Source: Anaerolineae bacterium (GTDB lineage Bacteria; Chloroflexota; Anaerolineae; UBA1429). From it: a stretch of 64,000 nucleotides of DNA. This document shows positions 1 through 64,000 of the stretch, in pieces. The stretch's first letter is position 1, and every line of letters starts with the position of its first letter. The stretch spans positions 2,109-66,108 of the forward strand of contig DAOTZU010000169.1 in the NCBI GenBank assembly GCA_034433995.1, written 5' to 3'. The notes under the pieces are model-generated. The model was given only the letters and a program-made list of their open reading frames with translations. It was not told where the DNA came from and made no database searches. A program made the translations under genes and the position numbers.

Positions 1-584
1 CTGCTATAGGTGACCACGCCGATCCCGTGTTCCCGGCAAAAGGGCAAGACGTCGGCCTCGATAAAGCGCCAGATCATGTTATAGGGGGGCTGGAGGGCAT
101 CGATGGTGCCGTACTCCATGGCCTTGCGCAGGATGGGCAAGGTAAAATTGGAGACCCCCACGGCGCGGATCAACCCCTCGCGGCGCAGCGCCTCCAAGGT
201 CGTCATGGTCTCAACGATAGGTTGGTCAAAATTGGGCCAATGGACAAAGTAGAGGTCGATATAATCGGTTTGCAGACGGGATAGCGATCCCTCCAGCGCC
301 TTGCGTATGGCCTCCGGGGCGAGATGCGCGGGGGCAACCTTGGTGGCAATATAGACCTCATGCCGGCGGCCCTTCAGCCCCTGGCCCAGGATCTCCTCGG
401 AATGGCCGGCGCCGTAGGCCTCCGCCGTGTCAAAGAGGTTGACCCCCAGTTCCAGGCTGCGCTGGATGGTGCGGATAGATTCGGCATCGTCTGCGCCGCC
501 CCATTGCGCGCCGCCCATAGGCCAACAGCCCAAAGCGACCACGCTGACGTACAGATCGGTTTGACCCAGTTGTCGTTTCTCCAT
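1..584 (-). CDS. aldo/keto reductase family oxidoreductase (partial; C-terminus runs off window start)
   Basis: Reverse-strand translation from ATG at 584 gives MEKRQLGQTDLYVSVVALGCWPMGG...DTAEAYG, typical AKR N-terminus; frame stays open to position 1. Confidence 0.7.
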   Translation of the reverse strand, partial: MEKRQLGQTDLYVSVVALGCWPMGGAQWGGADDAESIRTIQRSLELGVNLFDTAEAYGAGHSEEILGQGLKGRRHEVYIATKVAPAHLAPEAIRKALEGSLSRLQTDYIDLYFVHWPNFDQPIVETMTTLEALRREGLIRAVGVSNFTLPILRKAMEYGTIDALQPPYNMIWRFIEADVLPFCREHGIGVVTYS

Positions 585-756
585 AGTGCCCCCTTGATGC
601 TTTAGCGACCGGCACGCAAGTTCGCCACACTGCGGTGTTCCAAGCTGAAACAAGGCTCCCACTGCGGTGGTTCGTGCTCCCAGGTAAAAGACCCCAAATG
701 GCCGGGGGCGATGTTGCGTAGCAGGTTCATGGGACACGCTCCTTAAAATTTGGATG

Positions 757-1755
757 TCAATCCTTGCGCCGATGGGATAGAGCCGCAGGGTTGGCCACAA
801 ACTCGGGCAGTTCGCCTCTGGCCAGGGCCAACGCGGCGCGCCCCACCCGGCGGCGCAGCGAGGCAAAGGTGGCATCGGCCCAGGACGCTGTGTGGGGCGT
901 GAGCACCACGTTGGGCAACCGACAGAAGGGGTGGTCCTGGCCGATGGGCTCGCTCTCAAACACGTCCAGGCCGGCGCCGGCGATCCAGCCCTCCTGCAGG
1001 GCCCGGATCAGGTCAGCCTCGTTGACCACCGCGCCCCGGCTGGTGTTGATAAAATAGGCGGTGGGCTTCATCCGCCGGAAGAAGGCGGCGTCGATCATCC
1101 CTTTGGTCTGGGGGGTGGCCGGCACGTGGCAAGAGACGTAATCGGCACGTGCGGCCAATTCCTCCAGATCCACGCGCTCCACCCCCGCTTGCGCAAAGAC
1201 CTCCGGGGCCACGTACGGGTCGTAGGCGATGACGCGCATATCCAACACCTGGGCCCGTTTGGCCAGGGCGCGGGCGATGTTGCCAAAGGCGATCAGCCCC
1301 AAGGTTTCGTCGTGGATGGTGCCCATGGGCTCCAAAAGGGCCCGGGCGGCGGCCCAACCCTGCTGGCGCAGGGTGTTATCGAGCCGCACGATCTTTTTGG
1401 CGCAGGCGAGGAGGAGCACCAAGGCGTGGTTGGCCACTTCGGCGATGCAAAAATCGGGGAAATTGGCCACCAGCACGCCATAGTCGCTGGCGGCGTCCAG
1501 GTCAATGGTATCCACACCGATACCATAGCGCACCACACCTTTCAGGCGGGGGGCCTGGGCGAACACCTCGCGGGTGTAGGGCTCACCGTAGCACAGGGCC
1601 ACGTCGGCGTCGCGCACCGCCGCTGCCACCTCCGCCGGCGTCTTGCAAGGGCCGCGCAGGACCAGCTCGATATCCGGCGCGTTCAGCGCCTCCCGCTCTT
1701 CGGGCAGGGGCGCGCCGGGCTGGGCTCCGGTATGAACGACGATCTTTTTGTTCAT
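757..1755 (-). CDS. D-isomer-specific 2-hydroxyacid dehydrogenase (phosphoglycerate dehydrogenase-like, NAD-binding)
   Basis: ORF 757..1845 (-); internal start MNKKIVVHTG at 1755; NAD-binding GxGxxG (FGNIARALAK) and catalytic motifs of D-2-hydroxyacid dehydrogenase family. Confidence 0.8.
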   Translation of the reverse strand: MNKKIVVHTGAQPGAPLPEEREALNAPDIELVLRGPCKTPAEVAAAVRDADVALCYGEPYTREVFAQAPRLKGVVRYGIGVDTIDLDAASDYGVLVANFPDFCIAEVANHALVLLLACAKKIVRLDNTLRQQGWAAARALLEPMGTIHDETLGLIAFGNIARALAKRAQVLDMRVIAYDPYVAPEVFAQAGVERVDLEELAARADYVSCHVPATPQTKGMIDAAFFRRMKPTAYFINTSRGAVVNEADLIRALQEGWIAGAGLDVFESEPIGQDHPFCRLPNVVLTPHTASWADATFASLRRRVGRAALALARGELPEFVANPAALSHRRKD

Positions 1756-2009
1756 GGCACCGTCCTTTCTCCAGGGTTTTGTTTCGCCCTCGGCGAGGCA
1801 AGAGGATGATAAACCGGTTTGGGCATCTGTCAATGCCGGGCGCAAGGGGGCGCGCCAGGTTCCTGGGAGATGCAGTGGACCTGGTTTTGCGCTATAATCG
1901 GGATGCCGCTGCCATCAGCCTGATTTGTCAAAACAGCCGGTCTGCATATATTCTCCAAGAGAATATTCTCGAAATTCGGTTTCCGTTCACGCATGTCAAA
2001 GGGGGAACG

Positions 2010-4301
2010 ATGGACACCACGCGCCTGGTTTTGTTGGGATTGTTGCGGGGTGGCGCCCGCTATGGGTATCAGCTCGGCAAAATGCTCCAAGAGGAGCGCT
2101 ACCGCGATTGGGCCACCGTGCCCACGGCTTCCCTCTACCGCGAGTTGGGGCATCTGGCCGATGAAGGCCTGATCGAGCGGGTGGGCGTGGAGGCCGCCGC
2201 CGGCCGGCCGGCGCGGGTGCTCTATCGTTTGACGGCGGCGGGGGAGGAGGAGTTGAGGCGCCTGCTGCGCGAGGCGTGGAGCGAGATCGCCCCTTGGGGT
2301 TCGCCCCAAGATAGCGCCGTCTTTTTCCTGGAGGCGTTGCCCACCCAGGAGGCAGCGGAGCTTCTGCGGCAACGGTTGCAGCGCCTGGAGGAGGAGGCCG
2401 ACCGTCTGCATCGCCCCGCCCGCGAAGGCCAAACCTCGCCGCTCTTGGAGGCGATCTGGGAGCATGCCCGCCTGCGCTGCCAGAGCGAGATTGAGTGGAC
2501 GCGCGCCCTCTTGGCGCGCCTGGAGGCGGGGGATCTGGCGCCCGAGCCGGCGCTCCCGGCCCAGGCCGCGCAGCCGGCGCCGCGCCCCCCACGGCGCACC
2601 ACGGAGGGGCTGGGCGCCTTTACCTTTGTCCTGCATACCCATCTGCCCTATTGCCGCCTGGCAGGGCGTTGGCCCCACGGCGAAGAATGGATCCATGAGG
2701 CCGCCGCGGAGACATACGTGCCCCTGCTCAACGCCCTGTACGATCTCCGCGAGGAGGGCGTGCCGTACAAACTGACTCTCAGCCTCACCCCCGTCCTCAC
2801 CGAGCAGTTGGCCGATGTGGATATCCAGCAACATTTCATCCTCTATCTGGAGGACGAGATCGAGGCGGCCGAGCTGGATATCCCCCGCTTTGGCGAGGAG
2901 GGACAGCCCCATCTGGAATATTTGGCCACCTTTTATCGCGATTTTTACACCCAGGTGCGCGATGCGTTTCTGCAGCGCTTCTCCGGCGATATCATCGGCG
3001 CCTTTCGTCAGCTCCAGGATGAAGGTTATGTGGAGATCATCACCTCTGCCGCCACCCATGGCTATCTCCCCTTGCTCTCCCGGGATGCTTCCATTTATGG
3101 GCAGTTGCGGGCGGGGGTGGAGAGCTACCGACGGCACTTTGGCCGGGCGCCCAGGGCCATCTGGCTCCCCGAGTGCGCCTATCGCCCGGCCTATCAGGAT
3201 TATGATAACATCGTGCGCCCTGCCCTGGAAGAGTTTCTCGCCCCGCTGGGCCTCACCTGCTTTTTTGTCGAGACCCACGCCATCGAGGGCGGGCGCCCGG
3301 TGGGCAAGGCCGCCGGCGAGGTGGCCATCGGCCCCTATGGGGCCATTCAGCGCCGCTATGTCATCCCCATGGCCGCAGAGCGGGCGCCGGGAGGCACCAC
3401 CTTCTCCGCCTATTATGTGGTGGGCAGCGCCAAAGGCTTGACGGATCCCCCCGTGGCCGTCATCGGGCGCAACAACCGCACCGGCCAACAGGTCTGGTCC
3501 GGCGAATGGGGCTATCCGGGCGATGCGGATTACCGCGAGTTCCACAAAAAAGATCACCAATCCGGCCTGCAATATTGGCGGGTGACGGGTCCGCGGGTGG
3601 ATCTGGGGGATAAAGACTATTACCATCCCGATTGGGCCGCCCACAAGGTGAGCCAACATGCCAACCACTTTGTGGGGTTGGTGGAACAATTGCTGCGGGA
3701 TTATCACGCCCAGAGTGGTCGCTACGGGCTTATCGCCTCCAACTATGATACGGAGCTCTTTGGCCATTGGTGGTTCGAGGGGGTACGCTGGATCCAAGAG
3801 GTCTTGCGTGGCTTGGCGCGCAGCGAGGTGGTGGACCTGGTCACCGCCAGCGAGTACATCAGCCGGCATCCGCCGCAAGAGGTGATGGCCGTGCCGGAGA
3901 GCTCCTGGGGCACCGGCGGCACCCACTGGACCTGGGATAACCCCGATACCCACTGGCTTTGGGAGCCGCTTCATCAGGCCGAGCGCCGCATGGAGGCCCT
4001 GGTGGCAAGTTTCTCCCCCGCGGAGGGCGAGGTTCGCCTGGCCCTCAACCAGGCCGGCCGGGAGCTGTTGCTCCTGCAGGCCAGCGATTGGCCCTTTTTG
4101 ATCACCACCGGCCAGGCCAAACAATACGCGGTGGAGCGTTTTCACGGCCACTTGGAGCGCTTCCATCGCCTGGCCAACTTGTTGGAGCAAGGAGACCTGA
4201 CCGAGGCCGCCCGGCTCGCCGTGGAGCTGTACGAGGTGGACAAAGTCTTCCCAGAGCTGGATTATCGCTGGTTTGCCGCGCGGCAAGGACGGGCAGAATG
4301 A
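2010..4301 (+). CDS. PadR-like winged-HTH domain fused to glycoside hydrolase family 57 (alpha-1,4-glucan branching-enzyme-like)
   Basis: ORF 1779..4301; start chosen at ATG 2010 after GGGGGA RBS. N-terminus has PadR signature (LLGLLRGGARYGYQLGK...SLYRELGHLADEGLIE). From FTFVLHTHLPY onward it is typical GH57. No in-frame start codon exists near the GH57 boundary. Confidence 0.75.
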   Translation: MDTTRLVLLGLLRGGARYGYQLGKMLQEERYRDWATVPTASLYRELGHLADEGLIERVGVEAAAGRPARVLYRLTAAGEEELRRLLREAWSEIAPWGSPQDSAVFFLEALPTQEAAELLRQRLQRLEEEADRLHRPAREGQTSPLLEAIWEHARLRCQSEIEWTRALLARLEAGDLAPEPALPAQAAQPAPRPPRRTTEGLGAFTFVLHTHLPYCRLAGRWPHGEEWIHEAAAETYVPLLNALYDLREEGVPYKLTLSLTPVLTEQLADVDIQQHFILYLEDEIEAAELDIPRFGEEGQPHLEYLATFYRDFYTQVRDAFLQRFSGDIIGAFRQLQDEGYVEIITSAATHGYLPLLSRDASIYGQLRAGVESYRRHFGRAPRAIWLPECAYRPAYQDYDNIVRPALEEFLAPLGLTCFFVETHAIEGGRPVGKAAGEVAIGPYGAIQRRYVIPMAAERAPGGTTFSAYYVVGSAKGLTDPPVAVIGRNNRTGQQVWSGEWGYPGDADYREFHKKDHQSGLQYWRVTGPRVDLGDKDYYHPDWAAHKVSQHANHFVGLVEQLLRDYHAQSGRYGLIASNYDTELFGHWWFEGVRWIQEVLRGLARSEVVDLVTASEYISRHPPQEVMAVPESSWGTGGTHWTWDNPDTHWLWEPLHQAERRMEALVASFSPAEGEVRLALNQAGRELLLLQASDWPFLITTGQAKQYAVERFHGHLERFHRLANLLEQGDLTEAARLAVELYEVDKVFPELDYRWFAARQGRAE

Positions 4302-4384
4302 CCTGGCGCAGAGGGATATAGTGAGGCTTTACGTTGGGCAAGGGCAGCGCTTTGCGTGGGCCAGGATGTGGTAGCGGCCGGCCC

Positions 4385-4413
4385 TTGACGCCCGGTGCCG
4401 ACGGCGCTATAGT
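4385..4413 (+). promoter_or_regulatory. sigma70-like promoter TTGACG-N17-TATAGT upstream of GntR-type regulator gene
   Basis: Hexamers with 17-nt spacer about 40 nt upstream of ATG 4450. Confidence 0.35.
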
Positions 4414-4449
4414 CTGGTTGGCGGTGTAGACTCTTGAAGGTGAGAGGTC

Positions 4450-5535
4450 ATGCCCAAGGCGACGGCAGAACGCGCACAACCTCTGTATCAGCGGGTCATC
4501 CAAGATATCTGCGCCCACATCGAAAGCGGCCAGTGGCGCCCTGGCGACAAGTTGCCCAGCGAGCACGCGCTGTGCGAGCGCTACGGCGTCAGCCAGATTA
4601 CGGTGCGCAGGGCGCTGCGCGAGCTGGCCCAGGCGGGACGGGTTTACAGCCACCACGGTTTGGGCTGGTTCGTCAGCGTGGAGAGGGCGGCCCAGGCTGC
4701 CGAGGTGACCCTGCTCCTCTTTGACCTCAATGAGGGCTATGCTCCCGTGGTGCATGCGTTGGCGCAGGCGTTATACCCCCATGGGGTCGTCTTGCGGTTG
4801 GCCTTGGTGGAAGGACCCGGTGAGGACGAAGCGGAGGCGGTGGCCGGGGCCATCGCCCGGGGCGCCGGCGCGCTGGTGCTGGATGTGACCGGCGAGGAGC
4901 GCCGCCTGATCCAACGGTACCATCGCCTGTTGCGCAACGTGGAGATCCCCGTGCTTTTTTTGCGCCACGAGGTGAACGGACTGGATGTGCCCGCAGCCAT
5001 CTTGGATGAGGCCAGCTGCATGGAACAGCTCACCCGCCATATTCTGGCCTTGGGGCATCAACGGGTGGCCTATGCGGGCAACGATCCTGCCTTGGTGGAG
5101 GGACAGCGGCAATACTGGGGTTTTGCCACCACCCTGTGGGATCATGGATTGGAGCTGCCCTTGGATTGGGTCTTTACCGGCGACCTCGCGGCGGAGCGGG
5201 AGGCGGCCCGTTTCCGCCGCGCCTTCCAAGGTGCCGAGCGACCCACGGCCCTCGTCTGCGCCTCCGCGCTCCAGGCGGCGGAGGCCATGCATCTCTTGCG
5301 CGAGCTGGAACTGCACTGCCCGGAGGACGTGGCCATCGTGGCTCTGGGCGATAGCGCTTTCGCTCCCCTTTTGCCCACGCCCCTCACCACCTTTCGCCTG
5401 GCCCTGGCCGAGCTGGGCCAGGCTGCCGCTCAGTTGCTCCTCGAACTGGTGGCCGGCCATCCTGTTCAAAGCGTTCGCCTCACCGGCGAGCTGGTTGTGC
5501 GCCAAAGCTGTGGTGCCCACGCTGCCCGAACCTAG
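4450..5535 (+). CDS. transcriptional regulator: GntR-type HTH fused to LacI/periplasmic-binding-protein-like sugar-binding domain
   Basis: N-terminal GntR HTH (LPSEHALCERYGVSQITVRRALRELA); C-terminal PBP-like domain; RBS GAAGGTGAGAGG. Confidence 0.75.
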   Translation: MPKATAERAQPLYQRVIQDICAHIESGQWRPGDKLPSEHALCERYGVSQITVRRALRELAQAGRVYSHHGLGWFVSVERAAQAAEVTLLLFDLNEGYAPVVHALAQALYPHGVVLRLALVEGPGEDEAEAVAGAIARGAGALVLDVTGEERRLIQRYHRLLRNVEIPVLFLRHEVNGLDVPAAILDEASCMEQLTRHILALGHQRVAYAGNDPALVEGQRQYWGFATTLWDHGLELPLDWVFTGDLAAEREAARFRRAFQGAERPTALVCASALQAAEAMHLLRELELHCPEDVAIVALGDSAFAPLLPTPLTTFRLALAELGQAAAQLLLELVAGHPVQSVRLTGELVVRQSCGAHAART

Positions 5536-5615
5536 CTCGTAAGAATCCTTGAGATGCTTGTGGCGTTCTCTATCCTCAGTTACGGTGGAATGCTTTCGGC
5601 TTGCCGGGGACTTGC

Positions 5616-6350
5616 TCAGCTGAGGGGATAGGGCACGTTGCGCCAGCCCGGCCGCGGCCGGGGGAAATGTCCGTTCTGCAAAAGAGCGTGCAGCCGGCGC
5701 CGCAAGGCTGCCAGTTCCTCTGGCGCGATCAATGCGGAGAGAGCTTGGACCAGCGGAGCTCCCTCTTGCGCCAAGGCGGCCCGCAGCCGGCCTAGTTCCT
5801 CTGCCATCTCTGGCGGGATGGGCTGCCCGGCATAATCCCAGATCACCGTGCGGAGCTTGTACTCCACATGAAAGGTGAGGCCGTGGTCAATGGCCCACAC
5901 CTGATCCTCTGGGCCCAGAAGGAGGTGCCCCCCTTTGCGGTCGGCGTTGTTGACCACGACATCGAACAGGGCGATGCGTTGCAGCTCGTCCTGGCGCGCC
6001 GGCGATTGGCGCCAGGTGAAATAGTGGGCCTCCTCATCCACGTCCACGTAGAGCTGCACCGAGCCGAGCCCCAGCGGTCCTTGGCGCAGCACCACCGGTG
6101 GGATGGCCGGCCAGCCCAAACTTTGGCCCAGGAGAAAGGTGGCCACCTCGCGGCGGCAGAGGGTGCCGGCGGGAAAATCCCACAGGGGGCGTTCGCCGCG
6201 GGCGGGCTTGTAGATGGCACAGAGCGCGCCCTCTGGGGCGTGCACCCGCGCCAAGAAGGCGGCGTTGGAGCTCCACACCAAGCGTCCCTCGAGTTTCAGC
6301 TCACCTTGGGCCAACAGGGCCAGGATCTCGGCGGTAGAAAGGGGCGCCAT
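5616..6350 (-). CDS. SCO1664-family protein (PI3/4-kinase-like fold; partner of DUF3090)
   Basis: ORF 5616..6524 (-); start taken at MAPLSTAEIL (6350) to avoid overlap with upstream gene; motifs NNADRKGGH, DHGLTFH. Confidence 0.65.
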   Translation of the reverse strand: MAPLSTAEILALLAQGELKLEGRLVWSSNAAFLARVHAPEGALCAIYKPARGERPLWDFPAGTLCRREVATFLLGQSLGWPAIPPVVLRQGPLGLGSVQLYVDVDEEAHYFTWRQSPARQDELQRIALFDVVVNNADRKGGHLLLGPEDQVWAIDHGLTFHVEYKLRTVIWDYAGQPIPPEMAEELGRLRAALAQEGAPLVQALSALIAPEELAALRRRLHALLQNGHFPRPRPGWRNVPYPLS

Positions 6351-6367
6351 GGGCGGAGGAGGGCGGC

Positions 6368-6910
6368 TCAGACTGTGGGGACCTGATCGTGGCCATTGCC
6401 CCGGGGGCAGAAATGGCCGCCGGGGTCTATGGGGTTGCCACAGAGGGTACAGATGGGCCGCCCTTGGCCGGCGACCTCCCGGGCCACGCGGCTGAGGGCG
6501 CGCATCTGCCCCAGGCCGGCCCAAAAGCGGGCCACCTGGAGGGGCGGGCCCTCTGCTGCGCCGGTCTCGGCGGCCTCCTGCACCACCAGCACCAGCAGCC
6601 CGCTGGCCTGGTCGAAGGCCAACGCCATCTGTCCCGCGACAAAGGCTGGCTCCACCGGCTGGCGCAGGGCCAGCGCGTCACCGGAGGGCTCCTCCAGGCT
6701 CGAGACGGGGCGCAGTTCCCGCTGCTCCAACTCTTCCAGAATCGTCTCGATGGCCCGGGCCAGGGCCACCACCTGTTCCTTTTCCAGTTTCAGGCTGATC
6801 ATCCGTTCGCCCTGGCTGGCTTGGAGGAAAAAGGTGCGTCGGCCCGGCTGGCCCACCGCTCCGATGGTGATGTGGGAGGTGGGATTAAACTCGTACACTA
6901 CTTCTGACAT
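6368..6910 (-). CDS. DUF3090-family protein (Cys-rich C-terminus)
   Basis: MSEVVYEFNPTSHITIGAVGQPGRRTFFLQASQGERM...PICTLCGNPIDPGGHFCPRGNGH; conserved partner of SCO1664 family. Confidence 0.7.
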   Translation of the reverse strand: MSEVVYEFNPTSHITIGAVGQPGRRTFFLQASQGERMISLKLEKEQVVALARAIETILEELEQRELRPVSSLEEPSGDALALRQPVEPAFVAGQMALAFDQASGLLVLVVQEAAETGAAEGPPLQVARFWAGLGQMRALSRVAREVAGQGRPICTLCGNPIDPGGHFCPRGNGHDQVPTV

Positions 6911-6934
6911 AGGTCTCCCCAGGTTTGCCCGGCG

Positions 6935-7483
6935 CTACGCTTCGGCCAGCCAGCGCCCCGTGGCCTCCAGGATGGGCAGCTTGGCCGCCAGGTTTTGCCG
7001 GCGCAGGGGCAGCACATCCACCAGGTCAAAACCGCAGGTGCGGAGCACCCTCTCCAGGCTCACAGCGCATGTGGGCCCTCCGCCTCCTCCGCCGCCGGCC
7101 ACGCAGAGCCCCACGGCCCGTTTATCGGCGATGCCGGCGCGGCCGGCATCGTGCATGCAGATGCGGCGCAAGCGGTCGGTGAAGGCCCGCAGGCTCTCGC
7201 TGAGATCGCCGAAATAGACGGGTGTGGCGAACACGGCCAGGTCCGCCGCTTTGATCTGGGCCACCAGGTTGGCGAAATCATCCTGGATGATGCAGCGGCC
7301 CTCGCTGCGGCAGATGCCCCAGCCGTCGTCTTCACACTGGCGGCAACGTTCGAGATGGCGGGTGGGCAAAAAGATGATCTCGCCCTGGCCGCCCCGCTCC
7401 TTCCAGCCCTGGAGCAACGCCTGGGCTGCCTTGGCCGTCTGGCCTGCAGGATTGCGGCTGCCGGAGAGGATGATGCATTGCAT
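6935..7483 (-). CDS. flavodoxin-like fold NAD(P)H-dependent FMN reductase / iron-sulfur flavoprotein family
   Basis: ORF 6935..7531 (-); start MQCIILSGSRNP at 7483 with GGAGGTG RBS; flavodoxin-like SGSxR motif and Cys cluster. Confidence 0.65.
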   Translation of the reverse strand: MQCIILSGSRNPAGQTAKAAQALLQGWKERGGQGEIIFLPTRHLERCRQCEDDGWGICRSEGRCIIQDDFANLVAQIKAADLAVFATPVYFGDLSESLRAFTDRLRRICMHDAGRAGIADKRAVGLCVAGGGGGGGPTCAVSLERVLRTCGFDLVDVLPLRRQNLAAKLPILEATGRWLAEA

Positions 7484-7625
7484 GATGGCACCTCCCAAAA
7501 GGGTTAAGATCTCTGAGCGCTGCCTTGACAAAGGCGAACAGGATGCTTGCCCATTTGCACACCATCAGGATAATCGCTAGGGGAAACTCTGTCAAACCTT
7601 TGGGCCGCCGTCCTTGCGGGGCGGT

Positions 7626-7654
7626 TTGAGCGCCGGAGCAAGAGGGCGTATAAT
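7626..7654 (+). promoter_or_regulatory. sigma70-like promoter TTGAGC-N17-TATAAT overlapping the first ATG of the downstream ORF
   Basis: Perfect -10 TATAAT (7649-7654), rare in this GC-rich sequence; implies the real start may be GTG 7689 (RBS GGGAGG). Confidence 0.35.
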
Positions 7655-8408
7655 GCGCCCCGACACCACCCATCCGGGAGGCAGAACGGTGCCCTCTCCC
7701 CTGATCGGTATTCCCGGCAGCAATAAAGACGAATCCTTTGTCCTGCGCAAGCCTTATGCCCGCGCCATCGCCGAGGCGGGCGGTTTGCCCGTCATCTTGC
7801 CCTTGATCCACGATGAGGGCCTGCTCTGCTCCCTTTATGCGCGCCTGGACGGCCTGCTTTTTAGCGGCGGGGGGGATCTATCCCCCGCCCACTATGGCGG
7901 GGAGGATAACGGCAGGCTCAACAACATAGATCCTGAACGTGATGCGGTGGAGCTCCTCCTGGCCCGCTGGGCCTTGGCGGAGGGGAAGCCTGTTTTGGGC
8001 ATCTGTCGCGGGATCCAGCTCCTCAATGTGGCCGCCGGCGGCACGTTGATCCAGGATATCCCCAGCCAGTTCCCCGGCGCGCTGGCGCACTGGGTCCGCG
8101 CCTCCGGCCATCGTCCGGCCCATGAGGTGGAGCTCGTCCCCGGCACGCTCCTGGCGGATATCCTCCTGGCCGGGAAGGCTTCGCGCCCCCTGGGCGTCAA
8201 CAGCCGCCATCACCAAGCGGTGTGCCGGGTGGCGCCAGAGTTTGTGGTCAGCGCCCGCGCCCCCGACGGGATCATTGAAGGGCTCGAGCGCCCTCAGACC
8301 CAAGGGGGTTTCGCCGTAGGCGTCCAGTGGCACCCGGAGGATCTGGTGCCCGGCGATCTCCCCATGGAGCGCCTCTTCCGGCGCTTTGTGGCCGCCTGTG
8401 GCCGTTGA
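7653..8408 (+). CDS. class I glutamine amidotransferase, peptidase C26 (gamma-glutamyl-GABA hydrolase PuuD-like)
   Basis: PLIGIPG...GGGDLSPAHYG...GICRGIQLLNVAAGG...H motifs; alternative start GTG 7689 if the overlapping promoter is real. Confidence 0.75.
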   Translation: MRPDTTHPGGRTVPSPLIGIPGSNKDESFVLRKPYARAIAEAGGLPVILPLIHDEGLLCSLYARLDGLLFSGGGDLSPAHYGGEDNGRLNNIDPERDAVELLLARWALAEGKPVLGICRGIQLLNVAAGGTLIQDIPSQFPGALAHWVRASGHRPAHEVELVPGTLLADILLAGKASRPLGVNSRHHQAVCRVAPEFVVSARAPDGIIEGLERPQTQGGFAVGVQWHPEDLVPGDLPMERLFRRFVAACGR

Positions 8409-8417
8409 GGCACGTCC

Positions 8418-9266
8418 ATGATCTCAGTCACCCCTTCCCGCCCCCCGACGCCGGACGATCCCATCGGTGTGTTCGATTCCGGAGTGGGCGGCTTATCGGT
8501 GGTGCGGGCCTTGGTGGCACAACTGCCCCAGGAGAACCTGCTCTACGTGGCCGATGCGGCCCATTGCCCTTATGGAGCGCGCGCGCCGGAGGAGATTCGC
8601 CATTTGAGCGAGGGGATCAGCCGCTATCTCATCGCCCAAGGCGCCAAAGTGGTGGTGGTGGCCTGCAACACGGCCTCGGCGGCGGCGCTGAGGCATCTGC
8701 GGGAAACCTTCCCCCAAACGCCCTTTGTGGGCATGGTGCCGGCCGTCAAGCCGGCGGCGCAGCTCACCCAGAGCGGCGTGGTGGGAGTGTTGGCCACGCC
8801 CATCACCATCGGTGGCGCCCTCTATGAGGAGGTGGTGGAGCAATATGGGGTGGGGGTGCGGGTGATCTCGCGGGCCTGTCCGGGCCTGGTGGAGCGGGTG
8901 GAGGAAGGGGACCTGGATGGCCCCGCGACGTTGGAGCTTGTGCGCGATTGCGTCACCCCTCTCTTGCGCGCCGGGGCCGATACCCTGGTATTGGGCTGCA
9001 CCCATTACCCCTTTTTGATCCCTCTCCTGCGCCGCCTGGTGGGCGATGGGGTACACATCCTGGAACCCAGCGACGCCGTCGCCAGGCAGACGGGGCGGGT
9101 GTTGGGCCGCCTGGGCCTCCTGCGCAGAGGCGGTGAGGCGCCCTGGGCCCTTTACACCACCAGCGGCGAGCCCCGGCGCTTGGCTGTGGCTGTGGAGCGC
9201 CTCCTGGGGCAAAAGGCCGACGTGCGCCAACTGCTTTGGCGTGGAGATAGCCTCGGAGAAAGGTAG
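8418..9266 (+). CDS. murI: glutamate racemase
   Basis: IGVFDSGVGGLSVV...VVACNTASAAAL signature of MurI. Confidence 0.85.
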   Translation: MISVTPSRPPTPDDPIGVFDSGVGGLSVVRALVAQLPQENLLYVADAAHCPYGARAPEEIRHLSEGISRYLIAQGAKVVVVACNTASAAALRHLRETFPQTPFVGMVPAVKPAAQLTQSGVVGVLATPITIGGALYEEVVEQYGVGVRVISRACPGLVERVEEGDLDGPATLELVRDCVTPLLRAGADTLVLGCTHYPFLIPLLRRLVGDGVHILEPSDAVARQTGRVLGRLGLLRRGGEAPWALYTTSGEPRRLAVAVERLLGQKADVRQLLWRGDSLGER

Positions 9267-9324
9267 GCGCGCGCGACGGAGATGGCCTCTCAGCGGGAGG
9301 GGGCCCCAGCCTTGCTTTTGCTCT

Positions 9325-10698
9325 TTACTCCTGCAAAATCTCTTTGGCCTGGGCGATCTGGGCCAGGACGCTGCGGCGCGCCGTGCCGCCGATGACGTTC
9401 CGCGCCTCCACCGAGGCCTCGAAGCTGAACACGCCATAGAGATCCGGCCCAAAGGCCGGCGAGAGGCGCCGGTACTCTGCGTACTCGAGCTTGCTCAACG
9501 GCACGCCCCGCTCCTCGGCCAAGAGCACCGCTTGGCCCACCAGCCTGTGCGCCTCGCGGAAGGGCAGCCCCCGCTTGACGAGGTAATCGGCCAGGTCGGT
9601 GGCCAAAAGGTCCTCGCGCAGCGCGGCCCGCATGCGCTCGGCGTTCACCTCCAAGGTCTCTACCACGCCGGCGACCACGGGCAGCACCCGGGCCAAGGTG
9701 TCCAAAGTATCAAAAAGGGGTTCCTTATCCTCCTGCAGGTCTTTATCGTAGGTGGAGGGGAGGCCCTTGAGCACCACCAGCAGGCGCGTCAGGTTGCCCA
9801 CCAGCCGGCCCGCCTTGCCGCGCACCAACTCCATGCTATCGGGGTTGCGCTTTTGGGGCATGATGCTGGAGCCGGTGGTGTAGCGCTCCGCCAGGCGCAG
9901 AAAGCCAAACTCGGCGCTGGACCACAGGATCACATCCTCCGCCAGGCGGCTGAGGTGCAGCCCCAAGATGGCCGCCCAGCTCAGGGTCTCCAGGATCATG
10001 TCCCGGTCGCTGACGGCATCCATGCTGTTCTCCGTCACGCCGGCAAAGCCCAGCTCCCGCGCCAACGCCTCGCGATCGAGGCCATAGGCGTTGCCGGCCA
10101 ACGCGCCGGCCCCCAAAGGACAGCGGGCCACCCGTTTGAGGAGATCGGCGAGCCGCTCCTGATCCCGCTGGAGCATCCAGAAATACGCGAGCAACCAATG
10201 GCTGAAGCGCACCGGCTGGGCGGGCTGCAGGTGCGTATAGCCGGGCATGATGACCTCGATCTCGGCCTCGGCCTTGCTCACCAGCGCTTGCTGCGCCTGG
10301 CGCAACAAGCGCCCCAGGGCTGGCAGTTCCTCCAACAGGTAAAGGCGCACATCGGTGGCCACCTGGTCGTTGCGGCTGCGGCCGGTGTGGAGCTTGCCCG
10401 CCACCGGCCCCACCAGCTCGCCCAGGCGTCGCTCCACGGCGGTGTGGATGTCCTCATCGCCGGGGGCCAGGACGAACGTGCCCTGGGCGAACTCGGCGGC
10501 CACCTGTTCCAGGCCGGTGATGAGGGTCTGCGCCTCCTCCACCGTGAGCACCCCCGCCCGGGCCAACGCCCGGGCATAGGCGATGCTGCCCTTGATATCC
10601 ACCTGGGCCAAACGCCGATCGAAACCGATGGAGGCGTTCAGCTCCCACAGGAGCGCATCCGTCGGGCCGGTGTAGCGGCCGCCCCAGAGTGTGCCCAT
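9325..10698 (-). CDS. argH: argininosuccinate lyase
   Basis: ORF 9325..10740 (-); start MGTLWGGRY at 10698; fumarate-lyase family signature. Confidence 0.9.
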   Translation of the reverse strand: MGTLWGGRYTGPTDALLWELNASIGFDRRLAQVDIKGSIAYARALARAGVLTVEEAQTLITGLEQVAAEFAQGTFVLAPGDEDIHTAVERRLGELVGPVAGKLHTGRSRNDQVATDVRLYLLEELPALGRLLRQAQQALVSKAEAEIEVIMPGYTHLQPAQPVRFSHWLLAYFWMLQRDQERLADLLKRVARCPLGAGALAGNAYGLDREALARELGFAGVTENSMDAVSDRDMILETLSWAAILGLHLSRLAEDVILWSSAEFGFLRLAERYTTGSSIMPQKRNPDSMELVRGKAGRLVGNLTRLLVVLKGLPSTYDKDLQEDKEPLFDTLDTLARVLPVVAGVVETLEVNAERMRAALREDLLATDLADYLVKRGLPFREAHRLVGQAVLLAEERGVPLSKLEYAEYRRLSPAFGPDLYGVFSFEASVEARNVIGGTARRSVLAQIAQAKEILQE

Positions 10699-10702
10699 GG
10701 CG

Positions 10703-11968
10703 CTAATCCCGCTTGAACTCGGTGTAATCCGGGCCTTCATGGCCCGTCTTCCCTTTGCCTTCCAGGTCCAGCAGGGCGCGCACCTTCATGGAGAGGCCAT
10801 ACAGATTGATGAATCCCTCGGCGTCGCTTTGGTCGTACACATCGTCGGCGCCAAACGTGGCATAGTCCTCGCGATAGAGGCTGTAGGGCGACTTGCGCCC
10901 CACCACCCAGCAATTTCCCTTGTATAGCTTGACCCGCACAGTGCCCGTCACCCGTTGCTGGGTGGAACGGACAAAGGCGTCCAGGGCCTCGCGCAAGGGG
11001 GTAAACCAGCGGCCATTGTACACCAATTCGGCGTATTTCTGGGCGACGAGGTCTTTGTAATGCATCGTCTCGCCATCCAGCGTGAGGCTCTCCAAGCCCA
11101 TATGGGCCGTGCGCAGGATGGTGCCGCCGGGGGTCTCGTACACGCCCCGGGACTTCATCCCCACCAGGCGGTTCTCCACCATGTCCACCCGGCCCACGCC
11201 GTGGGCGCCGCCCAGGCGGTTCAAGGCCGTGACAAGCTCCACCGGCCCCATGCTGACGCCGTTCAAGCGCACCGGCACGCCCTGGTGAAAGTCAATCTCC
11301 ACATAGGCCGGCTCGTCGGGGGCCTTTTCGGGGGCGACGGTGAGGACAAACATCTCCTCGTCCGGCTCGCGCCAGGGGTCTTCCAGGCCGCCGCCTTCAT
11401 GGCTGATGTGCCAGATGTTGCGGTCGCGGCTATAGATGGAGCGGCGCGTCTGGCTCACGGGCACGTTGTGGGCCGCGGCATATTCCAGGGCATCCTCGCG
11501 GGAGCGGATGTGCCACTCGCGCCAAGGGGCGATCACCCGCAGCTTGGGGTTCAGGGCCTTGAAGGTCAACTCAAAGCGCACCTGGTCGTTCCCTTTGCCG
11601 GTGCAGCCGTGGGCCACGGCATCGGCCCCTTCCAGCTCGGCGATCTCCACCATTCTTTTGGCGATGAGGGGCCGGGCGAAGGAGGTGCCTAGAAGGTACA
11701 GCCGCTCATAGACGGCGCCGGCCATGAGGGTGGGAAAGACATATTCGGTGAGGAACTCGCCCCTGAGGTCCTCGATATAGATTTTGCTGGCGCCGCTGGC
11801 CAGGGCCTTGGCCTCCAGGCCGTTCAGTTCCTCCTCCTGGCCCAGGTCGGCGGTGAAGCAGACCACCTCGCAGCCATAATTCTCGCGCAGCCAGGGCACG
11901 ATCACCGAGGTATCCAGGCCGCCCGAATAGGCCAAGACGCACTTGTTCACTTTACCCTTGGGTTGCAT
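10703..11968 (-). CDS. argG: argininosuccinate synthase
   Basis: [22 protein letters not shown]-terminus; start at 11968. Confidence 0.9.
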
Positions 11969-12464
11969 GGCGCTCCTCCTGTTGTTGATCCAGATCAATG
12001 ATCAAAGCCACTTCATCGCAATTGGGGAATTTGGGACAATCGATGCAATCGCCCCAGATCTTGTGGGGCAACATCTCCCGCGAGACAAGGTGAAACCCCA
12101 GCCATTCAAAGAACGTTTGATGGTAGGTCAGGGCAAAGACCCGGGGTAGCCCCAAACTGCGGGCCTCCCGCAGCAATGCCTGCACCAGGCGCCGTCCCAC
12201 GCCTTTTTTGCGCCAACCCTCGGCCACGGCCAGGGAGCGGATCTCGGCGATGTCCTCCCAGACCACGTGGAGCGCGCCACAGCCGATGAGCTCGCCCTCG
12301 GCGATGGCCACGGTGAAATCGCGGATGTCTTGGTAGAGGCGATGTTGCGAACGAGGCAACATCTGCCCCTGGGCGGCATAGCCGTTGATGAGCCGCGCCA
12401 TGGCCGGCACATCTTTGACGGTGGCCTTGCGGATGAGGATGGATTGGTTGTCGCTTTCCGTCAC
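11952..12464 (-). CDS. GNAT-family N-acetyltransferase (short N-acetylglutamate-synthase-like; in arg operon)
   Basis: GNAT motifs ([10 protein letters not shown]); sits between argD and argG; 17-nt overlap with argG start. Confidence 0.7.
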
Positions 12465-12476
12465 AGAAACCTCCTG

Positions 12477-13667
12477 TCAGAGCCGGCTAAAGGCCCGGTC
12501 GAGGATCTCCACCGCCCGATCCAGCTCGGCCTGGCCCACGATAAGGGGCGGCAGCAGGCGCAACACCCGCGGCCCCGCCTTGCAGGTGATCAGGCCCTCC
12601 TCGTAGCCGGCCTGGATCAGCGGTGTCACGTCCCTATCGGTCTCTAATCCCCAGATCAGCCCCCGTCCGCGCACCTGGCGGATTTGGCCGTGGCGCTGTT
12701 GCAGCTCCAGCAACCTTCCCTCCAGATAAGACCCCGCCCGGCGCACATGCTCCAGAAATTGGGGGGCCGAGATCTTGTTGACCACCACCTGGGCCACCGC
12801 GCAGACCAGGGGGTTGGCAGCGAAGGTGCTGCCGTGGTCGCCCACGGCGACGGTCTCGGCCACCTCTTCTTTGAGGAGGGTGGCGCCCATGGGCAGGCCG
12901 CCGGCCAGGGGCTTGGCCAAGGTCATGAGATCGGGCTGGACGCCATAGAACTCGTGGGCCCACAGCGTGCCCGTGCGTCCCAGACCGCATTGCACTTCGT
13001 CAAAGATGAGCAGAACTTGGCGTTCCGTGCAAAGCTGGCGCAGGCCGCGGAGGAATTCCGTCGTAGCCAGGTTCACGCCGCCCTCTCCCTGCACCGGCTC
13101 CACGATGCAGGCGCAGGTCTTTTCGTCCAGCAGGGCCTCGGCCGAGGCCAAATCGTTAAAAGTGGCGAACTTGGCCCCCGGCACCAGGGGACGGAAGGGA
13201 TCTTGGTAATGCGGGCGCGGCGTCACCGCCAGGGCGCCCATGGTGCGCCCGTGGAACCCCTCGCTGAAGGCCAGGATCTCGTTCTTCTCCGGGCCGAAGC
13301 GGACCTTGGCCCATTTGCGGGCGAATTTGAGCGCCGCCTCTGCTGCCTCGGTGCCTGAATTGCAAAAGAATACCTTATCGGCGAAAGAGCGCTCCACCAA
13401 CATCTGGGCGAGCTGGGCCTGGGGCGCCGTGAGGTATAAATTGGAGACGTGGATGAGCCGCTCGGCCTGCTCGTGCAGCGCCCGGCGCACGTCAGGATCG
13501 CCGTATCCCAGGGCATTGACGGCGATGCCGCTGACGAAATCCAAGTAGGCGCGCCCCTCGGTATCGTAAAGGTAGGCCCCCTCTCCCCGTTCCAAGACAA
13601 AGGGGGCACGGGCATACGTGGCCAGGACATAGCGCTCATCTAACGCGCGGATCTCGGCTGCGTTCAT
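12477..13667 (-). CDS. argD: acetylornithine aminotransferase
   Basis: Class-III PLP aminotransferase; MNAAEIRALDERYVLATYARAPFVLERGEGAYLYD. Confidence 0.9.
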   Translation of the reverse strand: MNAAEIRALDERYVLATYARAPFVLERGEGAYLYDTEGRAYLDFVSGIAVNALGYGDPDVRRALHEQAERLIHVSNLYLTAPQAQLAQMLVERSFADKVFFCNSGTEAAEAALKFARKWAKVRFGPEKNEILAFSEGFHGRTMGALAVTPRPHYQDPFRPLVPGAKFATFNDLASAEALLDEKTCACIVEPVQGEGGVNLATTEFLRGLRQLCTERQVLLIFDEVQCGLGRTGTLWAHEFYGVQPDLMTLAKPLAGGLPMGATLLKEEVAETVAVGDHGSTFAANPLVCAVAQVVVNKISAPQFLEHVRRAGSYLEGRLLELQQRHGQIRQVRGRGLIWGLETDRDVTPLIQAGYEEGLITCKAGPRVLRLLPPLIVGQAELDRAVEILDRAFSRL

Positions 13668-13683
13668 CTCTCCTCCTCAATGG

Positions 13684-14439
13684 TCAAGCCAGCACGCGGG
13701 TGCCCGAGCCCCGGGCGAACCCCGCCAGATCGGTGATGCGCACCGCGCCCACGCCCGCGGCGATGGCCTCCAGGGCCGAGCGCACTTTGGGGATCATCCC
13801 GCCGCTGATTTCCCCTGTGGCGATGAGATGCTCCGCCTCCTCCGCCCGCAGCGCATCCATCAGGGCGCCACCCCGCAGCACGCCGGGGACGTTGGTCAAA
13901 AAGACCGCCTCGGCCACCTTCAAGGCGCCGGCGATGGCCAAGGCGGCGTGATCGGCGTTGACGTTCAGCGCCCGGCCGTCCTCGCCCAGGGAGATGGGCG
14001 AGATGACCGGCGTCAAGCCCAGGGAGAGGAGCTGCTGAAGGCAGGCGGCGTCCACGGCGGTGATCTCGCCCACGCGCCCCAGGTCGCCTTGGGGATGGAC
14101 CAGGGTTTTGGCCCGCAAGAGGCCGGCGTCCACCCCGCTCAGGCCCATGGCCCGCACCCCTTGGGCCACCAGCCGGGCCACCAGGCGTTTGTTCACCGCC
14201 CCCGAAAGGACCATCTCTGCCACCCACAGGGAGGCCTCGTCGGTCACCCGCAGGCCCTCCACAAAGCGGGGCTGCAACCCGAGACGTTCTTGGAGCGCGG
14301 CGATCTCTGGCCCGCCGCCATGCACCACCACCAGGGGGCGCTGCCTTGCCAGGCGGGCCAGCACCTCCACTAAGGTGGCCAGCTCAGGCCCTTCCTGCAA
14401 TTCCGCCCCACCCACTTTGACCAGGATCAAATCGCCCAT
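13684..14439 (-). CDS. argB: acetylglutamate kinase
   Basis: ORF 13684..14496 (-); start MGDLILVKVGG at 14439 with GAGGGGGA RBS. Confidence 0.9.
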   Translation of the reverse strand: MGDLILVKVGGAELQEGPELATLVEVLARLARQRPLVVVHGGGPEIAALQERLGLQPRFVEGLRVTDEASLWVAEMVLSGAVNKRLVARLVAQGVRAMGLSGVDAGLLRAKTLVHPQGDLGRVGEITAVDAACLQQLLSLGLTPVISPISLGEDGRALNVNADHAALAIAGALKVAEAVFLTNVPGVLRGGALMDALRAEEAEHLIATGEISGGMIPKVRSALEAIAAGVGAVRITDLAGFARGSGTRVLA

Positions 14440-14533
14440 TTTCCCCCTCTCCAGGGGTATGTTTGCCACTTCTCGTGGCCTTGTGCCCGTGGCCAACGCC
14501 CACGAGGGGCTAGGGTACCGGTTGGTAGCCCTG

Positions 14534-15550
14534 CTAGACCAGCAACCCCAACGTCTCTTCTAGGCCAAACATCACGTTCATATTCTGCACGGCCTGGCCG
14601 GAGGCCCCTTTGACCAAATTATCAATGGCCGAGACCAGGATAAATTCCCCCGGCGCGCCTGCCGAGCTGAGGGATAGCGCGCAACGGTTGCTGTGCACCA
14701 CGTGGGCCAACGTGGCCAGGTTGCCCAATTCCAGGATCTGAATAAAGGGCTCGCCGGCATAGGCTTGCTGCCAGAGGGCTAGAAGATCCTCTGCCCCCAG
14801 CTCCGGCCGCGCCTGGATATAGATGGTGGAGAGAATCCCCCGCGAGACGGGCAACAGATGCGGCGCAAAGACCAGACGCAAGGGCTTTTTCCCATAGAGG
14901 GCCAGCTCCTGCTCCATCTCGGGGACGTGACGGTGCACATGCCCCACGTTATAGGCCGAGTAATTCTCGTACACGCTGACAAAATGGGTCTTGGGCGTGG
15001 GTTTGGCCCCCGCCCCCGAAACGCCGGAGGCGGCATCCACGATGATGCGCTCTCCCGTCAGGGCGCCGGCGCGCAACAAAGGGTATAGGGGCAGGAGCAC
15101 CGACGTGGGGTAACACCCCGGATTGGCCACCAACCGCGCCCCGGCCACCTGGGTGCGATAGACCTCCGTGAGGCCGTAAACGGCCTCGCCCAAGAGTTCG
15201 GGCGCCGGATGGGTGTGTTCGTACCAGGCGGCGTAGACGGCCGGATCGCGCAAGCGGAAATCGGCCGAAAGATCCACGCATTTGGCCCCCGCCGCCAGCA
15301 CCTTCTGGGCCAAGGGGGCCGAGGCGCCGTGGGGCGTGCACAAAAAGACGACATCGGCCTGCTCCAAGGGGGCCTCCTCCGGCGAGATCAGGCGCAGATC
15401 AAAGGGCCCCGGATAGACCTGGTTCAGGCGCTGGCCCGCGTAACTTTCCGAGGCGGCAAAGACCACCTCCGCTTGGGGGTGTCGCGCCAGGATCTGGAGC
15501 AGCTCGTATCCCGCATACCCTGTGACGCCATAGATGCCGACGCGAATCAT
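14534..15550 (-). CDS. argC: N-acetyl-gamma-glutamyl-phosphate reductase
   Basis: MIRVGIYGVTGYAGYELLQILARHP; RBS AGGAGG. Confidence 0.9.
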   Translation of the reverse strand: MIRVGIYGVTGYAGYELLQILARHPQAEVVFAASESYAGQRLNQVYPGPFDLRLISPEEAPLEQADVVFLCTPHGASAPLAQKVLAAGAKCVDLSADFRLRDPAVYAAWYEHTHPAPELLGEAVYGLTEVYRTQVAGARLVANPGCYPTSVLLPLYPLLRAGALTGERIIVDAASGVSGAGAKPTPKTHFVSVYENYSAYNVGHVHRHVPEMEQELALYGKKPLRLVFAPHLLPVSRGILSTIYIQARPELGAEDLLALWQQAYAGEPFIQILELGNLATLAHVVHSNRCALSLSSAGAPGEFILVSAIDNLVKGASGQAVQNMNVMFGLEETLGLLV

Positions 15551-15577
15551 CGGCCTCCTTTCCTTTCCGTGAAGCGC

Positions 15578-15612
15578 AGAGCAACAAAAAAACCAGCCCC
15601 CGTCTGGAGAGC
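15578..15612 (-). terminator. hairpin followed by T7 run inside the argC 5' leader (attenuator-like)
   Basis: Minus-strand CCAGCTCTCCAGACGGGGGCTGG-TTTTTTTG; only long U-tract seen in this GC-rich window. Confidence 0.3.
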
Positions 15613-15670
15613 TGGTGTGTGCATGCGCAGAATCGTGACCCAGGCGATACCATCCAGACCGGCGGTCCGG

Positions 15671-15718
15671 CTACAGCCCAGGCTGCCTCCTCAATGGATG
15701 GACCATCGTCGGGTTCAT
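15671..15718 (-). other. 15-codon upstream ORF in arg leader (MNPTMVHPLRRQPGL*) with tandem rare AGG-AGG Arg codons
   Basis: Minus-strand ATG preceded by AGAGG; lies between promoter and U-tract hairpin. Confidence 0.2.
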
Positions 15719-15747
15719 CGCCTCACCTCTGTTCAGCGTTGCGCCAA

Positions 15748-15776
15748 GTATAACGCAAAGGCCGGCCCTTGTCAAT
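15748..15776 (-). promoter_or_regulatory. sigma70-like promoter TTGACA-N17-TATACT for arg operon, with TTGCG-N10-CGCAA inverted repeat overlapping the -10
   Basis: Minus-strand hexamers exact for -35, 5/6 for -10, 17-nt spacer; about 190-nt leader to argC ATG. Confidence 0.4.
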
Positions 15777-15779
15777 TTA

Positions 15780-15836
15780 AAGACCCGACAGGTCTTTCAA
15801 GACCTGTCGGGTCTTGCCAGACCTGTCAGGTCTCCA
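15780..15836. promoter_or_regulatory. array of three 15-bp palindromes AGACC-N5-GGTCT in argC/epimerase divergent region
   Basis: AGACCCGACAGGTCT / AGACCTGTCGGGTCT / AGACCTGTCAGGTCT separated by 4 bp. Confidence 0.4.
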
Positions 15837-15957
15837 TACGCGGCGAGACCCCTGGCTCCCAAATGGCCGGCCAAAACCCTTTCCGGCCTCAGTGGACGGG
15901 GAAGAAGGACCATGCTATCATACTGGCCACATGACCAAGCAACGGGGAGGAAAGGCG

Positions 15958-16968
15958 ATGCGGGTTCTTTTCATCGGCGGGACGGGCAACATCAGCTCGG
16001 CCTGCGTGGAGTTGGCCCTGGCGCGGGGCTATCAGGTGACGTTGCTCAACCGCGGCACCCGGGAGACGCCCTGGGGCGACCGGGTGACCACCATCCTGGG
16101 CGACCGCAACGATGGCCCCTTCCTGGCCCAGGTGGCCGAGGAGGGGCGCTACGATGTGGTGGCCAACTTTGTCGGTTTTACGCCGCAACAGATTGAGCTG
16201 GATATCGCCGCCTTTGCCGGGCGGGTGGGCCAGTACATCTTTATCAGCTCGGCCAGCGTCTATCAAAAGCCACCCAACCATTACCTCATCACCGAGTCCA
16301 CGCCTCTCCATAACCCCTATTGGGAGTATTCCCGGCAAAAGATCGCCTGCGAGGAGCGCCTGCTGCGGGCCTATCGCGAGGAGGGGTTCCCCATCACCAT
16401 CGTGCGCCCCTCGTACACCTTTGGCCCTACCTGGATCCCCAGCGGCGTGGGCGGCCACGGCTATACCATCGTGGGGCGGATGCGCCAAGGCAAGCCCATC
16501 ATCTCCCACGGCGATGGCCAATCGCTCTGGGTGATGACCTTCCACACCGATTTTGCCCTGGGGTTTGTGGGGCTATTCGGCAAAGCCCAGGCCATCGGCG
16601 AGGCGGTGCACATCACCAGCGACGAGGTGCTCACCTGGGACCAGATCTACCACACCATCGCCCGCGCCGCTGGCTGTCGGGCAGAGATCGTGCATATCCC
16701 CTCGGATTTCATCGCCGCCGTCTATCCGGAATGGGGCCCTGGCCTCTTGGGCGATAAGGCCCATAGCGTGGTGTTCGATAACCAAAAGATCAAGCGCTTG
16801 GTGCCCGAGTTTCGCGCCACGGTGAGCTTTGCCGAGGGGATCGCCCGCTCCCTGGCCTGGCATGACGCCGACCCCGCCCGCCAGGTGGTGGATGCCAAAA
16901 CCGACGCCATGATGGACCGCCTCATCGCCCTCTATCGCCGCGCCTGGGAGGGGTTGGGACGCGGATGA
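15958..16968 (+). CDS. NAD-dependent epimerase/dehydratase family protein
   Basis: MRVLFIGGTGNISSACVELALARGY Rossmann N-terminus; start 15958 after GGGGAGGAAAGG. Confidence 0.8.
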   Translation: MRVLFIGGTGNISSACVELALARGYQVTLLNRGTRETPWGDRVTTILGDRNDGPFLAQVAEEGRYDVVANFVGFTPQQIELDIAAFAGRVGQYIFISSASVYQKPPNHYLITESTPLHNPYWEYSRQKIACEERLLRAYREEGFPITIVRPSYTFGPTWIPSGVGGHGYTIVGRMRQGKPIISHGDGQSLWVMTFHTDFALGFVGLFGKAQAIGEAVHITSDEVLTWDQIYHTIARAAGCRAEIVHIPSDFIAAVYPEWGPGLLGDKAHSVVFDNQKIKRLVPEFRATVSFAEGIARSLAWHDADPARQVVDAKTDAMMDRLIALYRRAWEGLGRG

Positions 16969-16985
16969 CCCCGGATGGGACGGCT

Positions 16986-17019
16986 GGACGCGGAGCAGAA
17001 ATGGGGATGCTCCGCGTCC
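16986..17019. terminator. bidirectional terminator hairpin (12-bp perfect stem) between convergent genes
   Basis: GGACGCGGAGCA-N11-TGCTCCGCGTCC. Confidence 0.5.
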
Positions 17020-17077
17020 ATGGCGGCTCGGTCTTGCGCGTCGTCCAACCCTACCCCCAAACCTTGTTCCCTGACCT

Positions 17078-18937
17078 CTATTCCCCAAACGGCCCGTGAT
17101 AGCGCCCGAAACCGGCCCGCCACAGGGTGAGGCGGTCCGGCATCTCCGCCAGGGGCAGCCAGGAGCGGTAGGGTGTGCCGGTGGTGCCGGCGGAGGCAAA
17201 ATCGCAGAGGACCAGCTCACGGCCCGCCGCGGTCTGGAGCTTGAGCAGGAGCCACGGCGCGGGCCAGGCGCCTGTCCAGGGCACGGGGGTGGACTGAAGT
17301 TGGCGCACATCCACCGGCGGCAGGTCGCCCGGATCGACGCTGTTGAAGCGGCGGTCGTAGGCCAAGAGCAGCGGGCCGTAGTAGAGGGATACCTTGCCCT
17401 CAGCCTCTCGCTCGCCGATCCAAGGGCGCAGGGACATATCCAGTTCCAGCGTCACCCGGTCGCCGGCGCGCCACTCCCGCCGTAGCGCCAGATAGCGTCC
17501 GGGCACCACGCCCTCCACCGGCTGGCCGTTCACCGCCACTTGGCTGTGGCGCGACCACGTTGGGATGCGGAGAGAGAGGCTAAAACTCTCCGCCTGAGAC
17601 AGTTCCAGGGCCAGGGTGATCCTGCCGGAGAGAGGATACTCGGTATATTGAGTGAGCCCCAGCCTTTGGCCGGAGGGCAGGTCGAAGGCGATGGCGCAGG
17701 GGCCATAATAGTTGACCACCGGCCCCTCCTCGGCCTGCATCACCGCCCAATCGGCCAAAAGGGCCAAACTGCGCGGACCGTTCACCGAGCAGCAGTTCAG
17801 CTCCGGGCTGCCCTCCCGCGCCTGAAAGACAATGTGGTGGGCCGAAGCTTTGCGCACGCCGTCCATGGGAGTGTCGTAGGTCCACCAGCGGCCGGAGGGA
17901 TGTTGCGCGCCGAGGGTCGCGTTGAGGGTGGAGAGCTCCAGTTCATCGGCCACGCGGGAATCGCCGGTCAGCCGCAACATATCCACGCTGAGCACCATCC
18001 AGGCCACCGTGCAACAGGTCTCGATGGCGCCCCGGTCGTAGGGGTTGCCGGTGGCCCTTTCGCCGGAGGAAAAACCACCGGTGTTGTGGCGGTCGCCCTG
18101 CTGGATGGTGCGCCAGATCTGCTCAAAAGCGCGGCGATAGTCCTCCTGGCCGGTGATCTCGTACAGGCTGAGGATAGCTTGGATATCGTGCAGGCTCTCC
18201 CAGCGCGGCTTGGGCGTCCGGTGGAAGGGGATATCGGCCAGGGCGGCGCGGACATAGTCGCCGGCCGGAGGGTGTTGCCAATCAGCCTCCACCTCTCGCA
18301 ACATCTGCAAGTAGCGCGGCTCGCCCGTCTCCTGGTAGAGCAGGGCCAGGCCGTGGCTGATGGCCATGTTCATCTCCTCGGCGCCCGCCTGCCGGACCCG
18401 CTCCCCCGTGCCCAGAAAGCGGCGGCAGATGTAATCGGCCGCCCGGCAGCAGGCCTCCAGCGCCGGACGATAGCCCGTCTCCCAATACCAGAGGAGCAGC
18501 CCCAAGATGCAATGGTAGTGGCCCCATAGATCCCAGAGGGCGCCATGGCGGCCATCGCTGGCGCGGCCTGTCAACCGCTCCTGGAGGGGATAGGGGCCCA
18601 GGTAGCCGTCGGCATCCTGGCAGGCGATCAGCTCATCCACAAAGCGATCCAGCTGGGCGCGGAGGCGCTCGTCGCGGCTGAGGCGATAGGCCAGCACCGC
18701 CGAGGTGAGGTACTTGCCGGCGAACTCGCCCGCCCAGGGGACGAGGTCCCGGCGGGGCAGGCGGTCGCGGTCGCGAAAAATCTCCAACATGGCCGGGTTG
18801 GCCTGGGGGGCAATGAGCAGCCATTGCTCCAGGTTGGCCTGCAGGCGCTGCTCGATGAATCCATGGAAGGTGAAGCGCGCCCCCGCGACGGGGGCAAGGG
18901 CGAGGCGAGATGATCTCTTGCAGGGCTCGTGGTTCAT
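17078..18937 (-). CDS. glycoside hydrolase family 127 (beta-L-arabinofuranosidase-like, DUF1680)
   Basis: ORF 17078..19141 (-); start MNHEPCKRSS at 18937 with GGAGGAG RBS; GH127 motifs and Cys residues. Confidence 0.8.
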   Translation of the reverse strand: MNHEPCKRSSRLALAPVAGARFTFHGFIEQRLQANLEQWLLIAPQANPAMLEIFRDRDRLPRRDLVPWAGEFAGKYLTSAVLAYRLSRDERLRAQLDRFVDELIACQDADGYLGPYPLQERLTGRASDGRHGALWDLWGHYHCILGLLLWYWETGYRPALEACCRAADYICRRFLGTGERVRQAGAEEMNMAISHGLALLYQETGEPRYLQMLREVEADWQHPPAGDYVRAALADIPFHRTPKPRWESLHDIQAILSLYEITGQEDYRRAFEQIWRTIQQGDRHNTGGFSSGERATGNPYDRGAIETCCTVAWMVLSVDMLRLTGDSRVADELELSTLNATLGAQHPSGRWWTYDTPMDGVRKASAHHIVFQAREGSPELNCCSVNGPRSLALLADWAVMQAEEGPVVNYYGPCAIAFDLPSGQRLGLTQYTEYPLSGRITLALELSQAESFSLSLRIPTWSRHSQVAVNGQPVEGVVPGRYLALRREWRAGDRVTLELDMSLRPWIGEREAEGKVSLYYGPLLLAYDRRFNSVDPGDLPPVDVRQLQSTPVPWTGAWPAPWLLLKLQTAAGRELVLCDFASAGTTGTPYRSWLPLAEMPDRLTLWRAGFGRYHGPFGE

Positions 18938-19158
18938 ACTGCTCCTCCGAAAATGCTCATCCGTCATTATCACCCTGGCGGTGAACCCAGGGATCGTGAG
19001 TGACTCACAGGCAGGCCAGCAAGCGCCACTCTCCATCTCCCCAGGAGGATAGCTCAAAACCCCATCCAGCTCAAATCCCCCCTTCTTTATCCATTCTTTA
19101 CGTTGGCGCGCCGAAATTCGATTAAAGTAAGTTGAGTCCATATGTTCCAGGAGTGTTT

Positions 19159-21696
19159 ATGGCTACTGAGAGCTATTCTGCAAACTCTACAGAGCGCTCA
19201 GCCCTTTCTGCCCCTTCCTTTTGGGGTTTTTGGATTCAAAACGCCGCTTTGCCCATCCTGGTCCTCGCCCTGTTGGTGGTGAGCTGGCAGTTGCCCTTTT
19301 CTCAAAACCGCATGTTGACCGAGGCGGCCACCCGGACCTATCAGCTTACCCAGCTAGAGATCGTGCGCGCTGTGGCCCGCAGCGTGGAGCAATATCTCCA
19401 AGAGGCGGTGGAGCGACACGCGGTAACGGATCTCTCGGCCTTGGAGCCGGAGGTCCTGGAGCGGTTTATCGCGCCGGTGCAGGTGTTGCCGGGCGCCAAG
19501 CTCTGGCTCGCTGCCCCGGACCGCGTTGTGTTCGAGCGTGGCGGCGATTTCCCCGCAGAGTATCGCGAGCTCAGCTTGGCCAAAATCTTTGAGCGCCAGT
19601 CGGCCCTTGGGGCGCGCGGTTATGAGGAGCTGCTGCGCGCCATCAGCTACGGCCGTGAAGGGGTGGGTTCGTACGTTTGGCTTCCCCAAAAGGGTACCGA
19701 GATCGCCGCTTGGGCGCCGGTGCGGGTGGGCGAGCGTGTTTGGGTCATTGTGCTTTCCACGCCTTTGCGCGAGGTGCTGCGCTCCATCGGAGTGGGCCGG
19801 GAGATCAATACCTCCATCGTCTCCATGAGCCTGGTGACGGTGCTGAGCCTGATCCTGCTTACCGCCTATGCGCGCAACGCCGTCTTGCGCCGCCGGGCGG
19901 AGGAGGATCTTTGGCGCGTGCGCAACGAGCTGGAATGGCGCGTGCAAGAGCGCACTGCCGAGCTGGACCGGCTGAACGAGGCCCTGCGCCAGGATATCGT
20001 CCGTCGGGAACAGGCCGAGCGCAGCTTGCGCCAACGCGAGCAATATCTGCTCACCCTGGTGGAGCTGCAAAAATATCTCCTCCATCTCGGCCGCGAGGAT
20101 GATCTTTATGCGCCGGCGCTGGCCCTCCTGGGCCAGGTCTCTGGCGCCAGCCGAGTGTATATCTTTGAAAATCACCGGAACGGGGCAGGACGCTTGCTCA
20201 TGAACCAGCGCGCCGAATGGTGCGCGCCGGGGATTCATCCAGAGCTGGATAATCCCCGTTTGCAGCATCTCCCCTACGATCAAGGTTACTCCCGTTGGGA
20301 GGCGACCCTCTCCCAGGGCGAGGTCATCGCCGGCCCCGTGGCCGAGTTCCCTGCCGAGGAACGCCCCCTCTTGGAGGAGCAAGGGATCCTGTCGTTGATG
20401 GTGATCCCACTCCTGGTGCAGGGCGAGTTCTTTGGGTTCATCGGCTTTGACCATTGCCAAGAGGCCAAGGCCTGGAATCCCTCCGAGGTAGCCCTCTTGC
20501 GCAGCGCGGCGGTTTCCATCTCTTTGGCTTTGGAACGGCGCCGCCTGGAGGAGCAGTTGCTCCAGGCGCAAAAGATGGAGGCCATCGGCCGCCTGGCCGG
20601 CGGCGTGGCCCATGATTTCAACAATCTGCTCACCATCATCAACGGCTTTAGCCAGCTCCTGTTGCAGACGGCCAAGCCGGAAGATCCCTGGCGCGAGGGA
20701 TTGGAGCAGATCCGCCAGGCCGGCGAGCGCGGCGCCCATCTGACGCGCCAGCTCCTGACCTTCAGCCGGCGCCAGGTGTTGCGGCCCCAGGTGCTCAATC
20801 TCAACGAGGTGCTGGAGGGCCTGCAAAAAATGTTGCCCCGCCTGTTGGGCGAGGATATCATCATCCAGTATGATCTGGCGCAGGATCTGGGCTGGATCAA
20901 GGCCGATCCGGGACAGATGGAGCAAGTGGTGCTCAATTTGGCCGTCAATGCCCGCGATGCCATGCCCCATGGCGGCACCTTGACGGTGCGCACGGCCAAC
21001 GCCACTTTGGATGGCACCCAGGCGCCGAAAAGGACAGGGCGCTACGTGCGGCTCACCTTCCAGGATACCGGCGTGGGGATGTCGGCCCAGGTGCGGGAAC
21101 ACCTGTTTGAGCCTTTCTTCACCACCAAAGAGGTGGGCAAGGGCACGGGGCTGGGGCTTTCGGTGGTCTATGGCATTGTGCAGCAGAGCGGCGGCTGGAT
21201 CGAGGTGGAAAGCGAGCCGGGGCGCGGTTCCACGTTTATCCTCATGTTGCCCCAGGTGGAGGCGCATCCCGTCGCCACCGAGGCGGAATCCCCTGCGGCG
21301 CCGCGGGGTAGCGGCACGGTCTTGGTGGTGGAGGATAACGAAAACGTGCGCCGCCTGACGGTGCGCCTGGTGCGCGAGCTGGGCTATTCCGCCTTGGAGG
21401 CCTCCAACGGGCCGGAGGCGCTGGAGCTCTTGCGCCGCCGGGATGTGCCGGTGGATGTGGTCTTGAGCGATGTGGTCATGCCCCAGATGAATGGCCGAGA
21501 GCTGGCAGAACGAGCCCGCGAGCTCCGGCCGGAGGTGCGCGTGCTCTTGATGTCCGGCTATCCCCAAAGAGCGGGCCGGCCCGAGGCCGAGGCCGCGTTC
21601 CCCATCCTCGATAAACCCCTCACCTTGGAGAGCCTGGCCCGGGCGTTGCGCCAGGTGCTGGGCAATCACCCCCCGCCCGATGCTTCTCTTCCCTAA
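19159..21696 (+). CDS. hybrid sensor histidine kinase (periplasmic sensor, TM, GAF, HisKA, HATPase, C-terminal receiver)
   Basis: H-box GGVAHDFNNLLTII; N/G boxes; C-terminal REC (VLVVEDNENVRRL...LSDVVMP). Confidence 0.8.
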   Translation: MATESYSANSTERSALSAPSFWGFWIQNAALPILVLALLVVSWQLPFSQNRMLTEAATRTYQLTQLEIVRAVARSVEQYLQEAVERHAVTDLSALEPEVLERFIAPVQVLPGAKLWLAAPDRVVFERGGDFPAEYRELSLAKIFERQSALGARGYEELLRAISYGREGVGSYVWLPQKGTEIAAWAPVRVGERVWVIVLSTPLREVLRSIGVGREINTSIVSMSLVTVLSLILLTAYARNAVLRRRAEEDLWRVRNELEWRVQERTAELDRLNEALRQDIVRREQAERSLRQREQYLLTLVELQKYLLHLGREDDLYAPALALLGQVSGASRVYIFENHRNGAGRLLMNQRAEWCAPGIHPELDNPRLQHLPYDQGYSRWEATLSQGEVIAGPVAEFPAEERPLLEEQGILSLMVIPLLVQGEFFGFIGFDHCQEAKAWNPSEVALLRSAAVSISLALERRRLEEQLLQAQKMEAIGRLAGGVAHDFNNLLTIINGFSQLLLQTAKPEDPWREGLEQIRQAGERGAHLTRQLLTFSRRQVLRPQVLNLNEVLEGLQKMLPRLLGEDIIIQYDLAQDLGWIKADPGQMEQVVLNLAVNARDAMPHGGTLTVRTANATLDGTQAPKRTGRYVRLTFQDTGVGMSAQVREHLFEPFFTTKEVGKGTGLGLSVVYGIVQQSGGWIEVESEPGRGSTFILMLPQVEAHPVATEAESPAAPRGSGTVLVVEDNENVRRLTVRLVRELGYSALEASNGPEALELLRRRDVPVDVVLSDVVMPQMNGRELAERARELRPEVRVLLMSGYPQRAGRPEAEAAFPILDKPLTLESLARALRQVLGNHPPPDASLP

Positions 21697-21768
21697 ATCT
21701 GATGCGCACATCTTGAAATCCCTCACGGTGTTGCATATGATAGGGGCAACACTTGTGGGGGGAGCGCC

Positions 21769-22899
21769 ATGATGAACCAAAATCTGGTGGTGGAGCCGGT
21801 CCGCTCGCGCCGCGACTTGAGGCGTTTCGTCCTGCTGCCGTGGCGCATCTATCGCCACGACCCGAACTGGGTGCCTCCCTTGATCGGTGAACGGATGGCC
21901 TATCTCACGCCATCCCGCAACCCCTTCCTGCACGATGCCGAGATGGACCTTTTCCTGGCCCGCCGCGCAGGGCGGGTGGTGGGCAGCATCGGCGTCATCC
22001 TGGATGCCCAGGGGCGATCGGAGGGGGTGGCCCGCTTCGGCTTCTTTGAGGTGGAGGAGGATTACGCCGCGGCGGCGGCGCTGTTGGATCGGGCCCGCCG
22101 CTGGGCCAAGGAGCATGGCGCAAGCTGGCTGCGCGGCCCGGCCAATTTCAGCGAATGGGAATGCCCCGGCGTCTTGGTGGAGGGCACCGATTGCCCCCCG
22201 GTGATGTTGGCCGCCCACACCCCCCTCTACTACCGCGAGTTCCTGGAGCGCTACGGCATGGCAAGTTACCAGGATATGTTCGCCTGGCGCGCTTTCCGCG
22301 AGCAGATCGGCGAGGGCTTGGAACACGTGCCCGATATCCTGGCCCATGTGGCCCAGGTGGCCGAGCAACACCACGTTGTCGTGCGCAAGCTGCGTTTCGA
22401 CCACTGGACCGAGGATGTGGATACCGCCTGTTATCTCTTTAACGCCACGTTGCAACATCTGCCCAAGTTTGTGCCCATCTCCCAAGAGGATTTTCGCCAT
22501 TTCGCCGAGCAGGTGCGCCCCCTCCTGGATCCCGACCTGGCCCTCTTTGCCGAGGTGGATGGCAAGGTGGTGGGTTTTTGCGTCTCCTGGCCCGATTTCA
22601 ACCGCGTCCTGATCCATCTCAACGGCAGGCTGTGGCCTTTGGGCTGGGTGAAGCTGTTTTGGTACATGCGCCGGATAGATGTGCTCACCTTCAAGCTCAT
22701 GGGCCTCTTGCCCGAATATCGCCTGCGCGGGATCGATGCGTTGCTCTTTCTCTCCTCCCTGCGGGCGATGATGGCCAAGGGCTATCGCTGGTTGGATGGT
22801 TCCCTCACTTCGGAGTATAATGCGGCTGTCAATCAATTAGCGGCGCGGTTTGGCGCGGAGCGTTACAAACACTATCGTTTGTACCAGATGGCGGTATAG
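21769..22899 (+). CDS. FemAB-like / GNAT-fold acyltransferase (Acetyltransf_6-like), putative
   Basis: 376-aa two-lobed GNAT-like protein; translationally coupled (4-nt gap) to downstream AMP-ligase gene. Confidence 0.55.
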   Translation: MMNQNLVVEPVRSRRDLRRFVLLPWRIYRHDPNWVPPLIGERMAYLTPSRNPFLHDAEMDLFLARRAGRVVGSIGVILDAQGRSEGVARFGFFEVEEDYAAAAALLDRARRWAKEHGASWLRGPANFSEWECPGVLVEGTDCPPVMLAAHTPLYYREFLERYGMASYQDMFAWRAFREQIGEGLEHVPDILAHVAQVAEQHHVVVRKLRFDHWTEDVDTACYLFNATLQHLPKFVPISQEDFRHFAEQVRPLLDPDLALFAEVDGKVVGFCVSWPDFNRVLIHLNGRLWPLGWVKLFWYMRRIDVLTFKLMGLLPEYRLRGIDALLFLSSLRAMMAKGYRWLDGSLTSEYNAAVNQLAARFGAERYKHYRLYQMAV

Positions 22900-22903
22900 C
22901 GTC

Positions 22904-24598
22904 ATGATCACCGCGAACATGACCCTTTACCAGGCCTTGCTCCAGGAGGCCCGCCAGCATCCGGAGCGCGAGGCCCTCATTGTCGAGGATGTGCGCCTGA
23001 CCTATGGCCAATTGCTGGCCCGCTGTGAGGCGCTGGCTTGGGGGCTGCACCGGGCAGGGCTGCAACCGGGAGAGCGGGTGGCCAGCCTCCTGCCGCCGGG
23101 GTGGCCCGCGGTGGTGTTGCTCTTTGCCCTGGCGAGGCTGGGGGCGGTTGCCGTGCCCCTGAACCCCCAATTCCGCCGTCGCCAGTTGGAGCAGATCCTG
23201 GCCGAGGTGGAGCCGGTCTTTTTGTTCACGGCGGCGCCTCCCCATACCGCCGAGGATCCGGCCACCATCCGAGAGGTCGCGGCGGCCGTGCCCTCCCTGC
23301 GGCAGGTGGTGCTGGTGGAGGATGGGGAGGGGACGCCTTGGAGCGAGCTCCTCCGGCACGCGCCGCCGGTGGAGTGGCCCGAGGGCCCGGCTTCGCCGGA
23401 CGATCTGGCGGTGATCCTTTACACCTCCGGCACCACAGGCCAACCCAAAGGGGTGATGCACAGCCACCGGGGCTTGATCACGCCGGTCTTGGCCAGCCTC
23501 ACCTTGCGACGCATGTGGCTCCATGCCCCCTCGCCGGCCCGGCTCTTGCAGATGGCCGGCTTGGTGGCCCGCTACGGTACGCGGCTGCTCCAGGCCGCCG
23601 GCAAGCCACAGACCTTTCTCACCGCCCTGGGCACCTCCGCCATCGCCGGCGTGGAGGTGGTGTTGCAGGCCCTCTTGATGGGCGATCGCCTCATCCTCAT
23701 GCCCCATTTTCACCCGGTGGAGACCCTGCGCTGGATCCAGCGCGAACGGGTGACGGTGTTGATCGCCGTGCCCTTTGCCTTGGGTGTGTTGGTCAAGATG
23801 CGCGATCTGGAGCGTTACGACCTTTCCTCCCTTTTGATTTGTGGCACCGGCTCGGCCCCCTGCCCGCCGGAGCTGGCCCGCCAGGTGCAGGAGCGTTTCG
23901 GCTGTGCCGTGCACATCGGTTTTGGCACCACCGAGATCGGCGGCGGCATCTCGGCCACCAGCATCGAAGATTCCTCTGAGCGCCAGGCCGAGACGGTGGG
24001 CCGGCCCATGCCGGGCATGGAGGTGCGGGTGGTGGATGAGCAGGGGCGGCCCTTGCCCCCCGGCGCGGTGGGCGAATTGGTCTGCCGCAGCCCCAGCCGC
24101 ATGTTGGGCTACTATCGGGCGCCAGAGTTGACCCGCGAGGTGTTGGACCCCGAGGGCTGGTACCACACCGGCGACCTGGCCACCATGGATGAGCAAGGGT
24201 TCATCCGCATCGTGGGGCGCAAAAAGGACGTCATCATCCGCGGCGGGCAAAATATCTACCCCGCCGAGATCGAGCACTTTTTAATGTCCTTGCCCGGCAT
24301 CCGCGAGGCGGCGGTGGTGGGCGTGCCGGCCCCGGCCGGCGGCGAGCAGGTGTGGGCGTTCATCATCCCGGAAGAAGGGGCCACGGTGGATGCCCAAGAG
24401 GTGTTGGCCCGCTGCCGAGGGGCGTTGGCGCGCTACCAGGTGCCCGAGCAGGTGCGTTTTGTCTCTACTTTGCCCCGTTCCGCGCTGGGCAAGGTGAACA
24501 AGGTGGCCCTGCGCGCCGAGGCGTTGCAGGAGTTCAGCGCCAAGCCGGCTCAAGAGGTAACCCTTGGCACCGATGGGAGCGCTCCCGCGAACGCCTGA
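22904..24598 (+). CDS. AMP-dependent synthetase/ligase (acyl-CoA or acyl-ACP ligase)
   Basis: YTSGTTGQPKGV, GTTE, and ...KVNK motifs of adenylate-forming enzymes. Confidence 0.85.
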   Translation: MITANMTLYQALLQEARQHPEREALIVEDVRLTYGQLLARCEALAWGLHRAGLQPGERVASLLPPGWPAVVLLFALARLGAVAVPLNPQFRRRQLEQILAEVEPVFLFTAAPPHTAEDPATIREVAAAVPSLRQVVLVEDGEGTPWSELLRHAPPVEWPEGPASPDDLAVILYTSGTTGQPKGVMHSHRGLITPVLASLTLRRMWLHAPSPARLLQMAGLVARYGTRLLQAAGKPQTFLTALGTSAIAGVEVVLQALLMGDRLILMPHFHPVETLRWIQRERVTVLIAVPFALGVLVKMRDLERYDLSSLLICGTGSAPCPPELARQVQERFGCAVHIGFGTTEIGGGISATSIEDSSERQAETVGRPMPGMEVRVVDEQGRPLPPGAVGELVCRSPSRMLGYYRAPELTREVLDPEGWYHTGDLATMDEQGFIRIVGRKKDVIIRGGQNIYPAEIEHFLMSLPGIREAAVVGVPAPAGGEQVWAFIIPEEGATVDAQEVLARCRGALARYQVPEQVRFVSTLPRSALGKVNKVALRAEALQEFSAKPAQEVTLGTDGSAPANA

Positions 24599-24665
24599 CC
24601 ATGATGCTGGGCGGGCCGGCTGAGCCCTGAGGGCTGAGAGCTGACCGCTATCGTTGAGGAGGATA

Positions 24666-24974
24666 ATGATGACCTCGTCTCTAACGCATCCGTTGGGCTT
24701 GGAAGAGTTCCGCCAGTTGGTCGCCAAAGAATTGCAAATAGACCTTGCCCAGGTGACGCCCCAATCCTCCTTCATTGAGGATCTGCAGGTGGATTCCATC
24801 CACATGGTGGAGCTCATGCTGCGGCTGGAGGAGTTGGGCATCACCATCCCCCTGGAGCAGGCCTGGGAGATCCACACGGTGGAGGATGCCTATCGTTGCT
24901 ACCGTGCCGGGGTCGAAGCCTCCGCTGCTCCCCAGACCGGTGACCAGCATGCCCCGGCCACCTCGGGCGGCTGA
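24666..24974 (+). CDS. acyl carrier protein (phosphopantetheine-binding)
   Basis: DLQVDSIHMVEL phosphopantetheine attachment-site context; GAGGAGG RBS. Confidence 0.75.
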   Translation: MMTSSLTHPLGLEEFRQLVAKELQIDLAQVTPQSSFIEDLQVDSIHMVELMLRLEELGITIPLEQAWEIHTVEDAYRCYRAGVEASAAPQTGDQHAPATSGG

Positions 24975-24987
24975 GACCGACGGACTC

Positions 24988-25023
24988 CTTGGCAGGGCGC
25001 GAGGCTCCTCGTGCCCTGCCAAG
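24988..25023. terminator. strong hairpin (about 16-bp stem) after ACP gene
   Basis: CTTGGCAGGGCGCGAGG-ctc-CTCGTGCCCTGCCAAG. Confidence 0.5.
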
Positions 25024-25244
25024 ATGCGTTGGCGATGTGCGTCGGAGAGTATCGCTCCGGCCTAAAGGTCGGGCGTGGTCTTGTTTTCCCTCTTTTCAAC
25101 CCCCCGGTTTGCTGGCTTGGCTGCGTTGGGTCGTAAAATCTCTGTGAATTAACGTTGCCTTCACGTTCCCCCTGGCGCTTCTTGGGTACAATAAGGGCGC
25201 TTCTGAAGGATTCTTTCGATTTCAGTGCCTTTGAGGAGCGAGCT

Positions 25245-25460
25245 ATGGCATCCGACGAGCGCATGACCCTGTTGACGGCCAAAGAGGCGGCCAAGTACCT
25301 GCGGGTGAGTCTCTTTACCCTGAGCCGGATCGAGAAGGAGGGACACCTTTTGCCCTTCCGGACGCCAGGGGGGCATCGCCGCTATAGCATCCACATGTTG
25401 AACGAATATTTGGAGCGCAGCCGCCAGGCCGACCGGACCACATCCCCCGCCAAGGCCTAG
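25245..25460 (+). CDS. small helix-turn-helix DNA-binding protein (excisionase/MerR-type HTH_17-like)
   Basis: LLTAKEAAKYLRVSLFTLSRIEKEG; start 25245 after GAGGAG. Confidence 0.6.
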   Translation: MASDERMTLLTAKEAAKYLRVSLFTLSRIEKEGHLLPFRTPGGHRRYSIHMLNEYLERSRQADRTTSPAKA

Positions 25461-25492
25461 AAGGGCCCTGGGGCGGGCGCGAGAGGTGCACC

Positions 25493-27007
25493 GTGGCTGA
25501 TCCATGCAAGCCGGACAAGATCCTCGTGGTGGACGACGAGGCGAACATCCGCCAGATCATCATCCGTGTCCTTGAGCAACGGGGCTACCGGGTGAAGGAG
25601 GCGGCCAACGGCGCGCAGGCCCTGGACTTCCTGCGCGAGGAGCCCTTTGACCTCGTCATCACCGATCTGCGCATGCCCCAGATGGAGGGTTTGGAGCTCT
25701 TGGAGCGGGCGCGGGAGCTTTATCCGGAGACGGATTTCATCATCCTCACCGCCCATGGCACCATCGAAAGCGCCGTCTGGGCCATGCAGCGCGGCGCCGA
25801 TGATTACCTCACCAAGCCCTTTGATGTGCGCGATCTGGAGCTCAAGGTCTCCCAATGCTTTGAGCGGCGCCGCCGGCGCTACGAGGCCCGGCGGCGTTCT
25901 CCCCTGGAACCCCTGGTGGAGCTGGGGCGCATCCTCTCCAGCCAGACGGGCCTGCCCACCAAGCTGGAGCAGATGTTGGAGCAGATTCTGGACCTTATGC
26001 GGCGCACCTTTGCCCCCAACGGCATCGTCATGACCCTGTTCGATCCCCAGAGCCAGCAAGAGGTCACCGTCATCCAGAGCGGCCTGGTGCCCGAGGCTTT
26101 GGGGTATCCCCGGCTCTCTTATGAGGCCATGCGCCAGCTCGCCCAGCGGCCACGGGGATGGTGCCTGCGGGAGGCCGGCGATGCGGCGCCCCTGGAGCGA
26201 GAGGCCCAGAGCGGCGGCGGCATCACCGTCCCCTTGTTTGTGGGCGAGGAGATGGCCGGCGAGCTGACCCTGGTCCGCCAGCCCGGCGCGCCGCGTTACA
26301 CTCCGGAGGATGCCCAGCTCCTGCAGATCTTTGGCTTTCAGGTGGGCATCGCCGTGTTGCAAACCAGGACCCGCCAACGCTTGCTGGAGGCCTTCCAGAA
26401 CCTCCGCCAGGTTACCGTGGAGGCGGTGCAGACCCTTTTTGCGGCGGTGGGCACGTATGACCAATACACCCACGACCATTCCCAGCGGGTGGCCCAGTAT
26501 GCTTATTGGTTGGGGCAACGTGTGGGGCTGGTGGGACGGGAGCTGGAGGCGGTGCGGATTGCCGGTTTGCTCCATGATATCGGCAAGCTGGGCGTGGCCG
26601 ATGAAACGTTGCACAAGAACGGCCGCCTCACCTCCGACGAGTTCGATCGTGTCAAGCTCCACCCGGTGATGGGCGCCCGCATCCTCATGGGCATGGAGGC
26701 CTTTGCCGAGGCGGTGCCCTTGGTGCTCCATCACCATGAACATTATGACGGCAAGGGCTATCCTGACGGCCTGGCCGGCGAGGCGATCCCCCTGGGGGCG
26801 CGCATCATCGCCGTGGTGGATGCTTTCGATTCCATGACCTCCGATCGCCCCTACCGCCCCGCGCTCTCTGTGGCCGAGGCCTTTGGCCTGCTCCGCGGCG
26901 CGGCGGGGACCCAGTTGGATGGTCATTTGGTGGAGGAATGGATCGCGCTGGTGCAGCAAGAGCCCGAAAAAGTAAGCGGTGCTCGCCTGGGGCTAGAAAG
27001 CAGGTGA
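25493..27007 (+). CDS. response regulator with REC, GAF and HD-GYP domains (putative c-di-GMP phosphodiesterase)
   Basis: N-terminal REC (ILVVDDEANIRQ...DLVITDLRMP); HD motif LLHDIGK; HHHEHYDGKGYP (GYP motif). Confidence 0.8.
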   Translation: MADPCKPDKILVVDDEANIRQIIIRVLEQRGYRVKEAANGAQALDFLREEPFDLVITDLRMPQMEGLELLERARELYPETDFIILTAHGTIESAVWAMQRGADDYLTKPFDVRDLELKVSQCFERRRRRYEARRRSPLEPLVELGRILSSQTGLPTKLEQMLEQILDLMRRTFAPNGIVMTLFDPQSQQEVTVIQSGLVPEALGYPRLSYEAMRQLAQRPRGWCLREAGDAAPLEREAQSGGGITVPLFVGEEMAGELTLVRQPGAPRYTPEDAQLLQIFGFQVGIAVLQTRTRQRLLEAFQNLRQVTVEAVQTLFAAVGTYDQYTHDHSQRVAQYAYWLGQRVGLVGRELEAVRIAGLLHDIGKLGVADETLHKNGRLTSDEFDRVKLHPVMGARILMGMEAFAEAVPLVLHHHEHYDGKGYPDGLAGEAIPLGARIIAVVDAFDSMTSDRPYRPALSVAEAFGLLRGAAGTQLDGHLVEEWIALVQQEPEKVSGARLGLESR

Positions 27008-27013
27008 GGTTGG

Positions 27014-28636
27014 ATGCCTGAGCGGATTTTACTTGTGGATGATGAACAAGAGATCGTCGAGTTTGCCGGCCGGGTGCTCCAGCGGCTGGGGTACGAGACC
27101 GTCACGGCCACCTCCGGCGAGGCGGCTTTGGCGCTCCTCTCCCAGGAGCATTTTGACCTGTTGGTCACAGATCTCATGATGCCGGGGATGACGGGGCTGG
27201 AGCTTTTGGCGGCGGCGCGCCAGGCGAACCCTCACCTGGCGACGGTGGTCATCACCGGGTTCGGCAGCGTGGAGATGGCCATCAAGGCCCTGCGGGCCGG
27301 CGCGGGAGATTTTGTCACCAAGCCCTTTGGCATGGCCGATCTCCGCGCCGCCGTGGAGCACGCCCTGGAGCAGGGGCGGCTGTTGCGCGAGAACGCCCGC
27401 CTGCGCGCCCTCTTGCCCCTTTTGGAGCTGAACAAGCAGAGCTTGCGCCAGGATTTGCCGTCGCTCCTGCAGCACCTTGTGGAGATCGCCCAGGAGGAGA
27501 CGGGCGCCGATGGGGCGGCCCTGTTGCTCCTCGGTGAAGACGGCCATACGTACATCGAGGGAAGACTTGGGCTCATCCCCGCAAGTTGCACCGAATGCGA
27601 GAACATTACCCGCAATATGAGTGCCTCCGAAGAGGCGCGTATCTTGAGCCCGCAGGACGCGCCCTCGCCCACGCTGTGCGAGGCGATGCAAGAGCACGGC
27701 ATTGCCTCGCTCATGTGCGTGCCTTTGCGCACCCCCAACCGCTATCTGGGCGTCATGGCGTTGACCAAGGCCGCCGGCCACGAGCTCTTCCGCGAGGCGG
27801 ACCGGGAGTTGGCCTCCATCTTGGGAAGCCAGGCGGCGGCGCTTTTGGAGAACGCCAACCTGGTACAAAAGTTGGGGGCCTGGAACAAGGAGCTGGAGGC
27901 GCGGGTGGAGGAGCGCACCCGCGAGCTTCGCGCCGCCCAGGAGCAGCTCTTGCGCGCCGAACGCCTGGCCACCATCGGCAAGTTCGGCGCCAGCATCGCC
28001 CATGAGTTGCGCAACCCGCTGGGTGTGATCAACAACTCGGTCTATTACCTCAAAACGCGCCTGGGCGAGGCTGATCCCAAGGTTGCCAAGCATCTCCAGA
28101 TCATCGAGCGCGAGGTGGAGGCCGCAAACCGCATCATCACCGATATCATGAACTTTGTGCGTGTCACCGAGGTGCGGATGGAGCCGGTAGATCCGAACGC
28201 GTTGGTGCGCCAAACCCTGGAACGGGCTTTGTTGCCCGATACGGTGCAAGTGCAGTTGGCTCTCACCCCTGATCTGCCTCCTGTACAGGCGGATGCCGAT
28301 AAGATGCACCAGGTCTTTATCAATCTGATCAACAACGCCGTCCAAGCCATGCCCGAGGGCGGAAAGCTCACCATTGCCACGGATCAGCAGAACGGTTGCG
28401 TCCGTTTTAGTTTTAGCGATACCGGCTGCGGCATCCCCGAGGAGAACATGGAGCGCATCTTTGAGCCCTTGTTCACCACCAAGGCCAAAGGGATCGGCCT
28501 GGGGTTGCCGCTGGTGCGGATGTTGGTGGAGGCGCACCGTGGCCAGGTTCAGGTCGCCAGCCGCGTGGGCGAAGGAACCCGCTTCACCGTGTGCTTGCCC
28601 TATCAAGAGCATCATAAGGAGCACCTGACCACATGA
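27014..28636 (+). CDS. hybrid REC-GAF-histidine kinase
   Basis: N-terminal REC; H-box ASIAHELRNPL; HATPase G-boxes. Confidence 0.8.
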   Translation: MPERILLVDDEQEIVEFAGRVLQRLGYETVTATSGEAALALLSQEHFDLLVTDLMMPGMTGLELLAAARQANPHLATVVITGFGSVEMAIKALRAGAGDFVTKPFGMADLRAAVEHALEQGRLLRENARLRALLPLLELNKQSLRQDLPSLLQHLVEIAQEETGADGAALLLLGEDGHTYIEGRLGLIPASCTECENITRNMSASEEARILSPQDAPSPTLCEAMQEHGIASLMCVPLRTPNRYLGVMALTKAAGHELFREADRELASILGSQAAALLENANLVQKLGAWNKELEARVEERTRELRAAQEQLLRAERLATIGKFGASIAHELRNPLGVINNSVYYLKTRLGEADPKVAKHLQIIEREVEAANRIITDIMNFVRVTEVRMEPVDPNALVRQTLERALLPDTVQVQLALTPDLPPVQADADKMHQVFINLINNAVQAMPEGGKLTIATDQQNGCVRFSFSDTGCGIPEENMERIFEPLFTTKAKGIGLGLPLVRMLVEAHRGQVQVASRVGEGTRFTVCLPYQEHHKEHLTT

Positions 28637-29031
28637 CCGACGAACCTGCACGTCCTGCGTTGCTGTTGGTGGTGGATGACGAAGAGGGCATGCGCGATAC
28701 CCTGCTGGACATCTTGGAGGCGTATGACTTTGACGTCGACCAGGCCTGTAACGGCCAAGAGGCGGTGGACAAGGTGAAGCGGCGGCCCTATAACCTGGTG
28801 TTGATGGATGTCAAGATGCCGGTGATGGATGGCCTGATGGCGCTCCATCTCATCAGGACGATCCGCCCCAAGCTGCCGGTGATCCTGATGACCGCCTATG
28901 CCGACACCTTCTCGCTGGATCGGGCCAAGGTGGATGGAGCGACGGCGATCTTTGCCAAGCCCCTCAAGCTGGACGATCTGCTGCGCTTGATCCAAAGCCT
29001 TTTGCCCGTGCAGGGCAGGGGAGGCTGCTGA
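28633..29031 (+). CDS. single-domain response regulator (REC)
   Basis: LLVVDDEEGMRD...VLMDVKMP...ILMTAY; 4-nt overlap with upstream kinase. Confidence 0.8.
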   Translation: MTDEPARPALLLVVDDEEGMRDTLLDILEAYDFDVDQACNGQEAVDKVKRRPYNLVLMDVKMPVMDGLMALHLIRTIRPKLPVILMTAYADTFSLDRAKVDGATAIFAKPLKLDDLLRLIQSLLPVQGRGGC

Positions 29032-29717
29032 TGGCCGCCATCCGCGAGCGCCCATTTTTGGTGGATGAGGCTTTCGGGCAGATCATCCGCCTGGTGGGCC
29101 ACGATTTGCGCAACAAGCTCAGCGTGATGCAGAACTCGACGTACTTTTTGAATATGAAGGTGGGCGGCCAGAATGAGAAACTGGCCAAACACCTGGGCAT
29201 TCTGCTGCGCGAGATCAACCAAAGCAACCGCATCGTGCTCAACTTGATGGACCTGGCCGCGCCCAAGACGCCCAAGCCGGCGCTGGTGGAGCTCAACCCG
29301 CTGATCCAGCAGACCCTGGAACAAGTGCCGCCGCCCGAGGGCGCCATCCTCAAGACCATGCTGGCGGCAGAACTGCCTCCCGTGCAGGCTGATGGGGAAC
29401 AGCTGGGCCGGGCGTTGGAGAACATCCTCCTCTTCCAATATGCCGCCCTCAGGCCGGGCGATACCTTGCGGGTGATCTCGCGCGCCGCCGGCGCCAAGGT
29501 TTATGTGGAGCTGGTGGATAGCGGCCCCGGCCTGGCCAAGGAGCAGGTGGCGCGCCTGTTCGAGCTACAGCCGGGGGAGGGGCCTATCGCGTTGCAGATG
29601 GGCCTGGTGGTGGCCCGTCAATTGATCGCCTTGAACAAGGGCCAGCTTGAGGTGGAGAGCCGCCTGGGCCTGGGCACCCGGTTCAGCATCATTTTGCCCC
29701 TCTCCCCTGCGGGATGA
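29031..29717 (+). CDS. cytoplasmic histidine kinase core (HisKA-like + HATPase)
   Basis: LVGHDLRNKLSVM H-box; C-terminal ATPase GxGLG motifs; start overlaps stop of REC gene. Confidence 0.7.
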   Translation: MAAIRERPFLVDEAFGQIIRLVGHDLRNKLSVMQNSTYFLNMKVGGQNEKLAKHLGILLREINQSNRIVLNLMDLAAPKTPKPALVELNPLIQQTLEQVPPPEGAILKTMLAAELPPVQADGEQLGRALENILLFQYAALRPGDTLRVISRAAGAKVYVELVDSGPGLAKEQVARLFELQPGEGPIALQMGLVVARQLIALNKGQLEVESRLGLGTRFSIILPLSPAG

Positions 29718-29858
29718 GGGTCAGCAGCCCTTCCTCTCCCCTGCGGGGCGAGGGGCCAGCCGTTCCTCTCCCCCCTGGGGAGAGGCTAGGTGAGGGGAGG
29801 TCACCCTCCTGCCCGCCCCCTCACCCCACCCTCTCCCCTGCGGGGCGAGGGGCAAAGG
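29717..29858. repeat. G/C-rich palindromic repeat cluster (REP-like), family shared with 60744..60881
   Basis: Two copies of CCTCTCCCCTGCGGGGCGAGGGG, hairpin CCTCTCCCCCCTGGGGAGAGG, GGTGAGGGG / CCCCTCACC inverted repeats. Confidence 0.5.
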
Positions 29859-30989
29859 TCAGGCGGAGCGCAGGAGCTGGCGCACGTGTTCCGGATTATT
29901 GGCCTTGGCCAAGATGTCTTCCAGGGTGACCATGCCGCGACGGTAAAGCTCGATCAGCGCCTGATCTAGGGTCCTCATCCCCAGCCGCTGGCTGGTCTCG
30001 ATGACGCCGGGGAGTTGATGGGTCTTGGCCTCGCGGATGAGATTGCGCACCGCCGGCGAGGCGACCATCACCTCCACCGCTACCACGCGGCCCTTCCCAT
30101 CGGCGGTGGGCAGCAGCGTCTGAGAGAGCACTCCCTCCAGGATCATGGAGAGTTGGATGCGCACCTGTTGTTGCTGGTGCGGCGGAAAGACGTCGATGAT
30201 GCGGTCCACCGTGTTGGCGGCGCCGGCGGTGTGCAGGGTGGAGAGCACCAGGTGGCCCGTCTCGGCGGCGGTGATGGCCGCGGCGATGGTCTCCAGGTCC
30301 CGCATCTCGCCCACCAGGATCACGTCGGGGTCCTGGCGCAAGGCGTGTTTGAGGGCGGAGGCGAAGCTGGGCGTGTCCTCGCCCAGCTCCCGCTGGGTGA
30401 TCATGCTCTGCTTGTCGGTAAAGACGTACTCGATGGGATCTTCGCAGGTGACGATGCGGCAGCGTTGTCGCTCGTTAAGATAGTCAATCATCGCCGCCAG
30501 GGTGGTGGATTTGCCGCTGCCGGTGGGCCCGGTGACGAGGATCAAGCCACGGGGCCGCATGATCAATTCTTTGCACACCGGGGGCAGCAACAAGTCGTCC
30601 AACGTGGGGATGATCATGCTCAGGCGGCGCATGACCATGGTGATGGTGCCCCGTTGTTTGGCCACATTGATGCGAAAGCGGGCCACCCCTTCCAGCTCAT
30701 AGGAGAGATCCAGCTCCAATTCCTGCTCAAAGCGCCGGCGCTGCTCCGGATTGGTCACCTGCTCGTAGAGGCGGGCCAGGTCGGCGGCGCTCAGGGGCTC
30801 GTACTGCGCCTGCACCTGCAGGTCGCCCCGGATGCGCAACACCGGCGGGCTCCCGGCCTTCAGGTGCAGATCTGAGGCGCCCAGGCGCGTCGTCAAGTGC
30901 AAAAGCTCGTCAATGTACACCTCCGCGCTGGGCGTGGGCCGGGCGAAGGTTGTGCGCTGCGTAGGTTGGCGCATGATGGGATCGGACAT
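29859..30989 (-). CDS. pilT: type IV pilus retraction ATPase PilT
   Basis: Walker A GPTGSGKST, PilT-family motifs; start 30989 with GGGGAA upstream. Confidence 0.85.
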   Translation of the reverse strand: MSDPIMRQPTQRTTFARPTPSAEVYIDELLHLTTRLGASDLHLKAGSPPVLRIRGDLQVQAQYEPLSAADLARLYEQVTNPEQRRRFEQELELDLSYELEGVARFRINVAKQRGTITMVMRRLSMIIPTLDDLLLPPVCKELIMRPRGLILVTGPTGSGKSTTLAAMIDYLNERQRCRIVTCEDPIEYVFTDKQSMITQRELGEDTPSFASALKHALRQDPDVILVGEMRDLETIAAAITAAETGHLVLSTLHTAGAANTVDRIIDVFPPHQQQQVRIQLSMILEGVLSQTLLPTADGKGRVVAVEVMVASPAVRNLIREAKTHQLPGVIETSQRLGMRTLDQALIELYRRGMVTLEDILAKANNPEHVRQLLRSA

Positions 30990-31145
30990 GTCCAAATTCC
31001 CCAGATCAGGATGTTGTGCTATCCCCTCGCCTGTAATGGGCCCTGAGGCCAAACAGTCGTTCTCCCCCGCGGTGCGACCAAATCCATGGGCGCGGGACCC
31101 TGCCCGATATATTTGCTCTAGTGAGCCCCTTGTGGGCCGTGGCCT

Positions 31146-31976
31146 CTAACCGGCGAAATACCAGAGCAACAGCCGGCTGCCGTAGAGCATGTACAGGAAG
31201 GTGGTGAGCACCAAAAAGGGCGCAAAAGGGATGGCCGTTTTGCGCCCGGCCAGCCGGGTGATGAGCAGCACGACCCCCACAACCCCTCCCAAAATGAAGG
31301 AGCTGAACACCGCCACCAGCGCCCCCGGAAAGGCGGTGATGAGCCCGGCAAAGGCCGCCAGCTTGACATCGCCGGCCCCCATCCCCTGGGGGGCGATGAG
31401 CCAGATCAGCCAAAAGATGAGAAAGGCGGCCAAGCCTCCCAGCAGCTGGCTCAAGGCCGTCCATTGCGCGATGGACAAACTCGCCATGCCACGGTTGCGT
31501 TGGATCAGCCAAAAGAGGCCCAAGTGGGCGAAGGAAGGCTCCGCCACCAGGGCCTGGATGGGGATGGCCAAAAGGGCCAAGACGATGGCCGGCAAGATGA
31601 CCACGTTCAACACCAATTTGTGCTCCAAGTCGATGACCAGGATGACCAGGAGGAAGCAGGTGTACACCGTGCTCAGCGCCAGTTCCACACTGGGGCCGAA
31701 AAACCAGGCCAGGAAGGCGAAAAGGAGGCCGGTAACCAGTTCCACCAGCAGCACGCGCAAGGGAATGCGCGCCCCGCAGGTGCGGCAACGTCCCCGGAGG
31801 ACGAGATAGCTGACCACAGGCACCAGGTCCCCCGCGGTGAGCTGCCGACCGCACTGGGGACAATGGGAGGGCGGGCGCAGCAGCGATTGCTGGGCGGGCA
31901 GCCGATCCATGACGACGTTCAGGAAGCTGCCCACGATGAGCCCCACCAAGCCATAAAGGGCGCTGAACCACACCAT
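31146..31976 (-). CDS. pilD: prepilin peptidase (A24 family)
   Basis: N-terminal CPxCG Zn-finger-like (HCPQCGRQL...CRTCG), polytopic membrane domain. Confidence 0.85.
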   Translation of the reverse strand: MVWFSALYGLVGLIVGSFLNVVMDRLPAQQSLLRPPSHCPQCGRQLTAGDLVPVVSYLVLRGRCRTCGARIPLRVLLVELVTGLLFAFLAWFFGPSVELALSTVYTCFLLVILVIDLEHKLVLNVVILPAIVLALLAIPIQALVAEPSFAHLGLFWLIQRNRGMASLSIAQWTALSQLLGGLAAFLIFWLIWLIAPQGMGAGDVKLAAFAGLITAFPGALVAVFSSFILGGVVGVVLLITRLAGRKTAIPFAPFLVLTTFLYMLYGSRLLLWYFAG

Positions 31977-31977
31977 G

Positions 31978-32871
31978 CTACACCTTCTTCAGGGCCAGGC
32001 CGAAATTGGTCATGAACTCCATCTCGGGCAATTCCTCCGGGCAGGGAAATGGGGCGACGGCCCGTTCCACGGGGCGGTCAATGGTGGCTTTGAGATAGTC
32101 CCAGGCCTCGCGGGTATTCAGCGAGCGCCCCGCCAAATAGACGGACGTGCTGGGCTGCAACATAGCCTCGCGGTGGCTATCGTTGTAAAAGCGCACCGTC
32201 TGGGTCAGCTCCTCCAACAAGCGTTCGAGCTGGCCCAGGGCATCCAGGCCCTCCTTTTCAAAGGAGAAGGTGCGCATGATGGCCGGCAGATAATCTATGA
32301 CGATGACGATATCCAATAACCCATCCTCCAGGCAGACGATGATCGCCTCCGGTTGGCCTATGGCGCGGATGAGGGCCAACGGTTTGAGGTCCATCACAAA
32401 AGGCGGGATGCCCGCGGCCTGGAGCGCCCGCACCTGGGCCTCAATCATCTCCCTGGGCACCCCCACCACGTAAATGCGCTGTTGGTCGCCCACTCCGGGC
32501 ATGGATTGCCACGCGAGGTAGAGGCTCTCCAAGGAGACGGGCATCTCTTTGCGCGCCTCGCGGGAGATGGCCTCTTCCATCAACGAGGCCTGCAACTTGG
32601 GCAAGGTGAGCAGGCGCGGGATGGAGCGCATGGCGCTCAGGCTCGTGATCACCTGTTTGCGGGGCAGATTGTGGGCGGTAAAGAGGGCATCGAGGATCTT
32701 GCCCATCTCCACGGCGTTGGTGATCAACCCTTCCACCACCAGCCCCGGCGGCAGGTCCACGCTGAGCCAGCGGTCCACCTTGCCGTTGCGCAGGGTGAGC
32801 AGCCGCACATCGGTGGGTTCGATGGCCAGGGTGATCACATCACGGGTTTTGGGCTTGCTGAACAAGGCCAT
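31978..32871 (-). CDS. pilM: type IV pilus assembly protein PilM (actin-like ATPase fold)
   Basis: MALFSKPK...ITLAIEPTDVRLL N-terminus typical of PilM; GGAAGGA RBS. Confidence 0.8.
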   Translation of the reverse strand: MALFSKPKTRDVITLAIEPTDVRLLTLRNGKVDRWLSVDLPPGLVVEGLITNAVEMGKILDALFTAHNLPRKQVITSLSAMRSIPRLLTLPKLQASLMEEAISREARKEMPVSLESLYLAWQSMPGVGDQQRIYVVGVPREMIEAQVRALQAAGIPPFVMDLKPLALIRAIGQPEAIIVCLEDGLLDIVIVIDYLPAIMRTFSFEKEGLDALGQLERLLEELTQTVRFYNDSHREAMLQPSTSVYLAGRSLNTREAWDYLKATIDRPVERAVAPFPCPEELPEMEFMTNFGLALKKV

Positions 32872-32914
32872 GTGCGTTTCCTTCCCCAGGGCTAGGGGCA
32901 TCCCTGCGCCGATT

Positions 32915-34162
32915 TCAAGGGATGCGCAGCCTCATGCCCACGGTGATGCGCGAGCTGGTCAGACCGTTGGCCGCCATGAGGGCCGCCACGGTGGTGCCGA
33001 AGCGTTGGGCGATACTGAACAGGGTATCGCCGGCCTGCACGATATAGATCCTCCCGGGCAGGAGCGGCCCTCCGGGTAGGCCGCCCGGCCACAGCGGCGG
33101 GCTGCCCGCCCAGCCGGCCGGCGGGATGATCAAGCGCTGGTACACATAAAGGCTGTAGGTGGTCAAGCCGTTGGCCAACATGAGCAGGGCGACGGTGGTG
33201 TTGTAGCGTTGGGCGATGGTGTAAAGCGTCTCGCCGGGCATGACCACATGGATCAGGATGTCCGATTGCATGACGGTGGGGATGAACAGCGCCCGGTAAG
33301 CGCGGATGCTGGTGCCAGTCAACCCGTTGGCCGCCATGATGGCCCAGACTGTGGTATTGTACTGGCGGGCGATGGAGTAGAGGGTCTCGCCCGGCTGGAC
33401 GATGTGCACTAATGGCCCCGGTGCCGGGATGCCGCTGGCGGGGATCCAGATCACCGCGCCGGCGCGCAAGAAATAGGTCATCATCCCGTTGGCCTGCATG
33501 ATGGCTTGGACGGTGGTGTTGTAGCGCTTGGCCAGGCTATAGAGCGTATCGCCGGGTTGGACGGTGTAGGTGATGGGCTGGGAGAGGGTGCGTGGCGTGG
33601 GGGTGGGCGTGCTCGGTCCCGGTGTGATGGTGAGGGGGGGCGTGGAGGTGGCGGTGGGCGTGCCCGGCACCGGCGTGGTGCAATACCGCGCCACCAAATC
33701 AAGGCCCATGAGGGCCTCCTCGCCGGTGGGCCTGAGGGACCAAGCCTGGCGGAATTGCTCCAACGACTCGGTGCACTTGTTCTCCGTCAACAGCTTGTAG
33801 CCATAGTTGACATGGGCATAGTAGCGCTTGGCCTGGATGTCGTCATAGTTGGGGTCAATGGCGATGATCTGGCCGATGAGGTTCAACACTTGGGGCCAAT
33901 CCTGGGCGTTCCAGGCGGCGTCGAGCTGCTGCGCCAGGGCTTGCAGGCGCTGCTCGTTGGTGGGCGTGGCCGTGGCCACTTGCAAGGGGTGAAGGGGCAG
34001 TCCCTGGGGCTGCCCTCCCTCGGCTGCCGGCGGTTGGGCGCCGAGGCTCGCCCGCGCCGCCGGCGGCAGCCGGCCGGCCAACGTCCCTTGGGGCAAGAGG
34101 CCGCCGAGAAGGGCCAAGATCAGCAACGCCCTGCCCAAACGTGTCCATCGTCGCCTGCTCAT
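32915..34162 (-). CDS. secreted protein with TPR-like N-region and four LysM peptidoglycan-binding domains
   Basis: Signal peptide; four repeats of YTVQPGDTLYSIAxRYNTTV...ANGL. Confidence 0.75.
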   Translation of the reverse strand: MSRRRWTRLGRALLILALLGGLLPQGTLAGRLPPAARASLGAQPPAAEGGQPQGLPLHPLQVATATPTNEQRLQALAQQLDAAWNAQDWPQVLNLIGQIIAIDPNYDDIQAKRYYAHVNYGYKLLTENKCTESLEQFRQAWSLRPTGEEALMGLDLVARYCTTPVPGTPTATSTPPLTITPGPSTPTPTPRTLSQPITYTVQPGDTLYSLAKRYNTTVQAIMQANGMMTYFLRAGAVIWIPASGIPAPGPLVHIVQPGETLYSIARQYNTTVWAIMAANGLTGTSIRAYRALFIPTVMQSDILIHVVMPGETLYTIAQRYNTTVALLMLANGLTTYSLYVYQRLIIPPAGWAGSPPLWPGGLPGGPLLPGRIYIVQAGDTLFSIAQRFGTTVAALMAANGLTSSRITVGMRLRIP

Positions 34163-34174
34163 CTTTTCGCCCTC

Positions 34175-35317
34175 TTATCTTGGAATCACCAGCCGCTGAC
34201 CCACATATACGGTGGTGCTGCGCAGATCGTTGGCGCGCATGATGGCGCTGACCGTGGTATGGTAGCGGCTGGCGATGGACCACAAGGTATCTCCGGGCCG
34301 CACCACATGGATCAGCACCTCAGGCGTGGGGGTTTTGGTGGGCCCGGCGGTGGGGGAAGGTTTGGCCGTCTGCCCCGGCCGGGTGATGGTGGGCCGCGCC
34401 GCGGGGAGGGTCGGCGTCCCCTGAAGGCCGCGCAACAGCGTCAAGGCCTCCTGGCCGTTGGGCACCAAACGGAGGGCGGCCTCGAAGCGTTGTTGCGCCT
34501 CGGCGCGCCGGCCCTTGGCGGCCAGCTCGCGCCCCCAAGCGAGGTATACCTGATAGAGCTGATACGTCACCTCTTGGTGTTCCGGCTCCTCCTGCAAAAG
34601 GCGCTCCCCCTGGGCCGCCGCGGCCGGCCAATCCTGGGCCGCGATGGCGGCCTGGAAGGATTCCATCAGGCTACCTTGTTGTGCCGGCGTGGCGGTGGGG
34701 GCAGGACTGGGCGTCCCCTGGGCCGGCGCCGGTAGGGTGCCCCGCTCGATGGAATAGACCGCCAGGTCCACATTCCCCGTGAAGGGCCCATCGGGTTTGA
34801 CGATGAGGTTATCCAGCAAAAAGGTCTTGAACGGCCCATCGGCCAGGCGCGCCAAAAAGCGCAACAGCCCCGGCACCTCCCCCCGCGCCTCCACCAGAAA
34901 GCGCTGTACGTTATAGGCCTTCTCGGCCTCCTCCTCCGGCGTCTTGAGCAATGGCTCCAGCCGCGCCAGCCGCACGCCGAAGGTGCTGGCGTATTGGTAA
35001 TACTGGGCCATCTCATCGGCCACCTGTTGCCCGGTGGGCCAACCCGTGGTCAACTGCTGCAGTTGCTGTTGGGCCGCGCCCAGGCGCTGGCGCAGCGTCT
35101 CGGGGGCGGCGGCCTGGACGCGTTGAATCTGGGCGATGGCCTCTTGGGCGGTGTCGTACTCGCTCTGGGCCTCGCTCCGCCGCGAGATGGCACGCACCAG
35201 CGCGCTGAACACCACACCGGAGAGGACCAGTGCCACGATGAGGCTGAGGACGGCTCCCACCACCAGCGGGTTCTTGATCTTGAAGCGCCGAAAAAGATCC
35301 TTGACGTCGGTGTTCAT
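34175..35317 (-). CDS. PilO-like pilus assembly membrane protein with C-terminal TPR-like region and LysM domain
   Basis: Single TM (LVVGAVLSLIVALVL), coiled-coil, PilO-like core, C-terminal LysM (HVVRPGDTLWSIASRYHTTV); ATGA start/stop overlap with upstream giant gene. Confidence 0.5.
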   Translation of the reverse strand: MNTDVKDLFRRFKIKNPLVVGAVLSLIVALVLSGVVFSALVRAISRRSEAQSEYDTAQEAIAQIQRVQAAAPETLRQRLGAAQQQLQQLTTGWPTGQQVADEMAQYYQYASTFGVRLARLEPLLKTPEEEAEKAYNVQRFLVEARGEVPGLLRFLARLADGPFKTFLLDNLIVKPDGPFTGNVDLAVYSIERGTLPAPAQGTPSPAPTATPAQQGSLMESFQAAIAAQDWPAAAAQGERLLQEEPEHQEVTYQLYQVYLAWGRELAAKGRRAEAQQRFEAALRLVPNGQEALTLLRGLQGTPTLPAARPTITRPGQTAKPSPTAGPTKTPTPEVLIHVVRPGDTLWSIASRYHTTVSAIMRANDLRSTTVYVGQRLVIPR

Positions 35318-38300
35318 GGCGTCACCGTCTTGAGCCGCAGTTGCAGGGTGAATTGGATCAGTTGCGCGCCGGGGGCAGCGCCCAAGGGCGCCAATTGGGC
35401 CGCCGGCCGCTCCGGGGGCGCCGCCAGCCCCCACCAGCGCCGCGGGGCCGGCCAGGCTATCCCTTGCAGAAGGGGAGCGCCCTCTCTCCGCCAAGCGACC
35501 GCCTGGGGCTGCCCCAACGGGGCCCAGGCAGTCACTAGCCCCACCTCGTAGGCGCGCAGGTAATATTCCATGGTGGGGCCGAACAGTCCCTTGTTGTAGA
35601 TGGTGATGGTCACCTCGCCGTCGGCGGTCGCCTCAAAGATCACCGCCGAGTTCAGGTAACCCGTGCCGGGCAACGCATCGTCGCTTTGGCAGCCGCTGGG
35701 CTGGCAGTTGTGCACCGGCCCCGTCACCACCAACACGGTATCCACGCCGGGGGTCAGCGGATCGCAGACCAACTGGGTGGGCGAAAAGGGCGTGGTGACG
35801 GTGATGCTGGAACCGGGCTCCAGCCCGTTGCCGCAGGTGACCACCATGTAGCGCCGGCCGGCCTTGACCAAGAGGGTCACCTGGTCCACATCCAGCGCGG
35901 GGTGGAAGGTGTGGCGCTGGGATTCGTTGATGGAAAGATACCGTTTCACCGTGAGGTCCGGCTCGTAGGCGTCACCGCTTTCGGTGCCCAGATCGTCTAC
36001 CTGCAGGACATAGGTCTTGTCCGGCCCGTATTGTCCCTTGTTGGTGACCTGCACCGTCGCCTCAAGGTCGTCCGGGCCGTCGTTCTGCAGCTCCACGTAG
36101 GAGGAGAGATCGCCCGGTATCTTGTCGTCATTGCTGAGGTGGGTTGTGCCCATGTCCACCGTCAACATGGTATCCACGCCGGGGGCCAGATCTCGAGTGT
36201 AGATGCGATAGCGGCGTTCCGCCTTGGCGGTGAAGTAAACCCGATCCACGTCGCCGGGCGGATAAAAGCTCCGCGCCTGCCCCGCGCCGATGGCGATGGG
36301 CACCGGCGCAAGATCATCCACTTCGTAAGCATCGCCGGAGCCGACATCCGTCACCCGCAGGACGTAGGTGCGGTTGGGGCCAAAGAGGCCTTTGTTGGTC
36401 ACGGTGACAAAGGCGGGGGCGTCGGCGCCCGTTTGATTTTGAAACACAACCCTTGAGCTGAGATCCTGGGGCGAGCGATCGTCGCTGGTCCAGACCTGGC
36501 TGCCCAGGCGCACGGTGAGGACGCTATCGGCGCCCGTGGCCAGGGCGGTGGTCTCCACGGCGTAGGAATAGCCGGCTTTGGCGGTAAAGACCACCTGGTC
36601 CACATCGCCCGCGGGGCAGAAGGTGCGTGGCTGCTCCTCGTTCACCCCCATCACGCGGGCCACGGCATCGTCCGGTTCAAAGGCATCGCCGCAATCGAGG
36701 GTTGGAGTGGAGCTGGGGCCGGGCGTCGCCGTCGGTCCAGGGGTGAACAGCGGTGTGGGCGTAGCGGTGGTGCGGGTCAAATCGGGCGTAGGGGTGCGCA
36801 CCACACCCAAGAACTCGACCACCAGGGTGTAGGTCTTGTCCGGCCCATATTGGCCGTTGTTGGTCACCAAGACGGTGGCTTGGACGTCGCTAGCCCCGTC
36901 GTTCTGCAACTCCACATAAGATGAGAGATCGCCCGGCTGGCGGTCGTCGTTGCGGAGCTGGAGGGCGCCCATATTCACCGTGAGGACCGTATCCACGCCG
37001 GGGGCCAGGCCCTGGGTATAGATGCGGTAGCGGTGGTTGACCTTGGCCACAAAATAGACCCGATCCACATCGCCGGGCGGGTAAAAACTGCGCGCCTGGC
37101 CGATGCCAAAGGCGATGGGCACGGGGGAGAGGTCATCCACCTCGTAGGCATCGCCGGTGCCCGCGTCGGACACCTTGAACTTGTAGGTGCGATTTTGGCC
37201 AAAAAGGCCCTTGTTGGTGATGGTGATAAAGGCGGGAGCATCGCGGCCCGATTGGTTCTGGAAGATGATCTTGGAGCTGAGATCCTGGGGCGAGCGGTCG
37301 TCGCTGGTCCAGGATTGACCGCCCAAGAGCACGGTGACCACCGTATCCACACCGGGGGCCAGGTCATAGGTTTCCACGATGTAGGAATAGCCGGCCTTGG
37401 CGGTAAAGACGGCCTTGTCCACATCCCCGTTGGGACAAAAGTTGCGTCCCTGTTCCTGGTTCACCACCGCCAGGCGGCCCACGATATCATCCGGCTCGTA
37501 ACTATCGCCGCAAAAGACGGTGGGCGTGGGGCCGGGGGTAAGGGGCTGGCGGGTGAGATCGCGGGTGGGCGTGCCGGCCAGCTCGCGCAGCGTGAGCCAA
37601 TATTCCTTATCCACCCCATACTCGCCCCGGTTGGTGAGGGTGGCGATGGCCACACCGTCGCGGGAGGGGGTGAGGATCACCCGCGAGGCATAATCGCCGG
37701 GGGCGATGTCATCGTTCCGGAGGGTTTGCCCCTCCACCAGCACCTCCAACACCGTATCCACGCCCAAGGTGAGGCTGTACGTCTTGACCTCGTACACCCG
37801 CCCCGCCTTGACGGGGAAATAGACCCGGTCTACATCGCCCAAGGGGAAGAAGGTATGGCGCTGGCCCTCGTAAGGCGAGAGGGGCCGCGGGGTCTGGTCA
37901 TCCGGCTCGTAGGCATCACCCCCCGCCTCCAAGAGTTGCAGGGTGTAGGTTTTATCCACGCCATAGAGGCCCTTGTTGGTGATGGTGACCTGGGCCGTCC
38001 CATCGGCGTTGGCCTTGAAGAGGAGGCGCGAGGAGGGATCGCCGGAGGCGGCGTCATCGTTCTGCTGGGTGACGCCATCCACCTGCACCACGATGACCGT
38101 ATCCACCCCCAGGGCCAAGTTGGTGGTGCGCAATTCGTAGGCGTGCCCCGCCTTGACGGGGAAATAGACCCGGTCCACATCGCCGGCGGGGTAGAAAGAG
38201 CGGGCCTGGGCCTCGCCGATGGCGATGGGTTTGGGGGTTTGGTCGTCGCGCTCGTACGCGTCGCCGGTGGCCTCATAGACCGCCAGGGTGTACCACTTGT

Positions 38301-39294
38301 CTGGCCCGTATTGGCCGCGATTGCTGACCCGCACCCGCACCTGTTGGTCGGTGGCGCCGGGGATCTGGATCTCCACCAGGGAGGCCAAGCTGCCCGTCAC
38401 CGTCCCTGTGGGGCAGGCGCAGGCGAGCAAGGTCGCCTCGCCGGGGTGGCAATCGTCGTTAGTCAAGCCCGCACCGGCGACGGTGACCTCTAGAAAAGTA
38501 TCCACCCCGATGGCCTGGGGCAACGCCTGGATGCAATAGCGCCGGCCGGCCTTGCCCAAAAAGATCACCTGGTCCACATCGCCGGGGGGGTTAAAGTTGT
38601 GCCATTGCACCTCGCCCAGGACGATGGCGGTGGCTTGAAAATCATCGGTCTCGTAGGCATCGTAGGGGCTGGCGGTGGGCGTGGGGGTGACTTGGGCCGT
38701 GGGCGCCATGGTCAAGGTTAGAACCGCCGTACCGGTTACGGTGGCCGCGGCGGTGGGCGTGGGCAAGGTAAAGCTCTCCATGGATTGGACGATGACCTGT
38801 TCAAAGACGCCGGACCGATCCAGGGCGTTGGCGTAGCTGAGGACGTCGTCCTCGCTGAGGGCCAGGCCGCCGACGGTGAGGGTGTTGCGATCTTGGAAGA
38901 GGTCGGTCAGGCTGAGCCGCTGACGGTCATAGTTGAGCAACGCCTCGACGATGGCCGTCCAATCGCGCTGTTTGGCGGCGAGGGAGGGCTGCAGGGTCTG
39001 GATGACGGTGATGGCCCGCAGCGTGCGGCTGAGCTCGTCGGTCATCTGGATCATCTCTGGGGCGGGCGTGCGCATGGTTTTGAGGGCGCGCTGGGCCTGT
39101 TGGGCCTTGAGCTCCAGTTGCTCTGCCTGGGAGGTGTTGACGCTCAGCAGGACCAGCCCGAGCACCGTCAGCACGACCAGGCCGATGGATACGCCCCAGA
39201 GCAATTTGGCCATGGGCGGCACCACCCGCGGCCGGTATTGGGGCGGCAAGATATTCAGGTCAATTGGGCCAGGCGCTGGTGGTTTTGGCGGCAT
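35314..39294 (-). CDS. giant PilN-like protein: N-terminal PilN membrane/coiled-coil module fused to about eight pre-peptidase C-terminal (PPC)-like beta-sandwich repeats
   Basis: N-terminus LNILPPQYRP + TM + coiled-coil (PilN hallmark); then eight repeats of DAYEPDD...GDVDRVYF..KAG..Y......GVDTVL.V.....NDD...........T.TN.G.YG....Y.L.V. Confidence 0.65.
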   Translation of the reverse strand: MPPKPPAPGPIDLNILPPQYRPRVVPPMAKLLWGVSIGLVVLTVLGLVLLSVNTSQAEQLELKAQQAQRALKTMRTPAPEMIQMTDELSRTLRAITVIQTLQPSLAAKQRDWTAIVEALLNYDRQRLSLTDLFQDRNTLTVGGLALSEDDVLSYANALDRSGVFEQVIVQSMESFTLPTPTAAATVTGTAVLTLTMAPTAQVTPTPTASPYDAYETDDFQATAIVLGEVQWHNFNPPGDVDQVIFLGKAGRRYCIQALPQAIGVDTFLEVTVAGAGLTNDDCHPGEATLLACACPTGTVTGSLASLVEIQIPGATDQQVRVRVSNRGQYGPDKWYTLAVYEATGDAYERDDQTPKPIAIGEAQARSFYPAGDVDRVYFPVKAGHAYELRTTNLALGVDTVIVVQVDGVTQQNDDAASGDPSSRLLFKANADGTAQVTITNKGLYGVDKTYTLQLLEAGGDAYEPDDQTPRPLSPYEGQRHTFFPLGDVDRVYFPVKAGRVYEVKTYSLTLGVDTVLEVLVEGQTLRNDDIAPGDYASRVILTPSRDGVAIATLTNRGEYGVDKEYWLTLRELAGTPTRDLTRQPLTPGPTPTVFCGDSYEPDDIVGRLAVVNQEQGRNFCPNGDVDKAVFTAKAGYSYIVETYDLAPGVDTVVTVLLGGQSWTSDDRSPQDLSSKIIFQNQSGRDAPAFITITNKGLFGQNRTYKFKVSDAGTGDAYEVDDLSPVPIAFGIGQARSFYPPGDVDRVYFVAKVNHRYRIYTQGLAPGVDTVLTVNMGALQLRNDDRQPGDLSSYVELQNDGASDVQATVLVTNNGQYGPDKTYTLVVEFLGVVRTPTPDLTRTTATPTPLFTPGPTATPGPSSTPTLDCGDAFEPDDAVARVMGVNEEQPRTFCPAGDVDQVVFTAKAGYSYAVETTALATGADSVLTVRLGSQVWTSDDRSPQDLSSRVVFQNQTGADAPAFVTVTNKGLFGPNRTYVLRVTDVGSGDAYEVDDLAPVPIAIGAGQARSFYPPGDVDRVYFTAKAERRYRIYTRDLAPGVDTMLTVDMGTTHLSNDDKIPGDLSSYVELQNDGPDDLEATVQVTNKGQYGPDKTYVLQVDDLGTESGDAYEPDLTVKRYLSINESQRHTFHPALDVDQVTLLVKAGRRYMVVTCGNGLEPGSSITVTTPFSPTQLVCDPLTPGVDTVLVVTGPVHNCQPSGCQSDDALPGTGYLNSAVIFEATADGEVTITIYNKGLFGPTMEYYLRAYEVGLVTAWAPLGQPQAVAWRREGAPLLQGIAWPAPRRWWGLAAPPERPAAQLAPLGAAPGAQLIQFTLQLRLKTVTP
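36004..37506. repeat. intragenic tandem duplication (two ~0.7-0.8 kb units, period 819 bp) encoding a two-PPC-domain module
   Basis: Nearly identical 32-nt strings at 36462 and 37281; protein units DSYEPDD...TYTLVV and DAFEPDD...TYVLQV are co-linear. Confidence 0.6.
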
Positions 39295-39385
39295 AGGTTC
39301 CTTTGCGCAGCAAGGGCCAGAGCCGAGACTCTGGCCCCATTGTAACATATCTTGCTGTAGCTGTCATCCGTGGCAATGGGGGCGT

Positions 39386-40543
39386 TTAGCGGGTGATGAA
39401 CCAGGAGAGGAGCTGCATGGCCCCGTCCTCGCAAAGGCGCACCCGCGCCCGGGTGATGGTGCCGCCGGCGGTGGCTTCGATGTCGAAATCCTTGCAGCCC
39501 TCGTCCTCGCCGGCCATGGGGGGCGGCTGTATGGTGAGCCCCTCGCCGCAGAGATCCACCGAATCGCCCACAAAGGCGCCGGCCATGGCGCCGGAACCGC
39601 TCACGCGGATCATCCCGTTGGGGGCATAAACGTAACCCCGCACCATGGAGACGCCGCTCCCGCTGATCTGGATCACCGGCTGGGAGCAACGCGCCGAGCC
39701 GGTGTAGGCCGCCGGCGTGAAAAAGGCCAGATTATCCACATAGGGATGCAGGTCATAGCCGGAGCCGATGATTTCGATGGTGCCCAAGGCCACAAAGGTG
39801 GCCGTGCCGCTGAAGCTGTTGCCGTTGATCTTTAGATTGCCGGTGATATAGTACAGCCCGTCAAAGACGGTGCCGCTTTCGTTGACCGTATAGTTGCCCT
39901 CGATCCGGTGGTAGCGGCCCTCTTGTTGGGCAGCGTAGGCTGCCGTGCCCACAGCGTTGGGGTTGTTGTAATCATCGAGGGTGAACAACGGGGGCAAGAT
40001 CGTCACCGGCACCTGAATGGGGCTGGCCGGCGGGGGCGGGTTAAAGGTCACTTGGCCCTCGCCGCTGACCTCGGTGACGTACTCGACGATGCCGTTGATG
40101 ATGGTATCGGCCCCGCGGATGCGCATATCCCGGTTGGTGTGGACGTTGCCGTACAGCCGGTTATGGGCGCCCGTCCAATCCAACACGGAGGAACAGGTGG
40201 TGCTGTTGCCCCACAGAGTATAGTTGAAGGACCAAGAAACGGGCGCCACGCGCAGGGTGACCGGTAACCGGTTGACCGTGTCGGGCAGGGTCAGCTGCAC
40301 GCCTGAGGCGCCGCTCTGCTTCACCGTCTCGCGCCAGGCGGCATCGTGGCGCAGTCGCCAGAGGGCGTATTCCGCCCCCGCCTCGGAGGCGTACTGGGCG
40401 TGGAGCGCTCCCTCGTGGCGCAGGGTGGCCTTTTGCGCCGTGGCCACATGGCCCAAAAGGGGCACCAGGAGCAACGTCCCCACCATCAGGGCCACCAGCG
40501 CGTGGGGCAACGTGTTTCCCTGTTCCCTCGCGAGAGACGTCAT
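39386..40543 (-). CDS. pilus-associated protein, PilX/TadG-like N-terminus with GSG-repeat beta-rich C-domain (paralog 2)
   Basis: N-terminal TM, conserved YASEAGAEYALWRLRHDAAWRE block, repeated I(S/T)GSG motifs; ATGA overlap with upstream paralog. Confidence 0.5.
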   Translation of the reverse strand: MTSLAREQGNTLPHALVALMVGTLLLVPLLGHVATAQKATLRHEGALHAQYASEAGAEYALWRLRHDAAWRETVKQSGASGVQLTLPDTVNRLPVTLRVAPVSWSFNYTLWGNSTTCSSVLDWTGAHNRLYGNVHTNRDMRIRGADTIINGIVEYVTEVSGEGQVTFNPPPPASPIQVPVTILPPLFTLDDYNNPNAVGTAAYAAQQEGRYHRIEGNYTVNESGTVFDGLYYITGNLKINGNSFSGTATFVALGTIEIIGSGYDLHPYVDNLAFFTPAAYTGSARCSQPVIQISGSGVSMVRGYVYAPNGMIRVSGSGAMAGAFVGDSVDLCGEGLTIQPPPMAGEDEGCKDFDIEATAGGTITRARVRLCEDGAMQLLSWFITR

Positions 40544-41742
40544 GATGAGCCCACCTGCCAGGAGAGCACCTGCCAATCGCCGTCGCCGCACCCTCGCATC
40601 CGCACTGTCGTGACCGTCGAGCCGGAGGTGGACCGGATGTCATAGACGCCACAGACGATGCTGCTGCCGCCGCTGCCCGGCAGTTCCACCTCGGCCAGGT
40701 TGATGGTGGCCCCCGAACCGTTGATATCGATCTCGTTGCCCAAGAAGGCGCCGGTGATCACCCCGCCGGAGCCGGTGAGAGAGATCTTGCCATTGGGGGC
40801 AAAGACCGTCCCGCCGGTGTTGCCCGAACCGCTGATGCTGACCACGTTGGTGCTGGCCGCGCGGGTGCTGAAAAAGCTCAGGCCGGGCACGTAGGGCGTG
40901 AAATCCAGCCCCGAGCCGCTGACATCGATGGTGGACAAGGAGACCACGGTCACATTGTATCCCCGCAGGCCCGAGCCGGAAAAGTTGACTTTGCCGGTGC
41001 AATAGTGCAGACCCTCCGGGATCACCGTGCCGGAGCCGGTGATGTTCCATGTGCCATTATGGACGTAATATTTCCCCTCGGCCTGGGCTCGGGCTGCCCA
41101 GCTGCCGGGTTGGTTGGGATCGTTGAACTCGTTGATATCCCAGGTGATGGGAAAAGGCTGGACGGTGGTCTGCACGGCCGGGCCCGGCACGATGCGGTTG
41201 CCCGAACCCAAAATGGTCAGGTTGCGCACATATTCCGCTGTGCCGTAGATGGTGTGGCCCGAACCGTTGATCTTGAGATCGCGGTTGCTGTGCACGCCGC
41301 CGTTGACGGTGTGCCCCGATCCGCCGATGACCAAGCCGTTGGTGGCGGTGCTGCTCTGGGCCCAGAGGGCCCATTCCAGGCATTCTGGCTCGCCGCCCCC
41401 GCCGCCAGCCTGGGTCTCGGTCTCGACGCACACCACCTCCACGGTGGGGGTATCTCCGTTGGGGGCGCTGGGCAGGGTCAAGGAGGCCACGGTGCCCGGC
41501 TGGTCCAGCAGAGTTTGCCGCCAAGCCGCGTCGTGGACCAGCTTCCAGAGGGCGAATTCCACGCCGGCATCGCTGGAATATTGCCGCTGCAGGGTGGTCT
41601 GGGTTGCCGCCGTCGTCTTCAGGCTGGTGCTCAGATGGGCCAGGAGCGGCCCGATCAAAATGATCCCCGTGGCTAAGGCGAGCAAGGCCAGGGGCAAGGA
41701 CTCGCCGCGTTCCTCTTGCCGGAATGTTGCTCTGTGCTTCAT
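40540..41742 (-). CDS. pilus-associated protein, PilX/TadG-like (paralog 1)
   Basis: Collinear similarity to 39386..40543 product (YSSDAGVEFALWKLVHDAAWRQ; GSG repeats); GAGGGAG RBS. Confidence 0.5.
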   Translation of the reverse strand: MKHRATFRQEERGESLPLALLALATGIILIGPLLAHLSTSLKTTAATQTTLQRQYSSDAGVEFALWKLVHDAAWRQTLLDQPGTVASLTLPSAPNGDTPTVEVVCVETETQAGGGGGEPECLEWALWAQSSTATNGLVIGGSGHTVNGGVHSNRDLKINGSGHTIYGTAEYVRNLTILGSGNRIVPGPAVQTTVQPFPITWDINEFNDPNQPGSWAARAQAEGKYYVHNGTWNITGSGTVIPEGLHYCTGKVNFSGSGLRGYNVTVVSLSTIDVSGSGLDFTPYVPGLSFFSTRAASTNVVSISGSGNTGGTVFAPNGKISLTGSGGVITGAFLGNEIDINGSGATINLAEVELPGSGGSSIVCGVYDIRSTSGSTVTTVRMRGCGDGDWQVLSWQVGSS

Positions 41743-41755
41743 GGGAAGATCTCCC

Positions 41756-42274
41756 TCACTGGGAAAGGCGCCGGGTGATGGTCAGCGTCATGCTGCGGCT
41801 GCCCCGGCGGGCCAGGGCGCTGGTCAAGGTGATGCGCACGGTGGTGCTGATCTGGGTCCCTTGCAGCGGCTCGATCTGCCAGGAGCTGATGTGCCGGGCC
41901 ACGGTGACCGAGCTGCTCCCGCCCGCGCCCGAGGTGGTGCGCACCAAATTGCCCCCCACCAGGCTGTAGGTGACGGTGGTGACCTGCGCCGATCCCGTTT
42001 GTCCAAAGGGGTAGGAGGGGATGTTCAGAGTCAATGTGGTGCCGTCAAAAGTGCCCTCCGAGGCGCCCACCACATCCCGGTTGAGGAGCACGCCGGCGGT
42101 CTGGAGCTGTTGGCTCAGCGTCAGCGAGTCCTGCTGCAGGCGGGTGAGGTTGTTAAATTGATACAGCATCACCACCAACGCCCCCAGGAGCAGCGCCGTG
42201 ATGGCGGTGGAGATCATGGTCTCCACCAGGGTGAATCCGTTTTGGCCCGTGCCGAGGAGCAAGCGCTTTTTCAT
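41756..42274 (-). CDS. prepilin-type N-terminal cleavage/methylation domain protein (minor pilin-like)
   Basis: GFTLVETMISTAITALLLGALVVML class-III signal peptide. Confidence 0.7.
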   Translation of the reverse strand: MKKRLLLGTGQNGFTLVETMISTAITALLLGALVVMLYQFNNLTRLQQDSLTLSQQLQTAGVLLNRDVVGASEGTFDGTTLTLNIPSYPFGQTGSAQVTTVTYSLVGGNLVRTTSGAGGSSSVTVARHISSWQIEPLQGTQISTTVRITLTSALARRGSRSMTLTITRRLSQ

Positions 42275-42675
42275 GGCCGATCCACCTTGTAATCCTCTAA
42301 GGCAAAGAGCAACTTGCCGTTTTCATAGACCTTGACCAGGATCTTTTGCATCCCGTTATCCGTGGCCGGCGGCGAACCGGAGAAGGTCTGGGTGGCCGAG
42401 AGCCAGTAGGTCACCTCCACCGAATGGGTGTAGAGGCTGGAGGGTTGGATGGTGGGGTACGGCTGGGCCGTCGGGTTGGCCCGATACTCGGCCTGTTTGA
42501 TCAGCTCCATCTGCTGCCGGGCATAGTTTTCGGCGCTGATGCGCTCTTCCACCAAAGCCACGCTCCCGCTGGAGGTGGAAAGCCCGCTGAGCATGATGAG
42601 GAGCGCCGCGCCGACGATGGCCAGCGTCACCAAGTCGCCCACCAGAGAACCGCCCCGTTGATCTTGTAACATCAT
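42271..42675 (-). CDS. pilin/pseudopilin-like protein with hydrophobic N-terminal helix
   Basis: ORF 42271..42795; start MMLQDQRGGSLVGDLVTLAIVGAALLIM at 42675 with AAGGTGG RBS. Confidence 0.6.
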   Translation of the reverse strand: MMLQDQRGGSLVGDLVTLAIVGAALLIMLSGLSTSSGSVALVEERISAENYARQQMELIKQAEYRANPTAQPYPTIQPSSLYTHSVEVTYWLSATQTFSGSPPATDNGMQKILVKVYENGKLLFALEDYKVDRP

Positions 42676-42802
42676 GGGAACCACCTTCTTGCTTATAAAA
42701 CCACCCGCAAAAACGCCGGTTTTTGTCGTCCAGCGCCCGCGAGGGGCTGGGCACCCGGCGGACCGCAAGACCTGTGCCCGCCGGATGCGCCCCAAAAGCG
42801 GG

Positions 42803-44005
42803 TTACTTGATCGAACCCATGAGCGAGTACATGGGCATGATCACCGCCACAGCCACAAAGCCCACCACCGCGCCGATAAAGAGGGTGAGGGCCGGCTCCA
42901 CCGCCCCGGCCATGGCCGCCACGGCCCGGTCCACCTCCTCTTCGTAAAAGATGGCCAGGGTCTCCATGTTGGAATCCAGGGCGCCGGTCTCTTCGCCCAC
43001 CCGCACCATCTGCACCAGCATCCCCGGAAAGATCTTTTGCTGGGCTAAAGGATCGGCCAGGCCGCGGCCCTGCAAAAGGTCGCGGCGCACGCCCTCCAAG
43101 GCGGCCCTGATGACCCGGTTGCTCTGGGTGCGGATGATCATCTCGATGATCTCCGGCAGGGCCAACCCCGCCCGCAGCAGGGCGGACATGGAGCGACACA
43201 TCCGCGCCACCGCCCCTTGGATCGTCACCCGTTTGATGAGGGGGATCTTGAGCAAGGCCCGGTCAAAGAACCAATGCCCTGCCTCCGAGCGGAAGAAAAG
43301 CACCCCCGCGCTGCCCACCAGCACCAGCGTGCCCAGGAGATGGAACTTGTAGGTGGAGGCGAAATCGGTGATGGCGATGAGGATGCGGGTGGGCAGGGGT
43401 AACTCCGCGCCGAAGGAGGTGAACAGGCCCATCAGGGGCGGCAGGGCCACGGTGAGCATCAAAAAGACCACGCCCACCGCCAACAAAAGCACAAAGGAGG
43501 GATAGGCCATGGCGCTGCGGATCTTGCGCACCAGGGCCTCTTCTTTCTCCATGTAAATGGCCAGTTGCCGCAGCACCATCTCCAAATTACCGGTGCGCTC
43601 GCCCACCTCGATCAACCGAGCATAGAGGTTGGAAAAGATCTTTTTGTGTTTCGAGATGGCCTCGGAGAGGAAACGGCCCTGCTGCAGGTCGAGGATGATC
43701 TCGCCCAACACCTGGCGCAGACGCTTGTTGCTGGTCTGTTCCTGCAACAGTTGGATGGCGCGAACGATGGGGATGCCCGATTCGATCAGTGTGGCCAATT
43801 GCCGGGAAAAGATGATCAGATCCCGGGTGCGCACCTTGGGGCTGAACAAGGAGACCCCGCCGTTTGTCTCCTGGGTCTCCTTGAGAGAGATGATGGTATA
43901 GTTCAGCTTCCACAGGAGCTCCTCGGCCACTTTCTCCGAGGCCGCCTCGATGCGGCCTTGGATCATTTCTCCTTTAGGCGTATACGCGATGTAATGGTAT
44001 GCCAT
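42803..44005 (-). CDS. pilC: type IV pilus inner-membrane platform protein PilC (GspF family)
   Basis: Two GspF-type repeats; start MAYHYIAYTPKGE at 44005. Confidence 0.85.
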   Translation of the reverse strand: MAYHYIAYTPKGEMIQGRIEAASEKVAEELLWKLNYTIISLKETQETNGGVSLFSPKVRTRDLIIFSRQLATLIESGIPIVRAIQLLQEQTSNKRLRQVLGEIILDLQQGRFLSEAISKHKKIFSNLYARLIEVGERTGNLEMVLRQLAIYMEKEEALVRKIRSAMAYPSFVLLLAVGVVFLMLTVALPPLMGLFTSFGAELPLPTRILIAITDFASTYKFHLLGTLVLVGSAGVLFFRSEAGHWFFDRALLKIPLIKRVTIQGAVARMCRSMSALLRAGLALPEIIEMIIRTQSNRVIRAALEGVRRDLLQGRGLADPLAQQKIFPGMLVQMVRVGEETGALDSNMETLAIFYEEEVDRAVAAMAGAVEPALTLFIGAVVGFVAVAVIMPMYSLMGSIK

Positions 44006-44019
44006 GGTCACCCACTCCC

Positions 44020-45930
44020 TCAACTCATGGTAAAGACGCCCCTCAAAATCTCTGAGGGCGTGGTGATGCCCATTTTGACCTTGACCATGCCGTCGTAGGG
44101 CATGCTCTTCATCCCCATGGCCTCGGCGGCGCGGCGCAGGTCGCCCGAGTTGGCCCCCTGCAACACCAGGCGGCGCAGCTCGTCGTTCATCATCAAGAGC
44201 TCAAAGACGCCCACCCGCCCGCGATAGCCCGTCTCGGCGCAATAGTTGCAGCCTGTGCCGTATTCAAAGTGGGTGCGGTGTTCGCCCAGTTGCTGCTCAT
44301 AGGCCGTGATCTCGGGCAGGGTCGCCTCTTTGACGGCGCGACACTGGTTGCACACCCGCCGCACCAGCCGCTGGGAGAGCACGGCCAAGAGCGACGAGGT
44401 GAGGAGGAACGGCTCCACCCCAAGGTCAATCAGGCGAAAGATGGCGCCCACGGTGTCGTTGGCGTGGATGGAGGAAAAGACCAGGTGGCCCGTCAGCGAG
44501 GCCTGCACCGCCGTCTTGGCCGTCTCTTGGTCGCGGATCTCGCCCACCAGGATGACGTCGGGGTCCAAGCGCATCGCCGCCCGCAGCCCGCTGGCGAAGG
44601 TGATCTCCGCCTGGCGGTTCACCTGCACCTGGTTGATCCCCTCAAAACGGTATTCCACCGGGTCCTCGATGGTGATGATCTTGAGCACCGTCTTATCCAG
44701 CTGGTTCAAGCTGGCATAGAGGGTGCTGGTCTTGCCGGAGCCGGTGGGACCGGCGATGAGCACGATGCCCCAGGGCGAATGAATCAGGCGGTTCCAGTTC
44801 TGCTCCATCTCGGGCAAAAAGCCCAGCTCGCTCAAGCCCCGCACCGAGATGGATTTATCCAGCACGCGCATGACCACCATCTCCCCCTTGACGGTGCTGA
44901 TGGTGGCCACGCGGATATCCACGGATTTTCCCTCCACCGTGATGGAGAATTGCCCATCTTGCGGGCGGCGCCGCTCGGCGATGTTGAGGTTGGCCAAAAC
45001 TTTGATCCGCGAGACGATGGGCGCGTGCACCCGCAACGGCAGCCGCATGGCATCGTGCAAGACGCCATCGATGCGGTAGCGGATCCGGAGATGGTCCTCC
45101 TGGGGCTCGATATGGATATCGGAGGCCTTGTCCTTCACCGCCTGGGTGATCATGAGCTCCACGGCCCGCACCACCGGCGCCTGCGAGACCAGTTCGGCGG
45201 TGAGGCGTTGGCTGGTTTTATCCTCCGTCTCGCTGGGGGGCGGCGCGATGCGCTCGATGTGGCGATCGATCTCGGTCGTCGCCTGATAATAGTTGGTAAA
45301 GGCGTTTTGGATATCGGCCGGCGAGGCGCGCAGTGTCTTGATCTTTAATCCCGTGCGGATGCGCAGGTCCTCAATGGCCAGCAGGTTGGTGGGGTCCGTC
45401 ATGGCCACCAACAATTGCCCTTGCTCCACCTTGAGCGGCAACAGGCTGTACTTGCGGGCCAGCTCCTCCGGCACCAGTTTCACCGCTTCGGGATCCACCT
45501 GGTAACGCTTCAGGTCAATGATGGGCAGGGAGACCAGGTCGCGGTGTTTGCGTTCGATCAGCTCGATGACGGCGTTGACGTCAAAGGGCTTGTACAAAAC
45601 GCCATCCACGCCGGCCCAGAGGGCCTCGGAGACGTACCCCTCCAATTGGCTGTGGCCGGTCATGATGATGGTGATCACATTGGGATTGATGGCCTTGATC
45701 TGGCGCAGCGTCTCCACGCCGTTCATCCCCGGCATCATGATGTCGATGAGGATGAGGTCGTAGGAGGCCTTTTTCATCAGCTCCAGGGCGGTCTTGCCGT
45801 CCTGGGCGCTGCCCACGCTAAAGCCCCGATCCTCCAGGATATCCACCAGGGTCTCGCACATCCCGGGGTCGTCATCCACGATGAGCACGCTCAATTGTTT
45901 TTGTTGGACGGCAACCGTTTCCTCGGTCAT
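44020..45930 (-). CDS. pilB: type IV pilus assembly ATPase PilB (GspE family) with N-terminal response-regulator receiver domain
   Basis: REC block LSVLIVDDDPGMCET...LILIDIMMPGMNG; GspE N-domain; Walker A GPTGSGKT; tetracysteine CNQC...CNYC; start could also be 45969. Confidence 0.85.
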   Translation of the reverse strand: MTEETVAVQQKQLSVLIVDDDPGMCETLVDILEDRGFSVGSAQDGKTALELMKKASYDLILIDIMMPGMNGVETLRQIKAINPNVITIIMTGHSQLEGYVSEALWAGVDGVLYKPFDVNAVIELIERKHRDLVSLPIIDLKRYQVDPEAVKLVPEELARKYSLLPLKVEQGQLLVAMTDPTNLLAIEDLRIRTGLKIKTLRASPADIQNAFTNYYQATTEIDRHIERIAPPPSETEDKTSQRLTAELVSQAPVVRAVELMITQAVKDKASDIHIEPQEDHLRIRYRIDGVLHDAMRLPLRVHAPIVSRIKVLANLNIAERRRPQDGQFSITVEGKSVDIRVATISTVKGEMVVMRVLDKSISVRGLSELGFLPEMEQNWNRLIHSPWGIVLIAGPTGSGKTSTLYASLNQLDKTVLKIITIEDPVEYRFEGINQVQVNRQAEITFASGLRAAMRLDPDVILVGEIRDQETAKTAVQASLTGHLVFSSIHANDTVGAIFRLIDLGVEPFLLTSSLLAVLSQRLVRRVCNQCRAVKEATLPEITAYEQQLGEHRTHFEYGTGCNYCAETGYRGRVGVFELLMMNDELRRLVLQGANSGDLRRAAEAMGMKSMPYDGMVKVKMGITTPSEILRGVFTMS

Positions 45931-46429
45931 GGTCTCATCTCGATGGACATTAAAGGCTATACCGGCCATGGGCCTTGCCGGCTAACGAAATCTAACAGTT
46001 TCTGCTCTTATCATACCGGATCGTGGGCGGCGGGGCATAAAAAGTACATTAATCCAGCGCTTTTGGCGCGGGGAGGGGGCTAAATTTGGCCTAAAGGAGA
46101 ACACACCCGCTTCGCCCTCGGCGCTCGGAGGTATCCCCAGAAAGATGCCGGGGCTGCGCCTGGCGGGTGGCGCGCCACCGCCGTGGCGCGCTCGCGGATT
46201 TACGCTTCATTTACCCCACTTTGACCCACGCTTTACGGATGCCTATAGGGGCTGTGCTATGATGTGGCCAGAATAAGCTCAGGATAGACGACGATAGCAT
46301 CGCAGCAGCAGTGAGGCCAGCAGGCAAGGAGGTAAGGAGGCAAGATCAGAAGACGAGGTCAGAGTTGCGGCACATGGCAATGCGTGTGGCATCGGGCATT
46401 ATTCTTAGCACTAAACGGAGGTAACGAAA

Positions 46430-46768
46430 ATGCGTAAGCAGCAAGGTTTCACCCTGATCGAACTGTTGATCGTCTTGGCCATCCTCGGCATCCTCATCGG
46501 CATCGTGGCCATGAGCGTGGGCGGCCTGAACCAGACGGCCAAGAGCCGGGGCATGAACTCGGAGAAAGAGATCGTCCAGACGGCCATCGACACCTACAAC
46601 ACCCAAGACGTGACGGTGGAGGGCTCGGCCACCATCCCCGCGCGGGCAACGGCGGCCACCATCGGCACGGCGGATACGGATGCTCCCTTCGCCAAGTATC
46701 TGAAGCGCGCCACCAAGTACAAGTACACCTGGGCCGCGGGTGGGGACACCTTGGTGGTCTCTGAATAA
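46430..46768 (+). CDS. pilA: type IV major pilin PilA
   Basis: MRKQQGFTLIELLIVLAILGILIGIV prepilin leader plus N-methyl-Phe motif; RBS GGAGG. Confidence 0.8.
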   Translation: MRKQQGFTLIELLIVLAILGILIGIVAMSVGGLNQTAKSRGMNSEKEIVQTAIDTYNTQDVTVEGSATIPARATAATIGTADTDAPFAKYLKRATKYKYTWAAGGDTLVVSE

Positions 46769-46794
46769 AACCGAATACGGCTGTTGATTGGAGG

Positions 46795-46828
46795 GCGATG
46801 GCCCGCTGAGCACCAGCGGGCCATCGCT
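46795..46828. terminator. perfect 14-bp stem hairpin after pilA (bidirectional with convergent gene)
   Basis: GCGATGGCCCGCTG-agcacc-CAGCGGGCCATCGC. Confidence 0.55.
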
Positions 46829-46830
46829 CG

Positions 46831-48891
46831 TTATGGCGTGACGCGGCGCGGAACGACCGTGATCGTCCCCAGTGCGATCCCCTCCTCTGGCCGCGCCACA
46901 CCCATCGGCAAGACGGGACGCGTGCGCTCCTCATCCTCATAGACCCAAAGCTTGATGGTGTACGTGCCCGGCTTGACGCGCCAGGGCACGAGCATATCGT
47001 AGCGCTCGCGGATGATCGTCCCAGCCTCCCAGCGGGAAGAGGGGCGGGCTCCGCCAAGGAAATGGCTCTGGTCCCACACCGGCAGGCCGCGCAAGAGCTG
47101 GATATAGCCCTCGGCATCTTCAAAGCGGACGCTGGCATAGTAATCCACCGTGGTGGGCTGCTCCAGGCGCCAATAGTAGCTGAGGCTGGCCGCCTCGCCC
47201 ACTGCTACCGGCTGGGTTGGCCCGCCAAAACCCACCAACGTGAGGGAAGGACCAAAACGCACGCCGCGCAGCTGATGTTCCTGGGGGATGGCAGCGACAA
47301 CACCGCTGGGTGGGGCGGGGACCATGCGATAGACATCCATCATCGGCAGCCAGACATCTTTGAAGCGCGGCAGGGGCACGGTGGCGGAGACCATCGTTTC
47401 CACTATGTTGAGGCCCACCGGCGATAGGGTCAGATGGTGCCATACCTCCTCTGGGAGCCGCAGGCCTGGGATCACATAGAGCGGAGCCTCGGCCGCGCGC
47501 AGTTCGGCGGCGAACTCGTCCCAATCCAGGTCAGGCACGCTCAGGCCGGCTGAGAGCTCCACATCCGGCCGCCAGCCGCCGATGGTTTGATAGTAGGCCA
47601 GCGGGGCCCAGGCCCAGAAATCCGCCAACACGTGGGCGTTGGGCTCTAGGCGCAGGGCGAGGTAGCGGGCGTAATCGTAGGCAGAATAGTCCTGGCTGCG
47701 GTCGAGAACGCTAAAATCCCGCGCCACCAGATAGGTCGGCAGGCCGAGCAGGAGGAGGCCAAGCAGCAAGGGCACAGAGGCAACCGAGATCGGGCCGGCC
47801 CCTCGGACCGGCCGCGCGGCCCATCTTTCCACCCATCCGATGAGCGCAGCGCATCCCACCCCTAGCCAGATGGCCATGAGGACATAGATGGGCAAGAAAT
47901 ATTGAAAGATGTTGTGGATGCCGTAGATGAGGATCATCCCCATGGTCAAGACGCTGCCCACAAGGGCATAGAGCAAAAAGGGGCGGTTTTCCTGCCAAAG
48001 GCGCACCGCGCCCCACAAGGCCAGGGCCAGGCCAACGGCGGTGAACTCGTAGAGGGGAAAGAGGACCGCCGTCTTGAGCCGGATGCGCGCCACGACCACG
48101 TTGGCCGTAGGGGCCTGCAAGACCGAGCTGCTCTGCATGCCGACGGTAATCATCTTGAGAAAGGTGCGCCAATCGGAGGCGTCGGCCCACATCATGGTGG
48201 GCTTTTGCAGGGAGCGCAGGGGCAGGTAGAGGTTGATGGCGAACCCCGCCAGGAAAAGCCCAGCCAGCGGCAAAAGCTCACGCCAGGGCAGGCGGCGCTG
48301 GCGGTCCCAATGCACCGCGCCCCAATAGACCAGCATGGCCGGGGCAAAGAATTGGATCAGGTGGTGATTGCCCATCCCCAAGCCCAACACATAAAACGCC
48401 CAACGCAGCGTGCCGGGGCGTCCCCTCCGTTGCCAGGTGAGCAACAGATAACTGATCAAGGCCACGAGAAAGGCGTTGAGGGCATAACTTTCGGCCAGGG
48501 TGGCGTTGGCCCAGAGGGTGGAGCTGACGCCCAGGGTGAGGGCAGCCAGGCTGGCGGCCAGGCGGCGGCCGGTCACATCCCAGACGATGAAAAACACCAC
48601 CACCACCGTGCCCGTGGCAAAGACGGCGGACATCAGGTTCACCCGATAGGCGATATCCCCCACCGGCAAAAAGGTGAAGAGCTTGCCCAGAAGCGCGTAG
48701 AGGGGGTAGCCCGTGTGATGGATGATCCCCAGGTGGTAGGCCGCCGCGGCCATCTCGGCCATGTCGTACCACATGGCGGTGGGAGCCAGGGTACGGAGAT
48801 ACAGCGCCCCACAGAGGAGGCCCACCAACGCCGCCCAGAGGCGATGATCCAGCAGGGGCAGGGCGATCTGTATCCTTGGTTTCGCTTTCAT
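46831..48891 (-). CDS. polytopic membrane protein, DUF2723 / GT-C (PMT-like) glycosyltransferase family
   Basis: About 11 TM segments N-terminal, C-terminal soluble domain; GGGAGGA RBS. Confidence 0.6.
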   Translation of the reverse strand: MKAKPRIQIALPLLDHRLWAALVGLLCGALYLRTLAPTAMWYDMAEMAAAAYHLGIIHHTGYPLYALLGKLFTFLPVGDIAYRVNLMSAVFATGTVVVVFFIVWDVTGRRLAASLAALTLGVSSTLWANATLAESYALNAFLVALISYLLLTWQRRGRPGTLRWAFYVLGLGMGNHHLIQFFAPAMLVYWGAVHWDRQRRLPWRELLPLAGLFLAGFAINLYLPLRSLQKPTMMWADASDWRTFLKMITVGMQSSSVLQAPTANVVVARIRLKTAVLFPLYEFTAVGLALALWGAVRLWQENRPFLLYALVGSVLTMGMILIYGIHNIFQYFLPIYVLMAIWLGVGCAALIGWVERWAARPVRGAGPISVASVPLLLGLLLLGLPTYLVARDFSVLDRSQDYSAYDYARYLALRLEPNAHVLADFWAWAPLAYYQTIGGWRPDVELSAGLSVPDLDWDEFAAELRAAEAPLYVIPGLRLPEEVWHHLTLSPVGLNIVETMVSATVPLPRFKDVWLPMMDVYRMVPAPPSGVVAAIPQEHQLRGVRFGPSLTLVGFGGPTQPVAVGEAASLSYYWRLEQPTTVDYYASVRFEDAEGYIQLLRGLPVWDQSHFLGGARPSSRWEAGTIIRERYDMLVPWRVKPGTYTIKLWVYEDEERTRPVLPMGVARPEEGIALGTITVVPRRVTP

Positions 48892-48989
48892 CGGGATCCT
48901 CCCATGGGAGACCTTTTGGGCTCACCTGCCGCATAGCGTCGTGGTCTTGTGCCCGTTTTTTTGCTGGTCGCCGCCCGCAAAGGGCTAGG

Positions 48990-50003
48990 CTACCGTTGGT
49001 ATGGGACATTAGGCCTCGTGTGGATCGCCTCCACCAGCACATAGCGATGGTCCGAGCCGGGCATGCGCCCTAACCGCGCCCGCAGGGGCCGCCAGGCGCC
49101 GGCGCAAAAGATATAATCCAGCCGCAGGATGGGCCAGGGCGGGCGCAGCCCAAAGAGGGGCGCGCCCACGGGATAGGTGAACCCCGCCCCCCAACCCACC
49201 TGGCGAAACGCGTCGCGCCAATGGCGGGGGAGCAGGCGATATTCTTGGCATTGGTCGGTGGTGTTCAGATCGCCGAGGAGGAGGGCGTCGCCGGGCAAAG
49301 CGGCCAGAAGCTGCGCCAGGGCGACCATGTCCTCGCGGCGGAAGCGCGTCTCGAACCCACAGGGCAGGCGCAACCCCAGAAAGCGGCGGAAACGGGGAAA
49401 GGCGATGCGCGGGTGGGCGTTGACCAGCCATGTCTCATGCCCATCCAGGCGCAGGCGCGCCACCTGGGTGGGGTTGGCCCGGGGCGCAAGCTGCCGCAGC
49501 TCCACCGCCAGCAAGGGATGGCGACTGAGCAGCCCCATCCCCCGCGAGCCACCGGCCGGAGCCAGGGCCTGGTAGGGGTACGCCTCGGCCAGGAGGCGCT
49601 TGAGGGCCCGGGCGTGCTGAGGACGCAGCTCCTGCAACGCCACCACGTCGGGGGCGGCGGCCAAGATCGTCTGGGCGATGGCCTGGGCGTGGCCGTTGGT
49701 CTTGAGCAGGTTGGCGGTCATCAGGCGGATGGGGCGCTCCTCCGGCCGCGGCCGGCGCCGCTGCCAAGGGATCAGTGGCCAAAGGAAATGGCCGGCATAA
49801 AGGCCCGTTGCCAGGGCCGCCGCCCCAAGATAGAGCGGCGCGCGCACCCAAAGGCCCAGCGGTAGCAACACCAGCACGGGCATGAAGGCCCAGAAGGCGA
49901 CGGGGCTCAGCGCCGCCAGCCACCACGGGCGGGATCCATCCAGCCGCACCCAAAGGAGGTAGGCACTCAGGAGCAGGACGCAGGACCAGGCGAGATACAT
50001 CAT
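48990..50003 (-). CDS. endonuclease/exonuclease/phosphatase (EEP) family membrane-anchored protein
   Basis: N-terminal TM helices, EEP motifs (LMTANL...ALQEL...GDLN..D...SDH). Confidence 0.65.
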   Translation of the reverse strand: MMYLAWSCVLLLSAYLLWVRLDGSRPWWLAALSPVAFWAFMPVLVLLPLGLWVRAPLYLGAAALATGLYAGHFLWPLIPWQRRRPRPEERPIRLMTANLLKTNGHAQAIAQTILAAAPDVVALQELRPQHARALKRLLAEAYPYQALAPAGGSRGMGLLSRHPLLAVELRQLAPRANPTQVARLRLDGHETWLVNAHPRIAFPRFRRFLGLRLPCGFETRFRREDMVALAQLLAALPGDALLLGDLNTTDQCQEYRLLPRHWRDAFRQVGWGAGFTYPVGAPLFGLRPPWPILRLDYIFCAGAWRPLRARLGRMPGSDHRYVLVEAIHTRPNVPYQR

Positions 50004-50031
50004 CCGCCCACCTCAATGGGGAAAAAGACTC

Positions 50032-51657
50032 TCAATCTTCCACATCCATGGCGAGGGAGAGAGGATTTTGGCGGCCGCCCGCGGGTTTGGCTCTAGGCGC
50101 GCGCTGAAAGGTAATGTTCACCCCTTGGGCCGGGGGATAATCCACCCTTTTCCCTGCCAGGAGCTCGGCGATGGTGAGGATCTGGAGGCGGGGATGCTGG
50201 CCCCAGGGGGAGGTGTAAAAGCCGGCGCTGGCCGCCTCGGCCCGCATGGCCGGGGAGGGCTCCTGCAGCGTGATCAGCACGCCGATCTCGGCCTGCTCTC
50301 GGTTGACCACGCCCCACAGGTCGCGCAGATGGGCCACGGTGGTATGGCCGGCCTTGACAGAAAAGACGATCTGCTTGGTTTTGCCGTTGGGATCATCGTG
50401 GAAATAGAGCCGCCCATCTACGCCTTTATCGGCACCCCGTTTCCCGGCCGCGGGACGGGCGCCCACCAGCCCCAGGGCCCACCATTGGAACTGGAAGGGA
50501 TCTTGCGCAGCCAATTCCTCGGCATCGGCCAGGGTGACGGGCTCGCCGATCACCTCATAGTGGACGCTATCGCCAAAGGTGTCGCTCAGGCGCCGTTTGA
50601 TCAAGTTAATGGCCAGGTGGGTAATATCAATGCCGATCCAGCGGCGGTTGAGCTTTTGCGCGGCGGCAATGGTGGTGCCACAGCCGCAGAAAGGATCCAA
50701 GACGATATCGCCCTCGTTGCTGGAGGCGCGGATGATGCGCTCCAAAAGGGCCACAGGTTTTTGGGTGGGGTAGCCGAGGCGTTCTACAGCTTGCGCGCCG
50801 ACAGGGGGAATATCCGTGATGACTGACCTGATCAGCGTCCCCTTTTGCTCATGCAAATAGCGTTTGAGATAGGGCCTGCCCGTTTTGCTCCAGAACAATC
50901 TCCCGTCTTGATCCAGCATTTCCAGTTTTTCGCGCACGACGCGCCACCCCCAACGGGGCGTATAGCCTTTGTATTCGTAGGTCAGATTGGGCCTAGCTCC
51001 CATCGTGGCTGAGCGGATGATGTGATCCAGACGATACCTCCCTCGCTCGTCAGTATAGCGGTAAAAACTTTTAACGTAATCTACGCTGTGCGGAATATAG
51101 ACCCGGTTCCAAGTTGCCTGTTCAGTTTTGACATAATAGAGTATGACATCATGCACGGCTCCCCATTTCTTGGAATCATTGTGGCTGCTTGTGCGTTGCC
51201 AGATAAGCTCATTGCGAAATTGACGCGGTCCAAACACCGCGTCCATCAGCAGGCGCAGATAGGGGCTGGCCGTGGGGTCGCAATGGAGATAGATGCTGCC
51301 GGTGGGCTTGAGCACGCGGTGCAGCTCCACCAGGCGGGGCGCCATCATGGCCAAATAAGCCATCATGTTGCTGCCGCCCAGCAAGCGATAGAAGGCTTGC
51401 AAAGTCTGGGAGACCTGGCCGCCTCGTTCCACCATCTCTTGGTAGGCGCGGGCCGCGGCCTGGTCCCACGTCCAAGTATCCTCAAAAGCTTTGATCTGGG
51501 CGGCAGCCTGAGAGCCGTTATGCTCGGCAAAGAGGACGTTGTAGGTGGCGTTACTGTTAAAGGGGGGATCGAGGTAGATCAGATCTACCGACTCATCTTT
51601 GATATAGCGCTGGAGGATCTCCAAATTATCGCCGTAGTAAAGCAGATTCTCGGCCAT
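50032..51657 (-). CDS. beta-class N6-adenine/N4-cytosine DNA methyltransferase with C-terminal Mrr-cat-like (PD-(D/E)xK) domain
   Basis: Motif IV DPPF (LIYLDPPFNSN) precedes motif I (VLDPFCGCGTT); C-terminus GADKGVDGRLYF...IVFSVK; visibly lower GC than neighbours. Confidence 0.8.
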   Translation of the reverse strand: MAENLLYYGDNLEILQRYIKDESVDLIYLDPPFNSNATYNVLFAEHNGSQAAAQIKAFEDTWTWDQAAARAYQEMVERGGQVSQTLQAFYRLLGGSNMMAYLAMMAPRLVELHRVLKPTGSIYLHCDPTASPYLRLLMDAVFGPRQFRNELIWQRTSSHNDSKKWGAVHDVILYYVKTEQATWNRVYIPHSVDYVKSFYRYTDERGRYRLDHIIRSATMGARPNLTYEYKGYTPRWGWRVVREKLEMLDQDGRLFWSKTGRPYLKRYLHEQKGTLIRSVITDIPPVGAQAVERLGYPTQKPVALLERIIRASSNEGDIVLDPFCGCGTTIAAAQKLNRRWIGIDITHLAINLIKRRLSDTFGDSVHYEVIGEPVTLADAEELAAQDPFQFQWWALGLVGARPAAGKRGADKGVDGRLYFHDDPNGKTKQIVFSVKAGHTTVAHLRDLWGVVNREQAEIGVLITLQEPSPAMRAEAASAGFYTSPWGQHPRLQILTIAELLAGKRVDYPPAQGVNITFQRAPRAKPAGGRQNPLSLAMDVED

Positions 51658-51790
51658 GGAAGACCACCTCAGATTATCTCACGGGTATTATACACCATAA
51701 ACGTGAGCGATGTCATTTGGGGCCACGAGGTCGCCCTTTCCCGCATGGAGCCGCGGCGCGATAAGCGCGCACGTTCTCCGCGTGTGGCGG

Positions 51791-54061
51791 CTAGAGCGCG
51801 GGCAGGTTGGGCAAGTGTTTGCGCAGCTCCGCCTGCAGCGCCTCTTTCATGCGCTGCACGCTGGCCGCGCTCTCGCCCTCAAACCGCAGCGAGAGCTTGG
51901 GCGAGGTGTTGGAGGCGCGGATCAAGGCCCAATCGTGCTCACCAAAGTAGATGCGGGCGCCGTCAATATCGATCACCCGGTGGTCGCGGATAAAAGCGTC
52001 GCGCACGGCGTCTACTACGTCCCATTTGAGATAGTCGGGGCAGTCGAGGCGCAATTCCGGCGAACTGACATAGCGCGGCAGGCCCTCCAAGATCTCGGCC
52101 AGCACGACGCTGAGGGGTTTGCCGGCGCGATCCAGGTAGCTCAGCAAGAGCGCGGCGGCATAGAGGGCGTCGTCGAACTCAAAGGGCGGATCGTTGAAAA
52201 AGACGTGGCCGCTCAGCTCGCCGCCGATGACGGCCCGCTCCTGTTGCATCCGGGGCAGGATGGAGGTGTTGCCGCATTTGGCCATCACCGGGATGCCGCC
52301 GTATTTGCGCACGCCGTCAAAGAGGGTCTCGGAGCAGCGCACCTCGAACACGGCCTTGCCCGGCCCGTTGCGAAGGGCCTCGCGGGCGTAGAGCAGAAGG
52401 AACGTATCCGGCGGGACGACGGTGCCGCGTTCATCCACCATGCCGATGCGGTCGCCATCGCCATCGAAGGCCAGGCCCACATCACATCCCTCGCGCACCA
52501 CCAGGGCCGCCAATTCTTGCAGGTTCTCCGCCTCGCTGGGGTCAGGGGGATGGTGGGGAAAGGTGCCATCGGGCTCGCAATAGAGGGGCACCACCTCGCA
52601 CCCCAGCTCCCGCAGCAGGCGCACAGCCAAGGGGCCGCTCACGCCGTTGCCGCCATCCACGGCCACTTTGAAGGGGCGAGAGAGCTGCACTTTGTGCAGG
52701 ATGCAGTTGAGGTAGGGGTAGACCACATCCCGCGCCAGGCGGTTGCCCTGGCCGGAGGCAAAGGCGCCGCTGGCGATGAGCCGCTCGATCTTTTGCAATT
52801 CCAACCCAGAGAGAGCCTCCATGCCCACCTGGAGCTTCAGGCCGTTGAACTCGGCGGGGTTGTGGCTGGCCGTCACCTGCACAGCGCCATCCACCCAGAA
52901 ATGGTTGACGGCAAAGGAGGTGAGGGGCGTGGGCACCTGGCCGATGTCGATCACCTCGCAACCGGCAGCCAAGAGGCCCTGGATGGCCGCCTCGCTAAAG
53001 GCCGCCGAGCTGGGGCGCACGTCGCGCCCGACCACGATCTGCCTGCGCCCCGTGCGTCGCTGCATGTAGGTGCCAAAGGCCCGGCCCAGGCTCTCCAAGA
53101 CGGTGGTGGTCAGCTCGGTGCCCACCAAACCGCGGATATCGTATTCGCGAAAGATCGTCCGGCTGACGGCGAGCTTTTCCTGCAGGGCATAATCGTGGAG
53201 CAGCGAGCGCAGCGCTTGGCCCAGCTTCACCGGATCGTGGCGCACCACCAGCCGCTCCTCGCCCGTCAGAGGATCGCGCTCCATCACCTCGGCGGCAAGA
53301 TCGCGCTGCACCAGGATGGCGCCTTCGACCAGGGCCATCTCTTGGGGGGTTTCGGGGAAAATGACCAATTGCGAATCATCGTGCACCACCCGCTCCGTCT
53401 CCACCAAACGGGACGAGGCGTTGCGGTAGCGCTCCAGCACCTCCGGGCTGAGGGAATCGCCGTGGTGGGTGAGGACGTAATCCAAACGGAAGCCGCAGTG
53501 CTTGTGGATGGCCCGCACGTGGTCGGCCACGGAGTAGCCTTCGGTCTGGTTGGGCTGGGTCATCAGGTTGCAGACAAAGATCTTGCGGGCGTTGGAGGCG
53601 CGGATGGTCTGGTTGATCTGCTGGATCAACAGGGCGGGGATCAGGTTGGTAAAGAGGGAGCCGGGGCCGATGACGATGGCGTCGGCCTCCTTGAGGGCGG
53701 TCAGTACCTCCGGCGTGGGGCGAAAATCGTCGGCCGGCCGGCCCAGGACCTCCGAGATCAAAAAGACGCGGCGGATGGTAGCCCCCGGCTTGCCGCGGGT
53801 GATGGCCGCCTCGCCCACCAGGTGGCTGCCGTCGCTCAGCTCGGCGCAGACCTCCACCCGGTCCAGGGTGGGGATGAGGACCTCGTCGGCGGTGGCGCCG
53901 ATGGCGGAGTGGAGTTGGGCAAAGGCGGCGCCGGCGTTGGCCGGCGGCACGACGCCCACCGTGCGCCAAGGGGCGTCTTTGCAGGCGGAGAGCATCATGG
54001 CCAGGCCTTGGGTGCCGGCCAGGGCGACGACCAGAGAGCGCTTGTGGTTCGGTGTGGTCAT
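51791..54061 (-). CDS. fusion: YvcK/CofD-like (gluconeogenesis factor family) N-domain + phosphohexomutase (PGM/PMM/GlmM-type) C-domain
   Basis: N-terminal YvcK-like region of about 320 aa; C-terminal mutase with TASHNP active-site loop and GDGDR metal loop. Confidence 0.8.
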   Translation of the reverse strand: MTTPNHKRSLVVALAGTQGLAMMLSACKDAPWRTVGVVPPANAGAAFAQLHSAIGATADEVLIPTLDRVEVCAELSDGSHLVGEAAITRGKPGATIRRVFLISEVLGRPADDFRPTPEVLTALKEADAIVIGPGSLFTNLIPALLIQQINQTIRASNARKIFVCNLMTQPNQTEGYSVADHVRAIHKHCGFRLDYVLTHHGDSLSPEVLERYRNASSRLVETERVVHDDSQLVIFPETPQEMALVEGAILVQRDLAAEVMERDPLTGEERLVVRHDPVKLGQALRSLLHDYALQEKLAVSRTIFREYDIRGLVGTELTTTVLESLGRAFGTYMQRRTGRRQIVVGRDVRPSSAAFSEAAIQGLLAAGCEVIDIGQVPTPLTSFAVNHFWVDGAVQVTASHNPAEFNGLKLQVGMEALSGLELQKIERLIASGAFASGQGNRLARDVVYPYLNCILHKVQLSRPFKVAVDGGNGVSGPLAVRLLRELGCEVVPLYCEPDGTFPHHPPDPSEAENLQELAALVVREGCDVGLAFDGDGDRIGMVDERGTVVPPDTFLLLYAREALRNGPGKAVFEVRCSETLFDGVRKYGGIPVMAKCGNTSILPRMQQERAVIGGELSGHVFFNDPPFEFDDALYAAALLLSYLDRAGKPLSVVLAEILEGLPRYVSSPELRLDCPDYLKWDVVDAVRDAFIRDHRVIDIDGARIYFGEHDWALIRASNTSPKLSLRFEGESAASVQRMKEALQAELRKHLPNLPAL

Positions 54062-54082
54062 GGTTCCCTCCCAATAAGCGTT

Positions 54083-54250
54083 TTACTCGAGCCGCATGGC
54101 GAACAGGCCGACCGTGTCATCCTCTGGGTTGATCTTGTTGCGCCAGCGTCTCTCCCGGCGGGCGGGGGAGCGGGGATTGGCATAGGCCTTGACCTGCACA
54201 GGCACGCCACTTGCTATGTGCACGACAATCCATATCTTTTTACCTTTGGG
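54083..54250 (-). CDS. small hypothetical protein (55 aa) in AT-rich island
   Basis: MPKGKKIWIVVHIASGVPVQVKAY...; ATG in AT-rich context; no recognisable family. Confidence 0.2.
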   Translation of the reverse strand, partial: PKGKKIWIVVHIASGVPVQVKAYANPRSPARRERRWRNKINPEDDTVGLFAMRLE

Positions 54251-54380
54251 CATGCTACTTTTTCCTTTAACATCAAATAAGATACCATGCACTGGTTTCT
54301 TTTGCTGGTTTGAGGCTACCCCTATTATGCCCAAGATCATCCCCTTTGGCAAACGCCGTGGGCAGATGGTCGAGAGGGCC

Positions 54381-54465
54381 CCCGTCGGTTGGAAACCGAC
54401 GGCTGTGGATGGTAAGCCCGCGTTGCGGGCTTGGCAGGCAGAGCCGTCGGATTGGATCCGACGGC
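54381..54465. repeat. two near-identical 7-N7-7 palindromes (CCGTCGG-N7-CCGACGG) plus further hairpins upstream of the AOR gene
   Basis: CCGTCGGTTGGAAACCGACGG (54382-54402) and GCCGTCGGATTGGATCCGACGGC (54443-54465), with AAGCCCGC-GTT-GCGGGCTT hairpin between. Confidence 0.35.
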
Positions 54466-54672
54466 GAGCAAGGGCCACATGCCATCGGTGGTTTAACGCA
54501 TTGCTACGGGCGGAGTCGCCCGCAACTCGCCCTCGTTCAACACCCCCTGTGAGCCTGCGTTTGACAACGTTGTCCCAGGCCGTTAGAATTTCGTGCAACA
54601 CGGGGCACGCCCGCTGGGTGCCGCCGATGGCTGTCGGTCGATCGGGGTAAGCTACACAATAAGGAGGTCGGG

Positions 54673-56541
54673 ATGAAAGGGTATGCGGGCAAGATTCTGC
54701 GGGTCAATCTGAGCAGCGGCGACATCTGGACGGAGGAGCCGCCGGAGAGCTTTTACCGCCGCTATCTGGGCGGGCAGGGGTTCATTGCGTATTACCTTTT
54801 GAAAGAGTTGCCCAAGGGGGCGGATCCCCTGGGGCCGGAGAACCTGCTGATCTTTGCCGGCGGCGCGGTGACGGGCATCCCCGTGGCCGGCGCCGGGCGC
54901 AGCGCTGTGGGGGGCAAATCCCCCTTGACCGGCGGCTATGGGGAATCCGATGTGGGGGGCTTTTTCGGCGCCGAGCTCAAGCGCGCCGGCTATGATGCCA
55001 TCGTCATCACCGGGAGGGCGCCCCGGCCCGTGTACCTCTGGGTGCACGATGGCCAGGCCGAGCTCCGCTCCGCGGAAAAGCTCTGGGGCTTGAGCACCCT
55101 GGATTGCCAAGAGGCCATCCAGGCCGAACTGGGCGATGCCCGTGTGCGCCTGGCCATGATCGGGCCGGGCGGCGAGAAATTGGTGCGCTATGCCTGCGTG
55201 ATCAACGACCTGCGCCACGCCGCCGGCCGCTGCGGCCTGGGCGCGGTCATGGGCTCCAAGAACTTGAAGGCTGTGGCCGCCCGTGGCACGGGCAATATCC
55301 CCGTGGGCGATCCGGACGGTCTGCGAGAGCTGGCCAAGTGGATGCGCGATAACTGGAAGGAGAAGGCCTGGGGCTTGCACGATACCGGCACCGATGGCGG
55401 CCTGCTGGATCTGAGCGAGCAGGGGGCGCTGCCCACGCGCAACTTCCAAGACGGCCAGTTCGCCGGCGCGGACAAGATCACCGGCGCCACCATGCGCGAT
55501 ACCATCTTGATCGACCGCGAAGGCTGCTACGCCTGCCCCGTGCGCTGCAAGCGGGTGGTGCGGGTGGATGACGCCGAATATCAGGTCAACCCCATCTATG
55601 GCGGCCCCGAATACGAGACCACCGCTGCCTTTGGCTCCAACTGCGGCGTGGATGACCTGCGGGCCATCGCCAAGGCCCACGAGATCTGCAATGCCTACAG
55701 CCTGGATACCATCTCCACCGGCATGGCTGTGGCCTTTGCCATGGAATGCTACGAGGCGGGGTTGCTCACCAAGGAGATGACCGGCGGGCTGGAGCTCAAC
55801 TTTGGCAACGCGGCGGCCATGGTGGAGCTCACCCGTCTCATCGGCGAGCGCCAGGGCATCGGCGATCTTTTGGCCGAAGGCCCCCGCCGCGCGGCGGCCA
55901 AGATCGGCCCCAAGGCGTTCGACTTTGTGGTGGATGTCAAGGGGCAGCCCTTCCCCATGCACGAATGTCGCACCCGCCACGGCCAGGCCCTGGGCTACGC
56001 CGTCTCTCCCACCGGCGCCGATCATGTGCACAACTTTTGGGATGGCGGCATGGCCAAAGAGCCTTTGGAGGAGAGTTGGCAGGAGTTGGGCATCTATGAG
56101 CCGGTGCCCCAGACGGTATTGAACCCGGCCAAGGTGCGGGCCTATACCGTGGTGACCAATTGGTCATGGCTGCCCAACCATTTGGGGCTCTGTGTGTTCC
56201 TTCCCTGGTCACGGGATCAGGTGGTGCAGCTCGTGCGGACCATCACTGGCTGGCGCACGAACATGTACGAGCTTTTGCAGGTGGCCGAGCGCGGCGTGAC
56301 CATGGCCCGCGCCTTTAACCTGCGCGAGGGGTTTGGCCGGGCCGATGACGTGTTGCCCCTGCGGATGCGCATGCCTCATGTCAGCGGCAGCTTGAACGAG
56401 AAGCCGGTGGATCCGGAGGTGTTGGACGAGAACCTCACCACGTTCTACGCCATGATGGGCTGGGATCCGCAGACGGGCATGCCCACCTTGGCCAAGTTGC
56501 AGCAATTGGATATCGCCTGGGTGGCCGAGGCGATCAAGTAG
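54673..56541 (+). CDS. aldehyde:ferredoxin oxidoreductase (tungsten-containing AOR family)
   Basis: MKGYAGKILRVNLSSG...; AOR N and C domains, Cys ligands for 4Fe-4S; AAGGAGG RBS. Confidence 0.85.
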   Translation: MKGYAGKILRVNLSSGDIWTEEPPESFYRRYLGGQGFIAYYLLKELPKGADPLGPENLLIFAGGAVTGIPVAGAGRSAVGGKSPLTGGYGESDVGGFFGAELKRAGYDAIVITGRAPRPVYLWVHDGQAELRSAEKLWGLSTLDCQEAIQAELGDARVRLAMIGPGGEKLVRYACVINDLRHAAGRCGLGAVMGSKNLKAVAARGTGNIPVGDPDGLRELAKWMRDNWKEKAWGLHDTGTDGGLLDLSEQGALPTRNFQDGQFAGADKITGATMRDTILIDREGCYACPVRCKRVVRVDDAEYQVNPIYGGPEYETTAAFGSNCGVDDLRAIAKAHEICNAYSLDTISTGMAVAFAMECYEAGLLTKEMTGGLELNFGNAAAMVELTRLIGERQGIGDLLAEGPRRAAAKIGPKAFDFVVDVKGQPFPMHECRTRHGQALGYAVSPTGADHVHNFWDGGMAKEPLEESWQELGIYEPVPQTVLNPAKVRAYTVVTNWSWLPNHLGLCVFLPWSRDQVVQLVRTITGWRTNMYELLQVAERGVTMARAFNLREGFGRADDVLPLRMRMPHVSGSLNEKPVDPEVLDENLTTFYAMMGWDPQTGMPTLAKLQQLDIAWVAEAIK

Positions 56542-56562
56542 CGCCTCGCTGAGGCGCCTCCC

Positions 56563-56617
56563 AAAGGGGTGAAGCGCGCGCCGGTGGAGCAAGGCTCCCC
56601 GCCAACGCTTCACCCCT
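56563..56617. terminator. 13-bp stem hairpin downstream of AOR gene
   Basis: AAGGGGTGAAGCG...CGCTTCACCCCTT with about 30-nt loop. Confidence 0.3.
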
Positions 56618-56820
56618 TGTCGTTTAACCCATCCGCTGTGCCCGCTGGCAGGATGCCACTGTGTTGACGGGCCCCTACCACAAGGTTTAACGAACCTCTA
56701 ACCTCCCCTTAACTCTCTGTTAGCTCTGGCTTAATGGACCTGTGGCATGATTCTAAAGGAAGAGGGTTTTCTCGCAGCGTGATGATAGGAACCAGTTCTT
56801 CGCCGAAGGAAAAGGCACAT

Positions 56821-59280
56821 ATGGCCAAAGCCGATCTCCATGTCCATAGCAAATTCTCTGACCGCCCATCTGAATGGTGGTGGCAGCGCCTGGGGGCTGC
56901 CGAATCCTATACCGAGCCCGAATTCATCTATCGCACTGCCAAAGCCCAGGGTATGGATTGGGTCACCATCACCGATCACGACCAGATCGCCGGCGCACTC
57001 CAACTCCAAGAGGCGCATCCTCGCGATGTCTTGACCGGCGTCGAGACGACGGCATTTTTCCCCGAAGATGGCTGTAAAGTGCATGTCCTGGTCTGGGGTT
57101 TGAGCGAGGCCGAGTTTCGCGATACGCAGCGTCTGCGCACCAACATCTATGATCTGCGCGACTATCTGCACGAGCATAACCTGGCCCACGCTGTGGCCCA
57201 CGCCACCTTTGCCGTCAATGGCCGGCTGACCCTATCCCATCTGGAGAAACTGATCCTGCTCTTTAACGTCTTTGAGGGGCTGAACGGCGGACGCAACCGC
57301 CTCAACAATGAGACCTGGACGCGCATCCTGCGCGGTTTGACGCCGGAACATTTGGAGGATCTTTATCACCAATACCGCATCGCGCCGGTGGGCGAGGAGC
57401 CTTGGATCAAGGGGTTCACCGGCGGCTCGGACGACCACGGGGGCATCTTTATCGGGCGCACTTATACCGTTGCCGATGGCGCCACGCCGACGGCTTTTCT
57501 GCGCAATGTGATGCAGAGGCGCTCCTGCGCCGAAGGGCGGCAAAACGATTACCAATCGTTGGCCTTTACCCTCTACAAGATCGGCTACGACTATGCCCGG
57601 GCCAAGGGCGAAGAGCGGCCCAGCCCCATCCTGACGCAGCTTACGGAGATGGTCTTTGACCGGCATGCGCCGACCATCGCGGAGAAGCTGCGGGTGCGGG
57701 CTTTTAAATCCATCAGCAAAAAAGAGCACAAGATTGAGCGCACCTGTCTGGAGCTGATCCATGATCTGCAGGTGCACCATCGCGCGCCGGTAGACGAGAA
57801 GCTGGCCCTCGTCTATCACAAAGCGGCCGGAATCGTGGACGAGTTTGTCAAGATCTTTTGCGAGACCGTCGTGCACGATGTGAAAAAGGGCCAAGTGGTG
57901 CGTTTGGTGCGCGATCTATCTTCTTCTTTACCCGCCGTGTTGCTCTCGGTGCCTTTTCTTTCCACCTTGAAACATCTTTATCAAGGCCGAGCACTGCTCA
58001 ACCAGTTGGAGGTGCGTTTTAGCCCCGGTCGTCCCCGCCAGAAGCGCGTGCTTTGGTTCACCGATACCCTGACCGATCTGAACGGCGTGGCCATCACCTT
58101 GCGCAAGGTCGGCTGGCTGGCGCATGTCACCGGCCGCCAACTGCAGATCGTCACCTCGCTCGACCCGAACCAGAGCGAGACGAACCTCCCTCCCAATGTG
58201 ATCAATCTTCCCACAGCTCACGCGTTCAATTTGCCCACGTATGAGAGCTATGCCATGCGCATCCCCTCGCTCCTCGACGCTCTAGAGCGTCTCTATCCGT
58301 TTGAGCCCGATGAGGTCCTGATCTCCACCCCCGGCCCCATCGGGCTCTTGGGGCTATTGGTCGCGCGGCTCTTCAATGCCCGCAGTGTGGGCATCTATCA
58401 CACCGATTTCACGCTGCAAGCCAAAGAGATCACTGGCGAGGAGACGATTGCGAATCTCCTGGAGGCCTATACCCGCTGGTTCTATTCCTCGGTGGATGAG
58501 ATTCGCGTGCCCACTCTGGAATACCGGCGCATCCTGACGGCCCGCGGCCTGGATCCTACCCGCATGAAGCTTTTTCGCCGGGGGATCGATGCCGAGCTCT
58601 TCCGCCCCAGGCCCGAAGGGCGGGCCTATTTGGCCGAACATTTCAACCTCAGGCGTGGGCCAACCCTGCTTTACGTGGGGCGCATTTCCAAGGACAAGGA
58701 TTTGGATTTTTTGGGGCAGGTCTATGTGCGGCTCTTGACCCGGCATCCCGATCTCAACCTGGTCATCACCGGCGACGGCCCCTATCTGGCTGAACTGCGC
58801 GAACGCTGGCGACATCTGCCGCGAGCCGTTTTCACCGGGCGGCTCGCCCATGAGGAGCTGCCGCTGGTGTACTCTGGCGCGGATGTGTTTATCTTCCCCA
58901 GCATCACCGATACCTTTGGGCTGGTCGTTTTGGAGGCTCAGGCCTGTGGGCTGCCGGCCGTCGTCTCCAACGTGGGCGGGCCCCAGGAGATCGTGACTCC
59001 TCACCAGACCGGCTATGTGTTGCCCGCCCGCGATCTGGAGGCTTGGGTGGCCCAAGTGGACGAGCTTTTGCTCATGCGTGAGGCACGGCCACGCGATTAT
59101 GAGGCCCTCCAGGTGGCGGCCCGTGAAATGGTTTTGCATCACTGCGATTGGGACGCTGTCTTGCGTGATCTTTTGGGCGAGGAACCCGGAGCCGAAAGCG
59201 CGGAACCGGCGGCGTCCCCAGAGGCGCAAAAGAATAGCCAGTGGCTCGTCTCGCCCTTGCCGGTAGCGGCCGGATCGTGA
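56821..59280 (+). CDS. fusion of PHP-domain metal-dependent phosphoesterase and family-4 glycosyltransferase (GT4)
   Basis: ADLHVHSKFSD...ITDHD PHP motifs; C-terminal GT-B signature (E...GLVVLEAQACGLPAV). Confidence 0.8.
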   Translation: MAKADLHVHSKFSDRPSEWWWQRLGAAESYTEPEFIYRTAKAQGMDWVTITDHDQIAGALQLQEAHPRDVLTGVETTAFFPEDGCKVHVLVWGLSEAEFRDTQRLRTNIYDLRDYLHEHNLAHAVAHATFAVNGRLTLSHLEKLILLFNVFEGLNGGRNRLNNETWTRILRGLTPEHLEDLYHQYRIAPVGEEPWIKGFTGGSDDHGGIFIGRTYTVADGATPTAFLRNVMQRRSCAEGRQNDYQSLAFTLYKIGYDYARAKGEERPSPILTQLTEMVFDRHAPTIAEKLRVRAFKSISKKEHKIERTCLELIHDLQVHHRAPVDEKLALVYHKAAGIVDEFVKIFCETVVHDVKKGQVVRLVRDLSSSLPAVLLSVPFLSTLKHLYQGRALLNQLEVRFSPGRPRQKRVLWFTDTLTDLNGVAITLRKVGWLAHVTGRQLQIVTSLDPNQSETNLPPNVINLPTAHAFNLPTYESYAMRIPSLLDALERLYPFEPDEVLISTPGPIGLLGLLVARLFNARSVGIYHTDFTLQAKEITGEETIANLLEAYTRWFYSSVDEIRVPTLEYRRILTARGLDPTRMKLFRRGIDAELFRPRPEGRAYLAEHFNLRRGPTLLYVGRISKDKDLDFLGQVYVRLLTRHPDLNLVITGDGPYLAELRERWRHLPRAVFTGRLAHEELPLVYSGADVFIFPSITDTFGLVVLEAQACGLPAVVSNVGGPQEIVTPHQTGYVLPARDLEAWVAQVDELLLMREARPRDYEALQVAAREMVLHHCDWDAVLRDLLGEEPGAESAEPAASPEAQKNSQWLVSPLPVAAGS

Positions 59281-59443
59281 CGCCAACCGTTGGGCCGGCG
59301 ACGCGCCATTCCCCAAGATTGGCATCCTGGAGGGCTGCCAGAAGATTGGCGCAGCCGGGCCGATCTCCCGCCGCCGGGATGCCTCTGACCAGCCTATACC
59401 AAAAGCAGTGCGATAAGAGCCGGCCTGGGCTTACCGCCGTGGC

Positions 59444-60601
59444 TTATGCCGGCATCACCACCTCGCAGTAACGCCGGCTCTCGGCGGATTCCCTGGCCCA
59501 CAGGCAGGTGAGGGCGCTGAGGATGCCCGCGGCCATGGGGCTGCGAGACGGGGTGCCATCGCGCATGGCCCGCAGGAAATCCAGGCACAGCTCCCGGTCG
59601 CCGCCGAAATGGGGCATCTCGCCGGTGAACTCGATGGTCTCCACGCTGGGCGTGTGGTGCTTGTAGACGCGGATGACGTTCTCGTACCAATCGAAATGAA
59701 TGGTCCCCCGATAGCCGTACAGCCGCGCCCCGCGCCGCGCTGCCTTGAAACGGGCAAAAAAGTTCTGCGTGTAGCTGGCCTGGGCGCCGTTCTCGTATTC
59801 CAGAAGGCAGCTCCCCAAATCCTCGTTGAGGATCCCCTTGGCGAATAGGCACATCCGCTGCGACTGGGTATCCACCTTCTCCCCCTGATAGCGCTGATAA
59901 AAGAGGTTGAAGGGGCTTTCGGGGCACGTTTCCCACCGTTCACAATCCACGCAATGCAGGTCAAAGGGCATCTCGCCGCCATAGATCCGTTGGGCCTTCA
60001 TGGCGCAGAGCAGCCGGGGCCGCTGATTCAAAAGGTAGGCGATGTAATCCAGATCGTGGGTGGCCTTTTGCAAAAAGAGGCCGCCCACCTGCTCATAGTT
60101 CCGATACCAGCTGTAGTAGTAGACATCGCCATAGGGCACGTCGTTAAAGGCGATGACCTGTTCCACCGTGCCGATGGTATCCGCCTCCAGCAGTTGCTTC
60201 ACCGTCTGCACGATGGGCGAGAGGCGCAAAGGGAACGAGACCACCGTGGGCGCGGGGTAATCGCGAAAGGCCGCGTCCAACCGTTTGACCTGCTCAAAGG
60301 TGATGGCCACAGGTTTCTCCAAAAAGAGAGGCAATTTGTAGGGCGCCACCTTGCAGGCCATCTCGGTGTGCAGGTAACAGCGGGTGCCCACCATCACCCC
60401 GTCCAGTTTCTCCTTTTCCAGCATCTCCTCAGGGGTGGCGTAAAAGACCGTATCCTGCAGGAAAGGATCGTTGGCCGCCTGCAATTCTGGCGCGCGGGGA
60501 TCCACAATGGCCGCCACGCGATAGGGGATGCCGTAAACGGCCAACGCTTTGGCCATGCTGGAAACGCGCCCACCGTAGCCGATGATGCCGATCTGCAACA
60601 T
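59444..60601 (-). CDS. Gfo/Idh/MocA-family NAD(P)-dependent oxidoreductase
   Basis: MLQIGIIGYGGRVSSMA Rossmann N-terminus; GAGGTG RBS before ATG 60601. Confidence 0.8.
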   Translation of the reverse strand: MLQIGIIGYGGRVSSMAKALAVYGIPYRVAAIVDPRAPELQAANDPFLQDTVFYATPEEMLEKEKLDGVMVGTRCYLHTEMACKVAPYKLPLFLEKPVAITFEQVKRLDAAFRDYPAPTVVSFPLRLSPIVQTVKQLLEADTIGTVEQVIAFNDVPYGDVYYYSWYRNYEQVGGLFLQKATHDLDYIAYLLNQRPRLLCAMKAQRIYGGEMPFDLHCVDCERWETCPESPFNLFYQRYQGEKVDTQSQRMCLFAKGILNEDLGSCLLEYENGAQASYTQNFFARFKAARRGARLYGYRGTIHFDWYENVIRVYKHHTPSVETIEFTGEMPHFGGDRELCLDFLRAMRDGTPSRSPMAAGILSALTCLWARESAESRRYCEVVMPA

Positions 60602-60743
60602 CTTGTTCACCTCTGCTTCGTGATAGCCCCGCCCACAGGGAGGCCGACTCCGCCGATTATAGGCCTTGCCCCAGGATGGCGCAAACGGCCCAGGTTGACA
60701 GTTATCGCCCCTGGGCTTACCATAGAAAGAGGCGATACTGCCC

Positions 60744-60881
60744 CCCTCTCCCCCGTGGGGAGAGGGATGGGGTGAGGGGGGAAGTGCCGGACCTTGGTTT
60801 CACCCTCACCCCACCTCTCCCTGAAGGGAGAGGCGCTGCGGCCCTCCCCTCTCCCTGTGGGGAGAGGGACGGGGTGAGGGG
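60744..60881. repeat. REP-like G/C-rich palindromic repeats (two direct 36-bp units flanking an inverted related unit)
   Basis: CCCTCTCCCCCGTGGGGAGAGGGATGGGGTGAGGGG (60744) and CCCCTCTCCCTGTGGGGAGAGGGACGGGGTGAGGGG (60847); middle CACCCTCACCCCACCTCTCCCTGAAGGGAGAGG matches 29815-29840. Confidence 0.5.
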
Positions 60882-60927
60882 ATGGCCCTGTTGACGGATG
60901 CGGCGTTGCTGTGGGAAGGTGAGGACG

Positions 60928-63141
60928 ATGCGGAAAAAACAGTTCCGGCAGGTCAAGCCCAGCGGAGAACAGGAAAATCTCCAAGAAACGTTGACGGCCA
61001 TGCGTGGCGACACCTTCCGGGTGATCCTGCTCCTCAGCTTGGTGGCCACGGTGGGCTGGTATCTCTGGGAGAGGATACGGGTGCCGGCCAATGACGCCGT
61101 GGATGGCGGGCTCTTTATCGTCCCGGTGTTGCTCTGGCTGTGGATCGTCTATCAATTGTTGGATGAGCAGCCGCGGGCGGCGCAGCTCGTCTATCTCCTG
61201 GGCGGGTTGGTCTTGTTGAGCGGGCACATCTGGTTATTCCAATCGTCGCGGGCGCTGTATCTTTATGGCGTGTTGGCCTTGATCGCCGTGGTCATTTGGG
61301 AGCCTTGGTCCGGCTTGGCCATGGCGGGCCTGGGGATCTTGACGGCCTATCTCTTGCTTTCCTTCGGCGGGACGCGCCTGGGGTCTCCTGCCCAAGTGAC
61401 TTTAATGGCGCTGAACACCTTGGCGGTGGTGGTGGTGGGTTGGACCTTGGCCCAGAACTTTGCCTTGGCCGTCAGTTGGTCCCTCACCAGCTATGCCAAG
61501 GCCAGGGATAGCTTGGCGGCGGTGCAGGCCCGGCGGGCGGAGGTGATCCACCTCAACCAGGAGCTGAGCCGCGCCCGCGAGCGCCTGGAGCGGGCCAACG
61601 CCGCCCTGGTGCGCGCGTGGCGCGCCGCCGAGGAGGCCGAGCGCCGCCAAAAACAGATGACGGCTTACATCAGCCACGAGCTGCGCACGCCCCTTAACCT
61701 CATCGTCGGCTTTAGCGAGATGTTGGTCACCTCACCCGAGACCTACGGCCTGGAGCAGCTCCCGCCCAAGGTGCGCCGCGACCTCAACGCCATTTACCGC
61801 AGCGCCGAGCAGGTGGCGGCGCTGGTGGATGACGTCTTGGACATGGCCAGCGTGGATGCTGGCCATCTCGCCCTCATGCGCGAGCCTTCGGACCTTTGGC
61901 AGGTGGTGCTGGAGGCCATCTCCATGGTGCGAGATTATGTGGAGACCAAGAACCTGGCTCTGCGCGTGGAGCGCCAGGGCGAGATCCCCACGCTCCTCTT
62001 GGACCGGCTGCGCATCCGCCAGGTGTTGCTTAACCTGCTCATCAACGCGGCGCGCTTTACCCTGGAGGGGGCCATCATAGTGCGAGTGATGCGCGAGCCG
62101 GACCAAGTGCGGGTGCAGGTGCACGACACGGGCAAAGGGATCGCCCCGGAGGATCTGGACAAGATCTTTCAAGAGTTTCACGCCTCATCGGAGGCCCCTT
62201 CGTGGTGGGGCAAGGGCACCGGCCTGGGGCTGCCCCTCAGCCGGCGCTTGGTGCGCCTCCACGGCGGCGAGATGGGCGTGGAAAGCACGCTGGGCCGAGG
62301 CTCCACCTTCTGGTTCACCCTGCCCCTGGAGATGGCCACTGACCAGGGCCAGGTGACCATGGTCTACACCCAGCCCAGGGTGGCCCGCTCCGAGCCTCAA
62401 CCCAGCTTGGTGATCTATCAGGAGGACGAGGTGGCGGTGCACCGCCTGCGGCGCTGGCTGGAAGGTTACCACCTGGTGAGCGCACCCTCATGGGAGGAGG
62501 CCCGACAACGGGCGGAGGAGCTGCGCGCCGTGGCCCTCCTGGCCGACGCCCGAGCGCCCCTGCCTGAAGAGCCCGCTGCCTTGCCCATCATCCAATGTCC
62601 TTTGCCCAGCACCCGCCAATGGGCCCAGGCCCTGGGCGTGGAGGCCTATTTGGCCAAGCCGGTGCGCAATGCCTACTTGCTGCAAGTTTTGCGCGAGGTG
62701 ATCCCGCAAGGGGAAAAGGTGTTGGTGGTGGATGACGATGAGCGCTTTGTGCAGTTGGTGAGCCGGGTGTTGGAGACGGCCTCGCCGCCCTATCGCGTGG
62801 CGGTGGCCTATAACGGCGAGGAGGCCCTACAAAAGATGGCCACGGAGCGGCCCGACGTGGTGTTGCTCGACCTGGCTTTGCCCCAGGTGGATGGCTACCA
62901 GGTGTTGAAGATCAAAGCAGCAGATCCCCAGATGGCCCCCATCCCGGTGATCGTCATCTCGGCGCCGCCGGTGGAGGAGGAGAGCGCCCCCTTGGGCGAG
63001 ACCTTTATCGTGCGGCAAAAGGAGGGGCTCTATCTGGATCAGATCAGCCATCTGGTGCAGAGCGTGCTGACGGTGCTTTCCCCTGGGGATGGGAGCGCTA
63101 GCCCCAGCGATGCAGGGCCTCGCGAAGCATCTCCTGGGTGA
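60928..63141 (+). CDS. membrane-bound hybrid histidine kinase with two C-terminal receiver-like domains
   Basis: About 6 TM helices; H-box ISHELRTPLN; HATPase; C-terminal REC (VLVVDDDERFV...VLLDLALPQVDG). Confidence 0.75.
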   Translation: MRKKQFRQVKPSGEQENLQETLTAMRGDTFRVILLLSLVATVGWYLWERIRVPANDAVDGGLFIVPVLLWLWIVYQLLDEQPRAAQLVYLLGGLVLLSGHIWLFQSSRALYLYGVLALIAVVIWEPWSGLAMAGLGILTAYLLLSFGGTRLGSPAQVTLMALNTLAVVVVGWTLAQNFALAVSWSLTSYAKARDSLAAVQARRAEVIHLNQELSRARERLERANAALVRAWRAAEEAERRQKQMTAYISHELRTPLNLIVGFSEMLVTSPETYGLEQLPPKVRRDLNAIYRSAEQVAALVDDVLDMASVDAGHLALMREPSDLWQVVLEAISMVRDYVETKNLALRVERQGEIPTLLLDRLRIRQVLLNLLINAARFTLEGAIIVRVMREPDQVRVQVHDTGKGIAPEDLDKIFQEFHASSEAPSWWGKGTGLGLPLSRRLVRLHGGEMGVESTLGRGSTFWFTLPLEMATDQGQVTMVYTQPRVARSEPQPSLVIYQEDEVAVHRLRRWLEGYHLVSAPSWEEARQRAEELRAVALLADARAPLPEEPAALPIIQCPLPSTRQWAQALGVEAYLAKPVRNAYLLQVLREVIPQGEKVLVVDDDERFVQLVSRVLETASPPYRVAVAYNGEEALQKMATERPDVVLLDLALPQVDGYQVLKIKAADPQMAPIPVIVISAPPVEEESAPLGETFIVRQKEGLYLDQISHLVQSVLTVLSPGDGSASPSDAGPREASPG

Positions 63142-64000
63142 CGGGCTTGCGCAGATATCCCGCCGCCCCCAGGGAGAGGGCCAATTGGGGTTGATGCAGA
63201 ATGGAACAGATGACCACGGGGATGGAGGCCGTGGCCGGCGAGCGCTTGAGCTGGGTCAGGAGCTGCCAGCCATCCTGGCCGGGCAGGAGCACGTCCAGCA
63301 GGATGAGGGAAGGCCGCCGTTCCTGGCATAGGACCAGGGCCTGTTCCACCGTGGCTGCGTGCAAGAGGAGCCAATCCTCTCCCTCGAGATAGCGGGCAAA
63401 GAGCTCCGCTAACTCCTGGTTGTTATCCACCAAGAGGACGAGCCGTTGGCGCGCCAGAACGGGAAAGGAGAGGCAAATCTGTCGGGCGCCCTCTTGGTCG
63501 AGGATGATGGCGCCCCCGCTCATCTCCACAAAGGGGCGCACGCGTTCGGGATCCAAGGGCGGCGCTGTGGGATTGAGGGGCCCCTCGCAGGAGATGCGGA
63601 CGAGGGCTTGCTCCCTTTGCGAAACAACCTGTACCCGCACCGCCCCTTCCATCAGCGCGCCGGCCAGCTCAGAGAGGGGCAAAAGCACGCTCTGGCGCAG
63701 GATGCTGGGGATGGCCCGCACCCAAAGCGGCGTGGTGGATGGCGCCAGCTCCAAGCGTAGACCGCTCTCCTGGAGGCTGGGCCCCAGCAGGGTGGCCAGA
63801 TCGCGGAGGACCGCGTTGAGCTCAAGGGCCTCCGGCGCCTCCTGGCGGGCAAGGGCCAGGAGCTCATCCCGGGTGAGGGTGTCGGCATCGGTGGGGGGGC
63901 AAGGCTGCTCTGCCTCGGTCAGTGCTTGGTCCAGCCCCCAGGCGTGCCAGAGGATGCAAGCCAGGGCCTCCACGGCGCGGGAATGGTCACGATAGTATTG
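63098..64000 (-). CDS. signal-transduction protein with C-terminal receiver domain (partial; N-terminus beyond window)
   Basis: C-terminal REC block LVLLVDNNQELAEL...ILLDVLLPGQDG; frame open to window end; 44-nt convergent overlap with 60928..63141. Confidence 0.55.
   Translation of the reverse strand, partial: QYYRDHSRAVEALACILWHAWGLDQALTEAEQPCPPTDADTLTRDELLALARQEAPEALELNAVLRDLATLLGPSLQESGLRLELAPSTTPLWVRAIPSILRQSVLLPLSELAGALMEGAVRVQVVSQREQALVRISCEGPLNPTAPPLDPERVRPFVEMSGGAIILDQEGARQICLSFPVLARQRLVLLVDNNQELAELFARYLEGEDWLLLHAATVEQALVLCQERRPSLILLDVLLPGQDGWQLLTQLKRSPATASIPVVICSILHQPQLALSLGAAGYLRKPVTQEMLREALHRWG

What the first reader, a model, noticed from the sequence alone, without database searches (positions are those of the whole stretch)
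2010..4301. PadR-type transcription-factor domain fused in frame to a GH57 glucan-branching enzyme
A complete PadR winged-HTH plus dimerisation helix (about 160 aa) and a Pro/Ala-rich linker run into a GH57 catalytic domain that begins exactly at the family's usual N-terminus (FTFVLHTHLPY). No in-frame start codon exists near the junction. A DNA-binding domain on a glycogen-metabolising enzyme is unusual. It may be a trigger enzyme that couples glucan metabolism to gene regulation, or a dimerisation module co-opted for enzyme assembly.
Basis: partly seen in the sequence, partly recalled or inferred. Interest (0 to 1): 0.55.

Follow-up and report, generated by a model that had tools for sequence, protein, structure and literature searches.

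The report
PadR repressor fused to glycogen-branching enzyme
One gene of an uncultured Anaerolineae bacterium joins a complete DNA-binding repressor to an intact glycogen-branching enzyme, and a conserved palindrome on its own promoter suggests the enzyme shuts off its own gene, an arrangement not described before for a glucan enzyme.

Summary
Window 2010-4301 (+) encodes one 763-aa protein with three parts: a complete two-domain PadR subfamily-1 regulator (residues 1-172), a disordered Pro/Ala/Arg linker (173-201), and an intact GH57 alpha-glucan branching enzyme (202-763).

It is not an assembly or frameshift artefact. Two other metagenome assemblies carry the same open frame. At least 51 protein clusters from Anaerolineae/Chloroflexota, 56-72% identical, share the architecture.

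New findings here:
- The three signature DNA-contact residues of PadR are kept (Y20, Y43, R69).
- A palindrome, ATATTC-N7-GAATAT (window 1948-1966), overlaps the predicted -10 box. Close copies lie at the same promoter position in 7 of 16 distinct orthologous loci that keep those residues.
- The palindrome is absent from 4 syntenic loci without the PadR module and from 4 distinct loci of a fused clade that lost Tyr43.
- A GntR-HTH/LacI-type sugar regulator gene always follows.

Best reading: a self-repressing bifunctional enzyme-repressor. Coupling of DNA binding to glucan metabolism is only inferred. I found no description of the architecture in the searchable literature. Novelty: new variant of a known kind. 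Interest 0.6.

The parts
2010..4301 (+). Single gene for the 763-aa PadR-linker-GH57 branching-enzyme fusion (stop codon included)
   Evidence: ORF list, translation, Pfam. At least 51 orthologous protein clusters share the architecture. The same frame is present in L001 and L002.
2010..2282 (+). PadR N-terminal winged helix-turn-helix domain (residues 1-91), with signature DNA-contact residues Y20, Y43 and R69
   Evidence: Pfam PF03551, 44.3 bits. Alignment to B. subtilis PadR. Signature residues Tyr20/Tyr42/Lys67 are taken from PMC5728393. Conservation among 51 fused proteins: Y20 in 49, Y43 in 40, R69 in 47. The AF2 model has helices 3-13, 19-27, 39-51 and 76-91 and a wing at 55-74.
2283..2525 (+). 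PadR C-terminal helical domain (residues 92-172). This is the dimerisation/effector domain in PadR subfamily-1.
   Evidence: The profile matches full-length two-domain PadR structures 5x11, 8jxk, 3l9f and AphA 1yg2. Top Foldseek hits are all subfamily-1 PadR proteins. Helices at 99-104, 112-134 and 144-172.
2526..2612 (+). Pro/Ala/Arg-rich flexible linker (residues 173-201)
   Evidence: AF2 pLDDT is below 50 for residues 179-189. This is the least conserved segment, with mean pairwise identity 0.17, and its length varies among orthologues.
2613..4298 (+). GH57 catalytic domain plus BE_C helical domain (residues 202-763), with catalytic Glu388 and Asp580
   Evidence: Pfam PF03065 and PF09210. 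TK1436 3n8t E 4e-141 and T. thermophilus 3p0b E 2e-121. E388 and D580 align with TK1436 E183 and D354 and are invariant in 80 sequences. NCBIfam branching-enzyme models score 553 and 500 bits.
1948..1966 (.). Candidate operator: perfect palindrome ATATTC-TCCAAGA-GAATAT (extended form TATATTCTC-caa-GAGAATATT, 1946-1966)
   Evidence: It is the only copy in the 64-kb window. Orthologous promoters carry ATATTCC-N5-GGAATAT with 0-3 mismatches at -31 to -34 from the ATG in L084, L086, L089, L090, L091 and L092. In shuffled sequence the chance of 3 or fewer mismatches per locus is 0.017. It is absent upstream of unfused relatives and of the Tyr43-less clade.
1925..1952 (+). Sigma-70-like promoter: TTGTCA, 16-nt spacer, TATATT. 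The -10 hexamer lies inside the palindrome.
   Evidence: Promoter scan, 10 of 12 matches. L086, L089, L090 and L091 have the same layout of TTGACA, 16-17 nt, then a TATA(A/T)T -10 box overlapping the palindrome's left arm.
4450..5535 (+). Conserved downstream partner gene: 361-aa regulator with a GntR-type HTH and a LacI-type periplasmic-binding-protein sugar-sensor domain (the architecture of B. subtilis AraR)
   Evidence: Pfam GntR, Peripla_BP_1 and Peripla_BP_3. It follows the fused gene in every locus where the downstream DNA is held. It has its own promoter-like site at 4385-4413.

Best explanation
The gene encodes a bifunctional protein. The C-terminal 560 residues are a catalytically competent GH57 alpha-1,4-glucan branching enzyme. 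The N-terminal 172 residues are a complete PadR subfamily-1 repressor.

Proposed mechanism (inferred from what is known of PadR-s1 proteins):
1. The PadR module dimerises through its C-terminal helical domain.
2. The dimer places its two winged-helix domains on the palindrome ATATTC-N7-GAATAT, which overlaps the -10 box and the predicted transcription start of its own promoter.
3. The enzyme thereby represses its own synthesis and, where the two genes are co-transcribed, that of the downstream GntR/LacI-type sugar regulator.
4. The 30-residue flexible linker lets the two enzyme domains hang away from the DNA.

Shown here:
- the fusion is real and conserved;
- both modules keep their defining residues;
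- the palindrome is conserved at the promoter, and its presence tracks an intact PadR module.

Inferred only: dimerisation, DNA binding, repression, and any release signal. The release signal could be glucan or maltooligosaccharide binding by the enzyme part pulling the protein off DNA, or a small ligand in the PadR interdomain pocket.
For: The fusion is real:
- The frame is identical in three assemblies.
- At least 51 fused clusters are 56-72% identical.

The PadR module is complete:
- Pfam score is above the cut-off.
- The profile matches B. subtilis PadR over its whole length, E 1.5e-19.
- The AF2 model has pLDDT 89.5, and its top Foldseek hits are all PadR-s1, led by the PadR-DNA complex 5x11.

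DNA-contact residues:
- Tyr20, Tyr42 and Lys67 are the DNA-binding hot spots of B. subtilis PadR (PMC5728393).
- They are present here as Y20, Y43 and R69, and are kept in 49, 40 and 47 of 51 fused proteins.

Operator:
- A perfect palindrome overlaps the -10 hexamer.
- Of 16 distinct orthologous loci with intact signature residues, 7 have it with 0-3 mismatches at a fixed position, against a null of 0.017 per locus.
- These 7 loci are spread over several clades of the tree.
- Some carry paired half-site changes, such as ATAGTC/GACTAT and ATATTAC/GTAATAT.

Link to PadR rather than to the GntR gene:
- Three unfused loci that keep the GntR gene (L003, L107, L108) lack the palindrome.
- Four distinct loci of the clade that replaced Tyr43 by Glu or Gly also lack it.

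The enzyme is intact:
- E388 and D580 are invariant and align to the catalytic pair of TK1436.
Against: - Nothing was measured: no binding, dimerisation or activity data exist.
- Nine of 16 loci with intact signature residues lack a recognisable copy of the palindrome, so the site is not universal. Two of them (L083, L101) have only a 5-mismatch remnant at the same position.
- The downstream GntR/LacI regulator is present in every fused locus and could be the protein that binds the palindrome.
- The correlation rests on few, phylogenetically related loci. Fisher p is about 0.01 if the loci are treated as independent, which they are not.
- The palindrome sequence differs from the published PadR operator core ATGT-N8-ACAT.
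- The Tyr43-less clade keeps the module under purifying selection (dN/dS about 0.2), so DNA binding at this site cannot be its only role.
- No glycogen genes (glgA, glgC, glgP) lie within 7 kb in any locus, so a link to a glucan regulon is not visible.
Confidence: 0.55

Rival explanations
1. The PadR module has been co-opted purely as a dimerisation or scaffolding domain for the branching enzyme and no longer acts on DNA. The promoter palindrome is bound by something else or has no function.
For: PadR subfamily-1 proteins dimerise through the C-terminal domain (PMC5728393). The clade P0049-P0062 lost Tyr43 and the palindrome yet keeps the module, with dN/dS about 0.2 at dS about 1. Nine of 16 loci with intact signature residues have no recognisable palindrome.
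Against: The wHTH half is better conserved than the dimerisation half: mean identity 0.44 against 0.32. The three DNA-contact signature residues are kept in about 80-95% of members. The presence of the palindrome tracks an intact module. The module has been deleted in frame several times without loss of the enzyme (P0046, P0050, P0059), so the enzyme does not need it for assembly.
Confidence: 0.2
2. The palindrome is the operator of the co-transcribed or adjacent GntR-HTH/LacI-type sugar regulator. The PadR module binds other, unidentified sites or a ligand.
For: The GntR/LacI gene follows the fused gene in every locus where the downstream DNA is held. Autoregulation of an operon by its last gene is common (general knowledge).
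Against: Seven distinct loci have the GntR/LacI gene but no functional-looking PadR module: L003, L107, L108, L043, L088, L097 and L098. All seven lack the palindrome. The site has a long, 5-7 bp non-conserved spacer and spans 19-21 bp, which fits wHTH dimers of the PadR/MarR type better than the contiguous GT...AC cores usual for GntR-family operators. That last point is my own knowledge and was not tested.
Confidence: 0.15
3. The inverted repeat acts at the RNA level, as a 5'-UTR hairpin affecting stability or translation, not as a protein-binding DNA site.
For: The compensatory half-site changes would also preserve an RNA stem. In the window, a TATAAT at about 1893 could give a longer leader that contains both arms.
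Against: The stem is weak: -5.9 kcal/mol, z -1.96. In most loci the left arm is itself the -10 hexamer, 16-17 nt after TTGACA, so it would not be transcribed. The half-site sequence itself (ATATTCC) is conserved between distant lineages, not just the pairing.
Confidence: 0.05
4. The fusion is an artefact: a sequencing indel or chimeric assembly joining two adjacent genes.
For: None found. The junction is GC-rich and of low complexity, the kind of place where indels occur.
Against: Three independent assemblies agree with no indels. At least 51 diverged orthologues have the same architecture with linkers of different length and sequence. No stand-alone PadR of this type sits next to unfused GH57 genes in 80 genomes.
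Confidence: 0.02

Closest known systems
Bacillus subtilis PadR (PDB 5x11-5x14) and other PadR subfamily-1 regulators (AphA 1yg2, VanR 5z7b, Rv0047c 8jxk, Rv1176c 8ioi)
   Same: About 175 residues with a wHTH N-terminal domain and a three-helix C-terminal domain. The Tyr/Tyr/basic DNA-contact signature is present. An AT-rich inverted repeat lies in the regulated promoter, with half-site centres about 13 bp apart.
   Different: Here the regulator is not free-standing. It is the N-terminus of a 763-aa enzyme. Identity to solved PadRs is only about 20-24%, and the closest free-standing relatives listed are 29-38% identical over most of the module. The half-site is ATATTC(C), not ATGT. The wing motif is GRPAR. 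The effector is unknown.
GH57 glycogen branching enzymes: Thermococcus kodakarensis TK1436 (3n8t), Pyrococcus horikoshii (5wu7), Thermus thermophilus TT1467 (3p0b/1ufa)
   Same: GH57 catalytic domain plus BE_C helical domain. The catalytic Glu and Asp and the conserved GH57 sequence regions are intact (HTHLPY, WLPECAY, YDTELFGHWW, ASDWPF). E-values are 1e-121 to 1e-141.
   Different: The characterised enzymes have no N-terminal extension. This one carries a 200-residue regulator plus linker. It scores below the NCBIfam equivalog cut-offs: 553 against 1000, and 500 against 920. It has insertions that the model predicts poorly (429-446). Its activity is untested.
Trigger enzymes with their own DNA-binding domain: PutA (RHH + proline dehydrogenase/P5C dehydrogenase), BirA (wHTH + biotin ligase), NadR, archaeal RbkR (riboflavin kinase + wHTH; PMC5397151)
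   Same: One polypeptide combines an active metabolic enzyme with an N-terminal DNA-binding domain, and a likely operator lies at its own or its pathway's promoter.
   Different: No previously described member, in the literature I could search, uses a PadR module or a glycoside-hydrolase-family enzyme acting on a polymer. Control of DNA binding by substrate, which is what defines a trigger enzyme, is not shown here.
Bacillus subtilis AraR-type regulators (GntR HTH + LacI/GalR-type sugar-binding domain), for the downstream partner gene
   Same: The same two-domain architecture.
   Different: The ligand and operator are unknown. Here it is paired with a GH57 gene, not with arabinose genes.

Membership tests
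PadR family, subfamily 1 | PadR-type winged helix-turn-helix domain (Pfam PF03551) above the gathering score | tested here: met
   44.3 bits against a cut-off of 27, residues 8-83
PadR family, subfamily 1 | Two-domain layout of about 170-190 residues: N-terminal wHTH plus multi-helix C-terminal domain. Subfamily 2 has a single C-terminal helix. | tested here: met
   The profile aligns to residues 7-187 of the 188-residue 5x11 chain, E 1.5e-19. AF2 helices at 99-104, 112-134 and 144-172. Top Foldseek hits are all subfamily 1.
PadR family, subfamily 1 | Signature DNA-binding residues Tyr20, Tyr42 and a basic residue at position 67 (B. subtilis PadR numbering; PMC5728393) | tested here: met
   Y20, Y43 and R69 in the window protein. 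Kept in 49, 40 and 47 of 51 fused proteins.
PadR family, subfamily 1 | Binds as a homodimer to an inverted repeat in a target promoter, often its own | tested here: inconclusive
   A conserved palindrome overlaps the -10 box, and its presence correlates with an intact module.
PadR family, subfamily 1 | Effector-induced release from DNA | not testable with these tools
   No effector can be inferred from sequence.
GH57 alpha-1,4-glucan branching enzyme (EC 2.4.1.18) | GH57 catalytic domain followed by the BE_C helical domain | tested here: met
   PF03065 E 3.6e-36 and PF09210 E 5.2e-31. The AF2 model has pLDDT mostly above 90 in this part.
GH57 alpha-1,4-glucan branching enzyme (EC 2.4.1.18) | Catalytic nucleophile Glu and acid/base Asp. 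That these are E183 and D354 in TK1436 is my own knowledge of the literature. | tested here: met
   E388 (WLPECAY) and D580 (YDTELFGHWW) align with TK1436 E183 and D354. Both are invariant in 80 sequences.
GH57 alpha-1,4-glucan branching enzyme (EC 2.4.1.18) | Score above the NCBIfam equivalog cut-offs (Thermococcales or Thermus branching-enzyme models) | tested here: not met
   553.6 bits against a cut-off of 1000, and 500.6 against 920. It belongs to the same family but is not an equivalog of the characterised enzymes.
GH57 alpha-1,4-glucan branching enzyme (EC 2.4.1.18) | Alpha-1,6 branching activity on alpha-glucan | not testable with these tools
   An enzyme assay is needed.
Trigger enzymes (bifunctional enzyme-transcription factors, PutA/BirA type) | Catalytic domain and DNA-binding domain in one polypeptide, both apparently functional | tested here: met
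Trigger enzymes (bifunctional enzyme-transcription factors, PutA/BirA type) | DNA binding is switched by the enzyme's substrate, product or catalytic state | not testable with these tools
   Inference only. No sequence feature speaks to it.

The most novel reading that the evidence does not exclude
The protein is a true trigger enzyme for storage-glucan metabolism. When the GH57 domains engage alpha-glucan (glycogen granules or maltooligosaccharides), the tethered PadR dimer is pulled off its operator or distorted. Transcription of the enzyme and of the downstream sugar regulator would then follow the amount of polymer substrate. This would be a polymer-sensing version of the PutA principle.
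Probability: 0.25. Interest if true: 0.75.

Novelty: new variant of a known kind. Interest (0 to 1): 0.6.

Why it matters
Bacterial glycogen metabolism is known to be controlled by allostery of ADP-glucose pyrophosphorylase and by global regulators. To my knowledge, no enzyme that acts on the polymer itself is known to carry a transcription-factor module.

If the PadR module does repress its own promoter, this family would add a carbohydrate-polymer enzyme to the short list of enzyme-repressor fusions (PutA, BirA, NadR, RbkR).

It would also give a compact, testable system with four features: a 19-bp operator, a 175-residue DNA-binding module, natural in-frame deletion variants, and a natural Tyr43-less clade. 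That system could be used to ask how an enzyme's engagement with an insoluble substrate can be read out at a promoter.

Practically, public annotation names these proteins only as 'branching protein domain-containing' or 'DUF1957' and ignores the regulator half.

Tried and rejected
- The search for related loci with alignments of the N-terminal module alone failed twice because no stretch was conserved enough.
It returned 80 loci, of which only one (L043) is fused. It is therefore useless for taxonomic counts of the fusion, but it served as a control set.
- A hypothesis that the fusion arose from a commonly adjacent padR-GH57 gene pair found no support. No PadR ORF of this type lies within 6 kb of unfused GH57 genes.
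- The profile search of the word-indexed database with the N-terminal module returned only free-standing PadRs and missed the fused proteins. This is a candidate-selection artefact.
- A perfect copy of the palindrome in L023 lies inside a WD40-like coding sequence and is a chance match.
- No conserved motif was found in the intergenic region upstream of the GntR gene.
- dN/dS is informative only inside the Tyr43-less clade. Other pairs are saturated at synonymous sites.
- Literature searches for PadR with GH57, PadR with branching enzyme, and GH57 with DNA-binding fusion gave nothing relevant.
- The 818-aa antisense ORF 1830..4286 was disregarded. It is a shadow ORF typical of GC-rich coding DNA.
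Full report
**1. The observation**

The + strand is open from 1233 to 4298, and the ORF list gives 1779..4301. The likely start is ATG 2010. It is preceded by AAAGGGGGAAC and aligns with the first Met of 47 of 51 fused orthologues. The product is 763 aa.

Pfam finds these domains:

| Domain | Residues | E-value | Note |
|---|---|---|---|
| PadR | 8-83 | 1.9e-11 | 44.3 bits, cut-off 27 |
| Vir_act_alpha_C | 104-172 | 0.071 | weak |
| Glyco_hydro_57 | 205-629 | 3.6e-36 | |
| BE_C | 654-755 | 5.2e-31 | |

Between residues 140 and 232 there is no in-frame ATG or GTG. The two TTG codons there have no ribosome-binding site. The linker, residues 173-202, is AGDLAPEPALPAQAAQPAPRPPRRTTEGLG. The one correction is that the N-terminal part is a whole two-domain PadR protein, not a wHTH plus one helix.

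**2. Not an artefact**

- The identical protein is encoded on two other metagenome assemblies, ENA ERZ27296003 and JGI 3300027515.
- Their DNA differs from the window by 2 and 1 substitutions in 2.8 kb and has no indels. L001 differs at 145 positions over 10.4 kb, so it is an independent strain.
- A search of 5.8 billion proteins returned at least 51 clusters of 739-812 aa with PadR, GH57 and BE_C domains. They are 56-72% identical to the window protein, and where named they come from Anaerolineae/Chloroflexota MAGs.
- Their linkers differ in length and sequence while both flanking modules align.

**3. The two modules**

*PadR module.*
- A profile of residues 1-178 from 28 fused proteins matches B. 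subtilis PadR (5x11) over essentially its whole length, E 1.5e-19. The next matches are Rv0047c, SMU.1604c and AphA, all two-domain 'subfamily-1' PadR proteins.
- An AlphaFold2 model of the module has pLDDT 89.5. By Foldseek its best hits in the PDB are the same proteins, led by the PadR-operator complex.
- The B. subtilis study identifies Tyr20, Tyr42 and Lys67 as the DNA-binding hot spots and family signature (PMC5728393).
- They correspond to Y20, Y43 and R69 here (alignment). They are kept in 49, 40 and 47 of 51 fused proteins.

*Enzyme module.*
- It matches the solved GH57 branching enzymes TK1436, the P. horikoshii enzyme and T. thermophilus TT1467, with E 1e-141 to 1e-121.
- E388 and D580 align to TK1436 E183 and D354 and are invariant in 80 sequences.
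- It scores below NCBI's equivalog cut-offs. It is a family member, not a one-to-one equivalent of the characterised enzymes.

*Full-length model.* pLDDT is 84.8 and pTM 0.79. Both modules are confidently folded, and the linker is disordered (residues 179-189 below pLDDT 50).

*Mean pairwise identity among fused proteins.*

| Segment | Identity |
|---|---|
| wHTH | 0.44 |
| C-terminal PadR domain | 0.32 |
| linker | 0.17 |
| GH57 | 0.72 |
| BE_C | 0.64 |

**4. A conserved palindrome on the promoter**

Upstream of the gene lies a sigma-70-like promoter: TTGTCA (1925), a 16-nt spacer, and TATATT (1947-1952), with 10 of 12 matches. A perfect palindrome, ATATTC-N7-GAATAT, spans 1948-1966. It covers the -10 hexamer and the expected transcription start. 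It is the only copy in the 64-kb window.

I collected upstream regions of fused orthologues from three sources: exact-protein look-ups, a junction-specific DNA pattern scan of metagenomes, and the genome scan. These give 20 distinct fused loci.

- Seven of the 16 loci whose proteins keep the Tyr/Tyr/Arg signature carry ATATTCC-N5-GGAATAT with 0, 0, 0, 1, 2, 2 or 3 mismatches.
- The position is stereotyped: -31 to -34 from the ATG, and -62 in the window, which has a roughly 30-nt longer leader.
- In L086, L089, L090 and L091 the left arm overlaps a TATA(A/T)T -10 box that lies 16-17 nt after TTGACA.
- In shuffled sequence, 3 or fewer mismatches occur in 1.7% of loci and 2 or fewer in 0.2%.
- The seven loci are spread over several branches of the GH57 tree.
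- Some show paired changes in both arms: ATAGTC/GACTAT in L084 and ATATTAC/GTAATAT in L089.
- Two further loci (L083, L101) have 5-mismatch remnants at the same position.
- Seven more loci (L085, L095, L096, L109-L112) have nothing recognisable.

**5. Which protein binds it?**

A 361-aa regulator with a GntR-type HTH and a LacI-type sugar-binding domain follows the fused gene in every locus where the downstream DNA is available. Sometimes it is only 20-70 bp away, sometimes it has its own promoter-like site. It is therefore a rival candidate binder.

Two observations favour the PadR module:

- Syntenic loci whose GH57 gene lacks the PadR module have no palindrome: L003, L107 and L108, which keep the GntR gene, and L106, which does not. 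They also hold no PadR remnant.
- The fused clade P0049-P0062 replaced Tyr43 by Glu or Gly. In B. subtilis PadR the alanine mutant of the equivalent Tyr42 loses more than 100-fold in affinity. The four distinct loci of this clade (L043, L088, L097, L098) keep the GntR gene and lack the palindrome.

Counting loci as independent gives 7 of 11 with the palindrome (the tally before the last four look-ups) against 0 of 7. That is a Fisher p of about 0.01, computed by hand. With those four loci added it is 7 of 16 against 0 of 7 (8 if L106, which has no GntR gene, is also counted). The loci are related, so this is suggestive only.

An RNA hairpin is a weak alternative. The stem is only -5.9 kcal/mol, and the left arm is the -10 box itself.

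**6. Evolution**

- The NJ tree of the GH57 part shows fused proteins as a paraphyletic grade with unfused ones nested inside (no bootstrap).
- Three 'unfused' proteins begin with the PadR N-terminal peptide, followed directly by the end of the linker. P0046 reads MKEVRASRRKPRRTTQGLGAF..., P0050 reads MKEVRTGLAGQGAF..., and P0059 reads MDDLRTEKKGQGAF.... These look like in-frame deletions of the module.
- The fusion is therefore old within this Anaerolineae lineage and has been lost repeatedly.
- The closest free-standing PadR relatives listed are 29-38% identical over most of the module.
- In a search of 1.84 billion representatives, the fused family is one cluster among thousands of free-standing PadR-s1 proteins.
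- In the Tyr43-less clade the PadR part still has dN/dS of about 0.18-0.21, against 0.06-0.07 for GH57, at dS of about 0.9-1.0. The module keeps some function there, perhaps dimerisation or a different DNA specificity.

**7. Mechanism**

Most likely (confidence 0.55), the protein is a self-repressing bifunctional enzyme.

- PadR-s1 proteins dimerise through the C-terminal domain and present two wHTH domains to an inverted repeat (PMC5728393).
- Here that repeat overlaps the -10 box and the transcription start, the classical position for steric repression.
- The 30-residue linker allows the two 560-residue enzyme domains to sit away from the DNA.
- What releases the repressor is unknown. One option is competition between DNA and alpha-glucan for the dimer, which would be a PutA-like trigger mechanism. 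Another is a ligand in the PadR interdomain pocket.
- No glgA, glgC or glgP genes are nearby. Neighbours are GH2, sulfatases, aldo-keto reductases, RecD2 and MFS transporters, so the physiological glucan context is unclear.

**8. Comparison and novelty**

Each module is an ordinary member of its family. The combination is what is unusual. Enzyme-repressor fusions are a known kind (PutA, BirA, NadR, RbkR; and my own knowledge). I found no paper that mentions a PadR-GH57 or PadR-branching-enzyme fusion. A 2024 review of prokaryotic alpha-glucan enzymes does not contain the word PadR in the 300,000 of its 445,374 characters that are held. The proteins exist in public databases under generic names.

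I rate it a new variant of a known kind, with interest 0.6. It is real, conserved and testable, and it comes with a defined candidate operator and natural loss-of-function variants. The regulatory function remains unproven.

Noticed in passing
window 4450-5535 (+); also L003, L043, L083-L086, L088, L095, L098, L103-L105, L107-L112: A regulator of about 360 aa with a GntR-type HTH and a LacI-type sugar-binding domain (AraR-like architecture) always follows the GH57 gene in this lineage, whether fused or not. In the window it has its own promoter-like site, TTGACG-17-TATAGT, at 4385-4413. An aldo-keto reductase gene often comes next (L083, L110-L112).
   Followed up: partly
proteins P0199, P0201, P0207, P0213, P0215, P0228, P0256 (no window coordinates): Among the nearest relatives of the PadR module is a second fusion family of about 380-530 aa: a PadR subfamily-1 N-terminus followed by DUF4388. 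PadR-s1 modules are thus reused as N-terminal modules more than once.
   Followed up: partly
P0046 (L107:5001), P0050 (L106:5001), P0059: These 'unfused' GH57 enzymes start with the PadR N-terminal peptide (MKEVR.. or MDDLR..) joined directly to the end of the linker. They are in-frame deletions of the regulator module and are nested among fused proteins in the tree. L107 has GAGAATATA just before its ATG, possibly a relic of the right half-site.
   Followed up: partly
L043, L087, L088, L097, L098, L100, L102, L105 (proteins P0049-P0062): This fused clade lost the key DNA-contact residue Tyr43 (now Glu or Gly) and the promoter palindrome, but it keeps the PadR module under purifying selection (dN/dS about 0.2). 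Three of these promoters share CGAGTGCTCG after a TAGAAT -10 box.
   Followed up: partly
window 1806-2009: The public gene call for this protein (P0001, 831 aa) starts at ATG 1806, 68 codons upstream of the start shared by the orthologues (2010). That stretch holds the promoter and the palindrome, so the call is probably too long.
   Followed up: yes
window 1830-4286 (-): An 818-aa ORF lies antisense to the whole gene. It is a shadow ORF of the kind common in GC-rich coding DNA, and I treated it as not a gene. It was not searched on its own.
   Followed up: partly
window 757-1755 (-), promoter-like site 1833-1806 (-): A divergently transcribed D-2-hydroxyacid dehydrogenase gene has a strong promoter-like site (TTGACA-16-TATCAT, 11 of 12 matches) in the shared 254-bp intergenic region. 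This neighbour is present in only some orthologous loci (L001, L002, L083).
   Followed up: partly
L023:1491-1509: A perfect match to ATATTC-N7-GAATAT lies inside a WD40-like coding sequence (..NIRLWNIE..) of an unrelated locus. It is a chance match.
   Followed up: yes

Follow-up and report, generated by a model that had tools for sequence, protein, structure and literature searches.

The closest described systems are the leader-peptide attenuators of the enterobacterial amino-acid operons (trpL, hisL, leuL, thrL, pheL and ilvL/ivbL). Classical attenuation is usually presented as largely proteobacterial, for His, Leu, Thr, Trp, Phe and Ile/Val, and arginine biosynthesis is the standard example of control by a repressor (ArgR/AhrC). 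The leader described here precedes an arginine operon in a 64-kb stretch of Chloroflexota DNA, referred to here as the window. It resembles the enterobacterial attenuators in possessing a leader ORF with codons for the amino acid of its own pathway, and in four segments that can pair as 1:2, 2:3 and 3:4, with an intrinsic terminator that immediately precedes the structural genes. E. coli trpL has only two sensor codons, as does the window leader, and leuL uses the rare codon CUA, a use of rare codons that is paralleled here by minor Arg codons. The window leader differs from these systems in its amino acid, arginine, in belonging to another phylum, and in having no sequence or covariance-model likeness to the Rfam leaders; about half of the Chloroflexota leaders are, moreover, apparently leaderless, and in the window the stop codon is placed before region 1. 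The published specificities of attenuators are His, Leu, Thr and Trp, plus Ile/Val and Phe (PMC3766115). In the searchable full-text literature, with subscription-only papers outside it, we found no arginine leader-peptide attenuator of an arg operon; this class of attenuator is known for other amino acids, and its arginine-operon member appears to be undescribed there. As the mechanism class is not new, the advance would be incremental rather than conceptual.

Several other systems share part of this design. In the Salmonella speF leader, two consecutive Arg codons of orf34 suffice for arginine sensing (PMC6386406). Two Arg codons, ribosome pausing and a switch between alternative mRNA structures are common to orf34 and to the element proposed here, but orf34 has no sequence relation to it, controls ornithine decarboxylase and not arginine synthesis, and acts without an intrinsic terminator, by way of Rho-dependent termination, sequestration of the RBS and decay by RNase G (PMC6386406). 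Amino-acid-specific sensor ORFs beyond the enterobacterial paradigm also include the cysS uORF motif of Rhodobacterales (PMC8632094) and, in mycobacteria, short polycysteine ORFs that are leaderless (bioRxiv 10.1101/834739). A sensor ORF translated from a leaderless mRNA, as in the mycobacterial case (bioRxiv 10.1101/834739), is predicted for around 11-12 of 21 leaders here. Both of these systems, however, sense cysteine, and the mycobacterial ORFs act on translation by sequestering the RBS, with no intrinsic terminator. ArgR/AhrC at ARG boxes and the Arg-specific T-boxes answer the same physiological signal in the same pathway; ArgR is, however, a DNA-binding repressor, and the window contains neither an ARG box nor an ArgR gene, while T-boxes read uncharged tRNA directly and have no match here. 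The fungal arginine attenuator peptide (the arg-2 / CPA1 uORF) is a eukaryotic device in which a conserved nascent peptide and free arginine stall the ribosome at the uORF stop codon when arginine is high. It is likewise a uORF before an arginine-biosynthesis gene with arginine-specific, ribosome-based control, whereas the Chloroflexota leader peptide is unconserved except for Arg and its stalling is predicted at low arginine.

We consider it likely that the region upstream of argC in the window is a ribosome-mediated attenuator, which would respond to charged tRNA-Arg and thereby set the read-through into argC-argB-argD-GNAT-argG-argH. In this minus-strand operon argC comes first, with its ATG at 15550. 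The arg operon is complete, and the terminator stands after a strong promoter and ahead of argC; the minus strand has no gene further upstream to which it could belong. The features of the locus are as follows.

9325..15550, minus strand: operon under the proposed control, comprising argC, argB, argD, a short GNAT gene (ArgA-like), argG and argH, from NCBIfam equivalog matches above the curated cut-offs
15770..15775, minus strand: -35 hexamer TTGACA, an 11/12 consensus match jointly with the -10
15747..15752, minus strand: -10 hexamer TATACT, 17 nt from the -35, from the promoter scan
15721..15729, minus strand: Shine-Dalgarno-like GAGGTGAGG for the leader ORF, the first GAGG 7 nt from the ATG
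15671..15718, minus strand: leader ORF MNPTMVHPLRRQPGL, 15 codons plus TAG, from the sequence and from Arg-rich homologous ORFs at 23 other loci
15695..15701, minus strand: CCATCCA, partner of TGGATGG (15656-15650), a 7-bp perfect complement present in the predicted free fold
15686..15691, minus strand: sensor codons AGG AGG, tandem minor Arg codons, from codon usage and sub-clade conservation
15664..15670, minus strand: region 1, CCGGACC, 5' arm of hairpin P1 (-10.6 kcal/mol, z = -2.5)
15649..15660, minus strand: region 2, GGTCTGGATGGT, 3' arm of P1 and 5' strand of the antiterminator, from duplex and alignment analysis
15639..15645, minus strand: GCCTGGG, its T/G step exactly 12 nt after P1, a conserved ungapped block
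15592..15616, minus strand: intrinsic terminator stem-loop ACCAGCTCTCC-AGAC-GGGGGCTGGT, from the terminator scan and folding
15586..15592, minus strand: T7 run (U-tract) of the terminator, from the sequence
15554..15560, minus strand: argC Shine-Dalgarno AAGGAGG, read from the sequence

An earlier note on this DNA had claimed a TTGACA-17-TATACT promoter about 190 nt upstream of argC, a 15-codon uORF with AGG-AGG, and a hairpin with a U-tract. All three were recovered: the promoter lies on the minus strand with 11 of 12 positions matching, the ORF runs from the ATG at 15718 to the TAG at 15673-15671 with GAGG 7 nt upstream, and a 10-bp stem followed by T7 stands before argC. In 10 kb only one further promoter-like site occurs besides this promoter, whose -10 lies 197 nt from the argC ATG, and judging from the -10 position transcription would start near 15740. 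Translation of the ORF is a prediction. The rarity attributed to AGG is borne out by the seven window genes, in which it accounts for 14 of 219 Arg codons (6.4%). Among terminator-like sites in 10 kb, the terminator (10 pairs, 6 of them G-C, with a loop of 5; -15.3 kcal/mol, z = -3.9 against shuffles) ranks first. The T7 run had been described as the only long U-tract of the window, which proved incorrect, as two more T7 runs are found on the plus strand (4955-4961 and 48956-48962); on the minus strand no other run reaches seven. CCAGAC in the 5' half of the terminator has its complement in GGTCTGG, the 3' arm of P1, which gives the 1:2 / 2:3 / 3:4 scheme of attenuation, and in the antiterminator region 3 (TCCAGAC, 15608-15602) and ACCA (15616-15613) pair with region 2.

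The comparison was extended to 23 other Chloroflexota-type argC loci from Anaerolineales, Thermoflexus, Roseiflexaceae and metagenomic contigs, whose ArgC proteins are 50-69% identical. These loci share the same layout of promoter, short Arg ORF (often leaderless), hairpin P1 and terminator. The earlier note had staked its reading beforehand on conservation of the uORF, and an Arg-rich uORF with 3-8 Arg codons is present in 23 of the 23 examinable homologous leaders, so that a leader ORF is found in 24/24 with the window included. A terminator of -15 to -31 kcal/mol is likewise found in 24/24, and a consensus promoter (TTGACA, 16/17 nt, TAnnnT) is recognisable in 21 of the 24, including that of the window. 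A profile built without the window matches the window leader at E = 4.5e-16, and the same profile has no match in 136 non-Chloroflexota argC loci; a second match in the window, at 3476-3565 on the plus strand (E = 0.004), falls inside a long ORF and was judged spurious. Among the 21 leaders with a recognisable promoter, 11-12 have their start codon only 6-11 nt after the -10, which suggests that about half of the leaders are translated from leaderless mRNAs. The GCCTGGG block, for which a pairing partner was looked for and none found, is kept without gaps in 9/10 clade A leaders and has an equivalent, TGYCTGAGT, in 8/9 clade B leaders; we regard it as a candidate RNA polymerase pause site. The best ArgC match to the window is 69% identical and an exact-protein look-up returned only identical copies of the window leader; for this reason no fine-scale covariation is available for the window's own version.

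Arginine is strongly enriched in these leaders. It represents 18.4% of the residues, or 106 codons against 65 +/- 7 in shuffles, and 0 of 1000 shuffles reach 106; within seven consecutive codons the maximum number of Arg codons averages 3.75 in the reading frame, compared with 1.7 and 1.1 in the two alternative frames. The codons themselves are biased towards minor ones, CGT or AGG making up 54 of the 106 leader Arg codons (51%) and 56 of 410 (14%) in the adjacent argC genes (p = 7e-15). AGG AGG is kept in seven leaders of the sub-clade and the eighth, L002, has two separated AGG codons; in these eight, AGG represents 20/30 Arg codons in the leader and 6/123 in argC (p = 8e-13). The Arg runs differ in codon by clade (AGG or CGN), and the conserved CCGGAC/CCAGAC motif is read in different frames in the two clades, from which it follows that Arg is selected at the level of the codon and the hairpins at the level of the RNA.

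The earlier note had also proposed a search for alternative terminator and antiterminator structures, and such pairing exists, with statistical support across the family. Pairing between region 2 and the terminator's 5' half invariably involves the 3' arm of P1, and in 24/24 leaders this duplex exceeds that of dinucleotide shuffles in strength (mean z -2.4), with z below -1.64 in 19 of the 24 and a combined p of 5e-16, these being related sequences. In the alignment of the 24 sequences, 88% of cells are paired for P1 and 85% for the antiterminator, whereas slid controls do not exceed 48% and 44%; much of this support comes from conservation and not from independent compensatory change, the sequences being phylogenetically related. 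RNAalifold predicts P1 in both clades. The 2:3 helix is retained in divergent lineages while its sequence varies, as illustrated by GTCTGGA:TCCAGAC, GTCCGGA:TCCGGGC, GGTCTGGTG:CGCCAGACC, GTGTGTC(T)GG:CC(T)GACACAC and CGGGATC:GATCCCG.

We propose the following mechanism. Transcription would begin from TTGACA/TATACT, and the 15-codon leader ORF would be translated while RNA polymerase moves on. When arginine is plentiful, the ribosome would cross AGG AGG, terminate at TAG and depart; region 2 (GGTCTGGATGG) would be held by CCGGACC in P1, and here also by CCATCCA, the terminator (15616-15592 plus the U run) would form and transcription would end 34 nt short of argC. Under a shortage of arginyl-tRNA, the ribosome would stall at the two minor AGG codons with the upstream partners masked or unfolded, and region 2 would pair with the 5' half of the terminator (ACCA...TCCAGAC); no terminator would then form and the operon would be transcribed. 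Ribosome-mediated attenuation of the arg operon, which the earlier note had suggested, is supported by the conserved leader, the Arg-rich uORF and the alternative pairing, from which we infer termination and the response to arginine. That the leader family as a whole is an Arg attenuator seems to us highly probable. The recurrence of the leader layout across the Chloroflexota leads us to think that these bacteria probably use ribosome stalling to measure how much arginine is available.

The standing of the window copy is less firm, and we lean towards the view that it still responds to arginine. Its leader has the fewest Arg codons of the 24 (two), which makes it the weakest sensor, and its early TAG, common only to L082, precedes region 1 and directly adjoins CCGGACC. 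The distance from the Arg codons to region 1 is 15 nt, compared with -4 to 12 nt among the relatives, and as this gap is beyond the normal footprint, a ribosome stalled on AGG AGG would not cover CCGGACC. When equilibrium folding includes a 30-nt footprint and leaves the 5' UTR free, the terminator is kept at every ribosome position and switching is not reproduced; the 2:3 duplex of the window taken individually is not significant (z = -1.27, p = 0.12). These points would be expected if the family were an Arg attenuator of which the window copy had decayed into a constitutive partial terminator, or into the source of a leader RNA of about 150 nt possibly acting in trans. We nevertheless hold such decay to be unlikely, since the RNA elements are all intact and match the profile of the relatives (E = 4.5e-16), and the AGG AGG pair is kept exactly as in the closest relatives. 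The leader sequence is moreover base-for-base identical in three independent assemblies (L161-L163), making four in all, and the early TAG and two-codon design are therefore not assembly errors. The order of stability, with P1 plus terminator (-25.9 kcal/mol) above the antiterminator (-19.0) and the antiterminator above the terminator alone (-15.3), is by these computed energies right for a switch. In the predicted folds, masking all RNA to 10 nt past the Arg codons abolishes the terminator (0/10 pairs), which forms in free RNA or with the ribosome at the stop codon (10/10 pairs). Two sensor codons suffice in trpL. They also do so in orf34 (PMC6386406). A ribosome stalled at AGG AGG would cover CCATCCA, which may substitute for region 1 in the window copy; its pairing is specific to this copy and is not conserved in the relatives. 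The whole-leader fold is uninformative (z = 0.01 against shuffles), and the uORF and folding of the window element alone are not beyond chance; its support comes from the relatives.

Two further explanations would place control outside the ribosome. A PyrR- or TRAP-like protein, or a riboswitch, could recognise GGTCTGG / CCAGAC / GCCTGGG, the Arg codons being secondary; in its favour, GTCTGG, CCAGAC and TGYCTGRG are more conserved in sequence than free covariation needs, GCCTGGG is without an identified partner, and a weak match to a PyrR site lies nearby (E = 0.53). The slow change of these motifs is, however, itself explained by the four-way complementarity of the leader, region 1 resembling region 3 and region 2 resembling region 4, and the PyrR match is upstream of the promoter, driven by an unrelated palindrome, and was rejected. 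With Rfam 15, the whole window contains no amino-acid leader family at the gathering score (Trp, His, Leu, Thr, Leu/Phe), nor is a leader family among the matches in 15000-16500 at E up to 10; the T-box covariance model has no match in the whole window at the gathering score or in 15000-16500 to E = 10. The structured part, a 7-bp hairpin, is too simple for a ligand pocket, and the Arg run is the only feature to survive in every lineage, including L005, L007, L010 and L088, whose hairpin sequences are wholly different. Such trans-acting control thus appears improbable. The least credible of the explanations is a DNA-level repressor of the ArgR/AhrC type with the uORF and hairpin as incidental, even though ArgR repression is the textbook control of arg operons. 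The earlier note was right that an inverted repeat, TTGCG (15758-15754), N10, CGCAA (15743-15739), overlaps the -10, but its reading as an operator was rejected, since arms of 5 bp are at chance level (49% of promoter shuffles reach an equal length) and the repeat is not conserved, being absent or different in the homologous promoters, 13/21 of which have no inverted repeat of at least 5 bp. The earlier note had further suggested a search for an ArgR homologue and its box, and neither was found within the window: at up to 3 mismatches it holds 0 ARG-box sites of the TGAAT-N4-ATTCA type, 2.9 being expected by chance, and a tblastn search using E. coli ArgR and B. subtilis AhrC (approximate sequences) found no ArgR gene in the 64 kb, the extent of this search. 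A 26-bit match to ArgR/AhrC in the ORF at 63098-63973 was discarded, the only Pfam match of this ORF being elsewhere in it, to a response-regulator receiver domain. Repression at the promoter would also leave the conservation of uORF, P1 and terminator unexplained. Three palindromes are present at 15781-15833, and a repressor could act there, for example, in addition to attenuation.

If the attenuation model is correct, ribosome stalling would govern arginine operons too, which textbooks present as controlled purely by a repressor, and would do so in a deep-branching phylum. Attenuation would thereby gain a new amino-acid specificity and would reach the deep-branching, mostly uncultured Chloroflexota, in which a conserved Arg attenuator would imply transcription-translation coupling. 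We are slightly inclined to see in these leaders an undescribed, phylum-wide family of arginine-sensing attenuators ('argL'), spread over Anaerolineae, Thermoflexales and Chloroflexia, with minor-codon sensors and often leaderless, in which the motif 12 nt after P1 may be a polymerase pause site that links transcription with translation. It would provide a simple marker of arg regulation for the annotation of metagenome-assembled genomes. The leaders also constitute a natural series of sensors for tuning studies, with 2 to 8 Arg codons, AGG or CGU, leaderless or SD-led, and with a stop codon that precedes, falls within or follows the 1:2 hairpin.

An automatic scan of 160 argC loci for an Arg-rich small ORF with a terminator gave non-Chloroflexota matches that were mostly false positives and were set aside; these correspond to the C-terminus of ribosomal protein S9 (...ARRRKQFSKR), where rpsI lies upstream of argC. 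A few short Arg-containing ORFs occur in the deltaproteobacterial argC loci L021, L038, L050 and L058.

The arg operon leader very probably represents a family of ribosome-mediated arginine attenuators, which, judging from comparative sequence evidence, would function as classical leader-peptide attenuators. The elements described by the earlier note, namely a promoter, a uORF with AGG-AGG and a hairpin with U-tract before argC, are all present where it had placed them, and are arranged as follows.

Layout of the arg leader in the window (coordinates, strand, feature)
15775-15770 and 15752-15747, minus: promoter TTGACA, 17 nt, TATACT, 11/12 positions matching
Between promoter and leader ORF, minus: 28-nt 5' leader with GAGGTGAGG (Shine-Dalgarno-like)
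15718 (ATG) to 15673-15671 (TAG), minus: leader ORF of 15 codons, MNPTMVHPLRRQPGL
15691-15686, minus: sensor codons AGG AGG, within the leader ORF
15670-15664, GCC loop, 15660-15654, minus: hairpin P1, 7 bp (CCGGACC, GCC, GGTCTGG)
15616-15592, minus: terminator hairpin, 10 bp, G+C-rich, after a spacer 3' of P1
15592-15586, minus: terminator T run
34 nt past the T run, minus: argC, with AAGGAGG and ATG at 15550

Two promoter-like sites occur in 10 kb, that of the arg leader being one, and shuffles give 1.8. The T7 run, put forward as the only long U-tract of the window, is one of three T7 runs and is unique on the minus strand alone, and AGG is indeed a minor codon (6.4% of 219 Arg codons in seven genes of the window). 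The downstream genes are argC, argB, argD, a short ArgA-type GNAT, argG and argH (NCBIfam, all above curated cut-offs); argJ, argF and carAB are absent from the operon according to the same assignment. An NAD-dependent epimerase gene is divergently transcribed on the opposite side (plus strand, from about 15958), so the terminator ends no upstream protein gene.

The attenuation reading receives strong comparative support. Loci containing argC were fetched with the window ArgC, that of a Chloroflexota member, as query, from one genome per species and from metagenomes, among which the nearest ArgC is only 69% identical. The same architecture was found in 23 loci. Of the Chloroflexota-type loci whose upstream sequence was long enough, only L062 does not show it; L004, labelled Promineifilaceae, had too little upstream sequence and was left out. 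These loci, from MAGs labelled Anaerolineales, Anaerolinea, Thermoflexus and Roseiflexaceae and from unbinned metagenomic contigs, share a promoter (TTGACA, 16/17 nt, TAnnnT), a short ORF with a run of Arg codons (e.g. LRRSRR, RRLRRR, RSRRQR, RRRVRR, RRYRRR, RRVRRRR, RRPRPPR), a small hairpin and then a strong terminator with a T run (-15 to -31 kcal/mol). Both the leader and its uORF, whose absence from relatives had been set beforehand as a refutation, are conserved. When only the 23 relatives went into a sequence profile, this profile had a single match in the window, at 15684-15584 (E = 4.5e-16), and the profile including the window has zero matches in 136 argC loci of other phyla. A second leader-profile match at 3476-3565 (plus strand, E = 0.004 to 0.04), containing CAGGTCTGGTCCGG, lies inside the long ORF 1779-4301 and was judged to be due to chance. 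The Arg leaders with terminator that an automatic scan reported in non-Chloroflexota loci were mostly false positives formed by the Arg-rich C-terminus of rpsI. This gene (ribosomal protein S9) lies directly 5' of argC in Proteobacteria, Nitrospirota and Thermodesulfobacteriota (L012, L033, L036, L039, L047, L057, L066 and many other non-Chloroflexota loci), and its C-terminus with its own terminator mimics an Arg leader in naive scans.

The short ORFs are rich in arginine, which amounts to 18.4% of residues in the 24 leader peptides (the relatives and the window). They contain 106 Arg codons and their shuffled versions 65 +/- 7, with none of 1000 shuffles reaching 106, and the enrichment is frame-specific (mean maximum per 7 codons 3.75 in frame versus 1.7 and 1.1 in the other frames). 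The peptides show no conservation except Arg. The reading frame of the conserved CCGGAC/CCAGAC motif differs between the two main clades (CCG GAC versus C CAG AC), from which it follows that selection acts on Arg as a run of codons and on the motif as RNA. Arg codons little used in the neighbouring argC genes are preferred in the leaders: CGT and AGG together account for 54 of the 106 leader Arg codons versus 56 of 410 in argC (p = 7e-15), and AGG in the sub-clade of the window for 20 of 30 versus 6 of 123 (p = 8e-13). A similar use of rare codons is that of CUA in E. coli leuL. Where a promoter is recognisable (21 leaders), the start codon follows the -10 by only 6-11 nt in 11-12 cases (L003, L005, L007, L008, L009, L028, L083, L085, L086, L087, L089, L091), and these sensor ORFs are thus probably translated from leaderless mRNAs, as are mycobacterial cysteine sensor ORFs (bioRxiv 10.1101/834739); the window copy, by contrast, has its 28-nt 5' UTR with a Shine-Dalgarno.

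At the RNA level, RNAalifold predicted P1 and the terminator independently in both main clades, A and B. Region 2, which is the 3' arm of P1, is also complementary to region 3, the terminator 5' half. With the 5' arm of P1 as region 1, the resulting 1:2 (P1), 2:3 (antiterminator) and 3:4 (terminator) logic is that of the trp, his and leu attenuators.

Complementarity of region 2 and region 3 in the clades and in single argC loci
Clade A: GTCTGGA : TCCAGAC
Clade B: GGTCTGGTG : CGCCAGACC
L028 / L084: GTC(C/T)GGA : TCCGGGC
L005 / L088: GTGTGTC(T)GG : CC(T)GACACAC
L007: CGGGATC : GATCCCG

The P1 arms of clade B are near copies of its two terminator arms. The 2:3 duplex is more stable than that with dinucleotide-shuffled upstream sequence in 24/24 leaders (mean z -2.4, 19/24 below -1.64, combined p 5e-16 for sequences that are related to one another), and when all 24 sequences are aligned, pairs form in 88% of the cells of P1 and in 85% of those of the antiterminator, against at most 48% and 44% in controls slid by 1-3 columns. 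When a ribosome position was imposed on the folding, stalling at the Arg run, with the transcript cut before the terminator 3' arm, left at least 9 nt of the terminator 5' half paired upstream in 22/24 leaders; in 24/24 the terminator forms without a ribosome, and likewise with one placed at the stop codon. A conserved motif follows P1 at a fixed distance: GCCTGGG in clade A (window 15639-15645; columns 55-61 of its alignment A3), with the T|G step exactly 12 nt past P1, and TGYCTGAGT in clade B (columns 47-55 of its alignment A4), whose TGA is the leader stop codon. No pairing partner was found for either; their spacing is as expected for a hairpin-stabilised RNA polymerase pause site, cf. 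the trp and his leaders, and the motif might act as one.

All RNA elements are present in the window copy, and its energies (P1 + terminator -25.9, antiterminator -19.0, terminator alone -15.3 kcal/mol) follow an order that would suit a switch. Even so, no other member of the family has so reduced a sensor: the window copy has two Arg codons where its closest relatives have LRRSRR or LRRSLR. These codons end 15 nt before region 1, compared with -4 to 12 nt for the last Arg codon of relatives, so a ribosome stalled on AGG AGG would leave CCGGACC uncovered. The window TAG aligns with GAG in L001, and the frame beyond it (15653-15673; CCG GAC CGC CGG TCT GGA, P D R R S G) keeps the peptide end of relatives whose ORF runs through P1 (...EPDEQSG and ...PVHRSG, each followed by the stop); a recent GAG-to-TAG change thus seems to have shortened the ORF. 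The early stop is common to the window and L082. It can be hypothesised that CCATCCA (15701-15695), just 5' of the AGG codons and inside the footprint of the stalled ribosome, compensates for the uncovered region 1 in the window. It is perfectly complementary to TGGATGG of region 2 (15656-15650), with which it pairs in the predicted free fold, and its masking would free that stretch of region 2 whose partner in the terminator is ACCA...TCCAG. In folding, the window terminator is lost when the whole 5' part is masked, and persists when only a 30-nt footprint is masked and the 5' UTR is free. This persistence, the modest z of the window's own 2:3 duplex (-1.27) and the reduced sensor would also be expected of a decayed copy without arginine response, which is a live alternative. 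However, four independent assemblies agree fully on the leader sequence, the AGG AGG pair is kept, and two consecutive Arg codons suffice for arginine sensing in Salmonella orf34 (PMC6386406). An arginine response is, in our view, reasonably likely to persist in the window copy.

Of the five defining features of a classical leader-peptide attenuator that can be tested computationally, four are found here; on the fifth, ribosome geometry, the window copy gave mixed results. The inverted repeat noted over the -10 exists, but its arms are only 5 bp, and its reading as an operator was rejected, since 49% of shuffles match or exceed it and 13/21 orthologous promoters have no equivalent. The suggested search for ArgR and its box detected neither an ArgR homologue within the 64 kb nor, in the window, an ARG-box-like palindrome with up to 3 mismatches. 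Rfam 15 gave no match at gathering score in the whole window; its matches to E = 10 around the leader, which belongs to no Rfam leader family, include neither a riboswitch nor a T-box nor an amino-acid leader. Known attenuator specificities comprise His, Leu, Thr, Trp, Ile/Val and Phe (PMC3766115), with cysteine examples of sensor ORFs (bioRxiv 10.1101/834739, PMC8632094). A comparative study of Actinobacteria reported no RNA element 5' of arginine operons and cited T-boxes for arginine elsewhere (PMC1262725), and in a 2010 survey Proteobacteria and Actinobacteria were given as the only groups for which leader-peptide systems had been demonstrated (PMC2965389). Full-text searches outside subscription journals, where an earlier description is possible, turned up no leader-peptide attenuator that acts on an arg operon through arginine, nor any in Chloroflexota. 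The arg leader would thus be an addition to a well-known class, not a new mechanism, its points of note being a new amino-acid specificity, a deep-branching phylum, leaderless sensors and minor-codon tuning.

Upstream of the leader, a 15-bp palindrome, AGACCYGWCRGGTCT, occurs in three copies with an exact 19-bp period (15781-15795, 15800-15814, 15819-15833, both strands), between the two divergent promoters and with the nearest copy 5 bp upstream of the arg -35. It occurs nowhere else in the 64 kb, the chance expectation for exact matches being about 0.001. Neighbouring copies form a perfect hairpin, the source of a weak Rfam PyrR-site match. The array could be an operator array for some regulator or a REP/MITE-like repeat. 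Among the 160 loci, the palindrome recurs only in L009, an Anaerolineae MAG, at 2879-2893 and 2961-2975 with one mismatch each, as a 16-nt inverted repeat with copies 82 nt apart between leader terminator and argC; its presence twice beside arg leaders is suggestive, if too sparse to interpret. Within the operon, the stand-alone 170-aa GNAT (11952-12464, minus), between argD and argG, overlaps the listed argG ORF by 47 nt and matches the N-acetylglutamate-synthase-like domain known from ArgH fusions in some bacteria (NF005840; also the C-terminal part of NF008964). Argument from the gene calls of identical contigs (251-aa product) would place argB such that about 94 nt between argC and argB are non-coding (14440-14533, minus), unlike the remaining junctions of the operon, which are tight or overlapping.

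Follow-up and report, generated by a model that had tools for sequence, protein, structure and literature searches.

A stretch of 64,000 nucleotides from an Anaerolineae bacterium (hereafter the window) carries three consecutive genes that encode a tandem-GNAT N-acyltransferase (G1), an adenylate-forming acyl ligase (G2) and a stand-alone acyl carrier protein (G3). We propose that this cassette works as an N-acylation module that is self-contained and depends on a carrier protein, and that its central enzyme is a GNAT resembling the bacterial ceramide synthases (bCerS). Judging from homology and gene linkage, we put the probability of this reading at roughly 0.55. By homology, G1 is a diverged member of the YghO/bCerS tandem-GNAT superfamily, within a clade linked to the cassette. 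The arrangement of the cassette genes across genomes is far beyond chance.

Gene layout and flanking signals

The initial annotation had described three linked genes with a 4-nt gap between the first two, and this is borne out by the ORFs, by their domains and by the recurrence of the trio in 51/65 informative loci. The ORF reading of the window leaves the gene coordinates unchanged, and the same trio is called independently on identical metagenome contigs. The features of the unit are the following.

21713..21741, + strand: sigma-70-like promoter candidate, TTGAAA and TATGAT with a 17-nt spacer (10/12 consensus matches)
21760-21764, + strand: G1 ribosome-binding site GGGAG, from the sequence
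21769/21772..22899, + strand: G1, tandem-GNAT N-acyltransferase, 376/375 aa (gene callers start at 21772)
22897-22899, + strand: G1 stop codon TAG, leaving a 4-nt gap to the G2 ATG at 22904
22904..24598, + strand: G2, ANL adenylate-forming acyl ligase, 564 aa (PF00501 and PF13193)
24656..24662, + strand: G3 Shine-Dalgarno GAGGAGG, read from the sequence, inside the 67-70 nt G2-G3 spacer
24669..24974, + strand: G3, stand-alone ACP, 101 aa (102 aa from an alternative ATG at 24666; PF00550)
24988..25023, + strand: GC-rich hairpin with a 16-bp perfect stem, directly 3' of the G3 stop codon

The promoter-like site and the hairpin flank the three-gene unit on either side. The promoter candidate sits in the 72-nt gap between an upstream histidine kinase gene and G1; the scan gives 1 site in the region for 0.8 expected by chance, which taken alone is weak evidence. 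The hairpin region (24972-25045) folds with a dG of -47.9 kcal/mol (z -7.05), and 0/200 shuffles fold as well. The hairpin has no T-run and is absent from the terminator scan listing; it is likely a transcript end or stabiliser.

Two other features of the window were set aside. One is the long antisense ORF at 19354-22836(-), which we read as a high-GC shadow ORF. The flanking two-component and HD-GYP genes were considered as regulators of the cassette, and their linkage is not conserved, with sensor or regulator genes near only about 10 of the 80 loci described below.

Family assignment of G1

BLASTP aligns G1 with YghO of E. coli BL21 over the full length of the proteins (376/380 aa) at 32% identity (E 3e-61), and G1 has the architecture of the YghO/bCerS superfamily, that is, a soluble protein of about 375-380 aa with two GNAT lobes. 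Forty-six positions, E94, R206, N278, E349, N351 and R370 among them, reach 90% conservation or more within the cassette clade and 80% or more across the remaining 142 sequences of the family, an argument that the clade catalyses the same chemistry as its relatives. K309 is specific to the clade. In a neighbour-joining tree, which is a rough distance tree only, the cassette-linked GNATs form a clade of their own, and YghO and the Spt fusions fall elsewhere. The Caulobacter relative goes by two locus names, CC_1154 in strain CB15 and CCNA_01212 in strain NA1000, which we take to be the same gene. In one study, yghO is a homologue of CC_1154 ("aca") and is assigned to ceramide synthesis (PMC9386255); another names CCNA_01212 as the ceramide synthase gene bcerS (PMC9393093). 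An E. coli lysine-acetyltransferase screen just lists yghO among its strains. In E. coli K-12, yghO is a pseudogene.

The profile libraries have no dedicated model for the YghO/bCerS family, so a generic match or no match at all is uninformative for G1. In Pfam, G1 matches PF00583 only (31.7 bits), it matches 0 NCBIfam families at E <= 0.01, and YghO itself has 0 matches in both libraries. The initial annotation would have taken a generic GNAT score with no FemAB hit as evidence against its own assignment; the same lack of a model makes that reading misleading. The bacterial ceramide synthase family, the relevant relative, had not been considered there. Neither single-sequence nor profile search finds a solved relative of G1 in the PDB, and the closest solved folds are glucosamine N-acetyltransferases, not Fem proteins, although the two-lobed GNAT fold is common to FemX/FemA. 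In the literature, we found no bCerS structure and no description of a GNAT-ligase-ACP cassette.

The ligase and the carrier protein

Judged by its profile matches, G2 is an ANL superfamily enzyme of the fatty-acyl-CoA-synthetase type, not of the FAAL type. Its Pfam matches are PF00501 (300.7 bits) and PF13193, its best NCBIfam match is the long-chain-fatty-acid--CoA ligase NF004837 (414 bits vs a cutoff of 476), and no FAAL model is among its best 25 NCBIfam hits. Compared with PDB entries, G2 has about 26 extra residues inserted in the stretch 193-247, and this insertion is conserved in the clade (50 cassette ligases). Malonyl-CoA synthetase and aryl-AMP ligases are nearly as similar to G2 as the fatty-acyl enzymes are. 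Since it is not FAAL-type, G2 could make acyl-CoA instead of acyl-ACP.

G3 matches PF00550 (43.5 bits), and its generic ACP matches in NCBIfam are all under the cutoffs. The phosphopantetheine serine lies in a DSI motif that is conserved (54 orthologues aligned, first 12 inspected), and the pI of the protein is about 4.4.

Recurrence of the cassette

We collected 80 loci from GTDB species-representative genomes; 65 loci of the subfamily among them extend far enough downstream to be assessed. Cassette carriers include the genomes JARYMM01, DUEL01, CAVQAA01 and JBEKQU01. The order GNAT-ligase-ACP is found in 51/65 of these informative loci, in Chloroflexota and Spirochaetota, where the median gap is about 30 nt. 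A further 12/65, from a Thermoflexales-like lineage, have GNAT-ACP without the ligase, and in 2/65 (L046, L073) the GNAT and ligase are present with the ACP undetected. One clade member (L003) has neither ligase nor ACP. The GNAT and the ACP appear to be the core pair, because their adjacency persists in the 12 loci without ligase.

All-against-all ORF clustering of the 80 loci for other conserved neighbours returns only antisense shadow ORFs and lineage-specific synteny. An Sfp-type phosphopantetheinyl transferase adjoins the ACP in 5 Spirochaetia loci. Three non-cassette Chloroflexota paralogues (L074, L075, L079) have uninformative neighbours.

Sphingolipid genes

A tblastn search with two Spt-like domains finds no Spt/AOS match in the window or in loci L001-L083, with flanks of 6-10 kb. 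Neither Spt nor CerR is adjacent to the cassette clade at any locus examined, and the nearest outgroups of the clade are likewise not adjacent to Spt, so the acceptor is quite possibly not a sphingoid base. An epimerase gene in the window (15958-16968) was considered as CerR and rejected, since it resembles the CerR homologue of E. coli only generically (24% identity, E 9e-6).

Elsewhere in the family, sphingolipid genes are close by. Rubrobacter and Streptomyces have homologues within Spt-GNAT-epimerase operons, and in Roseomonas the family is represented in a cluster of sphingolipid type. In three proteins (P0151, P0209, P0212) the family GNAT is fused to an Spt-like domain, and P0209 also has an epimerase adjacent. 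The yghO gene of E. coli BL21 lies beside a ligase-epimerase-ACP-spt operon.

Proposed function

In the proposed N-acylation module, the substrate of G2 would be a free carboxylic acid, most likely a fatty acid of medium or long chain, which G2 would adenylate and then attach as a thioester to the phosphopantetheine arm of G3, as the domain families and the gene linkage suggest. G1 would then form an amide by acylating an amino group on the acceptor, with acyl-G3 as the donor. The thioester would bind in the C-terminal GNAT lobe of G1, which has a motif-A-like loop, Y-R-x-R-G-I. The amide chemistry is predicted from the bCerS homology and the 46 family-wide conserved positions that G1 keeps, and G3 as the donor from a GNAT-ACP adjacency that persists even without the ligase. 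We infer ACP dependence from gene linkage only, because the literature describes bCerS as an acyl-CoA N-acyltransferase (PMC9386255). Candidate acceptors are a sphingoid-type long-chain base (from an unlinked Spt), a lyso-aminolipid, an amino sugar or glycoside, an amino acid, or a polyamine. The module would probably yield an N-acyl lipid of the membrane or the surface. Free fatty acid would thus be channelled to one dedicated product as in the AasR/AcpR system, with the ACP wired to an N-acyltransferase and not to Spt.

More tentatively, and as a possibility that we would not yet call probable, the cassette clade may be the first bCerS-family enzyme hard-wired to acyl-ACP. Without Spt, its product in Chloroflexota and Spirochaetota may be an N-acyl amine lipid of a class not recognised before, such as an amino-glycoside, polyamine or lyso-aminolipid that carries an N-acyl chain.

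Relation to known systems

The bCerS/YghO enzymes are the nearest to G1, with the same family, the same soluble tandem-GNAT build of about 375-380 aa, 32% identity and the 46 conserved positions in common; in E. coli BL21 the genes for an ANL ligase and a small ACP are also close by. In contrast to bCerS, G1 falls in a separate clade, has no adjacent Spt/CerR, and its clade is almost always followed by its own ligase and/or ACP. Also, bCerS is described as acyl-CoA dependent with a sphingoid base as acceptor, whereas donor and acceptor of G1 are predictions only. For G2 and G3, the AasR/AcpR pair is the closest parallel, a dedicated ANL ligase and a dedicated small acidic ACP that are presumed to direct free fatty acid towards a single lipid pathway, and which are also encoded beside the bCerS-family gene in E. 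coli BL21. AasR is a precedent for a ligase that acylates its cognate ACP alone (PMC9386255). AasR is a FAAL (E. coli AasR matches NF006624/PRK09192 at 870 bits) and G2 is FACS-like, with a different insertion; the FAAL model NF004510 is among the hits of AasR and not among the best 25 of G2. AcpR has spt as its partner and takes part in a C-C condensation, whereas the pairing of G3 with a GNAT would imply N-acylation.

The same three-part logic is found in mycobactin lipidation by MbtK/MbtL/MbtM (FadD33), where a fatty acid, loaded by the ligase on a stand-alone ACP, is passed by a GNAT to an amine, N6 of lysine. The differences are that MbtK has a single GNAT domain (about 210 aa) and belongs to another family than G1, that MbtM is a FAAL, and that the Mbt genes lie inside a siderophore cluster. 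There is a precedent for a carrier-protein-dependent GNAT in SbzI/SbzG, where the acyl group is taken from a carrier protein and not from CoA, as we propose for G1/G3; SbzI is unrelated to G1 in sequence, transfers 2-sulfamoylacetyl and belongs to a secondary-metabolite cluster (PMC11685415). Tandem GNATs of the MshD-like kind (mycothiol synthase, the glucosamine N-acetyltransferase 5kf1, MAB_4324 and the clavulanate ORF14 2wpw) differ from G1 in being only 14-18% identical and 60-80 residues shorter, and they are acetyl-CoA users without ACP or ligase partners.

Alternative explanations

The cassette could be three-fifths of a Caulobacter-type ceramide pathway, in which G1 is an ordinary ceramide synthase using acyl-CoA or any thioester, G2 and G3 take the role of AasR/AcpR and deliver acyl-ACP to an Spt encoded elsewhere, and CerR is also unlinked. 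The full-length homology of G1 to YghO/bCerS and the operon next to yghO in E. coli BL21 are consistent with this. AasR/AcpR supply Spt (PMC9386255). Spt-like proteins are encoded in 218 Black Sea Chloroflexota MAGs, Anaerolineae abundance correlates with ceramides, and the sphingolipid genes of Bacteroidota are unlinked, so linkage is not obligatory in all phyla (PMC11334938). We nevertheless hold this pathway to be unlikely. The tight pair in our loci is GNAT-ACP (the 12 loci without ligase), whereas in Rhodobacteria it is acpR-spt, and aasR can be distant (PMC9386255). In more than 80 loci, the 6-10 kb around the cassette contain no AOS/Spt. G2 is not of the FAAL type, its match to AasR has partial coverage and just 27% identity (E 1e-27), and in the tree neither YghO nor the Spt fusions group with the cassette clade. 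A special case of the N-acylation module is a re-acylation or scavenging unit of the kind of E. coli LplT/Aas, whose parts are an MFS transporter, an ANL ligase, an ACP and an acyltransferase. Here, a transporter would carry an amine-bearing lyso-lipid or glycoside across the membrane, and its N-acylation would draw on exogenous fatty acid that is activated on the ACP of the cassette. Two loci, L086 and L002, have an MFS_2/GPH symporter gene (TIGR00792, 282 bits vs a cutoff of 231) embedded between those for the ligase and the ACP, and two others, L067 and L070, have one immediately upstream of the GNAT gene; translational coupling to an MFS_2 transporter is also seen for P0125, an outgroup GNAT. 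APC permease-Usp genes are directly upstream in 4 loci, and the closest solved folds to G1 being glucosamine N-acetyltransferases would fit as well. But the transporters are found in only a minority of loci and are absent from the window, their association may be lineage-specific synteny, and GPH transporters usually carry sugars; we regard scavenging as quite improbable.

The initial annotation had read the trio as a FemAB-related, exosortase-associated or OlsB-like system acylating a peptide, a cell-wall precursor or an amino acid (lipoamino acid synthesis). FemABX and the PEP-CTERM-associated triad (TIGR03019/TIGR03098) do resemble the cassette in the two-lobed GNAT fold, common to FemX/FemA, and in a gene trio that is similar on paper. 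There are weak matches to PF13480 in 22/99 family members and to PF04339 in 3/99, and M20 peptidase and MR_MLE (N-acyl-amino-acid-racemase-type) genes adjoin the cassette in L088, L076 and L009. What stands of that reading is the two-lobed GNAT, the ligase and the ACP; the FemAB-like, OlsB-like and exosortase-associated identity of G1 does not. G1 has no match to the exosortase-associated FemAB-related model TIGR03019 in the NCBIfam scan (E <= 0.01) and none to the FemAB models PF02388, PF13480 and PF04339, G2 reaches 234.6 bits for TIGR03098 (cutoff 592.35; ranked 25th among its hits), and the OlsB model PF13444 is absent from G1 and from all 99 family members scanned. No exosortase or PEP-CTERM gene is found in the 28 window ORFs scanned with Pfam or among the recurrent neighbours of the 80 loci. 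With family membership already largely refuted, this reading has very little chance of being correct. We give the least credence to a scheme in which G1 makes no amide and acts on the carrier, as an acyl-CoA:ACP S-acyltransferase or an acyl/malonyl-ACP decarboxylase (GNAT loading domain/MadA-like), priming the ACP for an unlinked pathway. GNATs acting on ACP-bound substrates do exist, such as MadA/YiiD (PMC8666670), and malonyl-CoA synthetase is among the better matches of G2. However, G1 shares the 46 conserved positions with bCerS-type N-acyltransferases, it is a 376-aa tandem GNAT unlike the GNL/MadA domains, and there are no conserved downstream-pathway genes near the cassette.

Implications for sphingolipid surveys

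Metagenomic studies now use homology to Spt, bCerS and CerR to infer which bacteria produce sphingolipids, and the Black Sea survey took bCerS hits at E <= 1e-30 (PMC11334938). G1 would pass that filter despite the different and very stable context of its clade, with its own ligase and ACP and no Spt/CerR. If the clade makes ceramide, the N-acyl chain would be supplied by way of an ACP in two phyla with poorly known membrane lipids. If it does not, the cassette would represent a new amide-lipid pathway, and bCerS-like hits would be an unreliable marker of sphingolipids. Should the clade be both wired to ACP and independent of Spt, the large "bCerS" family would be mostly not ceramide synthases, and bCerS homology alone would over-predict sphingolipid producers in metagenomic surveys. 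Either way, the cassette is a compact testable three-gene unit, and a natural system in which to study how a GNAT recognises a carrier protein versus CoA.

The family comprises 3365 representative clusters at E <= 1e-10, and PilZ-GNAT fusions also occur in it.

Gene content and transcription unit

Three genes occupy the region 21.7-25.0 kb, all on the + strand: G1, a tandem GNAT; G2, an ANL adenylate-forming ligase; and G3, a stand-alone ACP. The ORFs and the identical trio of gene calls on identical metagenome contigs bear out the initial annotation of a GNAT, a ligase and an ACP with a 4-nt gap between the first two.

Features of the cassette
21713-21741, +, sigma-70-like site TTGAAA-17-TATGAT, in the 72-nt gap past the upstream histidine kinase gene
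21769 or 21772 (ATG) to 22897-22899 (stop TAG), +, G1, 376/375 aa
22904-24598, +, G2, 564 aa, ATG four bases past the G1 stop
24656-24662, +, GAGGAGG, within the 67-70 nt G2-G3 spacer
24666 or 24669 (ATG) to 24974, +, G3, 102/101 aa
24988-25023, 3' of the G3 stop, hairpin with a perfect 16-bp GC stem (dG -47.9 kcal/mol, z -7.05)

With the sigma-70-like site upstream and the GC hairpin past G3, the trio looks like its own transcription unit. A 1160-aa antisense ORF (19354-22836) is rejected as a shadow ORF, typical for DNA of ~64% GC.

G2 is identified as an ANL enzyme by PF00501 (300.7 bits) and PF13193 in Pfam. In NCBIfam the long-chain-fatty-acid--CoA ligase model NF004837 leads with 414 bits (cutoff 476), numerous models of acyl-, aryl- and malonyl-CoA ligases follow little below it, and the best 25 matches include no FAAL model. 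Solved ANL enzymes align to G2 in two blocks; G2 has ~26 extra residues within 193-247, between the P-loop and the next core motif. Part of this insertion (R-Y-G..L-L-Q..G-x-P) is kept in an alignment of 50 cassette ligases, and it lies at another position than the FAAL-specific insertion. PF00550 (43.5 bits) marks G3 as a PP-binding protein. G3 stays under all curated ACP cutoffs and has a pI of ~4.4 and a DSI serine motif common to the aligned orthologues.

Conservation of the cassette

Close homologues of G1, ~378 aa long, number more than 1100; those with names are Anaerolineae or Chloroflexota. With each GTDB species represented by one genome, scanning yields 80 loci in Chloroflexota (Anaerolineae, Thermoflexales and "Chloroflexia" MAGs) and Spirochaetota. 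We classified the arrangement by tblastn with the three window proteins, with 65 subfamily loci having enough downstream DNA to judge.

Gene arrangements by tblastn
51 loci, GNAT-ligase-ACP in this order
12 loci, GNAT-ACP without the ligase, in a Thermoflexales-like lineage
2 loci, GNAT-ligase, ACP not detected
1 locus (L003), neither ligase nor ACP

The linkage is both widespread and tight, with a median intergenic gap of ~30 nt in the three-gene loci. The GNAT-ACP pair is the invariant core, since it persists without the ligase and all other neighbours are lineage-specific; comparing neighbours across the 80 loci, we find no further conserved gene in the cassette loci. Ligase and ACP genes are both missing next to three distant Chloroflexota paralogues (36-38% identity). 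The lineage-specific neighbours include an Sfp-type PPTase adjoining the ACP in five Spirochaetia loci, an APC permease-Usp gene 5' of the cassette in four loci, and, in four cassette loci, a GPH/MFS_2 symporter lying between ligase and ACP or just 5' of the GNAT. The GNAT-transporter pairing recurs in an outgroup GNAT (P0125).

Symporter genes next to GNATs
L086 12787-14196; L002 5411-6814; L067 1912-3255; L070 4538-5902: GPH/MFS_2 symporter, TIGR00792 above cutoff
L096 6888-8273: MFS_2 symporter translationally coupled to P0125

In one Anaerolineae lineage (L088 7368-9942, L076, L009), genes for an M20 peptidase and an MR_MLE protein (enolase superfamily, N-acyl-amino-acid-racemase type) adjoin the cassette, a faint hint of N-acyl amino acid metabolism. 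The Spirochaetia MAG JBEKQU01 carries two complete GNAT-ligase-ACP cassettes (L047 and L064, on contigs 114 and 115) with 51% and 46% identity to G1, which suggests duplication with diverged specificity.

G1 belongs to the bacterial ceramide synthase family

The initial annotation placed the trio with FemAB-like, exosortase-associated (TIGR03019/TIGR03098) or OlsB (PF13444) families; Pfam, NCBIfam and the fold neighbours do not place it in any of them. The sole Pfam match of G1 is a weak one to the generic GNAT model PF00583 (31.7 bits), and NCBIfam gives none. It looked like "only a generic GNAT" because its E. coli relative YghO itself has no match in Pfam or NCBIfam. G1 and YghO align end to end with 32% identity (E 3e-61), in a very large family of ~375-aa lipid N-acyltransferase homologues (820 clusters at E <= 1e-30 and 3365 at E <= 1e-10 in an exhaustive representative search). 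We take the Caulobacter genes CC_1154 and CCNA_01212 to be the same. E. coli BL21 yghO (ECD_02850) is listed in PMC9386255 as the homologue of CC_1154, the N-acyltransferase needed for dihydroceramide, and PMC9393093 gives the bacterial ceramide synthase gene bcerS as CCNA_01212.

In E. coli BL21, yghO (380 aa) lies next to a divergently oriented gene for a fatty acyl-AMP ligase, followed by epimerase, ACP and Spt (serine palmitoyltransferase) genes. Rubrobacter and Streptomyces plasmids carry overlapping genes for an Spt-like protein, a G1 homologue and an epimerase. Three family members of ~780 aa, P0151, P0209 (L092 8001-10343) and P0212, have an Spt-like alpha-oxoamine synthase fused N-terminally to the tandem GNAT (best NCBIfam model serine palmitoyltransferase, at 539 bits; cutoff 640), a pointer to sphingolipid synthesis. 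The P0209 gene is flanked by an overlapping epimerase gene, similar to that of the sphingolipid reductase CerR, and a PAP2 phosphatase gene; this locus resembles a compact operon for sphingolipid synthesis whose first two enzymes are fused. On Roseomonas plasmids, such as R. gilardii pRo-1 (L091 7956-9113), the homologue is annotated as "dATP pyrophosphohydrolase", which looks like a propagated mis-annotation because it sits among lipid genes (sterol-desaturase family, LptF/G-like, CDP-alcohol phosphatidyltransferase and acylglycerol kinase family). Rubrobacter, Streptomyces, Roseomonas and P0209 confirm the bCerS-family function by context.

A PilZ (c-di-GMP-binding) domain is fused N-terminally to the tandem GNAT in P0191 (L098 7001-8512) and P0246, which suggests an N-acyltransferase under c-di-GMP control. 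P0191 has class-III aminotransferase, SRPBCC and Shikimate_DH-like genes 5' and a 7TM-GAF kinase gene 3'.

Proposed function

Calling G1 a ceramide synthase would be too simple. A distance tree puts the cassette-linked GNATs, ligase-less ones included, in one clade, with YghO and the fusions to Spt or PilZ elsewhere. By tblastn, neither the 64-kb window nor any flank of a cassette contains an Spt-like gene, and the nearest outgroups also have no adjacent Spt (P0123 follows tRNA-related genes; P0125 is the transporter-coupled GNAT). Still, G1 retains 46 positions conserved family-wide, so amide formation is the chemistry expected from its sequence, as in the rest of the family; clade-specific positions are few (K309, W213 and G344 among them).

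We propose that a carboxylic acid, with a fatty acid the likeliest, would be adenylated by G2 and loaded onto holo-G3, and that G1 would then use acyl-G3 as donor to N-acylate an amine. We give this overall scheme a probability of about 0.55. Each step has a precedent among AasR, SbzI and MbtM/MbtL/MbtK, the last of which follow the same three-part logic. AasR, the specialised acyl-ACP synthetase of rhodobacterial sphingolipid synthesis, is described as acylating its cognate ACP only (PMC9386255), and the GNAT SbzI draws its acyl group from a carrier protein (PMC11685415). The kinship of AasR and its carrier AcpR with G2 and G3 is only generic, and AasR is a FAAL whereas G2 is not. The mechanism sketched in the initial annotation, a fatty acid passed from a private ACP to an amine or peptide, thus survives, but the bCerS family, together with the AasR/AcpR precedent, now anchors it better.

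The acceptor may be a sphingoid base made by an Spt with an unlinked gene, given that Spt-like proteins are encoded in 218 Chloroflexota MAGs from the Black Sea (PMC11334938). Non-sphingoid amines are equally plausible considering the missing Spt linkage, the transporter associations and structural neighbours that act on amino sugars.

The literature searched contains no account of this cassette. It combines known kinds, a bCerS-family N-acyltransferase and a ligase, ACP and GNAT acylation module, and its parts and chemistry are conventional. The cassette is relevant to metagenomic predictions of sphingolipid potential. In Chloroflexota and Spirochaetota it may lead to a ceramide synthase that depends on an ACP, or to an amide lipid that is new.

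Genomic surroundings

The cassette sits in a dense signalling block (19132-21696 and 25245-29717). This linkage is not conserved, as sensor or regulator genes are near only ~10 of 80 related loci. Further downstream, a type IV pilus/T2SS-like cluster lies on the - strand (~29859-45969).

Genes around the cassette
19132-21696, 5' of the cassette, hybrid GAF-HisKA-HATPase-receiver kinase
25245-25460, 3' of the cassette, HTH_17/BldC-like small regulator
25493-27007, receiver-GAF-HD-GYP protein, likely c-di-GMP phosphodiesterase
27014-28636, receiver-GAF-histidine kinase
28633-29031, lone receiver
29031-29717, short kinase
29859-31052, -, PilT/PilB-type ATPase
31978-32901, -, PilM-like
32915-35494, -, two LysM-repeat proteins
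35314-39348, -, 1344-aa protein with PilN and PPC domains
42803-44023, -, T2SSF platform protein
44020-45969, -, receiver-MshEN-T2SSE ATPase fusion

Also 5' of the cassette are genes for an NAD-dependent epimerase (15958-16968, +) and a GH127 beta-L-arabinofuranosidase-like protein (17078-19141, -). We reject the epimerase as a sphingolipid reductase, as its likeness to the E. coli CerR homologue is only generic (24% identity, E 9e-6). An 840-aa ORF (1779-4301, +) joins an N-terminal PadR-type HTH to a GH57 branching-enzyme catalytic domain and a BE_C domain; this is perhaps an unusual fusion of regulator and enzyme, unless the listed TTG start is too far upstream. An N6/N4 DNA methylase carries a fused restriction endonuclease domain of Mrr type at 50032-51657 (-); this gene may encode restriction-modification or defence in a single polypeptide.
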